This document shows, in pieces, positions 1-64,000 of a stretch of DNA of 64,000 bases. Position numbers and translations under genes: made by a program. Under the pieces are notes generated by a model. It was given only the letters and a program-made list of their open reading frames with translations. It was not told the DNA's origin and did no database searches. The DNA lies in the NCBI GenBank assembly GCA_009927165.1, contig RFNO01000038.1, positions 13,574-77,573 on the forward strand, read 5' to 3'. Source of the stretch: Pseudomonadota bacterium (GTDB lineage Bacteria > Bdellovibrionota > FAC87 > UBA2466). The first letter of the stretch is position 1. Each line of letters starts with the position of its first letter.

Positions 1-1226
1 ACTTTGAAGGACGAGTTGCTTCACGCATTCCTCCAGAAATGGGAGGAAGTGTAGGAAGAGCTCTGTTGGGATTGGAATCCTTGAGAAGAATGCGTCCCGG
101 CCTCAGCTCAGTAAATTTCTTTATGGCTCAGATTTATCAAAAGCAGGGAAACGAAAATGAGTCGAAGAAAGCTTTTGATAGAGCTCTGAACCATGCTCCA
201 CCCGATCACCGAGCCCAATTGGTGAGCAAAGGTGAAGTCGGGGGTCAGCTTCCCTCGGAAGAACCTTCTGAATCAAAATTCTATTTTGGGGTTATCGCTA
301 ATCCAGCTGGAGGAACAGGACTTGTTTTGGGCAGACGAGATGATCGATTGGGGGATACACGTCGTAAATTAGACATGGCTATCTTTGGACAAAGTCGGGG
401 GATTGTTGGAGCACGAGTGAGTTATCAAGACGAAGAATCACTGAAACCTTATTTTCTGTCGGGTCGAGTGTTGGGACAGACTGAAATTGAGCAGTTTTAT
501 GGATTGGGCCAAGAAAGTAAACTCACTGAAATAACTGAAATTCATCAAAACCAGGGAAAGGCTGAGATTTCTTTGAAGAGAAACTTTCAAGCTTGGTATG
601 TTCAGATGGCAATTGATTGGTTTTATCGAGAGCCAACCAAGCTTTCGGGGGAGTATGCGAGCTCTGTGTTTCTAAGTGAGAAACAAAACAGTCTTTATCC
701 TTCCTTGGAGTTGGGGTGGGATAATCGAGAATCTCCATTTCAGCCGAGGCGAGGAACCTTAATTTTTGCACGCTTAGGGAAGGGCGTAAAAGGTATGGGG
801 AGTACCCATGAATTTGAGAGTTATCGATTAACTCTTAGGCAATGGTTTCCTGTGTTTCGCCGAGGGAGTGTTGAATGTAGGGTCACTCAAAGTTGGGTAT
901 CAGAAAATTCCCCGTTTGGCCTTCTTCCACAGCTGAGTGGTAACCCCGTGTTACCTGGTGTGCGTTGGGGGCGATTTAGAGATGGGGCAGCTCTCGCTGG
1001 TACAATTGAAGCTGTTACGCCCATAGCAGGTGAGCTCCGATTGGCAATATTTGGAAATGTGGGGAGAGTAGGAGAATCCGTGAGCGACCTGTGGAAAAAA
1101 AGTCTGTTAATGGGCGGCGGAGCAGCCTTAACTGTGGGATCCGGACCGTTTCAAAGCAGAATCGAAGTGGGTCAATTCGGAGGGGAGAGTATCATTCAGG
1201 TAGGGCTCCAACTTTCCTCTGAATGA
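1..1226 (+). CDS. Omp85/D15 surface-antigen family outer-membrane beta-barrel protein with N-terminal TPR-like segment (5' partial, runs off window start)
   Basis: The reading frame is open from nt 3, with no stop before the listed start at 39. There is a TPR-like stretch (FMAQIYQKQGNENESKKAFDRALNHAP). The rest has alternating-hydrophobic strands and motifs typical of the Bac_surface_Ag barrel (DNRESPFQPRRGTL, LPGVRWGRFRDGAAL, FGNVGRVG). Family call is from memory only. Confidence 0.5.
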   Translation, partial: FEGRVASRIPPEMGGSVGRALLGLESLRRMRPGLSSVNFFMAQIYQKQGNENESKKAFDRALNHAPPDHRAQLVSKGEVGGQLPSEEPSESKFYFGVIANPAGGTGLVLGRRDDRLGDTRRKLDMAIFGQSRGIVGARVSYQDEESLKPYFLSGRVLGQTEIEQFYGLGQESKLTEITEIHQNQGKAEISLKRNFQAWYVQMAIDWFYREPTKLSGEYASSVFLSEKQNSLYPSLELGWDNRESPFQPRRGTLIFARLGKGVKGMGSTHEFESYRLTLRQWFPVFRRGSVECRVTQSWVSENSPFGLLPQLSGNPVLPGVRWGRFRDGAALAGTIEAVTPIAGELRLAIFGNVGRVGESVSDLWKKSLLMGGGAALTVGSGPFQSRIEVGQFGGESIIQVGLQLSSE

Positions 1227-2310
1227 AATCCTGAATGAGGTCCTTCTGATTTTCAGCATCTTTCATTCCTAGGTCCAGAAGCTTTCGAATGTAAGGCGCA
1301 GAGAACATCAAATAACTGAGTAAATCTCCCATTTCCTCTGGGTTGGCCGTTGATTTTAAGAGTTGCCTAAAATGAAAGGGAACTTCTTCGATATGCCCTT
1401 TTGCGAGAGCCCCCAAATCCCGGCTCGGTCTCAACAATAGCGCATCAACCGGATTGGCGTTTTTACCTCGCATTCGATTAATGCGGAGCAGATTCTCATA
1501 ATCTAAATCGATACTATCGAGAAAAATCGAATTGAGTACTGCTCCAGCAATAAATCCCATGCCTGCTTGTTCAGGGCGTTCTTTGAAAGGGTTTTCTGGG
1601 TTGGGGCTTCGTATCCCAATCGCCAAAATTTTATTAGCTCCTAACTTGATGGCAGGGCTAAAAGGGAAATTAAATCTCAATGCTCCGTCACCATAAAAAA
1701 AGTCACCTATTCTGATCGGTTCGAAGAGGATCGGAATCGAGCAAGAGGCCATAATATGCTTCAGCTTGATAGGAGTTCGAATACCAATTCGATGAGCTCT
1801 CTCCCATCCTGCTTCCTCATGATGTGAATCAAAAAAGACGGTTGTGATCCCCGTGTGATAATTGGTCGCAGTTACTGCGAGTCCCCTTACTTTTCCTTGT
1901 CTAATCGCTCGGGCAATTTTCCAGAAATGGGTATGAGTCAGAATGGTCTGAGATAATGGACTGGCATCTAAAAGCGAACGCAGCAAAAGTTTTCGCGTCA
2001 ATTTGGATATGAAAAGGTCGTAGAGCCAACGATTCAAAATCGAAAAAAGATTGGTAAAATTAGTCTCTAGAACTTGCTCAAAAGTTAAGGAGTACCAAAG
2101 ATCATAAAGCTGTCTGGAGGCCACGGAAAAGGGTTGTCCTTGGGCCAGAAAGGAAGCATTGATAGAGCCCGAAGAAACCCCGGCATAAATCTGAGGATTA
2201 AACTCAGGAAAGTGTTCTCCAATATACCTAAGAACCCCAACTTGATAGGCCGCTCGGGCACCACCTGCCGAAAGGACTAGGCCTTGATTATGAGGGGAAA
2301 AATCATTCAC
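1192..2310 (-). CDS. patatin-like phospholipase
   Basis: The three patatin motifs occur in the correct order: GGxR oxyanion motif (LSAGGARAAY), GxSxG nucleophile (GVSSG) and catalytic Asp motif (YGDGALRFNFP). Confidence 0.85.
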   Translation of the reverse strand: MNDFSPHNQGLVLSAGGARAAYQVGVLRYIGEHFPEFNPQIYAGVSSGSINASFLAQGQPFSVASRQLYDLWYSLTFEQVLETNFTNLFSILNRWLYDLFISKLTRKLLLRSLLDASPLSQTILTHTHFWKIARAIRQGKVRGLAVTATNYHTGITTVFFDSHHEEAGWERAHRIGIRTPIKLKHIMASCSIPILFEPIRIGDFFYGDGALRFNFPFSPAIKLGANKILAIGIRSPNPENPFKERPEQAGMGFIAGAVLNSIFLDSIDLDYENLLRINRMRGKNANPVDALLLRPSRDLGALAKGHIEEVPFHFRQLLKSTANPEEMGDLLSYLMFSAPYIRKLLDLGMKDAENQKDLIQDFIQRKVGALPE

Positions 2311-2314
2311 CTTC

Positions 2315-3013
2315 TTATTTTACACCGGCTTCTTGAATCAGAAGAATAAATTCCCCTTTTTTCAGAGAACGCCGTTCGGCTTCCCGCTCCAAGTCTTTAA
2401 GAGTTCCCCAAAAATAAAACTCTGAGGAAGACCCGATTTCCCAAGCGAGAAAAGTATGGCGCTCAGCCCCTAAGATTTGGATACAATCCTTCAGTAGGGC
2501 CTGAAACCGGTAGGGGGTATCCATAAGGACTAAATGACCAGTCCCTGAAGCATACTGCCGTAATTGCTGTTGCCTTTCCTCCACTTTTGGAGAAAGAAAA
2601 CCTACTATCAAAAAAGGCGGAGACCAGCCTGATAAAGCACACGCTGTGCCCCAGGAAGTGGGGCCAGGAACGCAACGAATCGTGTACTCGAGGGAGTGAG
2701 CACTTTGAAGTACTTCATTCCCTGGATCAAACAGAATGGGCATCCCCATATCTGAAAAAAGACTGACACAAACACCTTTGTTTGCATAATTTTTCAGTTG
2801 TTTGGTTAATTCTGATTTATCCCTTACAGAAAGATTATCGAGATAAAAAATTTGAACATCTGGTTTTAAAGTTAGTTTGGCGAGCACGCGGCTAACAATC
2901 TTCGGGCTCTCTCCAATAATGAGGGTACTTTTTTCCAGAACTTCCGCTACCCAGCGTGGTGTTGGTTTTCGCTCGTCAAGGGGCATTCCCAAAACATAGA
3001 AACTAGATTTCAT
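2315..3013 (-). CDS. SAM-dependent methyltransferase, tetrapyrrole-methylase superfamily (RsmI-like)
   Basis: FYVLGMPLDE, LFSDMGMPILFDPG and GPTSWGTACALSG resemble the TP_methylase fold used by RsmI. The protein is divergent, so no substrate is called. The start overlaps the lptD stop by 4 nt. Confidence 0.5.
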   Translation of the reverse strand: MKSSFYVLGMPLDERKPTPRWVAEVLEKSTLIIGESPKIVSRVLAKLTLKPDVQIFYLDNLSVRDKSELTKQLKNYANKGVCVSLFSDMGMPILFDPGNEVLQSAHSLEYTIRCVPGPTSWGTACALSGWSPPFLIVGFLSPKVEERQQQLRQYASGTGHLVLMDTPYRFQALLKDCIQILGAERHTFLAWEIGSSSEFYFWGTLKDLEREAERRSLKKGEFILLIQEAGVK

Positions 3014-5364
3014 GAGGGGCCTCGGGTATTCGAAGTTCCAGTGGGCGGCCCTCCAAATGACAGACCAAAAACAAGGCGCGCATATCGTTCATTTTGAACC
3101 GTTCTTCCCGTTAGAAAACTCAAAGACCAGCAATTTCTGGGTTTAGCAGCAAATAAAAATCCAATCTGATAATTGCGAGTAATAGCTTGTCTGAAAGAGT
3201 GTTCTACTGAACCAAAAAAATCTAAATAAATCGGAAGCGTCTTATAAATAGATAAAACAATCGATTGATCATCATTAATTGGGTCAGCTTTTTGTCTGAT
3301 TAAAGTTGCCAAACTTACTTTATCTCCCAGCTCGCTGACATAGGAGAGGGTGCCCGACCAATCATTTTCATGAATTCCATTGATGCTTTTTAAACTATAA
3401 GTCCCCTGAATTTGGGTAGAAAATCTGCCCAGTTGGAGATCAAGATAACCTTCAAGAGGTCCCATTCCCGCTTCCTGATTATTAAGCGGGGAGGGTTTGA
3501 CAAAGTAATTGCTGGAGAGCTGAGCTAACATGAACCGTTGGGCTTCATTTGAGACTTTTTTGAGAAGCCGATTATTGAATTCAAATCTAAAAAAACCAAA
3601 CTCCTGATTATCATCTAAAATATCAAACCTGGGACTTGTAAAGCCAGGGTAGTCTGATTTAGCAAAAAATACGTGTTGGGGAGTAGCGCTCTTGTAAAGA
3701 CTTGCCGAAAAAAGCACACGAGGTTGAACAATGTGCCGAATTTTTTCTTCCGGGTTTTCAGCAGAACCATAAGTGCGAGACAAATAGAGAGCAAAGGGAA
3801 TTTCGGTTTCAATGTAACTTTGCTTTTCGATGCTCGGTTGAGGAAGATCGAATTGATAGGCCAGTAATCCAGCTTTTAGCACCGGTTGGAATTGAAAACC
3901 AGGTGCCAAAGGGGCATTGGCTACTAAACGAGGTTCTAAGTGAAGCCTTCTTCCCACTCTCAAAAAATCATTACTGTCGAAATCGGTATTAGAGTCAGAA
4001 ATGATGGGATTACTCAAATCAAACAACGGGTTATTGTTTGCGAGATCGGCATTGGTTGTTATTCGGCTTGAGGGAATATTATCCCAAGCCGAGTTCGGCC
4101 GAATATAATTGGTAAACCGACTGCCGACTTCAAAATAAAAATGATCCCAAAACAGAGGGGATGTCTTCTGGTAGAATCTAATCTCAGGAGCACTGCCTAC
4201 AGAGCCTTTGTCTGCTCCATGGTCAATCGTGTTTACGATCGATTGGTTAAGTTTCACAGTTGCCGTTGTTAACGTTGAGTTTCCGGGGGCTGAAAAAGAA
4301 ATTTGATTGCGCAAATACTGAAAGTCTCCCAATCCCCCTAAATCGTTCGGAAAATCCTGGGTCCAAAAGTTGTTAGTAACGAGATTAATATCCTGGCGTG
4401 ACTGGGTTCTTCCAAAAAGTGAGAGCTGGTTGTGAATATCCAGGGCAGCTTCACTGAAGAGGCCTGCGTAACGATGTTCTGAGGGGCGCACCCATGCGAT
4501 GCTTTCATTCGGGTTGAAGGGGCGCTCCAATAAAAAGATGCGAGCCTGTCCCTTTTTGGTAGATGAGTAGATATACCGATAATCAATCCCCAAATGATAA
4601 CCAATGTTAGTCCACCAAGTTGGGGTGAGAGTGAGGTCGTGCCAAGAACCCAGAGCAATAAAAAGGGGAAGTGAGAAACCCGTGCCGAGTCTTTCGCGAA
4701 ACGTCAGGGATGGAACCAGTACTCCAGTTTGCCTTTTAGTTTTAGCTGGGGCCACAAAATACGGGGTGTAAAATACTGGCAGCTCTTTCGTATAAAGAAT
4801 AGCATCGTAAATATGAACGTAAGATTCCAGTGTCAGAAAAAATTTTCGAGCATAAATTTTAACGTCAAAAGGGCACTTAGCCACGTCGCGATCGACGAAG
4901 GGAACCGTATTACAGTTTGTGTAAACTCCATCTTGAACTTCAAAATCTTCCTTACTGAGCTGATTGATCGCACTTCCCGAAATCACCGTTTGGCCAAAAA
5001 TTAAGGTCGCTTTTTCTAATGAAGCGTCACCACCCTCAAGAGCGTAGGTCCCGCTTTCACAAAAAATATCGAGGTCTTTGTCTTTGATATGGACATTGCC
5101 CGTTGCAAAGACTCTATTGAGCGTGAGGTCCACTTCAAGCTCATCAGCCGAAATCTCTTTGCCGGCCATTCTTACCCAGGCAGCTCCTCGACCTTTGAGG
5201 GTGTTTCGACTATTGTCACGTTGGTAAAAACTGGCACCAAATTCTAATCCTTGTCCGAGGGCTAAAAAGCCAAATGAGAGGAATAAAATTGAGATCGATA
5301 AATAAAGTTTCAAGTGTTTTAAACCTTCAACAATGCTGCAATCCCTTGACCCCCACCAATACAA
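3010..5364 (-). CDS. lptD: LPS-assembly outer-membrane protein LptD
   Basis: The N-terminus has an OstA-like region (ADELEVDLTLNRVFATGNVHIKDKDLDIFCESGTYALEGGDASLEKATL), followed by a long beta-barrel-like C-terminal part. The listed TTG start at 5364 overlaps the thiolase 3' end. TTG at 5313 would give MKLYLSISILFLSFGFLALG (a signal peptide) and is a plausible true start. Confidence 0.8.
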   Translation of the reverse strand: MYWWGSRDCSIVEGLKHLKLYLSISILFLSFGFLALGQGLEFGASFYQRDNSRNTLKGRGAAWVRMAGKEISADELEVDLTLNRVFATGNVHIKDKDLDIFCESGTYALEGGDASLEKATLIFGQTVISGSAINQLSKEDFEVQDGVYTNCNTVPFVDRDVAKCPFDVKIYARKFFLTLESYVHIYDAILYTKELPVFYTPYFVAPAKTKRQTGVLVPSLTFRERLGTGFSLPLFIALGSWHDLTLTPTWWTNIGYHLGIDYRYIYSSTKKGQARIFLLERPFNPNESIAWVRPSEHRYAGLFSEAALDIHNQLSLFGRTQSRQDINLVTNNFWTQDFPNDLGGLGDFQYLRNQISFSAPGNSTLTTATVKLNQSIVNTIDHGADKGSVGSAPEIRFYQKTSPLFWDHFYFEVGSRFTNYIRPNSAWDNIPSSRITTNADLANNNPLFDLSNPIISDSNTDFDSNDFLRVGRRLHLEPRLVANAPLAPGFQFQPVLKAGLLAYQFDLPQPSIEKQSYIETEIPFALYLSRTYGSAENPEEKIRHIVQPRVLFSASLYKSATPQHVFFAKSDYPGFTSPRFDILDDNQEFGFFRFEFNNRLLKKVSNEAQRFMLAQLSSNYFVKPSPLNNQEAGMGPLEGYLDLQLGRFSTQIQGTYSLKSINGIHENDWSGTLSYVSELGDKVSLATLIRQKADPINDDQSIVLSIYKTLPIYLDFFGSVEHSFRQAITRNYQIGFLFAAKPRNCWSLSFLTGRTVQNERYARLVFGLSFGGPPTGTSNTRGPS

Positions 5365-6518
5365 GCCGTAGCAATTCCCAAACCTCCTCCGACAGATTTC
5401 AAACGGTAAATCAAGTGAGTTGCTAGTCGGGTCCCACTTGCAGCGAGAGGATGGCCTACAGCAATTGCTCCCCCATCAATGTTGAGTTTGCTTACCGGGA
5501 ATTTTAATTCTCTTTGAACGGCTAAAACCTGGGCTGCAAAAGCTTCATTGATTTCAATCAAACGAATATCGGTTTCACTGACATCTAATTGTTTTAAGAG
5601 CTTGCGAGTGGCTTCTACCGGGCCCAAGCCCATTTCTTTAGGATCACATCCCGTAACGGTAGAACCACACCAAATAGCCAATACGGGCCAGCCGTGCTCT
5701 TGTGCTTTCTGTTGTGTAGTGAGAATCATAGCAGCAGCTCCATCACAAATACCGCTGGCATTGCCCGCAGTGACTACACCATCAGTTTTAAAAACCGGCT
5801 TGAGTTTTTTTAGAGATTCCAGAGTAGCATCAGTACGTAAATGTTCGTCGTTTAAAAATTGGGTTACTGAAGTTCGGGACTTGATTTCAACAGGGGTTAT
5901 TTCCTCTTTGAAATGTCCCTCCTTTTGGGCTGCCGCTGCTTTCTTTTGAGAATCCAAAGCAAAGGTATCGATTTCATCGCGAGTAATCGAATACTTTTCT
6001 GCAAGTCTTTCAGCTGTTAGCGCCATCGGTAAGTTGGCGTAAGTATCAAAGAGTCCAGCCATCAACGTATCTTCGATTTCCCCATTTCCCATTCGATAAC
6101 CAAATCGAGCTTTTCGCAGAGTGAAAGGAGCTTGGCTCATATTCTCAGTTCCACCCACTAGAACTACCGAAGCTTCTCCTAAACGAATGCGCCGGAAACC
6201 ATCTGCGGCAGCTTCCAACCCGGAACCACAGAGGCGGTTGAGAGTGAGGGCCGGAGTAGTTATGGGAATTCCTGTTTTGAGTCCAACATGCCTTGCCAGA
6301 TAGGCGGCATCCGAAGAGGAGGGGATGACGTTTCCAAAAACAACATGGTCAATCAAGTGAGGATCCATTTTTATTTGAGCCAGAGCCCCTTGAGAAGCTT
6401 GGACTGCGAGATCGGTAGCTGAAAAGTCTGTGAGAGAGCCTCCAAAAGCTCCGAATGCGGTGCGTTTAGCCGCTACGATTACGAGAGAGTCTTGATTCAA
6501 CGTTTTTTCGTTTTTCAT
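5319..6518 (-). CDS. acetyl-CoA C-acetyltransferase (thiolase II)
   Basis: Thiolase signatures are present: NRLCGSGLEA (active-site Cys), GNASGICDGAAA, GHPLAASGTRL and ACIGGGQGIA. Confidence 0.9.
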   Translation of the reverse strand: MKNEKTLNQDSLVIVAAKRTAFGAFGGSLTDFSATDLAVQASQGALAQIKMDPHLIDHVVFGNVIPSSSDAAYLARHVGLKTGIPITTPALTLNRLCGSGLEAAADGFRRIRLGEASVVLVGGTENMSQAPFTLRKARFGYRMGNGEIEDTLMAGLFDTYANLPMALTAERLAEKYSITRDEIDTFALDSQKKAAAAQKEGHFKEEITPVEIKSRTSVTQFLNDEHLRTDATLESLKKLKPVFKTDGVVTAGNASGICDGAAAMILTTQQKAQEHGWPVLAIWCGSTVTGCDPKEMGLGPVEATRKLLKQLDVSETDIRLIEINEAFAAQVLAVQRELKFPVSKLNIDGGAIAVGHPLAASGTRLATHLIYRLKSVGGGLGIATACIGGGQGIAALLKV

Positions 6519-6641
6519 AATGGGCCCAGGGGTTGAAGCGTAAAAAGTATCGAACCTAGGGGCATTGGTAAACGGTTTCTCAACGCAAAAAACACTTAAA
6601 AATCTTGAAATAGATGTTGGGTATTCTTAGAATTTTCAATC

Positions 6642-7385
6642 ATGGATTATTTCGAAAAAAATCGAACGGCCAACCGGGATGGCGCATTGCATAATTGTTG
6701 GGTGATGTGGGGGGATCAAGTAGCCCCAGTGGGTGATTTGTCTTTCAGTCGTTTGGTTGTGGACGAGGCCCCTGCCGATTTGGCTTTTCCTGAACAGGGG
6801 CCAGTTGAAGTCCGACTACAACTGCATACGCTTCAATTGAGTGCTACGGTTGTTTTTCATAGCCGGTCCAGCAAGTGGATTCGGCTGAGTTTTGGTAAAT
6901 TGTCGTTAGGCAATCAAGCAGTGTTAAGAGCTTTCCTACATTCAAAAAGAATCGCGGATTCTTTATTTGAAGTGGAAACGGTTACTAGCCTTACTCACTA
7001 TCACGGACTGAATGAAACAGAGCTCTTCATTGATAAACGGGGTGAAGTGTTTTTTACTTTTGTTGAGCCCGCAATGGAACAAAAGCAATTTGTATTAAGA
7101 ATGTCTGCTCAAGGAGAAATTCTACAAATAGGACTCATGAGTCGAGAAAGTTATTTGAGTTTAGAAAATATGGAAGGCCATTTTGATTTGTTACCGGAAG
7201 CCCCAAACCCATCTCACTGGGAGCTTTGTCGTGGCATTCTTACGAACTGGAAACCGTCGGTTGCCACCAAGTTGCCAGTGAAACAAAAAATTCTGCAAGC
7301 GATTTCTGATTATTTTTTGCAGAGGAAATATATGCCCACCAAGGTCGAAAGGAGTCGGCTGTGGCCTGGATATCAGTCTCATTAG
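6642..7385 (+). CDS. PilZ-like domain protein (N-terminal), function unknown
   Basis: RxxxR (RTANR) is followed about 20 residues later by DLSFSR, where PilZ has D/NxSxxG. After that comes the usual beta-barrel pattern (ATVVFHSRSSKWIRLSFGKLSLGNQAVLRAFL). Confidence 0.4.
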   Translation: MDYFEKNRTANRDGALHNCWVMWGDQVAPVGDLSFSRLVVDEAPADLAFPEQGPVEVRLQLHTLQLSATVVFHSRSSKWIRLSFGKLSLGNQAVLRAFLHSKRIADSLFEVETVTSLTHYHGLNETELFIDKRGEVFFTFVEPAMEQKQFVLRMSAQGEILQIGLMSRESYLSLENMEGHFDLLPEAPNPSHWELCRGILTNWKPSVATKLPVKQKILQAISDYFLQRKYMPTKVERSRLWPGYQSH

Positions 7386-7768
7386 TTTTTTCTTTGATTC
7401 ATTTGTTTGTCGCCTTTTCTGTGATGAGCTTTGCGGATCCTGGCCATTTGAATGAGCCAGTTGTTCCTTCTGAAAGTGATATGCGATTGCTCGTTAAGAG
7501 ACGGTTTGAAAAAAACGATTCGGCTCAACGAGGCGTTTTAATTTCCACTTCCTATCGTTGTCGAAGTGCTTGCCGATGTGAGGGAATGGCTCGAGCCAGG
7601 TCCTCAACGGAATATGTTGTTTGCGCCGATTCTCAAGAAGAGGCTACTGATATGGTTGTAGCAACCGGCGCATGTAAGTCTATTTGTCCTTTGGGCTCTG
7701 CTCCTCGTCCCGCTTCTCCCGCGTGCCAGCCTACGAATGTTCAGTGCAAAAAAGCTCATTGTCCTTAA
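7361..7768 (+). CDS. small secreted cysteine-rich protein, unknown function
   Basis: The GTG start is preceded by AAGGAG at 6-nt spacing. A signal-peptide-like N-terminus is present (MAWISVSLVFSLIHLFVAFSVMSFA). There are nine Cys in the last ~72 residues (hand count). Confidence 0.5.
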   Translation: MAWISVSLVFSLIHLFVAFSVMSFADPGHLNEPVVPSESDMRLLVKRRFEKNDSAQRGVLISTSYRCRSACRCEGMARARSSTEYVVCADSQEEATDMVVATGACKSICPLGSAPRPASPACQPTNVQCKKAHCP

Positions 7769-7821
7769 ATCCCCGTTATAAAATTGACGAAGGTTTAGGC
7801 ACCTGTCGAATCACTCAAAAA

Positions 7822-7839
7822 TGTCGAACTTTTTGACAG
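7822..7839. promoter_or_regulatory. 18-bp dyad element TGTCGAACTTTTTGACAG (TGTC-N9-GACA), candidate upstream activator site
   Basis: It matches 12958-12975 at 17 of 18 positions. It lies ~100 nt upstream of a sigma-54-type promoter. An extra half-site, CTGTCGAA, is at 7803-7810. Confidence 0.4.
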
Positions 7840-7931
7840 AGTAACCCCTTGAAGGAAGAAAGAAAATTAACCCTCCAATACCGAAATTGCGAAAGCGATC
7901 TAACTTTACCTTTTTCCCGCACAAAAAGCCT

Positions 7932-7947
7932 TGGCTCTCTCTTTGCA
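7932..7947 (+). promoter_or_regulatory. sigma-54-type -24/-12 promoter (TGGCTC-N5-TTGCA)
   Basis: The GG and GC dinucleotides are 11 nt apart, as in the TGGCAC-N5-TTGCA consensus. It is intergenic, on the same strand as the GTG start at 7997 and 50 nt upstream of it. Confidence 0.5.
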
Positions 7948-7996
7948 CCTCCAGGGGGTGATCGCACAACTGTTAAGCTTACGAAGGACCTGATAA

Positions 7997-9403
7997 GTGG
8001 CAGAAGTATTTACAAAAATCTTCTTAGTGATGACTCTCTGCTGGGTGTCGCTAGTTTCAGCAGAAAGTGAAGAGTCTCACGGTCCGTCCGCAGCGTTACC
8101 CGAACCAGAAAATAAAGTGGTAACCCAGGGAGAGCTTAAGCGACTGTTCGAGGAAGCCAAAAAAGAAGCTCCCACTCTCAATGCTACGGAAGCTGCTCTG
8201 AGAAAAGCGGCGAAAGCCATTGACGACAGAAAACAAGTAACGGTGATTGCTAACGAGTTTCCACACGCCAAAGAATTGGTAGAAGCTTTTGAAACCTTTG
8301 TGGAGCAACACAAAGGAAAAGTTAAAGCCGATGATATCCGCACCGAAATATTCGAAGAGGATTCTGAACCCGCACCAAAAAGCGCTAAACCTGAGGAGGC
8401 TCAGGAAAGCGCTCGGTTAAGAGAAAAACTTCGAGAATTGGAAAACGAAGTTTTAAATAAAGACCGGGCCGATCGGGGGCGTTCAGGTGGAGCAGGGTCA
8501 GGAGGTTCGGGCGGTGACGGAGACAGGGGTGATTCGAGCGGACAAAATTCCACGCCGTTTCCATCACCCAATAACGCCAGTCAAAATTCCAATAGTGGTA
8601 ATTCAACCGACCCTTTTAACCAATTAATGAATAAGCTTGGCAGCTCCAATCAAGGATTGGGAAATTTTTCCATCTCACCTAACAGTTCAAAAAAAGAAGA
8701 TGAAAAGAAATCTGACTTTTCTTTGGGGTCGTCAAAGTCCAATGCTAAAGACGATTTTTTCAGCTCCGAAAACAGTGCCAAGAAAGCAAGCCCAACACTA
8801 CCTAAGCCTTTGGGCAATGATTTACCGGAGCTTAGCACTGCAAAAAACAGCTTGCCTCCTCAAGGGGAACCTTTGACTTTGATGGACGCTGCTTCGCAAC
8901 CCGGGATTTCTAAAAACAACAACTCTGGTTTTAATGGGTCACAGGGCAATGGAATGAATAATAGCGGCATGAGTAACGCAGTGAACAATGGCATGGCAGG
9001 GCAGTCTCAGTTGGGAAGCTTAGGAGGCAATGGAGATTTTCCTTTCAATATTACAGGTGAGCCAGCTCCAGGAGAGAGTGAAGGCTATGAAGGCCCTCGG
9101 TTTAGAACGGTTCCTATTACGATGAATGGAAGCAGCGACGGACAAAGCGATGGAATGGGTTCAGTCGGATCAGGAGCTGCCAGCTCACCCGATGCATCTA
9201 AAAGATTACAAGCGAATGGGATAATTCCCCAAAATCTTTATACACTTTCAGCAGAAGAAGCGGCACTCAAAAATGTCCCTGGTGTCTTTAGAAGCTTGGC
9301 AGCTGGATTTCGTACATCACGCATTCAAAATCTTTGTAAGAGCGCAGACAAACAAGTCATTGGTGTCTGTTCCCGTCTTGAAAGTCAAAGACGAAACCAA
9401 TGA
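7997..9403 (+). CDS. secreted low-complexity (Ser/Asn/Gly-rich) protein, unknown function
   Basis: The N-terminus looks like a signal peptide (…IFLVMTLCWVSLVSAESEE). A charged, helical-looking region follows, then ~250 residues rich in S/N/G. Long open frame. The exact start is uncertain (GTG 7997 or a downstream ATG). Confidence 0.6.
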   Translation: MAEVFTKIFLVMTLCWVSLVSAESEESHGPSAALPEPENKVVTQGELKRLFEEAKKEAPTLNATEAALRKAAKAIDDRKQVTVIANEFPHAKELVEAFETFVEQHKGKVKADDIRTEIFEEDSEPAPKSAKPEEAQESARLREKLRELENEVLNKDRADRGRSGGAGSGGSGGDGDRGDSSGQNSTPFPSPNNASQNSNSGNSTDPFNQLMNKLGSSNQGLGNFSISPNSSKKEDEKKSDFSLGSSKSNAKDDFFSSENSAKKASPTLPKPLGNDLPELSTAKNSLPPQGEPLTLMDAASQPGISKNNNSGFNGSQGNGMNNSGMSNAVNNGMAGQSQLGSLGGNGDFPFNITGEPAPGESEGYEGPRFRTVPITMNGSSDGQSDGMGSVGSGAASSPDASKRLQANGIIPQNLYTLSAEEAALKNVPGVFRSLAAGFRTSRIQNLCKSADKQVIGVCSRLESQRRNQ

Positions 9404-9424
9404 AGTGAGAGTGAGGAGTAACCT

Positions 9425-10498
9425 ATGAAAAAGCACCTTCTTTTATTTGCCGTAATCGTATACCTCCCGACTACGTTACTGGCTGATGCAGGGTCTATCG
9501 CAAACAGTATTGTCGACCATTCGGAAAAAACCATGAATCAAGCCGTCACGAGCACCGGGAGAGAGTTTGCTTTTCAGGAAGCGGGTAATAATGCTGCTAC
9601 GGGCGCCGCTCTTGCGGGCGCTACGGGAGCTGCATTAACGGGCGCTGCGGTGGCTCAGTTTCTTTTAGGGAACTGGGGAGTAGGGGGAACTCTCATGGGC
9701 ATGGCGGGAATGGAATTTGCCCAGATGGCCGCTTCAAGTGGGGTTGCTAGAGACAATGGAAGTCGTTCCATGTGCATTCAAAATAACAATGCCATTAGTG
9801 ACGTAAATGGAGGATGTTATGGGTTTGATCCGATGACAGGAACTGCTTCGGGTCCAGTGGGTCAGTCAAATAACATGAGCAGCCAGATTCAGCCAGAGCT
9901 GCCGGCGAGTTTAGACAAGTATTTGGCTCAAGCCGGTGTAGATCCTAATCTATTCAGAGACGCGCTTCTTTCGGGACGACTGACTGATGGAGCTTCAGTG
10001 ATGGAAGCGCTAGGAAAAGATCCCAGTCTGGTGCGAGAATCTGATATGGCAAAAGCTCTCGAATTGGCTCAGGATGTAGTCAAAAGTACATCCGAAGAAA
10101 TGTCATTGGCAACACCAGCAGGAGATGTAGCTAAATCACAAAGCACGTATCAAAACAAAAATGAAGCTGAAAAAGGAAAAGACTTTGAAAATAGAGAAGC
10201 AGAGGAACGCAAAAGCGAACGCAAAAATGCAAAGAGTCTGGTCGCTGAAACAGGAACAGAAAATGAGCTAGCAGGCTCCGCTAATTTGTTGCGTAACTTG
10301 TTCGGAGCTCCCACAGAGAGTTTTACTTTGCGAGATCAAGGTCTGGTGTTTGAAATGTATTTGAAGGATCAGGGCCTTGTTAAAACGAGACAGGGAATGA
10401 ATATTTTTCAAATTGCAAAACAAAACTACCGTGGATTTTCCAAGTGGAGAACAAAATCACAGCCAAAGAAAAGTCCTCGCGTTGCTACTCTTCAGTAA
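9425..10498 (+). CDS. secreted/membrane-associated protein with Gly/Ala-rich hydrophobic repeat, unknown function
   Basis: Signal peptide MKKHLLLFAVIVYLPTTLLADA and an upstream GAGGAG RBS are present. Residues 57-106 are Gly/Ala-zipper-like (AATGAALAGATGAALTGAAVAQFLLGNWGVGGTLMGMAGM). The C-terminal half is charged. Confidence 0.6.
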   Translation: MKKHLLLFAVIVYLPTTLLADAGSIANSIVDHSEKTMNQAVTSTGREFAFQEAGNNAATGAALAGATGAALTGAAVAQFLLGNWGVGGTLMGMAGMEFAQMAASSGVARDNGSRSMCIQNNNAISDVNGGCYGFDPMTGTASGPVGQSNNMSSQIQPELPASLDKYLAQAGVDPNLFRDALLSGRLTDGASVMEALGKDPSLVRESDMAKALELAQDVVKSTSEEMSLATPAGDVAKSQSTYQNKNEAEKGKDFENREAEERKSERKNAKSLVAETGTENELAGSANLLRNLFGAPTESFTLRDQGLVFEMYLKDQGLVKTRQGMNIFQIAKQNYRGFSKWRTKSQPKKSPRVATLQ

Positions 10499-10511
10499 TG
10501 TCCTAGGCAAT

Positions 10512-10540
10512 TTACCAGAATGTGAAGAATTGACCATAAT
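10512..10540 (+). promoter_or_regulatory. possible sigma-70 promoter (TTACCA-N17-CATAAT) for the S8 protease gene
   Basis: This is a hexamer match by eye, ~77 nt upstream of ATG 10617. Weak evidence. Confidence 0.25.
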
Positions 10541-10616
10541 CTACTGTTATCAAATCTCAAGCGAGTTCTGCTCTGTGCCGAAAAGACTTCAAGTCTGTGT
10601 TTGGGTTTGAGGTGCT

Positions 10617-12185
10617 ATGGTGAGATTTTGGGTCCTTTGGGCCCTAGGGCTTTGCCTCTTTACGCAAAGCCTTACCGCGAAGGAAATTGCGGGAGAATGG
10701 ATTCTCACAGTAGATGTCCCAGGGAATTGGGAAAGCGTCGTTCAATCCTTACGAGGTCGGGCAAAGTTCATACGGGCATTGGGGTCTTCCCATCGCCATG
10801 CCCTATTCTTTTCGGAGCAGGCGTTTTCTAAAGAACGCAGTCAATGGCCAAGACATATTCTCTTTATTCAACCCAACCTGTCCTACAATACTCAGGAGAG
10901 TGTGGACCCCAATAACAACGGACCAAGAAACACGGTCAATAGTTGGGGGCTTCAACTGAATGAAGCTTGGAAAATCACTCAGGGTTCGAAAGAGGTTCGT
11001 GTAGCGATTTTAGATTCGGGAATAGATAGAAACCACGAAGACTTGCGCCAAAACATAGGGATATTAACAAAAGAAGTTCCCGGTAATGGAAAAGACGATG
11101 ATGGAAACGGTTGGATAGACGATGACTGGGGATGGAATTTCATTCATCAGAACAATAACCCTCAAGATGACAAAGGACATGGGTCGTTTTGTGCTGGCAT
11201 CATCGGAGCCGATTGGGACAACGACAAAGGGGTTCAAGGGATTAATCGGTTAGTCAGTCTGTTATCTGTGAAGATTTTAGATTCTTTTGGGCAAGGGAGC
11301 ACGGCTACGGCTATCGAGGGCATCGAGTATGCCATGAGCACGGGGGTGCACATCATCAATGCCAGTTGGGGGGGGAAACAGTTTGATCCGGCACTCTTTG
11401 AGACCATTAAACGAGCAACCCTGCAAGGCATCCTCTTTGTTGCAGCTGCGGGCAATAACTCGGAAGACAACGATGAAAATTCAAAGGCTATTTATCCAGC
11501 GAGTTTCAATATTCCAGGCCTCATTGCAGTAGCCGCTTATGACGATGGAGGAACACGGGCCCCCTGTTCAAACTATGGTCGACAACGAGTTCATTTGGGA
11601 GCTCCTGGAGTGGATCTTGTTGGTCTTCAATTAGGGGGGTACGGAGTTAAAAGTGGAACTTCGTTCGCGGCTCCGCAAGTCGCTGGAATAGCCGCTCTTT
11701 TGAAAGCTGCTTTCTTTGAAATGACCCCCTTCGAAATCCAAAGGATTTTGATGAGAACAAGTTCTCCGCTTCATTACAGTGAAAAGTATTACACAGTAAC
11801 TGGAGGCCTAGTAAATGCAGAGCACGCTGTTGCTCAGTTCGCTCCTCCTACGCCAACTTCTCCCAAGCGTTGGAAAAAGATTCCGTTCTTTGTGAGCTCA
11901 GCCCATCCTTACGCAGCCAGCTCCTCTGAAGAAATCACCATCAAGGAGCCAGGAGCGCAATTCCTGCGCATCAATTTTAAGAAGTTTGATGTAGAGAAAA
12001 CATTCGACAAAGTTGTGCTACGTGATAGTGAAGGCTACAAAGTGTATGAGTACTCGGGAAAATTAGAGAGTTTTACTTCTGTAGAGTCTCAGGGTGAGGA
12101 ATTAAGGTTGCAGTTGATAAGCGATTATAACCGTCAGTTTTACGGCTTCGATATTGATTCTATCGAAGCCGCCTATGAAAACTAA
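10617..12185 (+). CDS. secreted subtilisin-family (S8) serine protease with C-terminal CUB-like domain
   Basis: A signal peptide is present. The catalytic triad motifs are VAILDSGIDRNHEDL (Asp), HGSFCAGIIGA (His) and SGTSFAAPQVAGIAALL (Ser). There is a Ca-loop-like segment GNGKDDDGNGWIDDDWGWNF. The last ~100 residues show a CUB-like pattern. Confidence 0.9.
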   Translation: MVRFWVLWALGLCLFTQSLTAKEIAGEWILTVDVPGNWESVVQSLRGRAKFIRALGSSHRHALFFSEQAFSKERSQWPRHILFIQPNLSYNTQESVDPNNNGPRNTVNSWGLQLNEAWKITQGSKEVRVAILDSGIDRNHEDLRQNIGILTKEVPGNGKDDDGNGWIDDDWGWNFIHQNNNPQDDKGHGSFCAGIIGADWDNDKGVQGINRLVSLLSVKILDSFGQGSTATAIEGIEYAMSTGVHIINASWGGKQFDPALFETIKRATLQGILFVAAAGNNSEDNDENSKAIYPASFNIPGLIAVAAYDDGGTRAPCSNYGRQRVHLGAPGVDLVGLQLGGYGVKSGTSFAAPQVAGIAALLKAAFFEMTPFEIQRILMRTSSPLHYSEKYYTVTGGLVNAEHAVAQFAPPTPTSPKRWKKIPFFVSSAHPYAASSSEEITIKEPGAQFLRINFKKFDVEKTFDKVVLRDSEGYKVYEYSGKLESFTSVESQGEELRLQLISDYNRQFYGFDIDSIEAAYEN

Positions 12186-12191
12186 GCTAGC

Positions 12192-12845
12192 TTACCTTCG
12201 TACTTTTGAGCGTGCTGGAGCCCCTTCACTCATCGAGGGAAGTTGAATGGGCCGGTAAGCAATTTGTTGGGAAATAGACTTGGCGTGTGTTTCTAAAAAG
12301 GTGTTTGAATAATGCCAAGTGGTCATAACCAAAAGAACGGCAAAGCCACCCACAAACGCAGTTTCAATAAAACCCAATCCGAACTGCTCTCTCAGTGAAA
12401 AGAATCCCAACAAGGCTGCCCAAAAGAAAATAAATAAGCTGGCAGTTTCCATCCAGGGATAAAGGTGGGTTAAATGAGTGCTGGTATAAGCGGTTAAAAA
12501 TAAAGTGAACACGACAGACAATCTTCTAAAAAGAACTCTTTGGCTAGATGAGTGCCCCAAGAACGAGCCTACAAACCAGACTCCCAAAGAAATCAGCGAA
12601 GCTCCAATTAAAGTACAGGCTAGTTTCAGCGAAACGATTAACCAGGTGCCAATTTCCTTGCTGACACCTAGACGGAAAGAAAGGGCTTCTCCAAAAGCTT
12701 CCAGAACAACGTGATGGCGGCCGACATGAGCCTCTACTCCAGCTACCATCAAAAAAGCAAGTAGTAACCAGGTGTGGTGACTTGACCACTGAAGTTGATT
12801 TACAAACGCATTTGGCTTAACGAAAAAACGTACACCCTGTCGCAC
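12192..12845 (-). CDS. integral membrane protein (about 5 TM segments), unknown function
   Basis: Several ~20-residue hydrophobic stretches are present (WLLLAFLMVAGV, WLIVSLKLACTLIGASLISLGVWFV, VVFTLFLTAYT, LFIFFWAALLGFF, FVGGFAVLLVM). I recognised no family motif. Confidence 0.5.
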   Translation of the reverse strand: MRQGVRFFVKPNAFVNQLQWSSHHTWLLLAFLMVAGVEAHVGRHHVVLEAFGEALSFRLGVSKEIGTWLIVSLKLACTLIGASLISLGVWFVGSFLGHSSSQRVLFRRLSVVFTLFLTAYTSTHLTHLYPWMETASLFIFFWAALLGFFSLREQFGLGFIETAFVGGFAVLLVMTTWHYSNTFLETHAKSISQQIAYRPIQLPSMSEGAPARSKVRR

Positions 12846-12957
12846 ACGACCCCCTGAGAGATGGCCTTCTCCCCAACGAGGGATGAGTGCAAGAGTATGC
12901 CAACGGGCTACACATGATATTTATGCGTAAAATGGCGAAGAGTGCTCAAAAAAATAC

Positions 12958-12975
12958 TGTCGAACTTTTGGACAG
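12958..12975. promoter_or_regulatory. 18-bp dyad element TGTCGAACTTTTGGACAG (second copy), candidate upstream activator site
   Basis: It matches 7822-7839 at 17 of 18 positions. With flanks it reads ACTGTC-N9-GACAGT. It lies ~115 nt upstream of a sigma-54-type promoter at 13081. Confidence 0.4.
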
Positions 12976-13080
12976 TGGGCCCAAAGACCGCCTGTATACG
13001 CCGTGAACGGAGGTCTTTGAGTTCAACAAAAAAAATCGGACGACAGTCGAAAAATACCAATGGTTTCAAGGGGGGCAAAG

Positions 13081-13096
13081 TGGACTCCAAGTTGCA
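13081..13096 (+). promoter_or_regulatory. sigma-54-type -24/-12 promoter (TGGACT-N5-TTGCA)
   Basis: GG/GC spacing is correct (11 nt). It is intergenic and 31 nt upstream of ATG 13127, on the same strand. Confidence 0.45.
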
Positions 13097-13126
13097 TCAA
13101 GTTAGGGGTAAGAATTTTTTACAACC

Positions 13127-14089
13127 ATGGGAATGACTACTGTGAAACACATCACGAAACACATCGTTTTTCTCGGAGCTTTACTGCTCACTTCGTCGGG
13201 TTGTACCCAAAAAATGCCAAAAATTACGATGCCCGTTCAACAAGATACAGGGTTGCTTCCCGAAAGCGAATTTACCGAAATTAATCAAGACGTGAAACTA
13301 TTCCAAGCTGATGGTTATCTTTATGCGACTGGCCGTGGCGAAGGGTTCGGTATTTGGCAATTAAGTTCCAGAACTTTTTACAGCGGGTTGAATACTCTTC
13401 AAACCACAACCGGTGGTTTTAATTTTTTGGGCACTAATCCGCTCTCTGTCGGTGCCATCGTCAAAGCTGGCGGGATTTTAGTCATCAGTAGTGGAACAGG
13501 GCTTACGTTCATTGATGTTGCAACCAACGTCTCTATTCCCCAGGTCGTAGGGAGATTACCGCAAGTAAGTGGCCAACCTGTAGGTCCCGAATTTATTTGG
13601 CAAAGTGCGGTTTACGATTCCTCTACAAATCAAGTCTATGGATTTCGCGGAAACCAAATGTTTACTCTGAGTATGGCCTCTAGAACCATTGTCAGCACGG
13701 CTGCTATTCCTGATTTGGGCTGTGGTCGAGGAGCGACTCGTTTCAATAATCGAATTTTCGTAGCCGGTTGTTCTAGTTTATACGAACTGACAAATCCGAA
13801 TGGTGCAATGAGACAGATCACGGGCATTAACGCAGTTGATATCGTCTCGACTGCTCGGTTTCTTTATATCCACCACAAGCCATTGGTTAATAATTCTTAT
13901 GAGGGAATTTACGTGTATGATTCCAATTTGGCGTCGCGACTAACCATGCTGCGTAAAGTTGGTTCCTTGGAACCACGAAGTTTTGCTATTTCTCCCGATG
14001 ATCAGTTTATTTATTCCAATGATGTAGACGCCAATGGTCGAGGTGTTGAACTGAACATCTATCGCATTCCATGGACAAATAACTTTTAG
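13127..14089 (+). CDS. putative lipoprotein, beta-propeller-like repeats, unknown function
   Basis: The signal sequence ends in LLLTSSGC (lipobox-like). The rest is beta-rich with repeated G/hydrophobic strand patterns. Confidence 0.6.
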   Translation: MGMTTVKHITKHIVFLGALLLTSSGCTQKMPKITMPVQQDTGLLPESEFTEINQDVKLFQADGYLYATGRGEGFGIWQLSSRTFYSGLNTLQTTTGGFNFLGTNPLSVGAIVKAGGILVISSGTGLTFIDVATNVSIPQVVGRLPQVSGQPVGPEFIWQSAVYDSSTNQVYGFRGNQMFTLSMASRTIVSTAAIPDLGCGRGATRFNNRIFVAGCSSLYELTNPNGAMRQITGINAVDIVSTARFLYIHHKPLVNNSYEGIYVYDSNLASRLTMLRKVGSLEPRSFAISPDDQFIYSNDVDANGRGVELNIYRIPWTNNF

Positions 14090-14106
14090 CCCCGTACTCT
14101 TTAAGA

Positions 14107-14826
14107 ATGAGAAATGCATCTTGGTTTTTCCGAAAAGGACTTGTCTGCACCTTAACGCTCAGTTTGCTTTCTTTCCCGGCTTGGTGTGCTCCCGTAAAAT
14201 TTGAAATCCGAGATTTAACCCATAGAAATGTTTTGGCTTTTATCTCAGATGCGCTTCTTGAAAAAATCATCGCTCAATTCCAGCTCGTAAAGGGATACGT
14301 TTTATTAGATCCTGAGAATCTTTCCAGCGGGATACAAGGAGAAATGGAGGTCGATTTAAGAACCTTATTAACAGGAAGCCAAGTTCGTGATGTTGTGATT
14401 CAAGAGCAAGTACTAGACTCAAGGCAGTATCCATCCGCTTTTCTCAAAGTGAATAAATGGGCTCAAATTGTGAGCGGTAAATTAATCGAAGGCCAAAGTA
14501 ATGCCCATTCCGTAGAGGCCAATTTATCGTATCGAGGCAAAGATATTGCGCTGACTTTGCCCCTAAAAATTACCTATTTTAAAGAAGGGGAGACAACGCG
14601 AAGACGTTTACCAGGAAATTTATTGAAGGTGTCCAGTGAGTGGGATATCGAACTGTCTCAGTTGGGGATTACTCTTTCTGATTCTCTAAAACCGCTCATT
14701 GCAAAAAAGGTACAAGTTGCTTTTGATGGTATAGGGACTGATAAGCTACCCAATGAAAAAGTCACTCTCCCCGAAGGCCCCAAGCCTAAAGAAAGGGAGT
14801 CCTCCTCTTCGTCGCCGACCCAATAA
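14107..14826 (+). CDS. YceI-like (polyisoprenoid-binding-like) periplasmic protein
   Basis: A signal peptide is present, followed by the pattern F.I.D...V.F.S......I.G.F..V.G....D........G...VDL..L.TG...RD.......L....YP.A.F, which is typical of the YceI family. The C-terminal tail is Ser/Pro-rich. Confidence 0.5.
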   Translation: MRNASWFFRKGLVCTLTLSLLSFPAWCAPVKFEIRDLTHRNVLAFISDALLEKIIAQFQLVKGYVLLDPENLSSGIQGEMEVDLRTLLTGSQVRDVVIQEQVLDSRQYPSAFLKVNKWAQIVSGKLIEGQSNAHSVEANLSYRGKDIALTLPLKITYFKEGETTRRRLPGNLLKVSSEWDIELSQLGITLSDSLKPLIAKKVQVAFDGIGTDKLPNEKVTLPEGPKPKERESSSSSPTQ

Positions 14827-14865
14827 AACAGTCGATGACAGAGTTTGCTGCTCAAGGCTCCAGAC

Positions 14866-14884
14866 AGCGACAATCCTTGTCGCT
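14866..14884. repeat. perfect 8-bp inverted repeat AGCGACAA-tcc-TTGTCGCT (hairpin or operator)
   Basis: Read directly from the sequence. It lies 40 nt after the YceI-like stop and 29 nt before the -24 element at 14913. There is no strong T-tract, so it is not a convincing intrinsic terminator. Confidence 0.3.
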
Positions 14885-14912
14885 TTAAGTAAGTGTCCAA
14901 GCCTGAGACAGT

Positions 14913-14928
14913 TGGTCTTTACCTTGCA
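14913..14928 (+). promoter_or_regulatory. sigma-54-type -24/-12 promoter (TGGTCT-N5-TTGCA)
   Basis: GG/GC spacing is correct (11 nt). It is intergenic and 33 nt upstream of ATG 14961, on the same strand. Confidence 0.4.
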
Positions 14929-14960
14929 GAATCCCCAGTCGGGAGCGGTGAGGGGGCACT

Positions 14961-15530
14961 ATGCGGGATTCGATCATCACCTTAGGCATCTTCGGGATAC
15001 TCATCGGTAGCTTTATTGGTTACAGAAATCATCATTTGAATCGCGCCCAGAATCGGTCAACGCTCGTTAAACCTTCCTCACGGCAAACGGTTAGTAAAAA
15101 TCATCAAAATATTCGAGGAGAATCACAGCATGAAAGCTCAAATCATCGACGTTATGAACAAAAGCGGCCTCTTGAATCGCGCACGCGAACTTCAGGAGAA
15201 GTTGCAGAAACTGATCACGTCCCTCATCTCTACGAAGCCGAAGAGTCCGAACTCGGACTCTCAGTAGAAGAGGGTTCTGATGAATTAGCTGCATCCGAGC
15301 AGCTTTCTGAAGCTCCTGTGATTGCGGGGGTTCCGGTAGCTGCTTGGGTGCGCTCTCATAAAAATACACTAAAGGATGCGGTCGTTTCAGGTCCGGCGCC
15401 TAATGGTTTGAGATTATTCCTAGGATGTATGGAACTGAAAAAACAAGGCACTCGTTCTGCTGAAAAAGAAAACTGCGAAAAGTTGCTGGCGCGAGACAGT
15501 AAGCTAGCTAACGAAAGAGAACGTTACTAA
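14961..15530 (+). CDS. N-terminally membrane-anchored acidic/charged protein, unknown function
   Basis: It has a single N-terminal TM segment (IITLGIFGILIGSFIGY), then a polar, probably disordered region. No family motif recognised. Confidence 0.5.
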   Translation: MRDSIITLGIFGILIGSFIGYRNHHLNRAQNRSTLVKPSSRQTVSKNHQNIRGESQHESSNHRRYEQKRPLESRTRTSGEVAETDHVPHLYEAEESELGLSVEEGSDELAASEQLSEAPVIAGVPVAAWVRSHKNTLKDAVVSGPAPNGLRLFLGCMELKKQGTRSAEKENCEKLLARDSKLANERERY

Positions 15531-15539
15531 ATTGCTCAT

Positions 15540-16538
15540 TTGAAGTACGCTACTAGCGTGATTTCGGTTATTCAATTACTTCTTCTAAAACTCAATCCAG
15601 AAATTGCACACCACATAGCAGTACGCCTTCTTTCCCTCTATCAGTTTTTTAAAACTAAAATACTAAGGCAAATCCCCCAAGGCGTTCTTTTGATCAAAGT
15701 TCCACGGCACTTCGAATGGAAATTGAGTTCACGATTAGGGATGGCAGCTGGCTTTGATAAGCAAGCTCAAGTGTTCCCAGCCCTTTTTCACTTGGGCTTT
15801 GGATTTGTAGAAGTGGGAACAGTTACCCCGTTGCCTCAGCCAGGGAATCCTCCCCCTAGAATTTGGAGAGTAGCCCCCCAAGCTTTGGTTAATCACTTCG
15901 GGTTTAACAGCATTGGTTTAGAAGTATTCAAAAAAAATATTCGGCACTATCGCCGACAAGCGCGGCTCCCGGTTCTAGCTAATATTGGGAAAAACAAGTC
16001 TACTCCCGCCGAAAATGCCTTGAGTGATTATGAAAGCTGCTTAAAGGCGCTTGAGGGTAATGTTGATGGTTTTGTCATTAATATCAGCTCGCCTAATACT
16101 CCAGGCTTAAGAGAACTTCAGTCTACAGAGTTTATAAGAGCGTTATGTAAAGTGCTTCCCTTGAGTTCACCGGTGCTGCTGAAATTAGCTCCTGACATTT
16201 CAATTTCCACGCTTCAAGAAATCTGCGAACTGGTGCTTAGCGAAGATTGTTTGTCTGGTCTAGTTTTAGTCAATACTTCACGAGAGTTGTCAGAAAAAAG
16301 AGGGTTCAGCCAGGGAGGATTGTCGGGACCCCCTCTGTTTTCGACAAGCATGGATTTTATTGAGAGAGCGAGACAGATTTTGCTCGGAAAAAAGATTATT
16401 ATTGGCGTCGGAGGAGTAAGTTCACTTGAGGAAGCACAACAAATGAGAGACTCCGGGGCAGATTTAATTGAAATTTACACAAGCTTTATTTATCAAGGGC
16501 CTAAACTGATAAAAACTATCAGCTCAAGGCTTCAGTAA
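15540..16538 (+). CDS. pyrD: dihydroorotate dehydrogenase (quinone), class 2
   Basis: Motifs GMAAGFDKQAQ, GFGFVEVGTVTPLPQPGNPPPRIWR, NIGKNK, INISSPNTPGLRELQ and GVGGV are present. TTG start. Confidence 0.9.
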   Translation: MKYATSVISVIQLLLLKLNPEIAHHIAVRLLSLYQFFKTKILRQIPQGVLLIKVPRHFEWKLSSRLGMAAGFDKQAQVFPALFHLGFGFVEVGTVTPLPQPGNPPPRIWRVAPQALVNHFGFNSIGLEVFKKNIRHYRRQARLPVLANIGKNKSTPAENALSDYESCLKALEGNVDGFVINISSPNTPGLRELQSTEFIRALCKVLPLSSPVLLKLAPDISISTLQEICELVLSEDCLSGLVLVNTSRELSEKRGFSQGGLSGPPLFSTSMDFIERARQILLGKKIIIGVGGVSSLEEAQQMRDSGADLIEIYTSFIYQGPKLIKTISSRLQ

Positions 16539-16541
16539 CTC

Positions 16542-19253
<2,712 letters not shown>

Positions 19254-19257
<4 letters not shown>

Positions 19258-20369
19258 AAGGACAAAGCGGAGTAAGTCAGGCCATGAGCTTTCGCCACCG
19301 CTTCGTGAACAACTTTACCTTGGTAGGTATTGAAGCCCTTAACAATAGCCGGTGAATTTTTTGCAGCCGTTTCCGGACCTTTTTCTGCAAGTTGCAAAGC
19401 GTACTTGAGCGTGACGTTGGTCAGCGCATACGTAGAGGTTCGAGAAACAGCTCCCGGCATATTCGTAACACAGTAGTGAATGACTCCCTCTTCGACGAAA
19501 GTCGGGCTTTCATGAGAAGTGGGCCGGCAGGTCTCCACGCAACCTCCCTGGTCGACTGCTATGTCTACAACAACAGAACCAGGGGACATGGATGCAATCG
19601 ATTTTCTTGATACGAGTTTGGGTGCTTTAGCTCCTGGCAGTAGCACCGAGCCAATCAGCAGATCGGCTTTGGAAACACTTTCTTCGATGTTGTCGATATT
19701 GGACATCAAGGTGAGGACGCGACCGGCAAAAATATGTTCGAGATATTCTAATCGCCGAGCATCTTGATCGATAATCGTGACCATGGCGCCCATTCCCAAA
19801 GCAACTTTGGCAGCATGAGATCCCGCTACACCCCCTCCTAAAACCACCACGTGCCCCGGCATTACTCCAGGAACTCCCCCGAGCAAAATCCCTTTTCCAG
19901 AATTCGTATTCCCCCAACTACTTTGGAGATAAAAAGCCCCTACTTGCGCAGACATTCTGCCCGCAACTTCACTCATGGGACGAAGTAGGGGAAGGGAATG
20001 ATCAGCTTCTTGAATGGTTTCATAGGCAATTCCGGTAACTTTTCTCTCCACCAAAACTTCTGTTAATTTTTTTTCAGCTGCGAGGTGAAGGTAAGTGAAC
20101 AGAATTTGTCCTGGGCGAAGTAACTCAAATTCAGAGAAGAGAGGTTCTTTGACTTTGATAACCATATCGGCGGCCCAAGCATCAGCTGCATGAGGAACAA
20201 TCGAAGCCCCTGCATTGACATAAGCCTCATCCGAAACACCACTGCCGAGGCCAGCGCCTTTTTGCACAAGTACTTTGTGGCCTTGGGCGGCTAGTGATTT
20301 TACGCCAGAGGGCACAAGCCCAACCCGATTTTCTCGGTTTTTAATCTCTTTAGGTACGCCGATGATCAC
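19254..20369 (-). CDS. ald: alanine dehydrogenase
   Basis: N-terminus MIIGVPKEIKNRENRVGLVPSGV, Rossmann motif VVVLGGGVAGSHAA, 371 aa. Confidence 0.92.
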
Positions 20370-20590
20370 GGTTTTTTCTCCGGTAAAAGGTCCAGAATAT
20401 CATTAGCCTCAATTTCGATGGGGCCTTTTTCTTCTGATTGGAACTGAAGCTTTCCGCGAAGTTTTCCCCCGGAAATTCGAATCCACGAATCAATAATCGT
20501 TCCGTGAAAGTATTTTCCCATCTTGTTGACGAGGGTGTATTTCCCCTTAGATTCCAATGCCTTATCTATTTTTTCTAGAATTGGAAACAT
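20366..20590 (-). CDS. small hypothetical protein (74 aa)
   Basis: The ORF's stop overlaps the ald start by 4 nt (ATGA), suggesting translational coupling. No family recognised. Confidence 0.4.
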   Translation of the reverse strand: MFPILEKIDKALESKGKYTLVNKMGKYFHGTIIDSWIRISGGKLRGKLQFQSEEKGPIEIEANDILDLLPEKKP

Positions 20591-20632
20591 GTGGCAAAAC
20601 TATAGCAGAGAGCCGTACGACGAGCAAGGAAA

Positions 20633-21919
20633 CTACCAGTAATTATTCTGTGGAACCGACCCGGGGACGTGAAGTTCAGCACTCAGGGCCGACGGTGCTG
20701 TTACTTCAACAAATAGCGACTGCCCCGCTTTATGGAGCTGGAGGGGATGGGGTTGACTATCTTCCGAGAAAATTTTGAAAGAGCGAAAAAGATCCGTCAA
20801 AGAAGTGGACCATAACAGGGGTTCAATCCAGTCGCCCTCTTGTCCTTGATGAACCAAGGAAGCTTCTTGAATTTGAAGCGTAATATGAGGCGAGCTGGGA
20901 TGAAAATCCACCACTTCCGCTTCATAAACGCGCAACCCTTTTTCTAAACGAGAAATCGGTTTGTCGAGACGTTCGATACCAAAAAGAGCGGGTTCCCAAG
21001 GAGCGGTAATCGGAAAATCTCGGTGAGATTGCCGTCGGAAATTGCCAAGTTGGATCTGGTCAAATTCCATGCAGAGCTTTTCTCTCTCTAAAATTACTCG
21101 AGGAATTCGAGGCGTTCCTGCTACGTCAAAAGACTGGGCTTGCTTCCAATTATCAATGAGTTGAAATGCAAAAGGAGGAAGAGTTTGGAGCAAAGTCTGG
21201 TAGCGCTGAGGTGTCTGGATGTGAAAATCCAAATATTGCATCAAACAGAGAGTTAATTTTGCCACTACTGAGGACGACCAAAGTACGGGTAACTCTCCTC
21301 GGGGAGCTGGCCATGGTTTCTGAAGTGCTTTAGTCACTCGATGACGAGATAACCACGGTTCTCTGAGCTCGGAGAGCAAGGAGGGAACGTCGGTCCGCCC
21401 TTTGAATACTTTGAATTGTTTTTGAGTGTTTCCGTGAGAAAAAGAAAACTGTGATTGTAGCCAGGCAAAAGTGGATGTTCCGGTTTTCTCGACTCCCTGA
21501 TCATTAGCAAACAAAAACTGTTGTGTCTCTTCGTGGTAGCAGGCATGAAACTTCTGAATATCTTGGTGTTCGAGAAGAGTCTTTCGATACGCAGTTTCCA
21601 AGAGACGATGGGTTTCAAACGAAGGCGGTTCTGTGGGTTTAAAAAGCGAATCTCGTTGGGGGGCAACTAACTGAGGCTCCCCCGTCAACATCCGAATCAG
21701 GTAATCAGGGTCGATGATCGATGAAACGAAAGTTTTAGGGCCCTGTTCAGTTTCCAAAACAAGTTGAACTCCCCCAGTTTGAAAGCTTCGAGCCCGAGAT
21801 TTCTTCATTTCAAAAGTGATTTCGGTTTGGAAACGAGTGTCTCCATAAAGTTCACAAGACTTAGCTCCGAGTGTTCGGGCAACTTCGAAAATGTTTTTTA
21901 AACGGTTAGGATTTAGCAT
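20633..21919 (-). CDS. divergent PmbA/TldD-family (metalloprotease-like) protein
   Basis: The N-terminal pattern (VARTLGAKSCELYGDTRFQTEITFEMKKSRARSFQTGGVQLVL) and the ~430 aa size resemble PmbA/TldD. Weak, from memory only. Confidence 0.35.
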   Translation of the reverse strand: MLNPNRLKNIFEVARTLGAKSCELYGDTRFQTEITFEMKKSRARSFQTGGVQLVLETEQGPKTFVSSIIDPDYLIRMLTGEPQLVAPQRDSLFKPTEPPSFETHRLLETAYRKTLLEHQDIQKFHACYHEETQQFLFANDQGVEKTGTSTFAWLQSQFSFSHGNTQKQFKVFKGRTDVPSLLSELREPWLSRHRVTKALQKPWPAPRGELPVLWSSSVVAKLTLCLMQYLDFHIQTPQRYQTLLQTLPPFAFQLIDNWKQAQSFDVAGTPRIPRVILEREKLCMEFDQIQLGNFRRQSHRDFPITAPWEPALFGIERLDKPISRLEKGLRVYEAEVVDFHPSSPHITLQIQEASLVHQGQEGDWIEPLLWSTSLTDLFRSFKIFSEDSQPHPLQLHKAGQSLFVEVTAPSALSAELHVPGSVPQNNYW

Positions 21920-22016
21920 GTGCGTTGAACGGGTTTGGCGTGCCGCATCTAGAGTTCAAAGGTTTTTTAGCGGATTATCCTCGAAATCTACGTGGCCCAC
22001 CGGATAGAATAATACC

Positions 22017-22757
22017 ATGCAGATAAAGGTTAAACACAGACCTAATTTTAAATATCCCTTGCTGTCTTTCGCCTTTCTCCCTGGATTATTCTTTCTGATG
22101 AGTTGTGCGAGTTCAGAAGTTCAAAAAGAGGTTCAGAAACGAGTAGGTTTAGAAAAGAAAGTAGCTTTTCTGGAACAAAAAATTTTGGATCAGAAAAAGG
22201 AATTGATGAGTTTGAAGGGAAATGTGGCAACCAAGAATGATTGGTCAGTTCTGCATTTGGAAGCAAAAGTAAAAGAACTGGAAGGGGCTACTGAAAAAAG
22301 TATGGCTTTGCCCCCAGTGACTGCATTTGTGTCTCCGCACGAAGATACCGTCGCCGATTCATCTGATGAAGCTATGCACCTATACTATGAGGGCACTCAG
22401 GAATTAAAAGAAAAAAAATATGATAGTGCAGTAAAAAGTTTTAATGATTTCCTAAGTGAAAACCCTGATCATGTTTATGCTGATCGGGCCCAATTTATGA
22501 TTCTTGAAGCCCATTTGGAGAATCGAGAGTATGGCCTCGCTTTAGTAGCGTCCAATGTCTTGGAAAATCGATACCCTCACAGCTTGAAACTACCTAATGC
22601 CCTCTTTAAAAGAGCTCTGTGTTTCTTGGGCCTTGAGCAGAAAGCCAAAGGGATTCAGGCCTTAAAAACGGTGTTGTCAAACTACCCCCAAAGTTCTGTT
22701 GCGCCGATCGCTTCGGAGCGATTGGCGACCCTCACCGAGGATCGGAGAATGCCATGA
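22017..22757 (+). CDS. ybgF: YbgF/CpoB-like Tol-Pal-associated TPR protein
   Basis: It has a signal/lipoprotein-like N-terminus (LFFLMSCASS), a coiled-coil segment, then TPR repeats ending ...VLSNYPQSSVAPIASERLATL, as in YbgF. Confidence 0.6.
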   Translation: MQIKVKHRPNFKYPLLSFAFLPGLFFLMSCASSEVQKEVQKRVGLEKKVAFLEQKILDQKKELMSLKGNVATKNDWSVLHLEAKVKELEGATEKSMALPPVTAFVSPHEDTVADSSDEAMHLYYEGTQELKEKKYDSAVKSFNDFLSENPDHVYADRAQFMILEAHLENREYGLALVASNVLENRYPHSLKLPNALFKRALCFLGLEQKAKGIQALKTVLSNYPQSSVAPIASERLATLTEDRRMP

Positions 22758-23920
22758 AGATTTTTTGGCTGAGTTTATGTTTTCTGATCGGGACAAGTAG
22801 CTTTGCAGGCAACGATGTCTATCAGTTATTCGAGGACCCAAAGAAAGGTCCCGAGAGATTAAAGAAATGGCGAATTCCCGAGCCGTTGTCGGAAGAAGAG
22901 TGGGAACGCATTGTTGGGACTGGAACCAATGATTACACTGTAAAGAGCGGCGATACCCTCTCAAAGATTAGTAAGAAGGAGCTCGGAAATCGGGATTACT
23001 GGCCTAAGCTTTGGGAAGTGAATCGTGAGGGTATTACCAATCCGCACCTCATTGAGCCAGACCAACAGCTTACTTACACAAAAAAGTCCCAACCCACGAG
23101 GACAACTGCAGCTGAAGCTTCTGCTGCTCCTGCGCAAACAGCCCCGCTTCAGCCAGGAAAAGCGGTGGATATTGAGGAAGGTCTTGAGCTGAGTCGTTTG
23201 CGCTTTAGTAATTCCCATCGACTCAGATTTTTTTTCCTGGGCGATGAACAAATGCTTGGCATTGTTACAGGGTCTTATCAAGACGGTAATAGTTTTCTTG
23301 CTGGGCAGGAGCTTTTTGTGGGCGCTTTTGATAAAAACCGAGTTCTTCCCGGAAAATCTTACATTGTAGTTCGTGAGGTTTCCTCGGTTCCCGATAAAAT
23401 CAAAGCGTTTGGTGACTTCGGAAAACTTCTTCAAGTAGTGGGAGAAGTAAAAATCGACCAGTACGGAGATGATTTAGCTAAAGCGATTGTGGTTCAGGCC
23501 TTTGATCTTTTGCAGAGGGGAGATCGTTTGATTGAGCTTTCCCCTATCAAAACTAATGAGAAACCTGAGGTACCCCCTGCTAACTTAAGTTGTCGAATTA
23601 TGTTCGGGGAGAACTTAGATTCTAATCAACTTTTTCGGGGAAACTTAGTTGTTGTAGATAAAGGTATTGAAGCGGGAATGAAAACCGGATTTGTTTTTAG
23701 AGTATTCGATGACGTTGATAATCATGGGAATGTAAAATTAATTGAACCTCGTTCAAAAGGCGAAATTAAAATTGCTTATGTAGGAAAAAAAAGTAGCGTT
23801 GGCCTGGTGACAAAAAATCGAGATCCTCTTAAGCCGGGGGAAGTCCTGGTATCCCCGAGCATCCTCGAAGAGAACACTCTCGGCATCAAAAAGCTGAGAG
23901 AAACTGTGTTGATAGATTAG
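22754..23920 (+). CDS. LysM peptidoglycan-binding domain protein
   Basis: A signal peptide is present, plus a LysM motif (YTVKSGDTLSKISKKELGNRDYWPKLWEVNREGITNPHLIEPDQQLTY). ATGA overlap with the upstream gene. Confidence 0.7.
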   Translation: MKIFWLSLCFLIGTSSFAGNDVYQLFEDPKKGPERLKKWRIPEPLSEEEWERIVGTGTNDYTVKSGDTLSKISKKELGNRDYWPKLWEVNREGITNPHLIEPDQQLTYTKKSQPTRTTAAEASAAPAQTAPLQPGKAVDIEEGLELSRLRFSNSHRLRFFFLGDEQMLGIVTGSYQDGNSFLAGQELFVGAFDKNRVLPGKSYIVVREVSSVPDKIKAFGDFGKLLQVVGEVKIDQYGDDLAKAIVVQAFDLLQRGDRLIELSPIKTNEKPEVPPANLSCRIMFGENLDSNQLFRGNLVVVDKGIEAGMKTGFVFRVFDDVDNHGNVKLIEPRSKGEIKIAYVGKKSSVGLVTKNRDPLKPGEVLVSPSILEENTLGIKKLRETVLID

Positions 23921-23973
23921 TTTGAGCTAAATGCATCCCCTGCTTTCTTGCTAAACAAAAAAAGCTCTTTTAA

Positions 23974-24912
23974 TTGTCCTCTATGACTATTAGGGACAGT
24001 TTGAAGATTGCACTGAAGTGGTTAGATTCCGACCGGTTTTCTGAAGAAAAAATCGATCGCATCCTTAACTGGTGTGAAAAAAATCAAACCCTTATTCTCT
24101 TTCGGGAAAACTTACCTCCTTTACTCAAACAGATCCCGCTCACTCCTCAAGTCCTTTTCATTAAAGGCTCGCTAGAAACACTCTTTTCGCCGTTGATTGG
24201 AATTGTGGGGGCCCGAAAAGCATCCTCGTACGGATTGGCTTGTGCTTTTAAATTTGCACGTCAGATTTCTGCCTGTGGAGTCGGGGTGGTGAGTGGTCTT
24301 GCCCGAGGAGTGGATGGGGTAGCTCATCAAGGGGCATTAACTGGGGGAGGAAAAACAATAGCAGTGTTGGGATCGGGGTTTACTCATATTTACCCCCGGG
24401 AGCATCAATGGCTTGCCGCTCAAATCCTTGAAAAAGGAGGAACTTGGGTAAGCGAATATCCTCCTTTTACTCCGCCCCTAGCCCATCATTTTCCTCACCG
24501 GAATCGGATTATTTCCGGAATGAGCTTAGGCACTCTCGTAGTGGAAGCAAAAAAGAAAAGCGGTTCCTTGATTACGGCACTCTCTGGATTAAATCAGGGA
24601 AGAGAAGTGTTTGTGGTTCCCGGTCCTATCGATGATGAGAGGTTTCAAGGAGGCCATGAGCTTATTCAACAGGGGGCTAAATTGGTAACTGAACTGAAAG
24701 ATGTAGTTGATGAACTCCCATTGCTTTTATCTGCTGAAAAGTTTCAGCGGCTTGGGGGAAAAAATCCATTTAAGTTTGCTGAGTCTTTTACTTTAGCCGA
24801 TTGGTTGGAAGGTGCTGAAAATAACGAGCTTCGCGACCTGCAGCACCTCATTTCCCAAGGCCAAATTATTGAGATTGCGCCTCAACGCTACTTGTCTATC
24901 GGAAATGTCTAG
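23974..24912 (+). CDS. dprA: DNA-processing protein DprA
   Basis: GIVGARKASSYG...VVSGLARGVDGVAHQGAL...HFPHRNRIISG are present. Synteny with smg and topA supports the call. Start is uncertain (TTG 23974 or ATG 23983). Confidence 0.85.
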   Translation: MSSMTIRDSLKIALKWLDSDRFSEEKIDRILNWCEKNQTLILFRENLPPLLKQIPLTPQVLFIKGSLETLFSPLIGIVGARKASSYGLACAFKFARQISACGVGVVSGLARGVDGVAHQGALTGGGKTIAVLGSGFTHIYPREHQWLAAQILEKGGTWVSEYPPFTPPLAHHFPHRNRIISGMSLGTLVVEAKKKSGSLITALSGLNQGREVFVVPGPIDDERFQGGHELIQQGAKLVTELKDVVDELPLLLSAEKFQRLGGKNPFKFAESFTLADWLEGAENNELRDLQHLISQGQIIEIAPQRYLSIGNV

Positions 24913-24983
24913 AGCAAACCAACTTGCCAAATCACCATTTTTTAAGAACAATTAAATAAACAGCAGGCAAACTAAAAGAAAAC

Positions 24984-25436
24984 TTGCGACAAAAAATCTT
25001 AAACATTCTGGGGCATCTTTCGCAAAGTCTGCAAAAAGATCAGGACCTGTTTTATGATGCGGATAAGATTTGGGAAGAGCTGAGTGGTCAGGGATTCTCG
25101 GAAGAAGATATTTTGGCTACACTTTCTCACATAGAAAAAACTACGTTAGAAGAGATTGGACCTTTTTGGAGTGAGGAAATACCGGTTTGTCGTGTTTATT
25201 CTTCCAAAGAAGCATCGCAGATCAGCAAACGAGCCCGCGGATACTTGTGGAAGCTCAAAGTCCGCGGAATTATTGATCATGCTTTAGAAGATGAAATTAT
25301 TCAAAAAGCAATGGATCTGGAAGGTGAGACAACGCTAAGAGAAATAAAAACCGTTGCCGCTCTTACTCTTTTCGGTTATGAGCACAAATCTCACACTGAG
25401 ACAAACTTTGGTTTTTCTGATTCTTTTTTAAACTAA
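24984..25436 (+). CDS. smg: Smg (DUF494) protein
   Basis: ~150 aa acidic protein located between dprA and topA, the classical position. TTG start. Confidence 0.65.
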   Translation: MRQKILNILGHLSQSLQKDQDLFYDADKIWEELSGQGFSEEDILATLSHIEKTTLEEIGPFWSEEIPVCRVYSSKEASQISKRARGYLWKLKVRGIIDHALEDEIIQKAMDLEGETTLREIKTVAALTLFGYEHKSHTETNFGFSDSFLN

Positions 25437-25474
25437 TTTGTAATTTTGGAATCGTTCAGGGTGACTGGGAACTC

Positions 25475-27847
25475 ATGGAAGCTGCTAAAGTAAAAAAGAA
25501 ATCGTCTACGAAGGCTAAAAAGCCCGCGAAAAGCACTCAAGAAGCGGTGGAAGTTTCGTCTAGTCGTGGGCGAGCTTCTAAAGGGTTAGTTGTAGTAGAG
25601 TCTCCCGCCAAAGCAAAGACCCTGAAGAAATATCTGGGAAAAAATTTCGATGTAAAAGCTTCGGTCGGACATATTTTGGACTTGCCCAAAAGCAATTTGG
25701 GGGTGGATTTAGAGCATGATTTTCAGCCCACCTATGAATTAATTAAAGGCAAGACGAAAGTCGTTGAAGAGCTCAAAAAAGCGGCACTCAATGCTCAAAA
25801 AATTTACCTGGCAGCTGACCCTGATAGAGAAGGGGAAGCTATCGCATGGCACATCATTGAGGTTTTGAAACTCCCCGAAGATCAAGTTCATCGAGTCTTG
25901 TTTCATGAAATTACAAAGCCTGCGGTTTTGAAAGCCATCGAAAACCCTGTGCGAATGTCTAAGGAACGTTATGAGTCTCAACAGGCGCGTCGGGTCCTGG
26001 ATAGATTAGTAGGCTACAAGATTTCTCCGATCCTGTGGACCAAAGTTAGACGAGGTCTATCGGCGGGTCGTGTACAAAGTGTTGCAGTTCGAATGATTGT
26101 TGAGCGAGAAAAAGAAGTTTTGGCGTTTCAACCCAAAGCTTATTGGACGATTGAATCTTTGTTAGAAGCTGAAGGGAAAAAGTTCCCTGGTCGTCTTGTT
26201 AAAATAGAAGATAAGAAAGTTGAAAGAACAGATATCGACAAAGAAGAGTGGGCGCAAGAAATAGTACGAGATGCAAAAACTGCAGATTGGAAAATAAGCA
26301 ATATCACCCAAAAACAACGGAGACGGAATCCCGATCCCCCCTTTATCACTTCCACGCTTCAACAAGAGGCCTCAAAACGATTGTACTTCAGTGCAAAAAA
26401 AACCATGACCCTTGCTCAGCAGTTGTATGAAGGGATTGAGCTTGGGGAAATGGGGGCTCAAGGTCTGATTACGTACATGAGAACAGACTCTACTCGTTTG
26501 TCCGATGATGCCATTCAACAAGCTCGAAACATTATTCGTGATATTTTGGGTAAGGAATATCTCCCGAACAGTCCTTTAGAATACCGAAATAAGAAGAATG
26601 CCCAAGATGCTCACGAAGCGATTAGGCCAACATCGGTCGATTTTACTCCGGAAAAAGTGAAGGCCTATCTTGAGCCTGATCAGTACAAATTGTATGAGTT
26701 GATCTGGAAACGTTACCTGGCTTCCCAAATGGAGCAGGCTATTTTCGACCAAACCTCTGTGGATATGGATGCCGTTGCAAAAAACGGTAAAAAATATGGC
26801 TTTCGAGCAAATGGCTCCGTGCTTCGTTTCGATGGTTTTTTAGTCATGTGGCAAACGGAAGATGAAAAGAATCAGGATGAAGGAGATTCTGTTCAACTTC
26901 CTGATTTGACAAACAAATCGAAGCTGAAAAGCCACGATGTTAAAGAAGAAAAACATTTTACGCAACCGCCTCCAAGATACTCCGAAAGCTCGCTGATTAA
27001 GGAACTGGAAGAGAAAGGAATCGGTCGTCCATCTACTTACGCTTCTATTTTGAGCACTATCCAAGATCGCAAGTATGTGGAGAAAAAGGAAAACCGATTT
27101 TACCCAACTGAGCTCGGAAATTTAGTTACAGAACTGCTCGTGGAAAGCTTTTCAGACATTCTTAACGTGCAATTTACCGCTAACTTAGAAGATCAACTCG
27201 ATCAAATCGAGGAAGGAAAAGCAAATTGGATTAAAACACTCAGAGATTTTTACGTTCCTTTTGAGAAAGATCTTGCAACAGCTGCTGAAAAAATGCGCAA
27301 CATCAAGCGCGAGGAAACTGTTACTGATTTAAAATGTCCCAAGTGCGATAAACCAGTCATTCTCAAATGGGGCAAGAACGGTAAATTTGCTGCTTGCCAA
27401 GGTTATCCGGATTGCCGATTTACCAGTGAATACACAGTAGACGATGGAAAAGTTAAATTAGTGGAACAGCAAGTAACTGATGAAAAGTGTCCCAACTGTA
27501 GTGCGCCGATGATGGTAAAAACAGGAAGGTTTGGAAAGTTCTTGGCTTGTTCTACTTATCCTACTTGTAAAACAACTAAACCAATTACTACAGGAATCGC
27601 ATGTCCTGATTGTGGCCAGGGCGAACTTTCTGAAAAACGAACCCGGTTCGGCAAAGTGTTTTACAGCTGTACTAAATATCCTAATTGTAAGTACGCCATG
27701 TGGGATAAACCCATCAAGGGAAGAACGTGTCCGCAGTGCAGTTACCCGTTTCTGGCCGAGCATTACACCAAAAAAGAAGGGGCTTCCGTTCGTTGCCCAA
27801 ATAAGGAATGCGGATTCGTAGAAAAAGTGGAAACGCCTGCTCAATAG
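25475..27847 (+). CDS. topA: DNA topoisomerase I
   Basis: Toprim N-terminus (LVVVESPAKAKTLKKYLG, ADPDREGEAIAWH), catalytic Tyr region (ITYMRTDS) and four C-terminal CxxC...CxxC zinc ribbons are present. Confidence 0.95.
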   Translation: MEAAKVKKKSSTKAKKPAKSTQEAVEVSSSRGRASKGLVVVESPAKAKTLKKYLGKNFDVKASVGHILDLPKSNLGVDLEHDFQPTYELIKGKTKVVEELKKAALNAQKIYLAADPDREGEAIAWHIIEVLKLPEDQVHRVLFHEITKPAVLKAIENPVRMSKERYESQQARRVLDRLVGYKISPILWTKVRRGLSAGRVQSVAVRMIVEREKEVLAFQPKAYWTIESLLEAEGKKFPGRLVKIEDKKVERTDIDKEEWAQEIVRDAKTADWKISNITQKQRRRNPDPPFITSTLQQEASKRLYFSAKKTMTLAQQLYEGIELGEMGAQGLITYMRTDSTRLSDDAIQQARNIIRDILGKEYLPNSPLEYRNKKNAQDAHEAIRPTSVDFTPEKVKAYLEPDQYKLYELIWKRYLASQMEQAIFDQTSVDMDAVAKNGKKYGFRANGSVLRFDGFLVMWQTEDEKNQDEGDSVQLPDLTNKSKLKSHDVKEEKHFTQPPPRYSESSLIKELEEKGIGRPSTYASILSTIQDRKYVEKKENRFYPTELGNLVTELLVESFSDILNVQFTANLEDQLDQIEEGKANWIKTLRDFYVPFEKDLATAAEKMRNIKREETVTDLKCPKCDKPVILKWGKNGKFAACQGYPDCRFTSEYTVDDGKVKLVEQQVTDEKCPNCSAPMMVKTGRFGKFLACSTYPTCKTTKPITTGIACPDCGQGELSEKRTRFGKVFYSCTKYPNCKYAMWDKPIKGRTCPQCSYPFLAEHYTKKEGASVRCPNKECGFVEKVETPAQ

Positions 27848-27908
27848 CTACTGCGACTTCTCCAGCAATCGTTTGCCTTTCGCAAGTAATCAGTGTTAAA
27901 TTCTAGAA

Positions 27909-28412
27909 ATGATGAAACTAATTTACTCTTTACTGTTACTTCTTGGGACTTCAGCAATGGCTCTGGATGGGGTTTACGTCGGGGGCGAGCTAGGTCAGAT
28001 CAGTCTTACGGGGACAACAAAAAGTGTTTACAATAACGCGATTGGGTTTGGTCTTGATGTGGGTTTTCGCATCAACCCAACGCTAGATGTCATGTTTCAA
28101 TCTCAAATGAGTTCTCATAGTGGACTTGCACCCAATTTAAAAATTTATAGTCAAACACTCGGAGCAAATCTTCATTTCGGAATGACAGATTTTGATTTCA
28201 CGTTAGGAATGGGCCCAGGTTTTTATACTTATGACTCAGGAGTCAGTGAAACTCACTTTGGAATTCATGGAGATGTGGGAGCCGATGTTGTGGTTTCTGA
28301 TGGCATGAGAGTGGGTTTGGGGCTTCGTTACCACTCACTATTAGGTGCTACTGGAATGGATGACTATTGGTCCTTGATGATGAGAGTGGGTTATATTTTT
28401 GGCATGAATTAA
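27909..28412 (+). CDS. small outer-membrane beta-barrel protein (OmpA-like/opacity-type 8-strand barrel)
   Basis: It has a signal peptide, alternating aromatic/Gly strands, and a C-terminal ...MMRVGYIFGMN. Confidence 0.55.
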   Translation: MMKLIYSLLLLLGTSAMALDGVYVGGELGQISLTGTTKSVYNNAIGFGLDVGFRINPTLDVMFQSQMSSHSGLAPNLKIYSQTLGANLHFGMTDFDFTLGMGPGFYTYDSGVSETHFGIHGDVGADVVVSDGMRVGLGLRYHSLLGATGMDDYWSLMMRVGYIFGMN

Positions 28413-28425
28413 GAAGCTGGACTCC

Positions 28426-28641
28426 ATGGCATCAAAAATCATCTCCAACATGGCGGGCACCTTGTTAGAAGTTAGTGTTAAAGTAGGGGACTCGGTTAAA
28501 TCAGGTCAAGAAGTCGCTATTCTTGAGTCCATGAAAATGGAAGTGCCCCTGATGAGTTCTCAGGCCGGTAAAGTAATCACCATCATGAAAAACAAAGGGG
28601 ATTTTGTTAATGAAGGTGAAGCAGTCATAGAATTAGCTTAA
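28426..28641 (+). CDS. stand-alone biotinyl/lipoyl-domain carrier protein (BCCP-like, 71 aa)
   Basis: Biotinylation-type motif ILESMKMEVPL (compare EAMKM) within a typical ~70-aa hammerhead domain. Confidence 0.8.
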   Translation: MASKIISNMAGTLLEVSVKVGDSVKSGQEVAILESMKMEVPLMSSQAGKVITIMKNKGDFVNEGEAVIELA

Positions 28642-28653
28642 AAGTGGAGCTAC

Positions 28654-29565
28654 GTGATTAAACTCACCGATGTCACTCTTCGAGATGGCTTACAAAGTGA
28701 TCCTGTCTCTCTTTCCACCCAGCAAAAATTAGAAGTCTTTGAAGCTCTACAAGCTTGTCATTATAATAGGCTAGAAATTACCAGTTTTTCACATCCTAAG
28801 TGGATTCCTCAGTTAGCAGATAGTGATTCCTTTTGCGAAGAACTATTTAAATTGCGCAAGGATTTTGCGACTGAACTGATGGCATTCGTGCCTAATGAAC
28901 GAGGACTTGAGCGCTTGCTGAAATTTCCAATTCCTTGGGTGAGTCTTTTTATTGCTGCGAGCGAATCTTTCAATCAAAAAAATATCAATTGTCCTCGGCA
29001 ACAGACTTTGAACGAATTACGTGCTCTTATCCAAAAAGCACATGCGAATCAGCGGAAGGTAAGGGTGTATATTTCTACTGCTTTCGGATGTCCTTATGAA
29101 GGTGCTGTCTCTGAGGATACAGTTCAGGACCTGACCGAAAAAGTATTAGGCCTGTCGCCTGATGAGATCGCGCTGAGCGATACCATCGGTGTTGCAAATC
29201 CGATTCAAGTAAAAAGTATTCTAGGAAAAATAGCTCCGAAATGCGCGCTAGATCGAATTGCACTACACTTTCACGACACTTACGGATTAGCTCTTTCCAA
29301 TATCGTTGCCGGAATTGAAATGGGTATTACTCGTTTTGATGGAGCTACAGGGGGAATTGGAGGATGTCCTTACGCTAAAGGAGCCAGTGGAAATGTCGCA
29401 ACTGAAGCAATAGCTTATTTGTTAAATCGATTGGGACACAAGAATCAGGTTCATTGGGGCTCTATCAAAAACACACTACAACTTTTAAGGCAGCTTGGAC
29501 TTCAGGTGGAAAGCAAATTAGCAGCTGTTGAAGCAAGAGGGGGAAACTTATATGGCATCCAATAA
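28654..29565 (+). CDS. hydroxymethylglutaryl-CoA lyase
   Basis: VTLRDGLQS, ALHFHDTYGLALSNIVAG and GGIGGCPYA motifs are present. GTG start. Confidence 0.85.
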   Translation: MIKLTDVTLRDGLQSDPVSLSTQQKLEVFEALQACHYNRLEITSFSHPKWIPQLADSDSFCEELFKLRKDFATELMAFVPNERGLERLLKFPIPWVSLFIAASESFNQKNINCPRQQTLNELRALIQKAHANQRKVRVYISTAFGCPYEGAVSEDTVQDLTEKVLGLSPDEIALSDTIGVANPIQVKSILGKIAPKCALDRIALHFHDTYGLALSNIVAGIEMGITRFDGATGGIGGCPYAKGASGNVATEAIAYLLNRLGHKNQVHWGSIKNTLQLLRQLGLQVESKLAAVEARGGNLYGIQ

Positions 29566-30334
29566 CGTCTTGTTCAGAAGAGAAGGGCCCGTAGTTATTA
29601 TTACCTTAAATCGCCCTGATAAAATGAACGCAATCAATCGCGATGTGATTGAGGATTTAAAAAAAATTATCGACGTTTTGGAAACTGATCACTCTGCACG
29701 TGCAATCGTTGTAACAGGAAGCGGTGATAAATCCTTCTGTGTTGGGGCTGATCTCAAGGAGCGACAGGGAATGAACGAGAAAGATGTCCTTGTCCGGTTA
29801 GAATCCGTAAGAAATTTGTATTTGAGATGGGAACGACTTTCCCTCCCGAGTGTTGCTGCCCTGAATGGGGTTGCGCTTGGTGGTGGGTTGGAGTTGGCCT
29901 TGGTTTGCGATTTAAGAATTGCAGATGAAGGAGTGACGATGGGGCTGCCGGAGACGGACTTGGCAATCATTCCCGGCAATGGAGGCACTCAAAGGCTTAC
30001 TCGACTGTTGGGCCTGGCCAGAAGTATGGAAATGATTCTTCTGGCGAAACGTATCAATGCTTTGGAGGCTCAGAAATGGGGATTGGTTAATCACGTTTCT
30101 ACGCAGGGGCAAGCTTTGAAAGATGCACTAGCGTGGGCTCATAAAATTGCAGAGGCTGGACCGATTGCGATTCGACAAGCAAAAAAAGCTGTGTTGAGGG
30201 GATTAGAAAAAAGCTGGGAAGAGGCCTTACAGTGGGAAGTCGAATGTTATAAACCCTGTTTGTATTCCAAGGATCGTTTAGAGGGATTGAAAGCCTTTTC
30301 TGAGAAACGAAAGCCCAACTACGAGGGAGAATGA
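29552..30334 (+). CDS. enoyl-CoA hydratase/isomerase family protein (probably methylglutaconyl-CoA hydratase)
   Basis: Crotonase motifs FCVGADLKE and ALNGVALGGGLELALVCD are present. I place the start at ATG 29552 (MASNNVLF), preceded by AAGAGGGGG. The listed TTG 29528 is less likely. Confidence 0.85.
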   Translation: MASNNVLFRREGPVVIITLNRPDKMNAINRDVIEDLKKIIDVLETDHSARAIVVTGSGDKSFCVGADLKERQGMNEKDVLVRLESVRNLYLRWERLSLPSVAALNGVALGGGLELALVCDLRIADEGVTMGLPETDLAIIPGNGGTQRLTRLLGLARSMEMILLAKRINALEAQKWGLVNHVSTQGQALKDALAWAHKIAEAGPIAIRQAKKAVLRGLEKSWEEALQWEVECYKPCLYSKDRLEGLKAFSEKRKPNYEGE

Positions 30335-31860
30335 TGCAAGATTCAAAAGAGTTTTTAAAGCAGCGCGAACGAATTTTACAGGGCGGTGGAAAAAAGTATC
30401 ATGATAAGAACCGTACCGAAGGCAAATTATTTGCTCGAGAACGCATACAGTTATTGGTGGATAAAAACTCCTTTGTTGAGGATGGGATGTTTGCGAATTG
30501 TCTCAATGAGGAGCTTCCTGCCGACGGCGTGATTACTGGGTTGGGAAAAGTAGAAGGTAGAATCGTAGCTATTATGGCCAATGATTCCACTGTCAAAGCG
30601 GGTTCGTGGGGAGCAAGGACGGTAGAGAAAATCATTAGGCTCCAAGAAACAGCAGAAAAACTCAGTGTCCCTGTTTTTTTTCTCGTAGATAGCGCTGGCG
30701 CTAGGATAACTGACCAAGTGGAAATGTTTCCTGGCAGACGAGGAGCAGGAAGAATCTTCAGAAATCAGGCAGTTCTCTCTGGAAAAATCCCGCAGGTGTG
30801 TATTCTTTTTGGACCTTCTGCTGCGGGCGGTGCTTACATCCCAGCGTTTTGCGATGTTCTGATCATGGTGGAGAAAAATGCCAGCATGTATTTGGGTTCA
30901 CCGCGAATGGCCGAAGCTGTGATAGGTGAAAAAGTATCGCTAGAAGAAATGGGTGGAGCCAGGATGCACTGTACCCAGAGTGGTTGCGGAGATTTTTTAG
31001 TTCAGACCGAAGAAGAAGCTTTAAGTTTAGGTAGAAAATATCTTTCTTATTTCCCGCAGAACTGCAGCAGTCGTTCAGCCGAACTAACAGCTGTTGCTCC
31101 AGAAAGGTCTACGGAGGAAATAAAACATATTTTGCCCGTTCAAGCCGCTCGAGCTTATGACGTGAAAGAAATCATCAAAGCTATTGTTGATAAGGGAACC
31201 TTTTTACAAATAAAGGAACTTTATGCACCTGAAATAATCACTGGGTTAGCTAGGTTGAATGGAAAAGTGATTGGCATTATTGCCAACCAACCCCTAATCA
31301 AAGGAGGAGTTCTCTTTGTAGAGTCTTCCGATAAAGCAGCTCGATTTATTCAAATCTGTGATGCATTTAATATCCCCTTGCTGTTTTTAGCGGATGTCCC
31401 TGGCTATATGATTGGTTCCAAAGTTGAAAGGGAGGGAATGATTAGGGCGGGTGCCAAACTGATCCACTGTATGTCAAATGCAACAGTTCCCAAAATAACT
31501 GTAATTCTCCGAAAAGCTTTTGGTGCAGGTTTGTATGCGATGTGTGGTCCAGCTTTTGATTCGGATTGTGTGATTGGCTTACCATCTTCAGCAATTGCCG
31601 TGATGGGAGCCGAACCCGCTGTGAACGCAGTATACTTTAATAAAATGGTTGATATGAGTCCGGATCAGAAAAAACAGTTTATGGCTGAGAAGGTTCTTGA
31701 GTACGAAAAAAATATCAATATCTATCGAATGGCTTCAGAGCTTGTGGTCGATACGTTGATCGATTTTTCACAGTTGAGAAAAGAGTTAGTGGATCGCTTT
31801 GAGCTTTATGCCCCCAAAAAACAAGACAGAAGGAATGGTTCAGCAGTATTGCCTATGTAA
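30331..31860 (+). CDS. acyl-CoA carboxylase carboxyltransferase (beta) subunit, methylcrotonyl-/propionyl-CoA carboxylase type
   Basis: It has the two-domain carboxyl_trans architecture (MANDSTVKAGSWG..., FLVDSAGARI, GPSAAGGAYIPA, FLADVPGYMIG). ATGA overlap with the upstream gene. Confidence 0.85.
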   Translation: MMQDSKEFLKQRERILQGGGKKYHDKNRTEGKLFARERIQLLVDKNSFVEDGMFANCLNEELPADGVITGLGKVEGRIVAIMANDSTVKAGSWGARTVEKIIRLQETAEKLSVPVFFLVDSAGARITDQVEMFPGRRGAGRIFRNQAVLSGKIPQVCILFGPSAAGGAYIPAFCDVLIMVEKNASMYLGSPRMAEAVIGEKVSLEEMGGARMHCTQSGCGDFLVQTEEEALSLGRKYLSYFPQNCSSRSAELTAVAPERSTEEIKHILPVQAARAYDVKEIIKAIVDKGTFLQIKELYAPEIITGLARLNGKVIGIIANQPLIKGGVLFVESSDKAARFIQICDAFNIPLLFLADVPGYMIGSKVEREGMIRAGAKLIHCMSNATVPKITVILRKAFGAGLYAMCGPAFDSDCVIGLPSSAIAVMGAEPAVNAVYFNKMVDMSPDQKKQFMAEKVLEYEKNINIYRMASELVVDTLIDFSQLRKELVDRFELYAPKKQDRRNGSAVLPM

Positions 31861-31865
31861 AACTG

Positions 31866-32792
31866 CTAACGAGAGGTCTGTCCAATAGCCAATGGTGGCT
31901 TAGCGCGTCCCATGGCGAAAACCAGAACGACTAAAGAAATTACATAGGGAAGACTTTGGATGAATTGAGCAGGTAAAATTAGGTTTAGCATTTCTGAACT
32001 CTGAAGTTCGATCTGTAAAGCATCAGTGAATCCAAAAAAAACGCAAGCCACGAGCGTAGGAATCGGCTGCCATTTTCCAATGATGATGGCTGCTAGAGCA
32101 ATAAAGCCTCTACCAGCTGACATGTCCCTAATAAACTGACTTGAATGTCCAATGGCTAAATAAGAACCTGAGAATGCCATTAAGCATCCCCCTAAAAAAA
32201 GGGCCACAAATCTCGTGTGGTTGAGTGATACGCCGGAAGTTACCAACGCTTCTGGACCGTCGCCTGCTGCAATCAATCGCAAGCCCCATCGAGTGTTGGT
32301 CAGGGTGATTTGTATTACAAAGGGGAGAAGAATTGCCAAATAAACCAGTGATAGATGGTTGGAAAAGTGTCTGATAATAGGAAAGCTACTGAGGAATGGA
32401 ATAAAAACCGGTAGAAACCGGTTCTCCTGAGGGAGAGAAGGGGTGTTGGTGGAATTGGAAAATAACAATTTCATTAGCAGAGGTGTCATTCCCGACGCCA
32501 GAAGATTCACCGTAATAGCGCTGATAATAGGATCAGATTTTACCCTCACGGTAAGAAAAGCATGAAGAAGCATGAAAACTCCACCTACTAAAAGTGCTGC
32601 CCCCAGCGATAACCACGGGCTGGATGAATAATAATCAAATGCCGCTGAAGTAAAAGCTGACACTAAGATAATGCCTTCAATGCAAATCGTTGCTATACCA
32701 GCTCGTTCACACAGAAGGCCTCCCATGCTTGCAAAAATTAATGGAGTAGCAAAACGAAGAGTTGAATTGATGAAATCAATCATGACTTTCAC
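31866..32792 (-). CDS. ABC transporter permease (BMP/nucleoside-type, second permease)
   Basis: It is polytopic with the BPD_transp_2-like pattern, and sits in an operon with a BMP-family binding protein and a double-NBD ATPase. Confidence 0.8.
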   Translation of the reverse strand: MKVMIDFINSTLRFATPLIFASMGGLLCERAGIATICIEGIILVSAFTSAAFDYYSSSPWLSLGAALLVGGVFMLLHAFLTVRVKSDPIISAITVNLLASGMTPLLMKLLFSNSTNTPSLPQENRFLPVFIPFLSSFPIIRHFSNHLSLVYLAILLPFVIQITLTNTRWGLRLIAAGDGPEALVTSGVSLNHTRFVALFLGGCLMAFSGSYLAIGHSSQFIRDMSAGRGFIALAAIIIGKWQPIPTLVACVFFGFTDALQIELQSSEMLNLILPAQFIQSLPYVISLVVLVFAMGRAKPPLAIGQTSR

Positions 32793-33837
32793 CTCGTTGT
32801 TTTAAAAGGCGTTTTGCCAGCCATGGGCGACAAGCGATAAAAATGAGGAGTATGGCTTGAAGGACAATAGAAATATCCTTAGAAATATTATCACTCAAAA
32901 ACTCAAGCTCTCGTGCAAAGGTTTGTAAGCCACCAAAAAGAAAAGCAGAGGCAATAATTCCAAGTGGATTATTTTCTGCTACGAGAGCTACCGCAATTCC
33001 TGAAAAGCCGTATCCAGGGGAAAAACCCTCGATGACTTTGTGCTCGCTTCCCATAACTTCATTTACCCCAACTAGCCCTGCGAAAGCTCCGGAGATAACA
33101 AATAAGCAGAGTGTTTGTGTTCGAGTACGTATTCCAGCGAAACGAGCTGCGGTAAAATTAGTCCCCATTGCTCGCCATTCATATCCCAGCGCGCTTCGAT
33201 AGAGGATAAGATGAGCCAGTAGAGCACAAAATAGAGCAATGAAAAACGAGAGATTCGCAGGAGTAGTTCTGAAAAGTTCGGTTCCGAACCAAGAAAAAGC
33301 ATTGGAGAATTTTGGGATAAAGTAAGTCGAGGAGATGATCTCGGTCTCGGCACTCTGTGTATTCGGGTTTTTGAGGGGATATAAAATGAGATACCCCACC
33401 CACGTCGTTGCAATAAAATTTAATAGGATGGTAACTACTACTTCATGGCTTCCTCGGTAGGCCTTAAGGTAGCCAGGTATTAAGCCCCATAAGGCCCCAG
33501 CCAGCGCCGCTAAAATTATTCCCAAGGGAATAGCCAGAAAAACGGGTAGCTGAGAAAAATGATGGCTGACTGCTACAATAGCAATAGATCCCCACAGTAA
33601 CTGACCTTCCGCTCCGATATTGAAAAGCCCTGCATGAAAGCAAAGGGCTACTGATAGGCCCGTGAAGATCAACGGGGTTGCATAATAAATCGTATAACCT
33701 AGACCAAAGGGGGAAAAGAAAGTGTTCGAAAATGCTTCCGCTAAAATGGCAGGGTTTTCACCACATGCCCAAATGATTCCAGCGGTTATTAGCCCTATTA
33801 ATACCATGGGAATGAAAATACGATTCACGGTATTCAT
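32776..33837 (-). CDS. ABC transporter permease (BMP/nucleoside-type, first permease)
   Basis: Polytopic. I place the start at ATG 33837 (MNTVNRIF), which forms an ATGA overlap with the ATPase stop. The listed ORF extends to 33858. Confidence 0.8.
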   Translation of the reverse strand: MNTVNRIFIPMVLIGLITAGIIWACGENPAILAEAFSNTFFSPFGLGYTIYYATPLIFTGLSVALCFHAGLFNIGAEGQLLWGSIAIVAVSHHFSQLPVFLAIPLGIILAALAGALWGLIPGYLKAYRGSHEVVVTILLNFIATTWVGYLILYPLKNPNTQSAETEIISSTYFIPKFSNAFSWFGTELFRTTPANLSFFIALFCALLAHLILYRSALGYEWRAMGTNFTAARFAGIRTRTQTLCLFVISGAFAGLVGVNEVMGSEHKVIEGFSPGYGFSGIAVALVAENNPLGIIASAFLFGGLQTFARELEFLSDNISKDISIVLQAILLIFIACRPWLAKRLLKQRGESHD

Positions 33838-35339
33838 GATTCTGTTCCAGTCATACAAAGGCCTAAGTCAGGTAAAGTCCAATTACTGGCTGCTTTTTCT
33901 GCGATAAATGCCCCATTTCTGATGACTAGGATCCTATCAGAGAGAGTCCTTAATTCGTCGAGATCGGATGAAATAAGGAGGATCCCCGCTCCTTCCGCCC
34001 TTAGCTTCCTGAAGTGTTCATGAAAAAACTCCATTGCCCCAATGTCGACTCCTCGAGAAGGATGGCAAGCTAATAAAAATCGCACTCGATCAGAAGCTTC
34101 GCGAGCAATAATTATCTTTTGCTGATTTCCTCCCGAGAGTGTTGCAGTGGACAAATCGGGATGGCAAGGGCGCACGTCAAAATGCTTCAGTTGATCTTGG
34201 GCGAATTGCCGGATGTGTGGAAAAGAAAGACAACCCAGGCCTTGAAAAGGTTTTTCCCAATGATGTCCAAGGATCAAGTTGTACTCGTTAGTAAATGGGA
34301 GAATGAGCCCATTTTTTTGGCGATCCGGAGGAATGACACCAAAACCTCTTTGCCGGTTTTGATAAGCAGTGAAGTTCAGCAGATCTTCACCAAGCATTTT
34401 AATATGACCTGAGAAGCTCTTAAGTTGTGTGAGTACCTGAACCAGTTCCTCTTGGCCCTGTCCTTCGATCCCGGCAATCCCAACGATTTCGCCAGCCGCC
34501 ACGTTCAGTGATAAGTTGCGAAGCTGTAATCCTTTGCGAGATTTCGTACTGAGCGAAGAAACTTCCAGCACTGCAGTTTGGGGCTCAAAAGAACGTTGAG
34601 ACGTGACAGGAACTTGCCGGTCTCGCCCCATCATCAAAGTAGCTAGCTTATGCTCATCGAGTGAGGCAGTGCTTTCCGTAGCAACGACTTTACCCTGCCT
34701 CATGATCGTGACAGTGTCGGTAAATTCGAGAATTTCTCTCAGTTTGTGAGTAATCAAAATAATTGTCTTTTGCTGTTTTTTCAGCTGAAGCAGTCGATTG
34801 AGTAATACCTCCGACTCTTGCGGAGTAAGAACAGCTGTCGGTTCATCAAGAATTAATATGCGGGCTTTCCGGAAGAGTAGCTTTAGAATTTCTACTTGCT
34901 GTTGTTGCCCGACGGGCAATGTCTCAACTTTCTCTTCAAGGTCTAGTGAAAAACCAAAATCGTTTTGGAGTTGCTGAATTGTTGCTAAAAGATTCGTTTT
35001 GGGAATAAACAAAGATGTGGGTTCATGGCCTAAGATGATATTTTCCCAAACTGAGAGTGTAGGTACCAACTTGAAGTGTTGATGAACCATTCCGATCCCG
35101 GCGCGAATCGCTTGATTTGGATTGTTGAATTGCGTGCTAATCCCGTTTAGTAGGATAGTTCCGGAGTCAGGTGAATGAACCCCATAAAGAATTTTCATGA
35201 TGGTCGATTTTCCGGCGCCATTTTCTCCAACAATACCGTGGAATGAGCCCTGCTGTACTTCAAAAGACACAAGGGTATTTGCTGAGTTTCCATTAAAGTT
35301 TTTTGAAACGCGATCAAACTGTAAAAAGGGGAGGGTCAT
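33834..35339 (-). CDS. ABC transporter ATP-binding protein with two fused NBDs
   Basis: NBD1 has Walker A GENGAGKST and Walker B LILDEPTAVL. In NBD2, LSGGNQQK and the Walker B region are recognisable. Confidence 0.9.
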   Translation of the reverse strand: MTLPFLQFDRVSKNFNGNSANTLVSFEVQQGSFHGIVGENGAGKSTIMKILYGVHSPDSGTILLNGISTQFNNPNQAIRAGIGMVHQHFKLVPTLSVWENIILGHEPTSLFIPKTNLLATIQQLQNDFGFSLDLEEKVETLPVGQQQQVEILKLLFRKARILILDEPTAVLTPQESEVLLNRLLQLKKQQKTIILITHKLREILEFTDTVTIMRQGKVVATESTASLDEHKLATLMMGRDRQVPVTSQRSFEPQTAVLEVSSLSTKSRKGLQLRNLSLNVAAGEIVGIAGIEGQGQEELVQVLTQLKSFSGHIKMLGEDLLNFTAYQNRQRGFGVIPPDRQKNGLILPFTNEYNLILGHHWEKPFQGLGCLSFPHIRQFAQDQLKHFDVRPCHPDLSTATLSGGNQQKIIIAREASDRVRFLLACHPSRGVDIGAMEFFHEHFRKLRAEGAGILLISSDLDELRTLSDRILVIRNGAFIAEKAASNWTLPDLGLCMTGTES

Positions 35340-36343
35340 TTCGACTGATCCCGTTGGTTTTCTTTGTAGTAATCCGGAACAACTATAGTCCCTTTCATAA
35401 TGAGGTTGCGAATAGCGTTCGTTTGCTTTTCAACTTGCGCAGAGATCAAAGGGCGATTGTATTGATCCAAAGAGTAGCTAATAGCTCCTTCTTTAAGTCC
35501 TAAGTGAATGATGCCCGGTTTGAAGCGACCTTTGAGTTTCTGTTCTATCGTTTGAAAGACTGCTAGATCCACTCCTTTGACCATACTTGTGAGAATAAAA
35601 CCAGGTTTTACCCAGTTTTGATTAGAATCCACACCAATGGCGAGTCGATGAGATTCTTCTGCAGCATCAAATACGCCAGCACAGGAAGATCCAGCAGCAC
35701 AAAAAGAGATATCGACCCCTTTTGAGAACTGACCCAGAGCAAGTTCTTTCGCTTTAGTCGGGTTTCTCCACGCGTCAGACGACGCTCCTACATAGTAAGT
35801 CAATGTTTTAATACGGGGCTCAATGGATTGTGCTCCTGCGCGGAATCCTCTCTCGAAACGGCGTATCAAAGGAATATCCATGCCGCCAATAAATCCAATA
35901 TGATTCGTTTTCGTGGTGAGCGCAGCGATGACTCCAACTAAATAGGAACCTTCATGCTCATTAAAAATAACAGATCGAACATTGGGTAAAGAGCTCGGAG
36001 CATCAACTAACAGAAAAGATAAGTTGGGAAATTCTTTTGCAACTTCTTCAATTGGAGATTGCTGAACAAATCCGATTCCAATAATAAGATCATAGTTGTG
36101 TTGAGCAAATGTTCGCAATGATGCTGCGATTGCAGAATCACTTTGGCATTCCAGTACTTTCAAATGGATTCCCAGTTGTTTTTTTGCTTCTGTGGCGCCT
36201 GAGAAAGCCGATGCGTTGAATGATTTATCATCTTTGCCCCCTTTATCTAGAACTAGACCAACTTTAAGTGAAGAGCTTGGGTAAGCGGCATCAGAAAAAA
36301 AGAATAATAGAAAATAAGAGAGAGCTTTCAGGAAGCTGTTCAT
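35336..36343 (-). CDS. BMP-family (basic membrane protein/PnrA-like) ABC substrate-binding protein
   Basis: A signal peptide is present, plus VGLVLDKGGKDDKSFN near the N-terminus, which is typical of the Bmp family. Confidence 0.85.
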   Translation of the reverse strand: MNSFLKALSYFLLFFFSDAAYPSSSLKVGLVLDKGGKDDKSFNASAFSGATEAKKQLGIHLKVLECQSDSAIAASLRTFAQHNYDLIIGIGFVQQSPIEEVAKEFPNLSFLLVDAPSSLPNVRSVIFNEHEGSYLVGVIAALTTKTNHIGFIGGMDIPLIRRFERGFRAGAQSIEPRIKTLTYYVGASSDAWRNPTKAKELALGQFSKGVDISFCAAGSSCAGVFDAAEESHRLAIGVDSNQNWVKPGFILTSMVKGVDLAVFQTIEQKLKGRFKPGIIHLGLKEGAISYSLDQYNRPLISAQVEKQTNAIRNLIMKGTIVVPDYYKENQRDQSK

Positions 36344-36345
36344 AA

Positions 36346-36972
36346 TCAGCTGGTTAATTCATAACGAAGTGGAAGTTCAAATTGGAGTTCTTCCAAAGAG
36401 AGTCCGCCCGGAGGAATGGGGACTTTCTTTAGTTTTTGGAGGAATCGAAGAGCTTCTCTCTGGAGTGCGTGGGGTGCATCTGAAGCCACTAAACGAATAT
36501 TGTCGAGGTACCCCTCTGGCGTTACTTGAAATCTTACTTTTACGGTTCCCGAAATGCCCAGTTCTTTGAGCGAGGGAGGAAACACCTTGGCCGAATCTAA
36601 AAAAGCATGAAGAACCGAGTGATAGGAAGTTGAAGTGCCTCCTTGTCCAATGCCACGGCTTGCGACAGAGTTGCCCGTAACTTCGGAGGTTGCTTGACCA
36701 GTCGTTCCCCTTTTTTCTTGATGAGGTAACTCTAAAGGGGATGTCTGGAGGGAAGCTTTGTGAGTAGGGGATTGGGCAAAAACAGGAAAAAAAGAAACTT
36801 CGGTGGCGTTTCCTAGATTTCCTTGGCGTCCCCACAGTTTCTCAGGCGACGCAAAAGACGCGATTTTTCCTAATTGAGAAAAAATGGCTAAGTGAATGAT
36901 AATACTAGCAAAAATCGAAAGAGAAAATACGGGCCTTTCGAAATTGAAGCCATTCTTGCAAAGGGTAGCCAT
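36346..36972 (-). CDS. tonB: TonB-family energy transducer (C-terminal domain protein)
   Basis: It has an N-terminal TM anchor (FSLSIFASIIIHLAIF), a polar linker, and a TonB_C-like end (GTVKVRFQVTPEGYLDNIRLVASDAPHALQREALRFLQKLKKVPIPP). Confidence 0.7.
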   Translation of the reverse strand: MATLCKNGFNFERPVFSLSIFASIIIHLAIFSQLGKIASFASPEKLWGRQGNLGNATEVSFFPVFAQSPTHKASLQTSPLELPHQEKRGTTGQATSEVTGNSVASRGIGQGGTSTSYHSVLHAFLDSAKVFPPSLKELGISGTVKVRFQVTPEGYLDNIRLVASDAPHALQREALRFLQKLKKVPIPPGGLSLEELQFELPLRYELTS

Positions 36973-36987
36973 GATGCGTTAAACCTT

Positions 36988-37473
36988 ATGCTTAATTTAA
37001 AAAAGGAGCAAGCCCTGGTTCACTTAATCACCCGTTTTGTTCTCTTGGTCTTGGGCGCCTCTCTTATTGAGGGGTGCGGTAATGAGCCTGTCCTTAACCG
37101 TATGGTCACCAGTTTAAATGATTTTTATGCAAAATACGAAGGAATGGATAAAGGAAAATCGTGCTCGGTCATAGTGCATCGAGAGTGGAAAGAAAACAGC
37201 TCTGAATCTAAATCGGTTTATCGAGTTGAAGTCTCCACGAGCTATGAGCACCAAGGGCAGGGACTCGGTAAAGTGATACTCACTTTTGCTCCCACTGGAC
37301 AGGGAAAGATACTTGAGTGGACCAATCCACAAAATGGTGAGTTTTTAAGAATCCAATTATCGGCAGCCAGCGACACACTGCTGGACCCTGTTGCTTTCCG
37401 AATTAAATGGATACACTTCGATCATCTTCACGATGCAACCTGTTCCCAACTAAAAAAGGTAGAAAACCTGTGA
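36988..37473 (+). CDS. putative lipoprotein, unknown function
   Basis: I place the start at ATG 36988 (MLNLKKEQALVHLITRFVLLVLGASLIEGC). The lipobox is atypical (E at -2). The stop overlaps the receptor GTG start (GTGA). Confidence 0.45.
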   Translation: MLNLKKEQALVHLITRFVLLVLGASLIEGCGNEPVLNRMVTSLNDFYAKYEGMDKGKSCSVIVHREWKENSSESKSVYRVEVSTSYEHQGQGLGKVILTFAPTGQGKILEWTNPQNGEFLRIQLSAASDTLLDPVAFRIKWIHFDHLHDATCSQLKKVENL

Positions 37474-39623
37474 AACAAATCGGTTTAATTTGGTTTTTGT
37501 TGGCGGGACTGGCCCTCTCTGCAGAAGAAATAGAAAAACTTCCAGAAATCATTGTTCAAGAAGACTCGGAGAGCACAGCAGTCGAAATGGATAAATCAGC
37601 CGTAATTCCGACATTGCGGTTGCCAAAAGAACGTATTGAACAAAAAAATGCGCCAACTCTGTCAGAGGCCGTAGCTGGTGAAAGCGGAGTAGATGCCCAA
37701 ACCTCTTGTGCTACTTGTGGTTCAAAGCGGGTGACAGTGAATGGTCTTCGAGGAGAACATACAACCATTCTTGTTGATGGTGTCCCTCTGCACTCGGCGG
37801 TTTCCAGTTTTTACGGAGTTGATGCTGTACCCATGTCTGGAGTAGAGTCCATTGAAATTAGTCGAGGTTCAGGAGCGTCTCTCATTGCTCCGGAAGCCAT
37901 CGGAGGGGTACTTAACATCATTACGGAAACTCCTCGAAAAAACGAAGTTGATTTGGCGTTATCTTCGGGAACTTCTCAAAATTGGTTGTTAACAGGGGCG
38001 GCATCAGACACCAAATTATTTAAAAACACCCGATTATTTATTTCCGGTCAGTGGAACCGGCAAGGTTACTGGGATGCTAACAAAAGTGGCGTTTGGGATG
38101 TCGACAAAAATGGTGTTTCCGACGCCCCATTTTTTTCAAATGCTGGAATTTTATCTAAAGTTATTTTTGATTTGGGATCTCGTGACAATCTCGAACTCAG
38201 GTACGCTTGGCAGAATGTGTCCATTCTTGGGGGAACCACTGACGGTACAAAACCCTCTTCTTATTTAGCCATAGTAGACTTGCCCAAGTTTCAGGATAAC
38301 AACGTAGAGAAACCCTACTTAGATTCCCAAATAAAAATATCGGATGTAGTTGGGTTGGAGAGACAAGAAGCAGTTGCTCGGTGGCGACATAGGGTCGGAG
38401 ATAGCGCGCAACTTCAAAGCACTTCTAGTGTCGCGTGGCAGAATCAGGACTCGATTTATTTTCACGGGTATGACTATCGAAACAGAGACTTGTTAGCATT
38501 TCAGGAAGTTCGTTTTTCCACCCCCGTATCGATGGATCATATTTTGACTTTGGGAACGGACGGTCGCTGGGAGGACATGCGCTCTTTTTCGGACAAGCTT
38601 TATGGAATTAAAAAATTGGCTCCCGATGATTTTAACTTTAGAAATGCAGCGCTATTTCTGCAAGACACTTGGCAGATAGGTCTTGATCATGAACTCAACG
38701 TTGCAGGTCGTTTAGATTACCTTCATGTGACTTGGCCATATCAGCAAGATGGACAAAGAACAGTTGAGAAGGTCCTTGCATCTCCTCGTTTGTTCTGGAA
38801 ATGGAATCAATCCCAAGAGTGGATTGGAAGACTGTCCTATGGTCGCGGATATCGAGCACCGTTAAGTTTCTTTGAGTCCCAGCACGGGCTCAGTGAGAAT
38901 GGATTTACGATTGGTCTCTCCGAGATTGAGACAGCGCATTCCTTGGGAGTTTCCGAACAACTGACAACGGGCCCTTGGGAAGTCAATAGCAGCGTTTATG
39001 GAACGTGTTTGAGCCATCTAGCTTATGCTGCAGATCCAGTCGATAACTTTTCGCCGGCTCGATTTGAGAACTTAACAAATGATGTCTGGGTTGTTGCGAG
39101 CGGAGTATCTGGGACTTATCGAAAATCTGGCTGGCTATTTGAATTAGCTCTTGAGGATTTTAGATTGCCCCAAGTATACAAAAAATTGCTTCCAGTCGCG
39201 GCTACTGAGCAGCGAGCGAGGATCCGAGCTGAGAAAAAGCTGGGTTCATGGGAAGTGTCTTTGGCAGCTAATATAACCGGTCCCAGAAATCTGTCGGATT
39301 ACGGATACAATCACCATTTTGTAAACTATGAATCAGTGGATTCTGGCTTGGGACCAGTTGAGGTTCTTAAGGATCGAAAGAATCAAATGGCTCCGTTGTT
39401 TGCTACCCTTGATGTAGGAACATCCTTTCAGCCCACACGAGAGTTAGAAATTGCTCTAAATGTATTCAATGTTACAGACTTTACTCAAACGGGTTGGGGT
39501 GATTCCCCACTTACTTGGAATCAGCATGGTTCAGATCCGGCACATTTTCATTTAGATAACCTTCATGTGTGGGGCCCATTGAGAGGCCGCGTATTTATGT
39601 TTTCTTTAAAGGCGCAAATGTAG
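37470..39623 (+). CDS. TonB-dependent outer-membrane receptor
   Basis: Plug motifs (VTVNGLRGEHTTILVDGVPL, IEISRGSGASLIAPEAIGGVLNIIT) and a long barrel are present. I place the start at GTG 37470, which gives signal peptide VKQIGLIWFLLAGLALSA. Confidence 0.85.
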   Translation: MKQIGLIWFLLAGLALSAEEIEKLPEIIVQEDSESTAVEMDKSAVIPTLRLPKERIEQKNAPTLSEAVAGESGVDAQTSCATCGSKRVTVNGLRGEHTTILVDGVPLHSAVSSFYGVDAVPMSGVESIEISRGSGASLIAPEAIGGVLNIITETPRKNEVDLALSSGTSQNWLLTGAASDTKLFKNTRLFISGQWNRQGYWDANKSGVWDVDKNGVSDAPFFSNAGILSKVIFDLGSRDNLELRYAWQNVSILGGTTDGTKPSSYLAIVDLPKFQDNNVEKPYLDSQIKISDVVGLERQEAVARWRHRVGDSAQLQSTSSVAWQNQDSIYFHGYDYRNRDLLAFQEVRFSTPVSMDHILTLGTDGRWEDMRSFSDKLYGIKKLAPDDFNFRNAALFLQDTWQIGLDHELNVAGRLDYLHVTWPYQQDGQRTVEKVLASPRLFWKWNQSQEWIGRLSYGRGYRAPLSFFESQHGLSENGFTIGLSEIETAHSLGVSEQLTTGPWEVNSSVYGTCLSHLAYAADPVDNFSPARFENLTNDVWVVASGVSGTYRKSGWLFELALEDFRLPQVYKKLLPVAATEQRARIRAEKKLGSWEVSLAANITGPRNLSDYGYNHHFVNYESVDSGLGPVEVLKDRKNQMAPLFATLDVGTSFQPTRELEIALNVFNVTDFTQTGWGDSPLTWNQHGSDPAHFHLDNLHVWGPLRGRVFMFSLKAQM

Positions 39624-39625
39624 CG

Positions 39626-40078
39626 ATGAGTGTGAAGAGCAGTCTAGTTAGCATCGGTATTTTTCTTGCGGCAACCAGCTGGGGCATTTCCTGCCCAGGA
39701 GATTCGCTTTCTGTTTCTGATCCTCTAACCCAGCAACAAACTTGCCTACAGCGATGGAGCTCTAAATCTCTCGTTATGGTAACCGAATCGGATTGTCATT
39801 ACTGTCAATTACTCCTAAAGAGGATTCAGTCCGAAGCTCGAAAGCCAGACCTTTTTGAGTTGGTTTTAGTATGGGTTGATTCCGCTCCTGACTACTGTTT
39901 GAGTGCGGCTCAAAAATTCAGTACTTTAGGGAAGAACGTTTGTTCATCGAGACGTGACGTGGAGCAAAAGTGGAAAATTAATTCGACGCCGACGATCTTT
40001 TGGAAAGAAAAGGGGATTCCCAGAGTTCAAAAAGGTTTGGTCGATACGAATAAACCTCTTCTTTGGAACATTCCTTGA
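39626..40078 (+). CDS. periplasmic thioredoxin-fold protein (CxxC)
   Basis: Start is at ATG 39626, giving signal peptide MSVKSSLVSIGIFLAATSWG. The CHYC motif sits in the context VMVTESDCHYCQLL, and a ...STPTIFW cis-Pro-loop-like region is present. Confidence 0.55.
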   Translation: MSVKSSLVSIGIFLAATSWGISCPGDSLSVSDPLTQQQTCLQRWSSKSLVMVTESDCHYCQLLLKRIQSEARKPDLFELVLVWVDSAPDYCLSAAQKFSTLGKNVCSSRRDVEQKWKINSTPTIFWKEKGIPRVQKGLVDTNKPLLWNIP

Positions 40079-40860
40079 AAATTGATTCAAGCCCACCACT
40101 CATGCTTCTTCAGTCGGTCGCTTACCAGTTCGGTAATCAAGAAAAAATGCTATTTGACGAAATTTATCTCGCTTTAGGAGTTCGGGAAACGATTGTTGTC
40201 CTGGGGCCTTCTGGTGCTGGAAAAACGACGTTGCTAAAACTCATGGCAGGCCTTATCAATCCTATCCACGGAAAAATTCTGTTTCGTGGAGAAGAAGTGG
40301 CTCGCACAAACAAAAAGACTAGCATTGAACTGTCTAAACAGATTGGGATGAGCTTTCAAATGGGTGGGCTCTTGGATACTTTTTCTGTGGGAGGTAACAT
40401 TGATTTCGCTCTTGAGCAGCTTACTTTATTGAATAGAAGCGAAAGAAGTGAAGTGGTCCATTCTGTTTTAGACCAAGTTGGGTTAGCAAAAGTGGAAAAT
40501 TGTCTTTTGGAGGAACTCAGTGGGGGAATGTTGAAGCGCCTTTCTCTCGCTCGTGCGATTGCTCTTGAGCCCAGTATTTTGCTGCTGGATGAGCCTACTG
40601 CGGGGTTGGATCCAGTCACCTCGTTGGAAATTGTGAACCTAATTAAGGATTTTCAGGGGAAAAAACAAGCTTCGGTCGTTGTGGTAACAAGCGATCTCTC
40701 TGTCGCCTTTTCGATGGCTGATAGGTTAGTGTTTCTTTGGAATGGCAAGCTAATTGACGTGGGGACACCGGCACAAGCGCTGAATAGTACTTATCCGGCT
40801 GTAAATCAGTTTATCAGCGGAAAAAGTATCGGGCCCTTAACGGCTGATGAATATGCTTGA
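40063..40860 (+). CDS. Mla-type ABC ATPase paralog 1 (MlaF-like)
   Basis: Walker A GPSGAGKTT, Q-loop GMSFQ, signature LSGGMLKR (as in MlaF), Walker B LLLDEPTAGLD. The H-loop position reads VVVTSDL, with Ser in place of His. ATG 40102 (MLLQSVAYQFG) is an alternative start. Confidence 0.85.
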   Translation: MEHSLKIDSSPPLMLLQSVAYQFGNQEKMLFDEIYLALGVRETIVVLGPSGAGKTTLLKLMAGLINPIHGKILFRGEEVARTNKKTSIELSKQIGMSFQMGGLLDTFSVGGNIDFALEQLTLLNRSERSEVVHSVLDQVGLAKVENCLLEELSGGMLKRLSLARAIALEPSILLLDEPTAGLDPVTSLEIVNLIKDFQGKKQASVVVVTSDLSVAFSMADRLVFLWNGKLIDVGTPAQALNSTYPAVNQFISGKSIGPLTADEYA

Positions 40861-41575
40861 AGTAAAAAATCTTTCAAAAGTGTTGGGAGAGCGACAGGTC
40901 TTGGAAAATATGTCTCTGTCAGTTCAACAGGGAGAGATTCTCTTTGTTCTGGGACGCTCAGGTGTTGGGAAGTCGGTGTTGTTAAAGACAATTGTAGGTT
41001 TAATTCATCAAGATAAAGGAGAAGTATGGATTGATGGGGAAAAAACTCATCCGGAAAGAGAATTAGCAATGGTAGCAGTCAGGCGACAGTGCGGATTAGT
41101 GTTTCAGAGCCCTGCGTTGTTTGATTCCATGACCGTAAAGGAAAATTTGATTTTTGGTGACGAGGATAAAGCAAGACATATTTCAGCAACTATGGCCTGG
41201 TTGAAGCTCCCCGAAAAGATATTAAACTTTTATCCATCGGAGTTAAGTTTCGGATTCCAAAAAAAAGTGAGCCTGTTGCGAACATTGCTTTCTAACCCGA
41301 AGTATCTTTTATTTGATGAACCCACTACAGGGCTCGACCCAGTTACTACAAATTTGGTGAATGATGTAATTCGGGATTGCGCCAAGGCACGAAACATGGG
41401 CTGTCTAGTGGTTTCACACGATCTTCAAAGTGCTTACCACTTAGCCGACAGAATTGTTCTCATTGATCAGGGCAAAATCGCACTGAGTGGAACTCCATCG
41501 AATTTTAAAGAATCAGATTATCCACTTGCCGTGGCTTTTCGTAAAGGAACTATCAATTTTGCTGAAGGCTATTAA
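40847..41575 (+). CDS. Mla-type ABC ATPase paralog 2 (MlaF-like, degenerate signature)
   Basis: Walker A GRSGVGKS, Walker B LLFDEPTTGLD and H-loop VVSHDL are intact. The signature motif is degenerate (LSFGFQKK instead of LSGGM/Q). Confidence 0.85.
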   Translation: MNMLEVKNLSKVLGERQVLENMSLSVQQGEILFVLGRSGVGKSVLLKTIVGLIHQDKGEVWIDGEKTHPERELAMVAVRRQCGLVFQSPALFDSMTVKENLIFGDEDKARHISATMAWLKLPEKILNFYPSELSFGFQKKVSLLRTLLSNPKYLLFDEPTTGLDPVTTNLVNDVIRDCAKARNMGCLVVSHDLQSAYHLADRIVLIDQGKIALSGTPSNFKESDYPLAVAFRKGTINFAEGY

Positions 41576-42344
41576 CAAGGGAATAGAAGGGTTAGGACGT
41601 TGGGCTGAGTTTTCAATCCGAGTGTTCAAGACTTTTACAAGCAAGGGCGTGTCCAGCACTTCACTTGTGGAGCAAATGTATCATGTGGGAGTCCGCTCAC
41701 TGCCTATTACTATTGTATCGGGTTTGTTTGTCGGGGCTATTCTAGCCATCCAGATCAATCTACAGTTGAAGGATTTTGGCGCTCAGACCTTTTTAGGGGG
41801 ACTGAGCACTTCTACTACCTTGCGAAATTTAGGACCAGTTTTGATAGCTTTTTTGCTGTCTGGAAGAGTAGGGGCTTTTACTTCAGCGGAACTAGGGACG
41901 ATGGCAATTACTGACCAATTAAATGCTATACGTTGTTTAGGCATGGATCCTGTTGAGAAAATTGTAGTTCCACGATTAGTAGCACTCACTTGTTCAAGTT
42001 TTTTGTTATTAATTTTGGGGTTGGGAATGACAGTGGTGGGGGGAGTGGTGATTTCATCAGCGCATTTGGGGGTTAATCCTATTCAGTTTTCCCAAAACAT
42101 TTCCCTCTTTGTGTCTTCGTGGAGCATTGGAATCGGAGTGGTAAAAAGTTTTCTTTTTGGACTTATGATTGGAACTATTTCGTGTTTTTTTGGATATCAC
42201 ACAGCAGGGGGAGCCAGAGGTGTGGGCCGTGCCGTTAAACGAACCTCAGTTGCTACATTAGTATCGATTATTTTGATGGATTTTCTTGTGTCCACAGCTT
42301 TGGAAAGCTTGAAAACGTTTTTTGAAATCATGGCAAACTCATGA
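41487..42344 (+). CDS. MlaE-type ABC permease paralog 1
   Basis: The MlaE pattern is present (...TDQLNAIRCLGMDPVEKIVVPRLVA...). The listed start overlaps the ATPase gene by 89 nt. TTG 41559 is a plausible alternative start. Confidence 0.8.
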   Translation: MELHRILKNQIIHLPWLFVKELSILLKAINKGIEGLGRWAEFSIRVFKTFTSKGVSSTSLVEQMYHVGVRSLPITIVSGLFVGAILAIQINLQLKDFGAQTFLGGLSTSTTLRNLGPVLIAFLLSGRVGAFTSAELGTMAITDQLNAIRCLGMDPVEKIVVPRLVALTCSSFLLLILGLGMTVVGGVVISSAHLGVNPIQFSQNISLFVSSWSIGIGVVKSFLFGLMIGTISCFFGYHTAGGARGVGRAVKRTSVATLVSIILMDFLVSTALESLKTFFEIMANS

Positions 42345-43123
42345 GAAACAACGAACAGAGAGTTTTGTTTTTGGGATTTGAAGCCCTTTTAAGCCCCATT
42401 CGGTTGTTTGCAACATCTTGTCGAGTGTTGGTCTTTTCAATAGTTAATATACGGCTTCACGGGCGAGAGATCACCAATCAGATGTTTGAGTCGGCAGTCT
42501 TAAGCCTTCCCATCATTTTGTTTTCGTTAACCATTGTTTCTCTGATGAGTATTTTGGAATTTTCTTGGCATATGAAATTGGTTTTAAAGCAGGATGCTTT
42601 GGTTCCCGGATTCTCAATGGTTTTAATGGTGCGTGAAGTAGCTCCTGTGGTGACAGCGATGCTCTTAACTTCGCGTGTAGGAGCATCCATTGCAGCTGAG
42701 TTAGGATTTATGAAAGTAACCGAGCAGCTAGATCAACTGAAACTACTATCGGTATCTGAAGTTGAGTATCTCGTGATCCCACGTTGGGTTGGGTGTGTTT
42801 TTGCGAGCATCACGCTTACGCTAGCGTCTTTGGTAACTTCAATTTGCGTTTCTACAGGTATCGCTTCTCGATTCATGAACTACCAGCCCCATGAATTTTT
42901 TAATACCTTATTTGTATTTACGAAAGCTTTTGACCTGGGAGGAGGCTTATTGAAAGCATTTTGTTTTGGAACGATTATTCCCTTTGTTTCGTGTGTGTGC
43001 GGGTTGTCGTGTCAAGGCGGGAGCCGGGGAGTCGGGCAAGCGGCCACTCGAGCAGTGGTTCAAAGCTGTTTGTTTATCATTTTTGCTGATTTCTTTCTCA
43101 GTTACTGGTTGTGGACCTTCTAG
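42341..43123 (+). CDS. MlaE-type ABC permease paralog 2
   Basis: The MlaE pattern is present (...VTEQLDQLKLLSVSEVEYLVIPRWVG...). ATGA overlap with paralog 1. Confidence 0.8.
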   Translation: MRNNEQRVLFLGFEALLSPIRLFATSCRVLVFSIVNIRLHGREITNQMFESAVLSLPIILFSLTIVSLMSILEFSWHMKLVLKQDALVPGFSMVLMVREVAPVVTAMLLTSRVGASIAAELGFMKVTEQLDQLKLLSVSEVEYLVIPRWVGCVFASITLTLASLVTSICVSTGIASRFMNYQPHEFFNTLFVFTKAFDLGGGLLKAFCFGTIIPFVSCVCGLSCQGGSRGVGQAATRAVVQSCLFIIFADFFLSYWLWTF

Positions 43124-43278
43124 ATACGCGCACATGACTCACTCAATCATAAAGAAAGAGCTCCGGGCGCCACGCGTTACTAATTTAGATCCCTGTCGTG
43201 TTCCCTCTCGAGTATAATAAAGAGAAACGCAGTTAGTCTTACCTTCTTTAATTCCACCAGCTTAAAAATTAATTCGTC

Positions 43279-44055
43279 ATGGCACAACAGCACCGAAAAC
43301 AGTTTTGGGTCGGCTCACTTGTTTTAATATCTGTCGGATTTCTATTCGCTTTCACTTGGGGCTTAGGCTTGATCAGCCCTTTAAGTTCAAGCAATCAGTA
43401 CGACGTCTTCTATAATTTTGCTGGCGGGGTAGAGGTGGGAGCACCCGTGAGAGTCAGTGGCATTAAGGTAGGCAAAGTTGAGAAAATTCAGTTTTTGCAT
43501 GAGGAGTTACCCGAGCCGTTCACTGGAACCTCAGTGAAACTCACTGTGAGTGTGAATCAGGAAGCAAAATCACTGGTAAAAGAGGATTCTAAGTTTTATG
43601 TGAATATCGCTGGCATCATCGGCGAAAGATACATTGAAATAACACCTGGAAGCGCCGCTAGTGCCCTGTTAATTCCGAGCTCAAAGGTTCGTGGAATTGA
43701 TCCTCCACGAGTCGATCAACTGCTTTCCCAGGGATACGGCGTGTTTGGAAGAGTACAGGATTTTCTCGAGCAAAATGAAAGCACTTTGAAAGAGCTGCTC
43801 ACCACAGTGAATTCACTGATGACTGATACCAACCAACTCCTAAAAACCGTTGATCGGAAAAAGCTCAACCGGTTGGTAGATAATCTCAATGAAGTCAGCT
43901 CGAATTTTGGAGCACTTTCGCGCGGATTCAGAGAACCAAGAAGTCGGAAATTTGTCGATCAAGTCTATGATTTAGTGGACCGGGCTCACCAAATCGACAA
44001 AGAAGCATTAAAACAATTTTTCCAAGAAGAAGGCGTACGAGCTCGAATTTTTTAA
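43279..44055 (+). CDS. MlaD-like MCE-domain protein
   Basis: It has an N-terminal TM anchor, then an MCE core (FAGGVEVGAPVRVSGIKVGKVEKI ... NIAGIIGERYIEITPG) and a C-terminal helical region. Confidence 0.8.
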   Translation: MAQQHRKQFWVGSLVLISVGFLFAFTWGLGLISPLSSSNQYDVFYNFAGGVEVGAPVRVSGIKVGKVEKIQFLHEELPEPFTGTSVKLTVSVNQEAKSLVKEDSKFYVNIAGIIGERYIEITPGSAASALLIPSSKVRGIDPPRVDQLLSQGYGVFGRVQDFLEQNESTLKELLTTVNSLMTDTNQLLKTVDRKKLNRLVDNLNEVSSNFGALSRGFREPRSRKFVDQVYDLVDRAHQIDKEALKQFFQEEGVRARIF

Positions 44056-44071
44056 CAAAAAAGGTCATCGT

Positions 44072-44587
44072 ATGAAAAAAATTATTTGTCTGATTGCTCT
44101 GGTCATAACAAATCTTACCTATGCCAGTTTTATGGCTGATTTTCGTTTAGAACGTCGTTTCGGAGTAGGGTTGGGGGTAGGGGGCCCTCTCAGTGTCTTA
44201 GGATTAGAAGTTGAATTTAATTTATCATCAGATGTGTCATTGGTCGGAGGAATTGGCAGTGGCCATGATTACTCAACTTTTGCCGCCAGAGGAAAGTATT
44301 TTTTTCTCGGTGACCAAGTGAGCCCTTATTTCTTGCTTGGGTTTGCCCGTTGGTGGAGCCAGGGGACTACCCAAACAGACGTTGGACCAGCAGTCCTCAA
44401 AAATATCTTTCTTCAGGGCGAGGATCCCAGACAAGGTTTCAGCGTTTGGACTGTTTATCCAGGAATTGGTGTCCAATTTATCCACGATTCCGGATTTTCA
44501 ATGTATGCCGAAGCTCACTACTTATTTAAGATGCCGAGTTTTTCAAATGGTACTTATGCCGGGCTAGGAGCTTCCTGGTTCTTCTAA
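44072..44587 (+). CDS. small outer-membrane beta-barrel protein
   Basis: Signal peptide MKKIICLIALVITNLTYA, alternating strands, and a C-terminal aromatic signature ...GLGASWFF. It starts 16 nt after the MlaD-like gene. Confidence 0.55.
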   Translation: MKKIICLIALVITNLTYASFMADFRLERRFGVGLGVGGPLSVLGLEVEFNLSSDVSLVGGIGSGHDYSTFAARGKYFFLGDQVSPYFLLGFARWWSQGTTQTDVGPAVLKNIFLQGEDPRQGFSVWTVYPGIGVQFIHDSGFSMYAEAHYLFKMPSFSNGTYAGLGASWFF

Positions 44588-44597
44588 TCGTTATCAA

Positions 44598-46547
44598 ATG
44601 CGCCGATTTCTTAACTATTTCCAGTCAAGCACACGTAGCTTAAAAACGCAGCTTGCCTTCTATTTCATTCCCGTAACGGTGCTGCCTGTTTTGGGTATTA
44701 GTTATTATGCAACCCACATTTTTGAAAAAAGCACCGAGGAAAGATTATTCCGTCAAGCAGAGTCTGAACAAAGTTTAGTGGTTTCGGAACTAGAAGCAGC
44801 AGAAAAAACCATTTCAGCGCAAATTCGTCGATACGCCAATTTGGATATTTTAATTTCTGCTGTCTCAAGTAAGAGTCCCCAAAAAATCACCCCCATTATT
44901 TCTGGCCTACGCTCCAACGGAAAACTGAGAGTTTATACAGCCGATGGTGATTTTCTTGCTGAAGGAGTGAGCGAACCCAACCTTCATTCGAGAGTCAACT
45001 ACATATCGAGAGAAGGACTAAAAAAAGTAAAAACTCAAGGAATCACAGTCGAGCGCTTTTTTGCTGACGATGGAGCGGGTCTTATTATTCTGGGAAGAGC
45101 GCTGTTGAAAGATGGTGATCGGCTTTATGGGATCTTGGAACAAGAAACTCTCTTCGGTCATGCCCAACTTGCGGAGATTCGAAGTAGACGACAGCTAGAT
45201 GTTATTTTTGTGAAGCGAGACTTTTCTACAGCGACATCAAGTTTGTCTATCGGATCCCAGCGCCTCGTTGATTTTTCCAAGGGGTTATTACAGTCAAAAA
45301 TAGTGGCATCTCATGCCTTCAACCCGATATGGCTGGGAGATGTTAGGTATGCCAGCTATCTGTACGACTTACCTGACATGACTGGGAAAACCAAGAGCTG
45401 GGCTTATCTAGGTATCCTGTTGCCTCTGACTCAAAGCGATCAAACTTCTCGTCAGTTAAGGATTAATATTATCTATATAACTGCTTTCTTGGCATTGGGT
45501 TTTGGATACCTCATCTTTGTTTTCTCAAATCGAATCGTGAAACCGATTGAAGTGCTTGTCGTCGCCATGAAACGAGTGAAAACTGGAAACGTTGAGGAAA
45601 TCCCACCTAACGATTCCAGCTATGAAATCGACTATCTGATCAGTGCGTTCAACGAAATGATACGGAATGTTAGTGCTGCTAAGAGAGCGCTGGAACTGAA
45701 AGTAGATGAGCTTAGAAAAGCTAACGCTGAAATAAAGAGCACCCAGACTACCTTGGTACAATCAGCAAAGATGATCTCCCTGGGACAGATAGTTGCAGGC
45801 GTTGCCCATGAACTGAATAATCCTGTCGCATTTATTTATAGTAATATGCATCATTTGTCGGGATATATAGAAAAAATAAAAGAAATGATTTCCGCCTACC
45901 AGGCTTTGAAAATGGAGATACCAGTAGATAAACGTAAAGAAGTTGAGAATCTTGAGCAAAAACTTGAGATTTCATTTCTCTTAAATGACATGGGTGAGCT
46001 TACCCAGAGTTGTTTAGATGGAGCGAATCGTACCAAGGAAATCGTTCTTGGATTGCGAACATTTTCTCGTATGGATGAGTCAAGCTTTCGACCCTCTGAT
46101 CTCCATGAAGGTCTCAAGAGCACTCTGCGTCTTTTGAGCGCCGAATTAAAAAATCGAATTACCGTTCATCAGGAATTCGGTGAAATCCCGAAAGTCGAGT
46201 GTGCACTTTCACAGATAAATCAAGTGTTCATGAATCTGATCTCAAATGCGGCGCAAGCGATAAATGGGAAAGGCAGTATATGGATTCGAACATACTCTGA
46301 AGAGAAATCCGTTATTATTGAGATTGAAGACTCAGGGATGGGAATGAGTCCCGAAGTAGTGAGCCAAGTTTTTGTTCCGTTTTTTACGACGAAGAGAGTG
46401 GGCGAGGGAACTGGGCTAGGTCTCTCAATAGCTTATGGTCTGATTCAAAAGCATAATGGGCGTATAGAAGTTGAAAGTGAACCGGGAAAAGGTACTTTGT
46501 TTAGAATAATTCTGCCTATCACACAAAGAGTTTCCGAAGCAGGGTAA
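44598..46547 (+). CDS. sensor histidine kinase (2 TM, periplasmic sensor, HAMP, HisKA, HATPase_c)
   Basis: H-box GVAHELNNP, N-box FMNLISNAAQA, G1 EIEDSGMGM and G2 GTGLGLSIAYG are present. There are two hydrophobic segments at residues ~20-40 and ~290-310. Confidence 0.9.
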   Translation: MRRFLNYFQSSTRSLKTQLAFYFIPVTVLPVLGISYYATHIFEKSTEERLFRQAESEQSLVVSELEAAEKTISAQIRRYANLDILISAVSSKSPQKITPIISGLRSNGKLRVYTADGDFLAEGVSEPNLHSRVNYISREGLKKVKTQGITVERFFADDGAGLIILGRALLKDGDRLYGILEQETLFGHAQLAEIRSRRQLDVIFVKRDFSTATSSLSIGSQRLVDFSKGLLQSKIVASHAFNPIWLGDVRYASYLYDLPDMTGKTKSWAYLGILLPLTQSDQTSRQLRINIIYITAFLALGFGYLIFVFSNRIVKPIEVLVVAMKRVKTGNVEEIPPNDSSYEIDYLISAFNEMIRNVSAAKRALELKVDELRKANAEIKSTQTTLVQSAKMISLGQIVAGVAHELNNPVAFIYSNMHHLSGYIEKIKEMISAYQALKMEIPVDKRKEVENLEQKLEISFLLNDMGELTQSCLDGANRTKEIVLGLRTFSRMDESSFRPSDLHEGLKSTLRLLSAELKNRITVHQEFGEIPKVECALSQINQVFMNLISNAAQAINGKGSIWIRTYSEEKSVIIEIEDSGMGMSPEVVSQVFVPFFTTKRVGEGTGLGLSIAYGLIQKHNGRIEVESEPGKGTLFRIILPITQRVSEAG

Positions 46548-46554
46548 TAAACAT

Positions 46555-48822
46555 ATGAAGATTTGGAACATCGGATATCCGCGAATAGGGAGACAAAAAG
46601 AGTTAACTGCTATTGTCGACTCCTTTCTTAAGAATCAGATAAAAGATAACGAGCTTTTGAGCAAGGGAAGTGAACTACTCAGAAGCCGATGGGAAACGCA
46701 GCATAATTTAGGGGTGGATAGTATCCCACTCAACGATTTCAGTTTTTGCGACCCTATTCTTGATACGGCCCAACTGTTCAATCTCATTCCTGAAATAGGA
46801 GAGGAGAAGAAGAGCTGGCTTCTCGATTCTTTTGTGCTCACGGGACAAAGAACGTTAGCTGGTCAACTTCCGCTCAAATTGGCTAAGTGGTTTAACACGA
46901 ACTACCATGTCTCTTCGCCTGAAGTAAACGCTCAGACAAAATTTAGTCTGAAAAAAGGGAAACTCCACTGGGAATTAGAACAGTCAAAAGCTGTTCCCTA
47001 TAATTTTCATGTCACGCTTGTGGGACCATGGACGCTTGCAAAGTATTGCCGATTACAGGGTATAACTTTGCCAGGTATTTTGGCGGAATTGGCACCCCTG
47101 TACAAAAGCCTAATCAATGAAATCCACAAAAAAGGCATCCAGTGGATTCAACTTGAGGAACCCGCACTTTGTCAGGATCTCGATCGCTCCGATCTCAAAA
47201 CTATTCAAAAAACGTATGAAAGTTTTGAGGGGGCAGCATCAAAGATAATGCTGTCGCTCGCTTATGAATCTCCGGATCCTTGGTTGACTGACCTTGCGCT
47301 CTTGCCGGTACATGGGTTTCACTTTGATCTTGTTTCTGGACCCGCAACGTTCAGTTGGATTAAGACACGTTCTTTCCCCCGAGATAAAATTTTGTGTCTG
47401 GGACTTGTTGATGCGCGAAATGTCTGGGCAGCTCCTCTATCCAGCTTATACAAACAGATTGAGATCCTGAAGGGCTTTCATCCAGTCAGCAAAATGATGG
47501 TTGCGCCGAGTGCATCATTAACTCATTTGCCGATCTGCAAAAAAGTCGAAGTGGAACTTAAAAAGAAAGAGGCTCTTTTCAGATCTCTTTCCTTTGCTGA
47601 TCAGAGGCTGGAAGAGTTGGCACAACTGAAAATGGTGCTTTTGGGAGAAGCAGATGCAGAAGGTCTCCAAAAAGCCGAAACTTTATTGAGGCAGGATCTG
47701 AAGAACCTTCATAAAGTAGACGAGGGTGTTCAAAAGCAGATAAATAAAATTGAACCAACCATGAAACGACGAACGTCCTCATTTGCAAAGCGTTTCAAGG
47801 CCCAGAGCAAAAAATTGGGTCTGCCCCGTCTTCCATGCACAACCGTTGGTTCATTTCCTCAAACAGATGAAATCGTAGAAGCTAGAAAAAGGGCCAAAGA
47901 AGGAGCCGACCGAGAAAGCTACTATCATAGTCTCATTAAGATGGAGATTGCTAAAGCCATTGATATTCAGGAATCAGTGGGGATGGATGTGCTTGTGCAC
48001 GGGGAATGTGAAAGATCAGACGTTGTTGAATATTTTGCCGCTCAGCTGGCGGGTTTTTCGGTTACAGAACATGGTTGGGTACAGTGTCTCGGGACTCATT
48101 GTGTTCGACCCCCCATCATTGTTTCGGATATTCAACGAAAAGAGCCCATGAGTCTCCTGGGTTATAAAATGGCCCAAGAATTAACGCCCAAACCAGTTAA
48201 AGCGATAGTTACCGGGCCAGTAACGTTAGTAAACTGGTCATTTGTTCGCCAGGATCAACCTCAAGAAAAAACTGCACTTCAAGCGGCGTTAGCTATTCGG
48301 GCTGAACTTAAGGAGCTAGAGCGCTTTGGTGCAAAAATCATTCAAATAGACGAGCCGGGGATCAAAGAAGGTCTACCCATCAAAAAGGGAAAGAGGCCGA
48401 ACTATCTACGTTGGGTAACCGATGTGTTTCGTTTAGCAACTTCTGGCGTACAAGATGAAACTCAAATTCAAACCCATTTGTGTCTCAACGATCTATCGGA
48501 ACTGATTGAAGCCGTCGGCAAGTTTGACAGTGACGTATTTCTCATTGAAACATCCCGTTCAAATGGAAATCTATTGAGCTTTTTGAAAACAACTGTTTTT
48601 GAGTCCAGTATCGGCCCCGGAATTTATGATGTCCATTCCAGACATGTCCCTACAGTAAATGAATTTGAACTGTCCCTCCGGAAATGTTTCGAAGTTCTCG
48701 CTCCGGAAAAGATATGGGTTGTCCCCGATTGTGGATTGCGTACTAGAACCCACGACGAAGTACGACAAGCGTTGGCCAACATGGTGGAATCCGCCAAAAG
48801 AATTCGGAAATTATTAGGTTAA
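46555..48822 (+). CDS. metE: cobalamin-independent methionine synthase
   Basis: 755 aa with the two-barrel architecture. C-terminal Zn ligand motifs THLCLND and VVPDCGLRTR are present. Confidence 0.92.
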   Translation: MKIWNIGYPRIGRQKELTAIVDSFLKNQIKDNELLSKGSELLRSRWETQHNLGVDSIPLNDFSFCDPILDTAQLFNLIPEIGEEKKSWLLDSFVLTGQRTLAGQLPLKLAKWFNTNYHVSSPEVNAQTKFSLKKGKLHWELEQSKAVPYNFHVTLVGPWTLAKYCRLQGITLPGILAELAPLYKSLINEIHKKGIQWIQLEEPALCQDLDRSDLKTIQKTYESFEGAASKIMLSLAYESPDPWLTDLALLPVHGFHFDLVSGPATFSWIKTRSFPRDKILCLGLVDARNVWAAPLSSLYKQIEILKGFHPVSKMMVAPSASLTHLPICKKVEVELKKKEALFRSLSFADQRLEELAQLKMVLLGEADAEGLQKAETLLRQDLKNLHKVDEGVQKQINKIEPTMKRRTSSFAKRFKAQSKKLGLPRLPCTTVGSFPQTDEIVEARKRAKEGADRESYYHSLIKMEIAKAIDIQESVGMDVLVHGECERSDVVEYFAAQLAGFSVTEHGWVQCLGTHCVRPPIIVSDIQRKEPMSLLGYKMAQELTPKPVKAIVTGPVTLVNWSFVRQDQPQEKTALQAALAIRAELKELERFGAKIIQIDEPGIKEGLPIKKGKRPNYLRWVTDVFRLATSGVQDETQIQTHLCLNDLSELIEAVGKFDSDVFLIETSRSNGNLLSFLKTTVFESSIGPGIYDVHSRHVPTVNEFELSLRKCFEVLAPEKIWVVPDCGLRTRTHDEVRQALANMVESAKRIRKLLG

Positions 48823-48823
48823 A

Positions 48824-50164
48824 CTAAAAAATCTCCTTTCGGTGTAAATCCTCTCCACAATGAACTTCCTCTCGTTCCTTAAGGTACTGTAAGACCCTTT
48901 TCCTAGTTTGGTCCGTCGTGATTTCGCTTTGGAAAGAACCACTACCAATGTGCGCTTTGTGCCAGGGCTCCGGGGGATAAGTGGCAGAATCAAGCAAATG
49001 GATGAGCCGAAGCGTCTTAAGGGCATCGAAGTTAGTATAAAACTGCCTGATTCGTTGTCGGTAATTGGTCCTTTGCTGGTAGGCGGCTTGAAGCAAATCG
49101 GGAAGTAACAATTTCTCTCCAGCGGAAAAGCCAGAAGGGGATTGCAAAATCAAATATTCTCGCCAACTTTGAAAAGCTTTAGCAAATTGTTCGGAAGGAA
49201 CGTTTAATGTCTGCTCAGAAGCCTTCATGAGTTGTTTGAGGAAAACAAAAGAAGCCGGATTATAAAGACTGTACTCATCGCCTTGAGTGAGAAGCCGAAA
49301 AATATCCGTCGTTGATTGACCGGTTCCAAATGGAACGCGATGTGAAAAACGCCCTCTTAAAGAAATGGGTTCGCCTTTTCGATAGTGAATTGCCCCCAGC
49401 TTTCGCAGTTTATTTAACAAATGAAAATCTTCTCCAGCTTGACGTTTGGGGAACCCTCTCACTTGAGCATATGAAGATGCTTGAATTGCAAGACAGCTTC
49501 CAATCGATGGAAAAGCAAAGGGAGATTCAGCTTCATAAAGCATCAAGAAATAATTTCTTAAATGAATTTCATAAAGTTCAAGCGCCTCAGCACCATCAAA
49601 ACCCTCGATATGATGTCGGTAGGGATAATGATGAGCCACTGCTGAAGTGTTAGTGGCTTGGAAGTAGTCTAAAGGAAGCGAAGCATCGGAATCGGTAGTC
49701 CGAAGCAATGAATCGACAATCAGTCCGTTCGCGTAAAGCTGACAAAGAATGTCGCATCCGATTTTTCGAGCTAGACCGACGCCTTCCTTTTCCTGAAATG
49801 GCAAATAACGACAACGGTCCACCCAAAGAATATGTAAGAGCGAAGAAATACTCTGAAAGCAGAAGCCCTCTTCAAATACTAAACCCATGCTTTTGAAAAA
49901 TTCAAAAAGCGCGTCATTAAAAAAAGATTCTTCACCAGTAGGATGGATCGACGAATTGATCACGGCTACGACGAGAACCGATCGATTTATCCCCTTGGTT
50001 ATGTTACTAAGGGAACTGAATAAGTGCTCTAAGTCAGACCACGATTCTCCGCGAATAGGCACGGCCACTCCAAAAGAAAACTCTGTTTTAATATGTGTCA
50101 GGAATTCAGCGCGAACTTCCGGCTCCGCATAGTCAGTTAAATAGTGAACTAAGTTCCGGTCCAT
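48824..50164 (-). CDS. uncharacterised protein with GT-A-like glycosyltransferase features
   Basis: The order of motifs resembles a GT-A fold: FGVAVPIRGE, GVGLARKIGCD, TDSDASLPLDY (DxD-like), then GSCLAIQASSYAQVRGFPKRQAGEDFHLLNKL (ED). The start codon overlaps the miaE stop (TAATG). CDS confidence is higher than product confidence. Confidence 0.45.
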   Translation of the reverse strand: MDRNLVHYLTDYAEPEVRAEFLTHIKTEFSFGVAVPIRGESWSDLEHLFSSLSNITKGINRSVLVVAVINSSIHPTGEESFFNDALFEFFKSMGLVFEEGFCFQSISSLLHILWVDRCRYLPFQEKEGVGLARKIGCDILCQLYANGLIVDSLLRTTDSDASLPLDYFQATNTSAVAHHYPYRHHIEGFDGAEALELYEIHLRNYFLMLYEAESPFAFPSIGSCLAIQASSYAQVRGFPKRQAGEDFHLLNKLRKLGAIHYRKGEPISLRGRFSHRVPFGTGQSTTDIFRLLTQGDEYSLYNPASFVFLKQLMKASEQTLNVPSEQFAKAFQSWREYLILQSPSGFSAGEKLLLPDLLQAAYQQRTNYRQRIRQFYTNFDALKTLRLIHLLDSATYPPEPWHKAHIGSGSFQSEITTDQTRKRVLQYLKEREEVHCGEDLHRKEIF

Positions 50165-50733
50165 TAGTGAACAGCAGGTCTGATAGGAGAAGCCTCAAAA
50201 GCTTTCGCTTCTTGATCGAGCCAAAAGTCGAGTCTTGCGAACACTTCTGCTTCTGTAAAAAATGGTAACGCCAGGTCTACAAACAAGCGTTTGTGGTGGT
50301 CTTCAGCTTTGGCTAGTCGATGGTAGAAAGCTTTCAATTCAGAGTCGGTCAGCGCTTGAGCCACGAGTTCTAGTTTTTCAGTGCCTCGCGCCTCAATTAT
50401 TCCAGATACTAAGAGACGATCGAGGAATCGTTCGTCTCTTCCAAAGCGAACCTGTTTCATTAAAAGATTAACATAGGAGTCTGGCTCATCGGGTGCCAGT
50501 GTCAGTCCTCTGCGGAAGATTAATTTGCAGACTTGGTGAAAATGTTCCAGCTCCTCTCGCGCAAAATTAATCATCGGCTCCAATAAAGCGGTACGATCGG
50601 GGTAGCGCACAACAAAAGACATGCCAACTGCGCTTGCCTTTCTTTCACAGGAAGCATGATCGATCAAAAAGGCATCAAAATTATTTAAGACGCATTCAAC
50701 CCACTCTGGGGGGGTTTTGGTTCTGAGGAGCAT
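50164..50733 (-). CDS. miaE: tRNA-(ms2io6A37)-hydroxylase MiaE
   Basis: DHASCERKA and REELEHFHQV di-iron ligand-type motifs are present in a ~190 aa four-helix protein, typical of MiaE. Confidence 0.75.
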   Translation of the reverse strand: MLLRTKTPPEWVECVLNNFDAFLIDHASCERKASAVGMSFVVRYPDRTALLEPMINFAREELEHFHQVCKLIFRRGLTLAPDEPDSYVNLLMKQVRFGRDERFLDRLLVSGIIEARGTEKLELVAQALTDSELKAFYHRLAKAEDHHKRLFVDLALPFFTEAEVFARLDFWLDQEAKAFEASPIRPAVH

Positions 50734-50793
50734 GTGCCTTTAATAATGGGATTGGTCGGTAGGGTCAATGGGGTTTAGATAAGTGCCTGAGAA

Positions 50794-51684
50794 TTACATT
50801 TGTGCCGTCATTTGAACCTGTTGATAGCGTTCCCGAGGATCTAGCTGATCGGAAAAACGGTTAGAAAGGCTATGAATACCAAAAAGAAGGCCACTGGTTA
50901 CGATGAGGGGATAGGCGAGCAGCCACCAGGCATCCCTGTTATCAGAGTACTGATGAAACAACTCCGAAAGAGTGGGGGTTGGAATGGGAAACCCCAAGCC
51001 AAAAAAGTCCAGAGCTGCCAGAGAAAGAATACTAGAAAATATCACTAGAGGAAAAAATGCGAAAACGACGGGTCTCACTGTTGGAATTAAATATCTGAAA
51101 AATATCTGTAGCTGTTTTAGCCCTTGGGAACGAGCTGCTTGGAGCAGGGGGCTTCGTAACGATGAGTCGGTTTGAATCCTGACCAGTTGGGCAAGGGTCC
51201 CCCATCCCAAGAACACTTTTAAAAGACCTACAAGAAAAACCTGACCGGGATAAAAGCTTAACCCAATCAGCGCCAATGGAAATAAAGGCAGTGATGAAAG
51301 TAGCTCTGTCGCTGAGTTCGCTGCATGCTTCAGTGTTGATGGAAGAAAAGAAAGAGCAATTCCCAAAAGCAGGCCGAGAAGGCAGGTAAAAAATGCCACG
51401 AACCCCCCAAAGAGGAGTGAGTAGCCGGAACCAAAAAGAAGTCGGCTTAACACATCTCGCCCTATTTCATCTGTTCCCCAGAGATGTTTTGTTGAGGGCG
51501 CTGAAGGTGGCAAGACAGTAGCATCAGTACGATCGGGTTCAAGAACAGACCAGGAGCCATTGTGAGATTGTTGATAATCCACATCAAGGCTCGGTTTCAT
51601 AAATACAACCCATAAACTGACCAAAAGCCAAAGTGCCCAACAACCCCAACCCACCGTTTTTAAAAAAACTGAAAATGCTTTCAT
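50794..51684 (-). CDS. peptide/nickel-type ABC permease (OppC/DppC-like)
   Basis: BPD_transp_1 pattern with GTDEIGRDVLSRLLFG near the N-terminal loop. Confidence 0.85.
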   Translation of the reverse strand: MKAFSVFLKTVGWGCWALWLLVSLWVVFMKPSLDVDYQQSHNGSWSVLEPDRTDATVLPPSAPSTKHLWGTDEIGRDVLSRLLFGSGYSLLFGGFVAFFTCLLGLLLGIALSFLPSTLKHAANSATELLSSLPLFPLALIGLSFYPGQVFLVGLLKVFLGWGTLAQLVRIQTDSSLRSPLLQAARSQGLKQLQIFFRYLIPTVRPVVFAFFPLVIFSSILSLAALDFFGLGFPIPTPTLSELFHQYSDNRDAWWLLAYPLIVTSGLLFGIHSLSNRFSDQLDPRERYQQVQMTAQM

Positions 51685-52595
51685 GTGGAGTGACCGTATT
51701 TCCTACTAGGAAAAAAGAGAAGCAATGCGAGTTCCCTCAGATTGCTTAAGATTATCCTTCCCCCGCCAATTACCAGTGTAATTCCAATCAGGATGGGGAG
51801 ATCTTGATTACGAAATGCTTCTACTGCAAGAAAGCCCAGCCCTTGAATTCGGAAAATAGGCTCTACCACAAGGCTCGCTCCAAAAAACAGGCCCCACCAA
51901 AGCGGTAAAATGGAAACTGTGACTTCTAAGCAAGGGCGACTCAAGTGTCGTAAATAAAACTGCCGGCGACTTAAACCTTTCGCGATTACGGCCTTAGCGT
52001 AAGGTTCTCGCTCCTCCTGGGCCAATCGTTGTTGAATTAAGCTCGCCAAATAGGGAACAGTGGCGGCCAAGTAAACAAGAGAAGGAGGAATCCAAAAGAC
52101 AAACAAAGAAGTGCTGAAAATGAAAAATGTTGCAAGGGAAAAAGAAGGCAAGCAAAAAAGGAAATCAGCAGCAATTGTTAGAATTCTCCCAGGCCACTTT
52201 TTGTCCCAAAGTGATTGGCCCATTCCCCAAAAAATACCTAGCGGGACAAACAATAAAAAAGAAAAAATACCGTAGCTGAGGGTGGCACGGGAACGCTCTT
52301 TGAGCAGTGTGAGCACCGGTGTTCCCGTCCAAAGTGATTCTCCTAAGCTTCCATGGCTCATGCCTATTAAGAAATCACAAACCTGTTTGCTAAAAGAGCC
52401 TGTGAGGCCCCACTGTTTAAGAAGAAGTCTTTGATCAGCTACTGACGGGGCGGCTTGGGGATTAAAAGAGTGGATCCGGACCAGAAAATACTCCAGCGGA
52501 GCAGATGAAAAAAAATGGTAGATAGAAAAAACAGCGATAGTAAAAACAAGAAGGGAAACCATGAGCGTAACCACTTTTAGTGAAAAGCGGATCAT
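51681..52595 (-). CDS. peptide/nickel-type ABC permease (OppB/DppB-like)
   Basis: Polytopic. I place the start at ATG 52595 (MIRFSLKVVTLMV), which forms an ATGA overlap with the binding-protein stop. The listed ORF extends to 52679. Confidence 0.85.
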   Translation of the reverse strand: MIRFSLKVVTLMVSLLVFTIAVFSIYHFFSSAPLEYFLVRIHSFNPQAAPSVADQRLLLKQWGLTGSFSKQVCDFLIGMSHGSLGESLWTGTPVLTLLKERSRATLSYGIFSFLLFVPLGIFWGMGQSLWDKKWPGRILTIAADFLFCLPSFSLATFFIFSTSLFVFWIPPSLVYLAATVPYLASLIQQRLAQEEREPYAKAVIAKGLSRRQFYLRHLSRPCLEVTVSILPLWWGLFFGASLVVEPIFRIQGLGFLAVEAFRNQDLPILIGITLVIGGGRIILSNLRELALLLFFPSRKYGHST

Positions 52596-54271
52596 GATTT
52601 GCCGTTTCCTCCAGGGAGAAGGGGAGAAGAGGGCATGTCCTTCGGTGCCCATTTCCAAAAATGAAATACATTGATCCATCGCGAGAAGGGGAGATACCCA
52701 GGCTTTTTAAATGAGTATCGATTCCAATAAGCAATTCGAGTAGAAGTGGGCTCCCACGAAAAAGCTATGGGATAGGCTTCGGAAATTAACTTGTCCAAAC
52801 GACGTATTACTTCGGACTTCTTTTTCTGGGGAAGTGGCCGTCTGAGTTGTTCCAAAAGTGAATCGACAGCGGGATCGGAAAAGCCTGTGATGTTACCGGA
52901 AGGGTCTTTGGAACCAGAACTGTGCCAAGTGGTTTCCAGGTCATTCATTTGGAAATTGCGATTTCGTGAAAAATCCAAAGCATCAAAGTTTCCTTGGCTT
53001 CTCAATCGCAAATAAGAACTCCAATCGACAATTCGGATTGATGCCTGAATGCCGACTTTTTTGAGATCTTCTTGGTAGATGGCAAGGTGTTTCGCGGCCG
53101 GAGGATTGCCAGTTAATATTTCAAACGTAAATGGAGTATCCCCTTTTTCCAAAACGCCATGGGAATTTTTTTTCCAGCCTGCCTGGAATAATAATTGAAC
53201 TGCTGCTTGAGGATCATAGGGCAGTGGATTGTTATCTGGGTGATGATATTCAGATCGGATAGGAGCTATTCCAGCTGATAACTGGTACTGGTCATAAAAC
53301 AGATCTTTAATGAGGCGCTGACGATCGAAGAGAAGTCCTAACGCTTTCCGAACTTTCGGATCGGAAAACAAGGGTTTTCTCATGTTCCATGCAATTCCTG
53401 CGACTGCAAATGGGTTTTGGTTTTTTACTTCCATTTTGTTAATTTGATGCTCGCTAAAGAGAGGACCAATCGTATCTTTGGCCCAAGATTTAGCAGACAA
53501 ATAATAAAGATAATCAATTTCATCTTTGAGCAACATTTCGTTCAAAAGAGCTGGTTCGGTTTGAATCTGGAATTCCACTCGTTGAATCAAAAAACGGGAC
53601 TGTTTGTCAGCCCGCTTTCTGGCCCAATAATTCGGATTTGCTTTGAGCGAAATACTTTTTCCCCACTCTACTTTGTCAAAAATGTAAGGGCCAGAGCCGA
53701 TGTAACTCTCATTGAAATCACGATGAAATACTTTGTTTGAAAAATGTCTTTTGGGCAAAATCAGAAAGCTTTCAAAAAGAGCAAAACCATCAGCAACTGG
53801 TTTGTCCGCAAAAAAGCGAACTTTATGTGCAGAGATAACTTGGCAAGAACGAATCGAGGAAAACAGAGAAGCAAAAGCTTGAGTTCTGTTTTCCGGTTTG
53901 TGAATGGAGTCCCAAGTAAAAAGAACATCTTCAGCTGTTACAGGGGTTCCATCCGAAAAGTGAGCGTGGGGGTCGAGTTCGAAATCAAATTCGGTGTGTA
54001 AAGCATTCTTGGCAAAAGATTGTGCCAGAGCGGGTTCTGGTTCCAGGTTGGTGAGACTGAGTCGAACGAGCGGTTCTAATACAAGATAGCTCACGGCCTC
54101 GGAGTACTCATCAAATCCCAAGAAAAAGAGATTGGAGAGCGGGAAGCCTAACATTCCAACGCGAATCCGATTAGAGGCAGGTTCTCTGATTGGCGCAGTT
54201 CCGCCGGAGTGTCCCCCCAGCAGCATCAAGATCGAACATAACAAAAATGTGTTTCTGAAGTTCATACCCAA
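52592..54271 (-). CDS. ABC substrate-binding protein, family 5 (OppA/DppA-like)
   Basis: Signal peptide present, 559 aa, SBP_bac_5-like pattern (FSDGTPVTAEDVLFTW, GSGPYIF, ANPNYW). Confidence 0.85.
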   Translation of the reverse strand: MGMNFRNTFLLCSILMLLGGHSGGTAPIREPASNRIRVGMLGFPLSNLFFLGFDEYSEAVSYLVLEPLVRLSLTNLEPEPALAQSFAKNALHTEFDFELDPHAHFSDGTPVTAEDVLFTWDSIHKPENRTQAFASLFSSIRSCQVISAHKVRFFADKPVADGFALFESFLILPKRHFSNKVFHRDFNESYIGSGPYIFDKVEWGKSISLKANPNYWARKRADKQSRFLIQRVEFQIQTEPALLNEMLLKDEIDYLYYLSAKSWAKDTIGPLFSEHQINKMEVKNQNPFAVAGIAWNMRKPLFSDPKVRKALGLLFDRQRLIKDLFYDQYQLSAGIAPIRSEYHHPDNNPLPYDPQAAVQLLFQAGWKKNSHGVLEKGDTPFTFEILTGNPPAAKHLAIYQEDLKKVGIQASIRIVDWSSYLRLRSQGNFDALDFSRNRNFQMNDLETTWHSSGSKDPSGNITGFSDPAVDSLLEQLRRPLPQKKKSEVIRRLDKLISEAYPIAFSWEPTSTRIAYWNRYSFKKPGYLPFSRWINVFHFWKWAPKDMPSSPLLPGGNGKS

Positions 54272-54365
54272 AGGCCTAACTTAAGTCTTGTGTAAACTCC
54301 GCTGGGCTGTACAGAGTTTGTCCTCATTTTGCATTAGCCCAAGTTTCTGAGGAGGACTGAAGTTA

Positions 54366-54605
54366 ATGAAACACCAATATCAATTAAAACGAGACGAAGT
54401 AAATCGAATCATTGGAAGCCAAGAGTTAAAAAAATGGTGGGTAGCCGAATTCACGGGGGTTCACAAAACAACTCTTCGACGCTGGTTACAGGGTAAAATT
54501 CATACAGTGCGGGGGGAGCACGCAGAACAATTAGCCCAAGTGCTGCAAGCACGCTTAAGCGAGATAGCTGACCCCGTCGCTAAAAGGAATAACCAGAACA
54601 TTTAA
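54366..54605 (+). CDS. small helix-turn-helix DNA-binding protein
   Basis: 79 aa. The HTH-like segment is WVAEFTGVHKTTLRRWLQGK. Confidence 0.5.
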   Translation: MKHQYQLKRDEVNRIIGSQELKKWWVAEFTGVHKTTLRRWLQGKIHTVRGEHAEQLAQVLQARLSEIADPVAKRNNQNI

Positions 54606-54661
54606 AAATCAGTAAATACAGGCAGTTACATCTAACAAACCTGTTCTTGACGATCCTGCTT

Positions 54662-54703
54662 CGCTCCCCTAGTTTGAGCTTTATGAATTCAACTAGGGGA
54701 GCG
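54662..54703. repeat. perfect 13-bp inverted repeat CGCTCCCCTAGTT-N16-AACTAGGGGAGCG
   Basis: Read directly from the sequence. It lies between the HTH gene stop (54605) and ATG 54713. Confidence 0.7.
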
Positions 54704-54712
54704 GCTAGGGAC

Positions 54713-55315
54713 ATGGAGCGAAGAGTGTTTTTTCGAAAACTTGTCCCATTTTTGATGATTTTCGGCAGTGTGGCCTATCCCTCTGTGGATATTCTGGGGT
54801 TGGGAGAAACTCTAACCCAGGGGCTTCGAGTCTTTGAGCGGGTTTATGAAGGCAATGATCAGTGGGCTGGAAGCTTTTGTAACGGACAGTATTCTTACCG
54901 TCTCAGAGTAAGAACCCAAATTAACGATGTTCAGATTGAATTAAATGAAGACGGTTCTGTGCTGCTCAATGCCACGTTAGAGAATCCCTACTTTGGTTTT
55001 GAGGGAAGTTACACCGGGGCCTATTCCTTATGTTTTCCGACATCGGCTTGGACAGGATTATCAGCCGACCAGATTCATGCAAGCGCTCGCATCGAGTTTA
55101 CTGATAAAGAAGATGGAAAAGTTGAATTTACAGTTCATGTGAATTCTCTTGCGTTAGACCGTCTTCACACCGGGGGACTGTCTGGAGAAGCAGAGGAAAC
55201 CTTGACGCTTTTGCTCAACAAAACATTAAAAGAAGTGTGGACTTCCCAATTTGGAGAGTGGTTGAGCCAACAAATTTCCCTCTACATCAATAAAAATATT
55301 CCTGTAAAATCGTAA
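54713..55315 (+). CDS. secreted hypothetical protein
   Basis: I place the start at ATG 54713 (MERRVFFRKLVPFLMIFGSVAYPSVD, a signal peptide). The longer listed ORF (54647) would have to read through the inverted repeat. Confidence 0.5.
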   Translation: MERRVFFRKLVPFLMIFGSVAYPSVDILGLGETLTQGLRVFERVYEGNDQWAGSFCNGQYSYRLRVRTQINDVQIELNEDGSVLLNATLENPYFGFEGSYTGAYSLCFPTSAWTGLSADQIHASARIEFTDKEDGKVEFTVHVNSLALDRLHTGGLSGEAEETLTLLLNKTLKEVWTSQFGEWLSQQISLYINKNIPVKS

Positions 55316-55343
55316 AGCATCATTTTCAGGAAAGGTCTCGAGT

Positions 55344-55868
55344 ATGAAAGATTGGATAGAGTGGTTTAAACAAGCCCCCAGAAACACTCAAGTCCTGACA
55401 TCCTTTCTATTGGTTGCTGGCTTCGCAGTCCTTTTGATTTCGGTGACTTCGATTGGGATCATCATGAAAGCTCAGTTTTCTACTTCCAATACGATCGCAG
55501 AGTCTAAAGTCCATCACTCGGAAACAAACGAAGAGACCAAACCTACGGTGACCTCTTTTCCCTTTGAGCTTAACCAAGTTTCGATGGCTGTGATGAGCAA
55601 GAAGGGAACCAAAACTGCCTACGCTCAATTTACGCTCAGTCTGGACTGTCCCTCTGAAGAGTCGCAGAAATTAATGGCTTTGAATCGTGCGAAACTCTTG
55701 GATTCTGTGTTTTTGGTGGGAAGTAATTTTTATCTTGATGATTTTACCGCTGAGGCAGCCCCCAAATCTCTTGAAAAATTCAAACATGAGTTATTAGAAA
55801 AGTACCAGGAACACTTCCAAGCAGAAGCTCCTCGAGGCATCGTTCTGAAAGAATGGTTCATCAACTAA
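55344..55868 (+). CDS. FliL-like flagellar basal-body-associated protein (paralog)
   Basis: It has a single N-terminal TM segment, then the pattern ...MSKKGTKTAYAQFTLSLDC..., ...NRAKLLDSVFLVGS..., ...LLEKYQEHFQ....GIVLKEWFIN. This matches the FliL family layout. Confidence 0.5.
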   Translation: MKDWIEWFKQAPRNTQVLTSFLLVAGFAVLLISVTSIGIIMKAQFSTSNTIAESKVHHSETNEETKPTVTSFPFELNQVSMAVMSKKGTKTAYAQFTLSLDCPSEESQKLMALNRAKLLDSVFLVGSNFYLDDFTAEAAPKSLEKFKHELLEKYQEHFQAEAPRGIVLKEWFIN

Positions 55869-56041
55869 AAAGACTAAAAATGTCAGCGCGTTGAATACTC
55901 TTCATACATCTTCCTCTGTATACTCCTTGACTTCCCTGCGTGAGCTAATTGGCACGACTTTGCAACTTCTGATCCGCAGTTATGTTTCGGAATTCGAATG
56001 AATTGCGATAATTCACTAAGAATACGGAATTGAGTAAAGCA

Positions 56042-56584
56042 ATGAAAAAGAAAACGATCATAGCGCTTAGTTTATTATTCCTCGTGGGGTGTGGAAAGAA
56101 TGACCCCATTACCACTGCTGGTCGTTATCCCTATGGTCCGAGTGTTCCTGCGCCCTCACCGACGTATCCCGGTTTTCCCGGTGGGTATGGCGGAGGAGGG
56201 GGGTATCCTGGAACCGGATATCCCGGCGGAGGCTATTTCCAACCCAATTATCCTGCTTCTTACGGTCCTGGCTTTTACCCTTGGGCGCCAATTTATGGAT
56301 TTTATCAGCAAAACGTAGTTCTTCAGCCTGTCTTTGTGGTCCTCTGGAGCGGCTGGCAAAACTACTGCAATCAATACCGGGTTCCAATCTATGATTTTAC
56401 AACTTTTTGGTACAACTATAGCCCCCAAGTGATGTCTCCTCAGCTTTATGGTTATTTTGCAAATCAGTTCTATCCTTGGATGAACCCCTATGCGACTTTT
56501 AGTCCTTACTCAGCACCCGAAGTATTTTGGCAGAACTATTCGGGGATACCCTATGGGTACTCGTGTGCTTCTGGATGTTATTAG
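56042..56584 (+). CDS. Tyr/Gly/Pro-rich lipoprotein, unknown function
   Basis: MKKKTIIALSLLFLVGC carries a canonical lipobox. The mature part is very rich in Tyr, Gly, Pro, Phe and Trp (YPGFPGGYGGGGGYPGTGYPGGGYFQPNYPASYGPGFYPW...). Confidence 0.65.
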   Translation: MKKKTIIALSLLFLVGCGKNDPITTAGRYPYGPSVPAPSPTYPGFPGGYGGGGGYPGTGYPGGGYFQPNYPASYGPGFYPWAPIYGFYQQNVVLQPVFVVLWSGWQNYCNQYRVPIYDFTTFWYNYSPQVMSPQLYGYFANQFYPWMNPYATFSPYSAPEVFWQNYSGIPYGYSCASGCY

Positions 56585-56684
56585 CCTCCTAAAAACGATT
56601 CTCATCTCAGTCAATGAAATGACGCTTGGAAAGCCTCTCTGACGTTTGATTCACTGGGTCTAGCGTATTCTTAAGGAATATCTC

Positions 56685-56700
56685 TGGCACTCCCTTTGCA
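56685..56700 (+). promoter_or_regulatory. consensus sigma-54 promoter TGGCAC-N5-TTGCA upstream of fliL
   Basis: Exact match to the -24/-12 consensus. It is intergenic and 43 nt upstream of ATG 56743, which has the RBS GAGGGGGAG. Confidence 0.65.
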
Positions 56701-56742
56701 CAATTTGCCAGCAAGTCACACACATTTCAGAGGGGGAGTCCT

Positions 56743-57330
56743 ATGGCTGAAGTCGCCAAAAAACCAACTGAAGCACCGCAAAAAAAAGAAGGTGCAGCCG
56801 AAGCACCCAAAACCAAAGCCAAGCTTGACCTTCTTGGATTGGTCTCGGTGGTTGTTGTTACTTTGAATTTGGCCGCAGTGGCAGGCTTAGGTCTCTACTT
56901 AAAAAAAATATGGTCAAAAATGTCTGAGTTGGAAACTCGGATGGAACAAGTAGCCCACCAAAATGATGAAGAATTAGTTTCCAGTCCAAAAGAAAAACCT
57001 ACGGTAAGAGCGATTACTCCTGGAGTTCAGGGAACGCTTTATCCGATGGACAGTTTCTTGGTAAATATTTCCAGCGATCAAGGGCCAAAATTTCTCCAAA
57101 CTCAAATGGAGTTTGAACTCAGCGATGCTGCTACTGAAGATGAGGTTACTCGAAAGAAAGCAGCAATTCGTGATGCCATCATCGTTCTTTTGAGTAGTCG
57201 CAGTTATAAACAGATTCGTGAAACTACGGGGATGGTGACTTTGCGAAGAGACCTTTTAAGAGCGGTAAACAACTTACTCTCAAATGGAAAAGTTCGAGAA
57301 ATTTACTTTACCCAGTTCCACTTCAACTAA
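56743..57330 (+). CDS. fliL: flagellar basal-body-associated protein FliL
   Basis: It has a single TM segment, then LYPMDSFLVNISSDQGPKFLQTQMEFEL..., AAIRDAIIVLLSS..., KVREIYFTQFHFN. Position is immediately upstream of fliM. Confidence 0.85.
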   Translation: MAEVAKKPTEAPQKKEGAAEAPKTKAKLDLLGLVSVVVVTLNLAAVAGLGLYLKKIWSKMSELETRMEQVAHQNDEELVSSPKEKPTVRAITPGVQGTLYPMDSFLVNISSDQGPKFLQTQMEFELSDAATEDEVTRKKAAIRDAIIVLLSSRSYKQIRETTGMVTLRRDLLRAVNNLLSNGKVREIYFTQFHFN

Positions 57331-57344
57331 TTGGAGCGTAGCCA

Positions 57345-58406
57345 ATGCCAGAAGTTCTTAGTCAATCAGAAATAGATTCTCTTCTGTCTGCGGTATCCAC
57401 CGGGGCTGTCGAGAGCGATAGTGGCAAGGCCGATCAGGCAAATCCTAAAGGAGGAAAGGCGACTTCCTCTGCTTCCGATTGGATTGCTTACGATTTGACG
57501 TCCCAGGAGAAAATAGTACGTGGTCGATTAGTTGCACTTCAAGGGATCCATGAACGTTTCGCGCGCCTTTTCCGAGTTTCCTTAACTAATTCATTAAAGA
57601 AACCAGTGACCGTTAATTTTGTGAGAACTGATTTTGTAAAGGCTGGAGATTACCTCTCAAATCTCATGTTGCCTACTTCGATCAATATCGTATCCTTAAA
57701 GGACCTCAAGGGATATTTGTTGTTTATAGTCAGCTCAAAACTTACTTATGCTCTAGTAGATGCCTATTATGGTGGTTCAGAGCGCCCATTCGCTAAAGTT
57801 GGAGCTCGCGAAGAGTTTACTAATATTGAAAACAACATGATCCAAAAGATCTCCCAAATCGCTTACCGCGATATGGAAGAAGCATGGAAATTAAATTATC
57901 CTTTGAGTCTCCAGCACCAACGAACTGAAAATAATCCACACTTTGTCGGAACCATTCATCCATCCGAATTGGTGGCAGTAGTCACTCTTGATGTTGAATT
58001 CGAAAACCTAACAGGCCCTTGTGTAATTTTGCTGCAGCTATCGGCTCTTGAAAGTATCCAGGAATATTTGGGTTTCAATATTACTGGTGAGTTTTCGATG
58101 GATAAGAGAACATGGCGCAAGCATTGGATCAAAGAATTGTTAACCTGTGAAATGCTCTTACAAGTCGAATTAGGTTCGGCCACAAAGACTTTGGGAGAAA
58201 TGGAGCAATTGAAAGTGGGAGATGTTCTCACTCTGACACAGGACTCGGTAGCCCCTCTGGATATTTACATTCAGGGACAGGCAAAAATGAAGGGACTCAT
58301 GGGCACTTTTCGCGGAAATTCAGCAGTTCAAGTAACGACTACGCTTAACTCAGAAGATACAGGTGAAGGAGAATATCATGATCAACGTAAAGTTTCCCAT
58401 GGCTAA
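57345..58406 (+). CDS. fliM: flagellar motor switch protein FliM
   Basis: N-terminal CheY-P-binding-type motif LSQSEIDSLL, ~350 aa, C-terminal SpoA-like domain. Confidence 0.9.
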   Translation: MPEVLSQSEIDSLLSAVSTGAVESDSGKADQANPKGGKATSSASDWIAYDLTSQEKIVRGRLVALQGIHERFARLFRVSLTNSLKKPVTVNFVRTDFVKAGDYLSNLMLPTSINIVSLKDLKGYLLFIVSSKLTYALVDAYYGGSERPFAKVGAREEFTNIENNMIQKISQIAYRDMEEAWKLNYPLSLQHQRTENNPHFVGTIHPSELVAVVTLDVEFENLTGPCVILLQLSALESIQEYLGFNITGEFSMDKRTWRKHWIKELLTCEMLLQVELGSATKTLGEMEQLKVGDVLTLTQDSVAPLDIYIQGQAKMKGLMGTFRGNSAVQVTTTLNSEDTGEGEYHDQRKVSHG

Positions 58407-58737
58407 TAATGAGACAGAAGGAGGCTCGGGCACTCCAAATTTGAAAGTCGTCCCCGAAATAAAAGAAGAGTCCCAACTTCAGTATGTTTTGGATATCCCA
58501 CTTCGTGTGAGTGTGGAATTGGGACGAACCAAAATCCTTGTTCAAGATCTGATCAAACTGCACAAAGGCTCTGTGATTGAGTTGTCAAAAATAGCGGGTG
58601 AAGCACTTGAAGTATTAGTAAATGATAAAGTGGTTGCTAAAGGCGAAGTCATTGTGGTCAATGAAAAATTTGGGGTTCGCCTGACAGACATCGTGAGCAA
58701 TACGCAACGAATTAGACAGCTAGGAGAATTGGCATGA
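58378..58737 (+). CDS. fliN: flagellar motor switch protein FliN
   Basis: SpoA domain present (VSVELGRTKILVQDLIKLHKGSVIELSKIAGEALEVLVNDKVVAKGEVIVVNEKFGVRLTDIV). I place the start at ATG 58378, behind AAGGAG at 6 nt spacing. The listed GTG 58363 and ATG 58399 are alternatives. Confidence 0.9.
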   Translation: MINVKFPMANNETEGGSGTPNLKVVPEIKEESQLQYVLDIPLRVSVELGRTKILVQDLIKLHKGSVIELSKIAGEALEVLVNDKVVAKGEVIVVNEKFGVRLTDIVSNTQRIRQLGELA

Positions 58738-59534
58738 GACAGTTCCTCATCGCTTTCCTTTTGTGTTGTGCCTACTTCGCTATTGGGGCGGAAGTAAAAG
58801 AAGTCAAAGTGGGTGGCACGGAACGCGCTGAAGTATCTATTGTCGGCGATCTTACGTCGGAATCACCTTCCTGGAAAATCACCAACAATATTCTCGAACT
58901 CAACTTCTCAAACACGCATCTTTCCTCAGCGACCGGAGGGAAAATTGAATTGGATGCTCCCCATTCCCTGATTAAACGTCTAACTTTATACGCCAGCGAT
59001 GAGAATACTGTTAAAGGGAAAATTATTCTCAATGGCAGCACCGAAGACATTAAGAAAAGAATACAGATGGGGCAGGCGGGACAGACGCTGAAGCTGGCAA
59101 TTGATTATCCGAAAAATCAAAGCGCAACGCTGAGTCTTCTCCAAGAAGAGCAGTTGCCTCTAGCGGGACTCGCGGCTACTGGCAAGACCGGAAATGAAAA
59201 GGGGTATAGAAGTGCCGTTGCGATTGTTCTTTTAGTTCTTCTGTTTATTGGCATGGGTGTGTTTCTTGTTTTGAGAACGGTAAAAAATAAAGTTGGGCTC
59301 AAAGGAACTCGTCGTTATTTGATTGAACAACTCGGCTATCATTCTTTAGGAGCAAAGTCGGGAGTGAGTCTGCTGCGTATCGGACAAGAGTTTGTGCTTG
59401 TGGGTGTTACCCCTAACTCAATTAATATCATTTCCCATCTTCCCAAACTTCGGGAGCAGTACGAAGAGGAAACGGGTTTTGAACGTGGGGTATTTAAGCA
59501 GGCGATTGCCGAAGAAGTTCAACGTCTCAAGTAA
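58734..59534 (+). CDS. fliO: FliO-like flagellar export-gate assembly protein with long periplasmic N-terminal (AMIN-like) extension
   Basis: Position between fliN and fliP. It has a central TM segment (AVAIVLLVLLFIGMGVFLVL) followed by a FliO-type segment (RRYLIEQLGYHSLGAKSGVSLLRIGQEFVLVGVTPNSINIISHL). An extra ~150-residue N-terminal domain sits behind a signal peptide. Confidence 0.6.
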   Translation: MRQFLIAFLLCCAYFAIGAEVKEVKVGGTERAEVSIVGDLTSESPSWKITNNILELNFSNTHLSSATGGKIELDAPHSLIKRLTLYASDENTVKGKIILNGSTEDIKKRIQMGQAGQTLKLAIDYPKNQSATLSLLQEEQLPLAGLAATGKTGNEKGYRSAVAIVLLVLLFIGMGVFLVLRTVKNKVGLKGTRRYLIEQLGYHSLGAKSGVSLLRIGQEFVLVGVTPNSINIISHLPKLREQYEEETGFERGVFKQAIAEEVQRLK

Positions 59535-59561
59535 GCCATAAAATAATCGCGAGAAAGTCCT

Positions 59562-60311
59562 ATGATTCGTTTGATCACACTTTTATTTCAAAGTCTGTGG
59601 GTAAATGGGCTTTCCCACGCTGCAGCCTCCGGTTCGGCCATTCCTCCTTTGCAATTATCTGTTGGAGCAGGGGGAACTCCCGAGCAAACAGCAGTAGCAC
59701 TGAAAATCGTTGCCCTTCTCACGATTTTAGGGCTAGCTCCTTCACTTCTCATTATGCTCACATCTTTTGTTAGGATTGTGATCGTAATGTCTTTTCTTCG
59801 ACAAGCGATTGGTACCCAAGTTCTGCCCCCCAATCAATTAATCATCGCTCTTTCAATGTTTTTGACCGTTTTCATCATGGCCCCTGTTTGGAAGGGGATC
59901 AATCAGGATGCTTTGCAGCCTTATTTGAGCAATAAGATAAGTCAGATGGAAGCGCTCAAATATACAGAAAGCTACGTCCGAAAATTCATGTTTAAACAAA
60001 CGAGAGACAAAGATCTGGGACTGTTTGTGAAGTTGGCTGGGCTTCAAACTCCCGATAAACGCGCTGACGTTCCTACCTATATCCTGATTCCAGCATTCAT
60101 GATTTCAGAGCTCAAAACGGCATTTTATATTGGGTTCATGATCTATATTCCATTTCTTGTCTTAGACATGGTCGTAGCAGCCATCTTGATGGCTATGGGT
60201 ATGATGATGTTACCGCCTGTTGTGATTTCACTGCCCTTTAAGCTGATTCTATTTGTTCTGGTAGATGGTTGGCAGCTGATTGTGGGATCGCTCGTGAAGA
60301 GTTTCGGGTAA
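59562..60311 (+). CDS. fliP: flagellar type III export protein FliP
   Basis: Conserved FliP segments are present (LTSFVRIVIVMSFLRQAIGTQ, PPNQLIIALSMFLTVFIMAPV, IPAFMISELKTAFYIGF). Confidence 0.95.
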   Translation: MIRLITLLFQSLWVNGLSHAAASGSAIPPLQLSVGAGGTPEQTAVALKIVALLTILGLAPSLLIMLTSFVRIVIVMSFLRQAIGTQVLPPNQLIIALSMFLTVFIMAPVWKGINQDALQPYLSNKISQMEALKYTESYVRKFMFKQTRDKDLGLFVKLAGLQTPDKRADVPTYILIPAFMISELKTAFYIGFMIYIPFLVLDMVVAAILMAMGMMMLPPVVISLPFKLILFVLVDGWQLIVGSLVKSFG

Positions 60312-60321
60312 AGGAAGAAAT

Positions 60322-60591
60322 ATGACTCCAGAATATGTGTTGGATATTTTGAGGCAAGCTTTAAAAACCGCAGTGCTCTTATCGGCTCCGCTCTTGCTTT
60401 TTGGTCTAATAGTAGGGGTGATTACAAATATTTTTCAAGCGGTAACCCAGTTGAGTGAAACTACACTCGCTGTTGTTCCCAAATTCGCCGCGATGTTGTT
60501 GGCTTTTATCTTGTTCTCTCCTTGGATGGTGGATGTGATCACAGATTTCACTATTCAGTTGTTTGAGAATATTCCCAGCGCAGTGAGGTGA
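60322..60591 (+). CDS. fliQ: flagellar type III export protein FliQ
   Basis: 89 aa, two TM segments, with the motif ...QAVTQLSETTLAVVPK... Confidence 0.9.
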   Translation: MTPEYVLDILRQALKTAVLLSAPLLLFGLIVGVITNIFQAVTQLSETTLAVVPKFAAMLLAFILFSPWMVDVITDFTIQLFENIPSAVR

Positions 60592-61382
60592 AGGTGCTTT
60601 CTGAGCTTTATCCTTTAGCATGGAACAACTATCTCGATATCACTGCGGTCGTTCTTCGCCTAGTAGGTGTGTTTGTTCTTGCTCCCGCTTTTAATCACCG
60701 TTCTATACCCGCCTCGATCAAGATCTGCTTGGCCCTTTCATTGTCGTTAGCGCTGTATCCAGTACTACGGCCGTACTTAAGCCCATTCCCGAATGATTTG
60801 TCCGGATTGATTGGGTTAGCCTTAAGAGAGACATTGATCGGTTTCTTCCTGGGGTTGTCCATTCACCTTGCAGTTGAAGGGGTTCATGTTGCTGCTCAAT
60901 TTATTGGTTTTCAAATGGGGTTCGGAGTAGGGGGACTGATGGACCCTCAAATACAGAGCTCGGTGACTGTGATGGTGCCGCTGTACGGCTGGATGGTACT
61001 CATGTTGTTTTTTGCTCTTAATCTTCATCATGAAGTTCTTTTCCTTTTTGTACAAAGCTTCAAAATTACCAAAAGTGCACAGCAATCATTTTTAGAAAAT
61101 CCCTCATTAATGAAGCTAATCGTATCGATGTTCTCAGAGTTATTTATCACTGCGGTAAAAATGGCTACTCCATTTACACTGCTAGCACTTTCGAGTAACG
61201 CTGCTGTAGGAATTTTGAATCGACTGATGCCTCAAATGAATGTCCTGTTGTTCAGTTTCCCGATCACTATTCTTTTGGGCTTTATCACTTTTTATATCGT
61301 AGCTCCCGAACTCTTAGAGTTTATTGAAAACGTATTAACAGAAGCTAGTGAAAAGACGGTTGCAATTTTGAGGGCGCTTTAA
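60588..61382 (+). CDS. fliR: flagellar type III export protein FliR
   Basis: 264 aa polytopic protein in the canonical position. GTG start overlaps the fliQ stop. Confidence 0.9.
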   Translation: MKVLSELYPLAWNNYLDITAVVLRLVGVFVLAPAFNHRSIPASIKICLALSLSLALYPVLRPYLSPFPNDLSGLIGLALRETLIGFFLGLSIHLAVEGVHVAAQFIGFQMGFGVGGLMDPQIQSSVTVMVPLYGWMVLMLFFALNLHHEVLFLFVQSFKITKSAQQSFLENPSLMKLIVSMFSELFITAVKMATPFTLLALSSNAAVGILNRLMPQMNVLLFSFPITILLGFITFYIVAPELLEFIENVLTEASEKTVAILRAL

Positions 61383-61385
61383 CCA

Positions 61386-62458
61386 ATGGCGCTGTTCGAA
61401 GGATCAGACGAGGAAAGGACTGAAACCGCGAGCGCGTTTCGTCGCGAGGAATTCCGGAAAAAGGGTTCTGTTGCTGTTTCCCGGGAGCTACTTTCCGTAG
61501 CTTTGATGTTTGCGGTTGTTGCCACACTTTACTTTTCCGTAAATGGGATTTTCCGGGAGTTTGGTGGTCTTATTGAAAAGTTTTTTAAGTTTGGGAATGG
61601 TGGTGACTTTAGCAAGCAGGAGTTCCTAAGAATTAAAAATGACATGGGGATTTCATTCTTTTGGATGGTCACTCCTGTTTTTGTAGTAGCGATGATAGCT
61701 GGAATTCTTACTAGCGCTGCACAAGTAGGATTTTATATTACTTGGGAGCCACTGACCCCCAACTGGGACAGAATAAATCCAGTTTCTGGGTTGCAGAGAT
61801 TGTTTCTTCAAAAGGACTCGTAGAAGCGTTAAAAGCCGTTCTGAAAATAGTAGTCGTTGGTTGGGTTGCTTGGAAATTTTGCCTTTCCCATTCCGAAGTA
61901 GTCTCTGGACTTCTTGGAAAGACTCCAGGCGAAGAGGCCATTTTAGTATTACAGATTCTCGGGAAACTGTTTCTGACCCTTGTGTCCGCTTGTGTTGTGA
62001 TAGCTGCAGCTGATTATGGATTTCAGAAATACTTTCTCGAAAAGCAGATGAGAATGACTCGTCGGGAAATGAAAGAGGAGTTTAAACTGCGAGAGGGGGA
62101 TCCCCTTATCAAATCGAGGATCCGAGGAATTCAGAAGCGAATTGCTGGTCGCAGAATGATGGAAGATGTCCCGAAAGCGGCAGTTATTGTTACCAACCCG
62201 ACACATTTGGCGGTTGCGCTCCAATATGAAGAGGGAATGGCCGCACCGAAAGTGATTGCAAAGGGTGCTGGATTTATCGCAGACAAAATAAGGGAACTCG
62301 CAAAAACTAATGGCATTCCGATTGTGGAGAACAAGCCGCTGGCGAGAACACTTTTTAAGAATATAAAAATTGGGCACTCCATCCCTAAAGATCTCTACAA
62401 AGCGGTCGCAGAGGTTTTAGCTTATGTTTTCAAGCTGAAGGGTCTGAGAAGAGCCTGA
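61386..62458 (+). pseudogene. flhB: flagellar export switch protein FlhB, interrupted by a 1-nt frameshift near 61803-61806 (two ORFs: 61386..61823 and 61742..62458)
   Basis: ORF 1 carries the FlhB N-terminus (EERTETASAFRREEFRKKGSVAVSRE ... NPVSGLQRLF). The conserved continuation SSKGLVEALKAVLKIVVVG is in the -1 frame, and that frame runs on to the NPTH autocleavage motif (VTNPTHLAVAL). Adding 1 nt to the combined length gives 358 codons, a normal FlhB size. Confidence 0.85.
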
Positions 62459-62476
62459 AGAGCAGGAGAAAAATAA

Positions 62477-64000
62477 ATGAAAGAAAAAGCATTGTCACTG
62501 AATAGTCTTCTCAAGCACACAGATTTGTTGATTGCCCTTGGAGTGTTAGGAACCCTGTTAGTCATGATCGTTCCCATGCCAGCAATGGTAATGGATATAC
62601 TTTTAGTTGGTAGTATTACGCTCAGTGTGACAATTCTTCTTGTTGCTGTTTATTCGGGACGACCCTTAGAGTTCTCTGTTTTTCCTACTATCTTATTGTT
62701 TGCAACCTTATTTAGATTGTCACTCAACGTGGCTAGCACCCGTTTAATTCTTCTCAACGGGCACTTGGGAACCGCGGCTGCAGGGCATGTAATCGAAACG
62801 TTCGGTAGCTTCGTAGTTGGGGGAAACTACATTGTTGGGCTCGTTGTGTTTACACTTCTGATTGTTATCAATTTCGTCGTTATCACTAAAGGTTCGGGGC
62901 GAGTCGCTGAAGTAGCAGCTCGTTTTATTTTGGATGCGATGCCTGGAAAACAAATGAGCATCGATGCCGATCTTAACGCTGGATTAATTAATGAGGAACA
63001 AGCGCGAGAGCGACGCTCCAAGATTGAGCAGGAGGCCGATTTCTATGGAGCGATGGATGGTGCTAGTAAATTTGTACGCGGAGACGCTATTGCGGGAATC
63101 ATTATTACAGTGATTAACATTATTGGTGGCTTTGCGATTGGGGTTTTTCAAAAAGACCTCGCAATTGGGAAAGCTGCTGAAATGTACACTTTGATGACCA
63201 TTGGTGACGGCTTAGTAACCCAGATTCCTTCGCTTATTGTTTCAACGGCCGCTGGTATCGTAGTTACTCGGGCAGCTTCTGGCAATAATCTGTCAAAAGA
63301 AGTTGCACGTCAGCTCTTCTTGCAGTCACGTGCTTTGGGGGCAACTGCCGGTATTCTCTTTCTGATGGGATTGATGCCAGGTCTACCTACGGCACCCTTT
63401 CTTTTCTTGTCAGTGGTGTGTGGTTCCATCTCCTACACAGTGGGAAAAAAGGAAAAAGCTGAGGAAGTACTGAAGAAAGAAGAAGAAAAGAAGCAGATTG
63501 AAGCACAAGCTGTTGAAACCAATGTTCCGCCTGATGTGGATACCCTTGAGCTCCAAGTGGGGTATGGAATTGTGAACTTGGTTGAAGGTGAAGGAAAAGG
63601 CGATTTGATCGACAGAATTTTCCAGATCCGAAAAGAGTTTGCTAAAGAGCTTGGCATCATTGTTCCTAAAGTTCGGATTAAAGACAATCTGGAGCTGCAA
63701 CCAGCTCAGTATTCCCTCCTGATTAAGGGAGTGCCCGTAGGAGGGGGCGAGCTTCTCTCCGGTTATGTTTTGGCCATGGATTCTGGCAATGTTGAGGAAC
63801 CTGTGCCAGGTATAGAAACGAAGGAGCCTGTGTTTGGGCTGCCGGCACTTTGGATTCCCGAAAAATTAAGGGAAAAAGCTCAGATGGATGGGTACACAGT
63901 AGTAGATGCGTCAACTATTGTTGCCACTCATCTTACGGAGACAATCCGTCGCCACGCTTCTGAATTAATTGGTCGGCAAGAGTTGCAATCTCTTGTGGAT
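62477..64000 (+). CDS. flhA: flagellar type III export protein FlhA (3' partial, runs off window end)
   Basis: Not in the ORF track because no stop is reached. My translation from ATG 62477 gives MKEKALSLNSLLKHTDLLIALGVLGTLLVMIVPMP...FPTILLFATLFRLSLNVASTRLIL...RFILDAMPGKQMSIDADLNAGLI...EADFYGAMDGASKFVRGDAIAG, the conserved FlhA N-terminal domain. Confidence 0.95.
   Translation, partial: MKEKALSLNSLLKHTDLLIALGVLGTLLVMIVPMPAMVMDILLVGSITLSVTILLVAVYSGRPLEFSVFPTILLFATLFRLSLNVASTRLILLNGHLGTAAAGHVIETFGSFVVGGNYIVGLVVFTLLIVINFVVITKGSGRVAEVAARFILDAMPGKQMSIDADLNAGLINEEQARERRSKIEQEADFYGAMDGASKFVRGDAIAGIIITVINIIGGFAIGVFQKDLAIGKAAEMYTLMTIGDGLVTQIPSLIVSTAAGIVVTRAASGNNLSKEVARQLFLQSRALGATAGILFLMGLMPGLPTAPFLFLSVVCGSISYTVGKKEKAEEVLKKEEEKKQIEAQAVETNVPPDVDTLELQVGYGIVNLVEGEGKGDLIDRIFQIRKEFAKELGIIVPKVRIKDNLELQPAQYSLLIKGVPVGGGELLSGYVLAMDSGNVEEPVPGIETKEPVFGLPALWIPEKLREKAQMDGYTVVDASTIVATHLTETIRRHASELIGRQELQSLVD

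Follow-up and report, generated by a model that had tools for sequence, protein, structure and literature searches.

MiaE hydroxylates ms2i6A37 to ms2io6A37. The canonical enzymes, of the Salmonella typhimurium and Pseudomonas putida types (PDB 6zma/6zmb and 2itb), belong to Pfam family PF06175 and carry two ExxH motifs and an EAR-x-CERF-like motif, features shared with the MiaE-like protein analyzed here, designated type 2, whose length of about 190 aa is like that of P. putida-type MiaE. PMC7515727 distinguishes two groups of MiaE, of Salmonella and of Pseudomonas type, defines the diiron motifs of the enzyme (two ExxH and EARSCERF), and gives an identity of 51% between MiaE from S. typhimurium and from P. 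putida. Type 2 is 33% identical to a canonical MiaE copy and forms a clade apart from both characterized types; additionally, it has EARG where canonical MiaE has EARS, and a lower basicity of the intermediate loop sets it apart.

To our knowledge, the only enzymes that add a sugar to the hydroxyl of a hypermodified anticodon-loop base are the vertebrate QTGAL and QTMAN (galQ, manQ), of which QTGAL is a GT2-family protein. They differ from the transferase proposed here in the base (the cyclopentenediol of Q34), its position and the domain of life, and we liken them to it by description only. Plant cis-zeatin O-glucosyltransferases are GT1 enzymes with a GT-B fold that act on free cytokinins, not on tRNA; their acceptor is the allylic hydroxyl of cis-zeatin, as had been proposed for our locus in its preliminary description. 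In phage DNA hypermodification, 5-methylpyrimidine dioxygenase is paired with glycosyltransferases (bioRxiv 10.1101/2023.12.21.572611). There, a hydroxyl made by an oxygenase on a nucleic-acid base is then glycosylated, which is the logic that we propose below, by analogy only; the phage systems differ in their enzyme families, in acting on DNA and not RNA, and in belonging to phages and not to cellular genomes.

Organization of the gene pair

The window, i.e., the whole stretch of 64,000 nt that was analyzed, contains two overlapping genes, for a MiaE-like protein and for a putative glycosyltransferase (Table 1). At their junction the minus strand reads ...cac TAA TGg..., with the TAA from the miaE-like gene at 50166–50164 and the ATG from the transferase gene at 50164–50162, which share base 50164; both ORFs and the stop/start overlap are as claimed in the preliminary description. 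Single-base overlaps of this type are frequent in operons and, alone, are of little weight. A scan for promoters and terminators (positions 48400–51900) retrieved fewer sites than in shuffled sequences, and none between the miaE-like gene and the transferase gene, and no family reached its gathering score in an Rfam scan of positions 44000–56000. The source genome of the window also contains miaA, as well as a miaB exceeding the equivalog cut-off. A complex prediction for the MiaE-like protein and the transferase, using alignments A2 and A1, respectively, gave ipSAE values of 0.00 and 0.00 (mark 0.32), which speak neither for nor against a complex.

Table 1. Location in the window of the gene pair and of the features discussed in the text.
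Feature	Position	Strand	Evidence
Type-2 MiaE-family gene, putative non-haem diiron hydroxylase	50164..50733	-	189 aa, ATG start, Pfam PF06175
446-aa GT2-like gene, uncharacterized, soluble	48824..50164, stop codon included	-	ORF, ATG start
TAATG stop/start overlap	50162..50166	-	sequence read
Conserved N-terminal extension, residues 1-27	50084..50164	-	alignment A1, consensus KYLxxYAEPE
Predicted catalytic domain of GT-A (GT2-like) type, approximately residues 28-295	49280..50083	-	model, VIA, Foldseek, weak PF13632
DxD motif D158-S159-D160	49685..49693	-	codons gat tcc gat; PF13632 match begins here
E245-D246 of GEDF motif, candidate catalytic-base region	49427..49432	-	invariant in A1, within PF13632 match
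C-terminal helical domain, residues 296-446	48827..49279	-	A1; folded alone pLDDT 88.7

Sequence and phylogeny of the MiaE-like protein

The 189-aa product matched Pfam MiaE (PF06175) with an E-value of 7e-42 and 143.9 bits (cut-off 27), over profile positions 9–191 of 199, whereas against the NCBIfam MiaE equivalog NF047790 it scored 88 bits and the cut-off is 320. Its sequence matches in the structure database included P. putida MiaE (6zmb, E 1.5e-27) and 8fhb (E 3.5e-29). All 33 rows of alignment A2 share the candidate metal ligands E30, E60/E61, H64, E114, E144, and H147, and the window protein contains the two ExxH motifs and the further carboxylate ligands that characterize a diiron site. 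The counterpart of EARSCERF is EARGTEKL in the window protein, and the consensus of type 2 has EARGCERF.

A quick tree placed type-2 (34 rows) and canonical (19 rows) MiaE sequences in separate clades, with an SH-aLRT value of 100 on either side. Both clades carry an identical residue, at ≥90% conservation, in 27 positions that include all of the ligands, and show fixed differences at only three positions. Lysine K40 from P. putida MiaE, which is essential in vivo and borders the entrance to the active site (PMC7515727), aligns to K32, invariant in type 2. A second basic residue needed for activity at that entrance, P. putida R100, corresponds to M92 of the window protein, where the next residue is K93; the type-2 consensus has an R at this position. 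The loop proposed to grasp the tRNA shows a median net charge of +1.5 in type 2 vs. +4 in canonical MiaE, and both proteins of the pair are near-neutral to acidic (median pI of 5.8 and 6.7). Our literature search found no characterized member of the type-2 clade. Judging from these comparisons, the gene that the preliminary description had simply called miaE encodes a member of a distinct type-2 clade and not the characterized enzyme: its assignment to the PF06175 family, with the diiron ligands, holds, but it does not extend to identity with canonical MiaE, given the separate clade, the score of 88 vs. 320 bits and the coexistence of both types. Because type 2 coexists with canonical MiaE, its product cannot simply be taken as ms2io6A.

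Predicted structure and conserved motifs of the 446-aa protein

The AF2 model of the 446-aa protein (pLDDT 92, pTM 0.92) had as VIA structural neighbors TarS (5tze, Z 15.2), chitin synthase (8k52, Z 15.1), and SpsA (1h7l, Z 14.0). Foldseek retrieved 130 matches with E ≤ 0.001 and, among the matches listed, all were glycosyltransferases of GT2 type, with E-values from 3.6e-7 to 9e-5 and a probability of 1.00. Many of the GT2 structural neighbors, among them DPMS, GtrB, ArnC, and mannosylglycerate synthase, have polyprenyl phosphates or small acids as substrates. The fold and the placement of the DxD motif, and apparently also that of the ED motif, are like those of GT2 enzymes with a GT-A fold, exemplified by TarS, SpsA, 8k52, and RmlT from L. 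monocytogenes (8bz4), with a sequence identity to the GT2 structural neighbors of only 7–14%. On the basis of the model, we confidently predict a GT-A/GT2 fold for this protein, as had been anticipated from four GT-A-like motifs, all of which are present in the translation (VAVPIRGE, residues 33–40; GVGLARKIGCD, 128–138; TDSDASLPLDY, 157–167; and GFPKRQAGEDFHLLNKL, 237–253).

Pfam profiles recognize this family weakly. On the window protein, PF13632 scored 18.4 bits, below its cut-off of 27, with a match spanning residues 158–258, and among 31 family members E-values ≤ 0.01 were obtained by eight for PF13632 and by four for PF00535 (best E 3e-8). On these scores, we regard the transferase family as related to GT2 but diverged, rather than as one of its standard members. 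A sequence search of solved structures yielded chance-level matches only (SRP54, E 2.2), and NCBIfam gave no meaningful match (best TIGR04283, E 0.017). The family comprises at least 3165 relatives at E ≤ 1e-3 (8000 candidates scored), and nearly all of the named ones are "hypothetical protein." Distant relatives in Bacteroidota are present in the ESM Atlas. None of the 120 near-length relatives listed exceeds 478 aa and, as weak evidence for the lack of fused or longer forms, there were no matches at E ≤ 1e-10 among proteins of 782–2230 aa.

Residues D158 and D160 occur in all 31 rows of alignment A1. We take E245-D246 as a candidate for the catalytic-base region, from the "ED/TED" motif of GT2 enzymes. 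The motif RxxxRxPFGT is also invariant in A1, including R272 and R276, and so is N70; this Asn presumably falls roughly where most GT2 enzymes have an Asp, a placement by general position and not by residue-by-residue alignment. Within the N-terminal extension, Y8 is invariant and L9, Y12, and E16 are nearly so. This extension, with its YAEPE sequence, together with the unmatched C-terminal helical domain, the invariant N70 and the soluble character of the protein, separates the transferase from the GT2 comparators; indeed, its highest 19-residue Kyte-Doolittle mean was 1.2, with no transmembrane segment apparent. The conserved DxD and ED motifs suggest that the transferase is catalytically active.

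The helical tail of about 150 residues noticed initially corresponds to the C-terminal domain, with helices from around residue 303 to 435 in the model. It contains a conserved FDAxKTLRxIH motif, in which D380 and T384 are invariant in A1. In structural searches with this domain folded alone, VIA returned only generic helical bundles, with Z of 6.3 at most, and Foldseek had no hits with E ≤ 0.001; the searches revealed no resemblance to known tRNA-binding domains, which does not exclude tRNA binding.

A possible homology to the plant GT1 O-glucosyltransferases was ruled out, since the model is GT-A, with GT-A top neighbors, and the plant enzymes are GT-B, which makes homology impossible.

Conservation of the gene pair

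The pairing described from the window recurs in other genomes. Of 80 loci retained out of 573 confirmed relatives, 63 contained a MiaE homolog (phmmer E ≤ 5e-27) upstream and on the same strand; judging by record titles, these paired loci belong to Bdellovibrio-like bacteria, Acidobacteriota, Myxococcota, and Gammaproteobacteria, i.e., from at least four phyla. With approximate start calls for 62 of the same-strand pairs, 16 showed an overlap of 1 or 4 bases, and in a further 21 the gap was 0–30 bases. A sample of 201 genomes from the phylum of the window included 59 with both genes, two with only the transferase, seven with only MiaE and 133 with neither; in 48 of the 59 genomes with both, the distance between the genes did not exceed about 65 bases. 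Many of the genomes sampled are related, and kin share gene order.

Judging by record titles, cultured carriers of the transferase include Thalassotalea, Microbulbifer, Endozoicomonas, Pseudomaricurvus, Exilibacterium, and Litorirhabdus. In a sample of 251 genomes from the class of Thalassotalea, type-2 MiaE was present in 14 of the 15 transferase carriers and, conversely, the transferase in 14 of the 16 type-2 carriers. The two genes lay within 500 bases of each other in 13 of these 14 gammaproteobacterial genomes, eight of them co-directional and five head-to-head; the occurrence of both arrangements implies that adjacency has outlasted a rearrangement. In the phylum sample, one genus (g15, seven genomes) retained both genes, although unlinked. 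In the class sample, only six of the 28 carriers of canonical MiaE contained the transferase, and all six also had type 2. The transferase, then, tracks type-2 MiaE and not canonical MiaE. We found no other widely conserved neighbor; those recurring were lineage-specific, such as a FabV-like enoyl reductase (14 loci), an MBL-fold protein (11 loci), and ThiS (seven loci). Several spurious overlapping ORFs appeared among the neighbors in GC-rich loci. Control searches in E. coli found miaA and miaB and no miaE.

Exceptions to the pairing occur on both sides. Nine genomes carry the transferase without any PF06175 match (G001, G002, G003, G005, G209, G210, G089, G156, and G354), including Vicinamibacterales MAGs (G001 and G002; chromosome-level) and a Kofleriaceae MAG; the genome of G089 is 100% complete, and miaA was present in the five MiaE-less genomes examined for it. 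These cases argue against an obligatory supply of the hydroxyl by MiaE. A search for a substitute partner upstream of the transferase at the MiaE-less loci found unrelated genes only (LRR, HMGL-like, EAL, MCP, and spermidine synthase). Type-2 MiaE without the transferase was found in seven genomes of the phylum sample and two of the class sample, and no substitute transferase was evident beside it: the downstream genes encode proteins of 202–339 aa with neither a Pfam match nor similarity to A1. Additionally, type 2 and canonical MiaE occur together in six of the 14 gammaproteobacterial carriers of the class sample (G206, G208, G257, G312, G380, and G425), as well as in G207 and G004, and in the genomes of Thalassotalea, Microbulbifer, and Endozoicomonas the canonical gene is unlinked to the pair. 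Cultured examples with both MiaE types are Thalassotalea mangrovi, Microbulbifer sp. TYP-18, and Endozoicomonas sp. G2_1.

A putative two-step modification pathway

We propose that the two genes may form a conserved two-enzyme module, with consecutive steps on one substrate, an isopentenyl-adenine and most likely that of tRNA A37, which would first be hydroxylated and then O-glycosylated; to this reading we assign a probability of roughly 0.35. In the first step, the type-2 diiron enzyme would use O2 to hydroxylate a methyl of the N6-isopentenyl-adenine side chain, most likely in (ms2)i6A37 of tRNA, as occurs with canonical MiaE. Type 2 may differ from canonical MiaE in regio- or stereochemistry, or in the set of tRNAs, which would explain that certain genomes keep both MiaE types. 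A precedent for two isomers is the 2-methylthio-ribosyl-trans-zeatin from Azotobacter tRNA cited in PMC7515727. In the second step, the GT2-like enzyme would use a nucleotide sugar, with the DxD motif holding the metal-diphosphate and ED acting as the base, and would place a glycosyl on the new hydroxyl to yield a glycosylated nucleoside of io6A type.

Glycosylation of a tRNA hydroxyl is a reasonable proposal, and the two-step reading is favored by the coupling of the genes in 63 of the 80 loci, the active-site core in common with MiaE, the predicted GT-A fold with DxD and ED motifs, and the presence of miaA and miaB in the genome. A missing GT-A fold and a pair that is not conserved, both named in the preliminary description as grounds for rejection, are contradicted by our results. 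Genomes with only one of the two genes, and those that have canonical MiaE besides type 2, count against the two-step reading. The part of it that concerns tRNA is weakened by the less basic type-2 loop, the near-neutral to acidic character of both proteins, and the lack of a match to tRNA-binding domains. We know of no glycosylated i6A-type nucleoside, and a literature search that covered few subscription journals found no paper on such a nucleoside or on the gene pair. That glycosyl-io6A or glycosyl-ms2io6A occurs at A37 in several phyla, made by a third MiaE clade and a new GT2-like tRNA glycosyltransferase, is possible, and we put it forward tentatively.

The same features of the type-2 protein bear on what the substrate might be. 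Its active-site core, common with MiaE, would equally fit the adenine-isopentenyl moiety in free cytokinin-type bases, nucleosides, or nucleotides, which could stem from tRNA turnover, and the pathway would then lead to a zeatin-O-glycoside-like metabolite and not to a tRNA modification. Such a destination would agree with a loop less basic than the canonical tRNA-grasping loop, with two near-neutral to acidic proteins, with a transferase lacking a recognizable RNA-binding domain, and with a division of labor between type 2 and the coexisting, presumably tRNA-directed, canonical MiaE. We nonetheless consider it unlikely: the conserved surroundings of the pair include no dedicated adenylate isopentenyltransferase, LOG-type gene, or exporter, the lysine corresponding to K40 at the active-site entrance of P. 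putida MiaE is invariant, and the free-living freshwater, marine, and soil hosts would seem to have no evident use for cytokinin conjugates. It is doubtful, though a serious contender, that the substrate is unrelated (a prenylated lipid, a quinone, a polyprenyl phosphate, or another small molecule) and that the name MiaE is misleading for type 2. The 27 positions in common with canonical MiaE, with only three fixed differences, argue for a substrate-binding site much like that of the canonical enzyme; moreover, neither protein has a membrane segment (by a hydropathy scan in the case of the transferase), and genes for lipid or isoprenoid metabolism are not among the conserved neighbors, those for FabV, an MBL-fold protein, and ThiS being present in subsets of loci only. 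Weighing in the opposite direction are the separate, uncharacterized nature of the type-2 clade, the nine genomes with the transferase and without any MiaE, the use of polyprenyl phosphates or small acids by many GT2 structural neighbors, and the invariant R272 and R276, which could bind the phosphate of a non-RNA acceptor.

The remaining explanations concern the relationship between the two proteins. They could be linked with another order or role, either with the transferase acting first and the hydroxylase recognizing its product, or with the GT-like protein as a specificity or recruitment partner that leaves the new hydroxyl unglycosylated. The existence of genomes with either gene alone is easier to accommodate if neither product strictly needs the other, and the large helical domain, itself conserved, could serve for binding; yet the DxD and ED motifs are invariant, and the simplest chemistry for an oxygenase and a glycosyltransferase is that a hydroxyl is made and then glycosylated, by analogy with phage DNA hypermodification, which renders these arrangements rather improbable. 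Most improbable, and disfavored, is that the genes have no functional link and are adjacent by inherited gene order or operon hitchhiking. Shared gene order among kin, in a sample with many related genomes, could create such an appearance, but hardly the presence of the pair in at least four phyla, its adjacency in both co-directional and head-to-head forms while all other neighbors vary among lineages, or the association of the transferase with type 2 and not with canonical MiaE, whose six transferase-containing carriers out of 28 all possess type 2.

Implications for the MiaE and transferase families

The comparisons add to the two recognized MiaE groups a third, widespread clade with a fixed partner enzyme of its own. 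Should this partner glycosylate the hydroxylated side chain in tRNA, this would be a new step in the well-studied i6A to ms2i6A to ms2io6A pathway and a bacterial counterpart of the animal sugar-bearing queuosines; we know of no earlier case in bacteria of a tRNA glycosylated on a base. If the substrate is instead free, the pair would represent a bacterial route to zeatin-glycoside-like compounds through enzymes unrelated to those from plants. Either way, the association provides a concrete hypothesis for a transferase family whose relatives, at least 3165, are almost all annotated as hypothetical proteins. Overall, the pair suggests a two-step modification not described so far, possibly on tRNA, which is testable in culturable bacteria, with E. 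coli as a clean host.

The gene pair in the window

The preliminary description placed a miaE gene in translational coupling with a downstream gene for a GT-A-like protein, hereafter the transferase. The nucleotide that it described as shared is indeed present at the junction, where one base is common to the stop codon TAA of the miaE-like gene (50166-50164) and the start codon ATG of the transferase gene (50164-50162). The genes on either side are unrelated to the pair (see table): on one side, the last gene of a co-directional ABC uptake set of the peptide type ends 60 bases ahead of the miaE-like gene, and on the other a single base (48823) separates the stop codon of the transferase gene from that of a convergent metE-like gene. 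The promoter/terminator scan found no terminator-like site between these two stop codons, nor any convincing promoter or terminator in or between the two genes of the pair, and the Rfam scan found no family there.

Features of the window around the gene pair
Feature	Position	Strand	Remarks
MiaE-family ORF	50164..50733	-	189 aa; first gene of the pair
Transferase ORF	48824..50164	-	446 aa; second gene of the pair
Cobalamin-independent methionine synthase (metE-like)	46555-48822		755 aa; Meth_synt_1 and Meth_synt_2; convergent with the transferase gene
Peptide-type ABC uptake set	50794-54271	-	SBP_bac_5 (family-5 solute-binding protein) and two BPD_transp_1 permeases
Small Cro/C1-type HTH protein, then a protein without Pfam match	54366-55315		79 aa and 222 aa

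The upstream protein belongs to a separate MiaE clade

The 189-aa protein matches Pfam MiaE (E 7e-42) and aligns over nearly its whole length to MiaE from P. putida (6zmb, E 1.5e-27), as well as to 8fhb, 5ux1 and 8fhc, deposited as 'MiaE' or 'MiaE-like'. An alignment of 33 sequences shows no variation at the candidate diiron ligands E30, E60/E61, H64, E114, E144 and H147. However, it reaches only 88 bits with the NCBIfam MiaE equivalog model, whose cut-off is 320. In 251 genomes from the class of Thalassotalea (the class sample), Pfam MiaE scores were bimodal, with 28 matches at 189–318 bits, which we named canonical, and 16 at 138–165 bits, named type 2; the window protein scores 145 bits. 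In a maximum-likelihood tree built from 53 sequences by a quick search, 19 canonical copies separated from 34 type-2 copies with SH-aLRT support of 100 on both sides, and two copies in the canonical clade have the long Salmonella-type insertion. Given the equivalog score, the bimodality and this split, the window protein is not an orthologue of the characterised MiaE enzymes; the name miaE used for it initially thus holds for the family but not for the orthologous group.

Two MiaE groups with 51% identity between them are described in a study of P. putida MiaE (PMC7515727, 2020), and both, as given there, fall in our canonical clade; a type-2 and a canonical copy compared here were 33% identical. 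Thalassotalea mangrovi, a Microbulbifer sp., an Endozoicomonas sp. and one MAG (G004) each contain one type-2 copy and, elsewhere, one canonical copy. This coexistence suggests that type 2 differs from canonical MiaE in the isomer, the tRNAs or the substrate concerned.

The predicted catalytic core of type 2 is very similar to that of canonical MiaE: 27 positions have the same residue, at least 90% conserved, in both clades, and only three differences are fixed (S34/A, G117/S and P183/D, type 2/canonical). According to PMC7515727, K40 of the P. putida enzyme is essential in vivo; its equivalent, K32, is invariant in type 2. At the position of R100, the type-2 consensus also has R, but the window protein has M92, with K93 as the next residue. 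The type-2 version of the intermediate loop, for which a role in grasping tRNA is proposed there, is the less basic one, at a median net charge of +1.5 compared with +4 in canonical MiaE.

The downstream protein is a divergent GT2-like enzyme

NCBIfam and PDB sequence searches with the transferase returned nothing useful, and its match to PF13632 (E 0.0021) is under the Pfam cut-off; among 31 family members, eight matched PF13632 and four PF00535 at E <= 0.01. An AlphaFold2 model built from 31 relatives (pLDDT 92, pTM 0.92) nevertheless predicts the GT-A fold anticipated from the sequence: Foldseek retrieved 130 PDB matches at E <= 0.001, and those listed are all GT-A glycosyltransferases, including catalytic domains of chitin, cellulose and hyaluronan synthases, RmlT, TarS, DPMS and GtrB. 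In an independent all-against-all structure alignment, Z was 15.2 for TarS, 15.1 for chitin synthase and 14.0 for SpsA. The four motifs pointed out previously are all present (residues 33-40, 128-138, 157-167 and 237-253), and invariant residues include D158 and D160 (DxD), E245-D246 (GEDF), G128-V-G-x-A-R-K134, R272, R276 and P278-F-G-T281.

The helical tail of ~150 residues was recovered as a domain (residues 296-446) that folds confidently when modelled alone (pLDDT 88.7), with D380 and T384 invariant; its structural matches are limited to generic helical bundles, with a best Z of 6.3, and Foldseek found no match for it at E <= 0.001. The protein has no apparent transmembrane segment and is, on its model, a soluble and divergent GT2-like enzyme that carries this additional domain.

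At least 3165 relatives were found at E <= 1e-3 among 8000 candidates scored, nearly all of the named ones labelled 'hypothetical protein'. Look-alike clusters in the ESM Atlas come from Acidobacteriota, Pseudomonadota, Thermodesulfobacteriota and Bacteroidota. One mostly Bacteroidota cluster of 2358 members, ~379-aa 'GT2 family' proteins, aligns to residues 42-440 of the transferase (TM 0.73/0.85), and the two-domain architecture therefore reaches Bacteroidota.

Conservation of the pair

In species-representative genomes, 573 relatives of the transferase were confirmed; among the best 80, compared by locus, 63 are preceded on the same strand by a MiaE homologue, always of ~189-200 aa. With approximate start-codon calls, an overlap of 1 or 4 bases was estimated for 16 of 62 same-strand pairs; the gap is 0-30 bases long in 21, 31-150 in 17 and longer in six, and two show larger overlaps that probably reflect mis-called starts. 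No other neighbour, the ABC uptake genes among them, is kept beyond single lineages in the related loci.

The sampled genomes are kin to each other, and the following counts are not independent trials: of 201 genomes from the window's phylum (the phylum sample), 59 contain both genes, two only the transferase, seven only MiaE and 133 neither. The genes are at most ~65 bases apart in 48 of those 59; one genus contributes seven genomes with both genes unlinked. In the class sample, 14 of 15 transferase carriers have type-2 MiaE, and the transferase occurs in 14 of 16 type-2 carriers. Of the 14 genomes with both, 13 have the two genes no more than 500 bases apart, in eight cases co-directional and in five head-to-head. 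Only six of 28 carriers of canonical MiaE have the transferase, and all six have type 2 too. The counts weigh less than three other arguments: the pair occurs across phyla, it occurs in two arrangements, and the transferase goes specifically with one clade of MiaE. The pairing of the transferase with type-2 MiaE is real, old and specific. Separately, one genome (G058:C3:280447-281507) has a transferase homologue matched in two pieces, with an internal TGA, 65 kb from its miaE-like gene, which may be a decaying copy.

Each gene also occurs alone. The 17 loci of the best 80 that lack a MiaE neighbour comprise ten Vicinamibacteria (L009, L012, L018, L020, L023, L030, L038, L052, L055 and L065), two Myxococcota (Haliangium and Kofleriaceae), two Gammaproteobacteria, one unclassified and two Oligoflexales, one of which cannot be judged, with only ~300 bases of upstream sequence. 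In a FastTree of transferases, the Vicinamibacteria and Myxococcota loci share one region spanning two Vicinamibacteria subclades, suggestive of a duplication. Whole-genome searches found no MiaE-family match in nine transferase carriers (G001, G002, G003, G005, G209, G210, G089, G156 and G354), of which G001 and G002 trace to chromosome-level Vicinamibacterales MAG records and G089 is 100% complete; miaA was present in all five MiaE-less genomes checked, and the transferase genes of such genomes have unrelated neighbours.

Conversely, nine genomes of the phylum and class samples have type-2 MiaE without the transferase, and no replacement transferase was seen beside it. In three of family f4 (L111 in G017, L113 in G074 and L114 in G066), type-2 miaE follows a fliD-TPR cluster and precedes a gene for a 219-339-aa protein without Pfam match; in a single case (L112 in G034, 3487-6077) it is directly downstream of the methionyl-tRNA synthetase gene metG, on the same strand. 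Lone carriers of either gene count against a strict dependence of the two proteins.

Possible function

The pair is thus inherited and maintained as a unit of two genes, one for a predicted diiron hydroxylase whose active site resembles that of MiaE, the other for a GT2-like enzyme that retains its donor-binding motif and its candidate base motif. The two enzymes would act one after the other on the same substrate: the oxygenase would make a hydroxyl, and the transferase would then glycosylate it. Because the conserved core is near-identical to that of canonical MiaE, our best guess for this substrate is N6-isopentenyl-adenine. To our knowledge, tRNA A37 is the only context in which the MiaE family hydroxylates isopentenyl-adenine, and the window's genome contains both miaA and miaB; we give hydroxylation of tRNA followed by glycosylation a probability of about 0.35. 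A report of the trans-zeatin form in Azotobacter tRNA is among the references of PMC7515727.

That the same two steps serve free cytokinin-type molecules we regard as unlikely, and action on an unrelated prenyl, lipid or small-molecule substrate as a doubtful but serious candidate; the similarity of the cores points to isopentenyl-adenine, and the coexistence of the two MiaE types leaves room for another substrate. Some other kind of partnership between the proteins seems improbable. That the genes have no functional link is very hard to reconcile with the spread over phyla, the co-directional and head-to-head arrangements and the tie to the type-2 clade.

By analogy, the pair would work like MiaE plus a GT2 glycosyltransferase, with type 2 inside the Pfam family but outside the characterised orthologous group, and the transferase a divergent relative scoring under family cut-offs. 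Among the closest functional analogies that we know of are the vertebrate queuosine-tRNA glycosyltransferases and the plant cis-zeatin O-glucosyltransferases, whose fold differs from the GT-A fold predicted here. Phage DNA systems pairing an oxygenase with glycosyltransferases are another. Our literature search, with most subscription journals outside its scope, found nothing about these two genes together or about a glycosylated nucleoside of the i6A type. What appears to be new is that a third clade of MiaE has a GT2-like partner dedicated to it and as yet without a name; if the tRNA reading is true, the pair would add a new kind to the tRNA modifications of bacteria.
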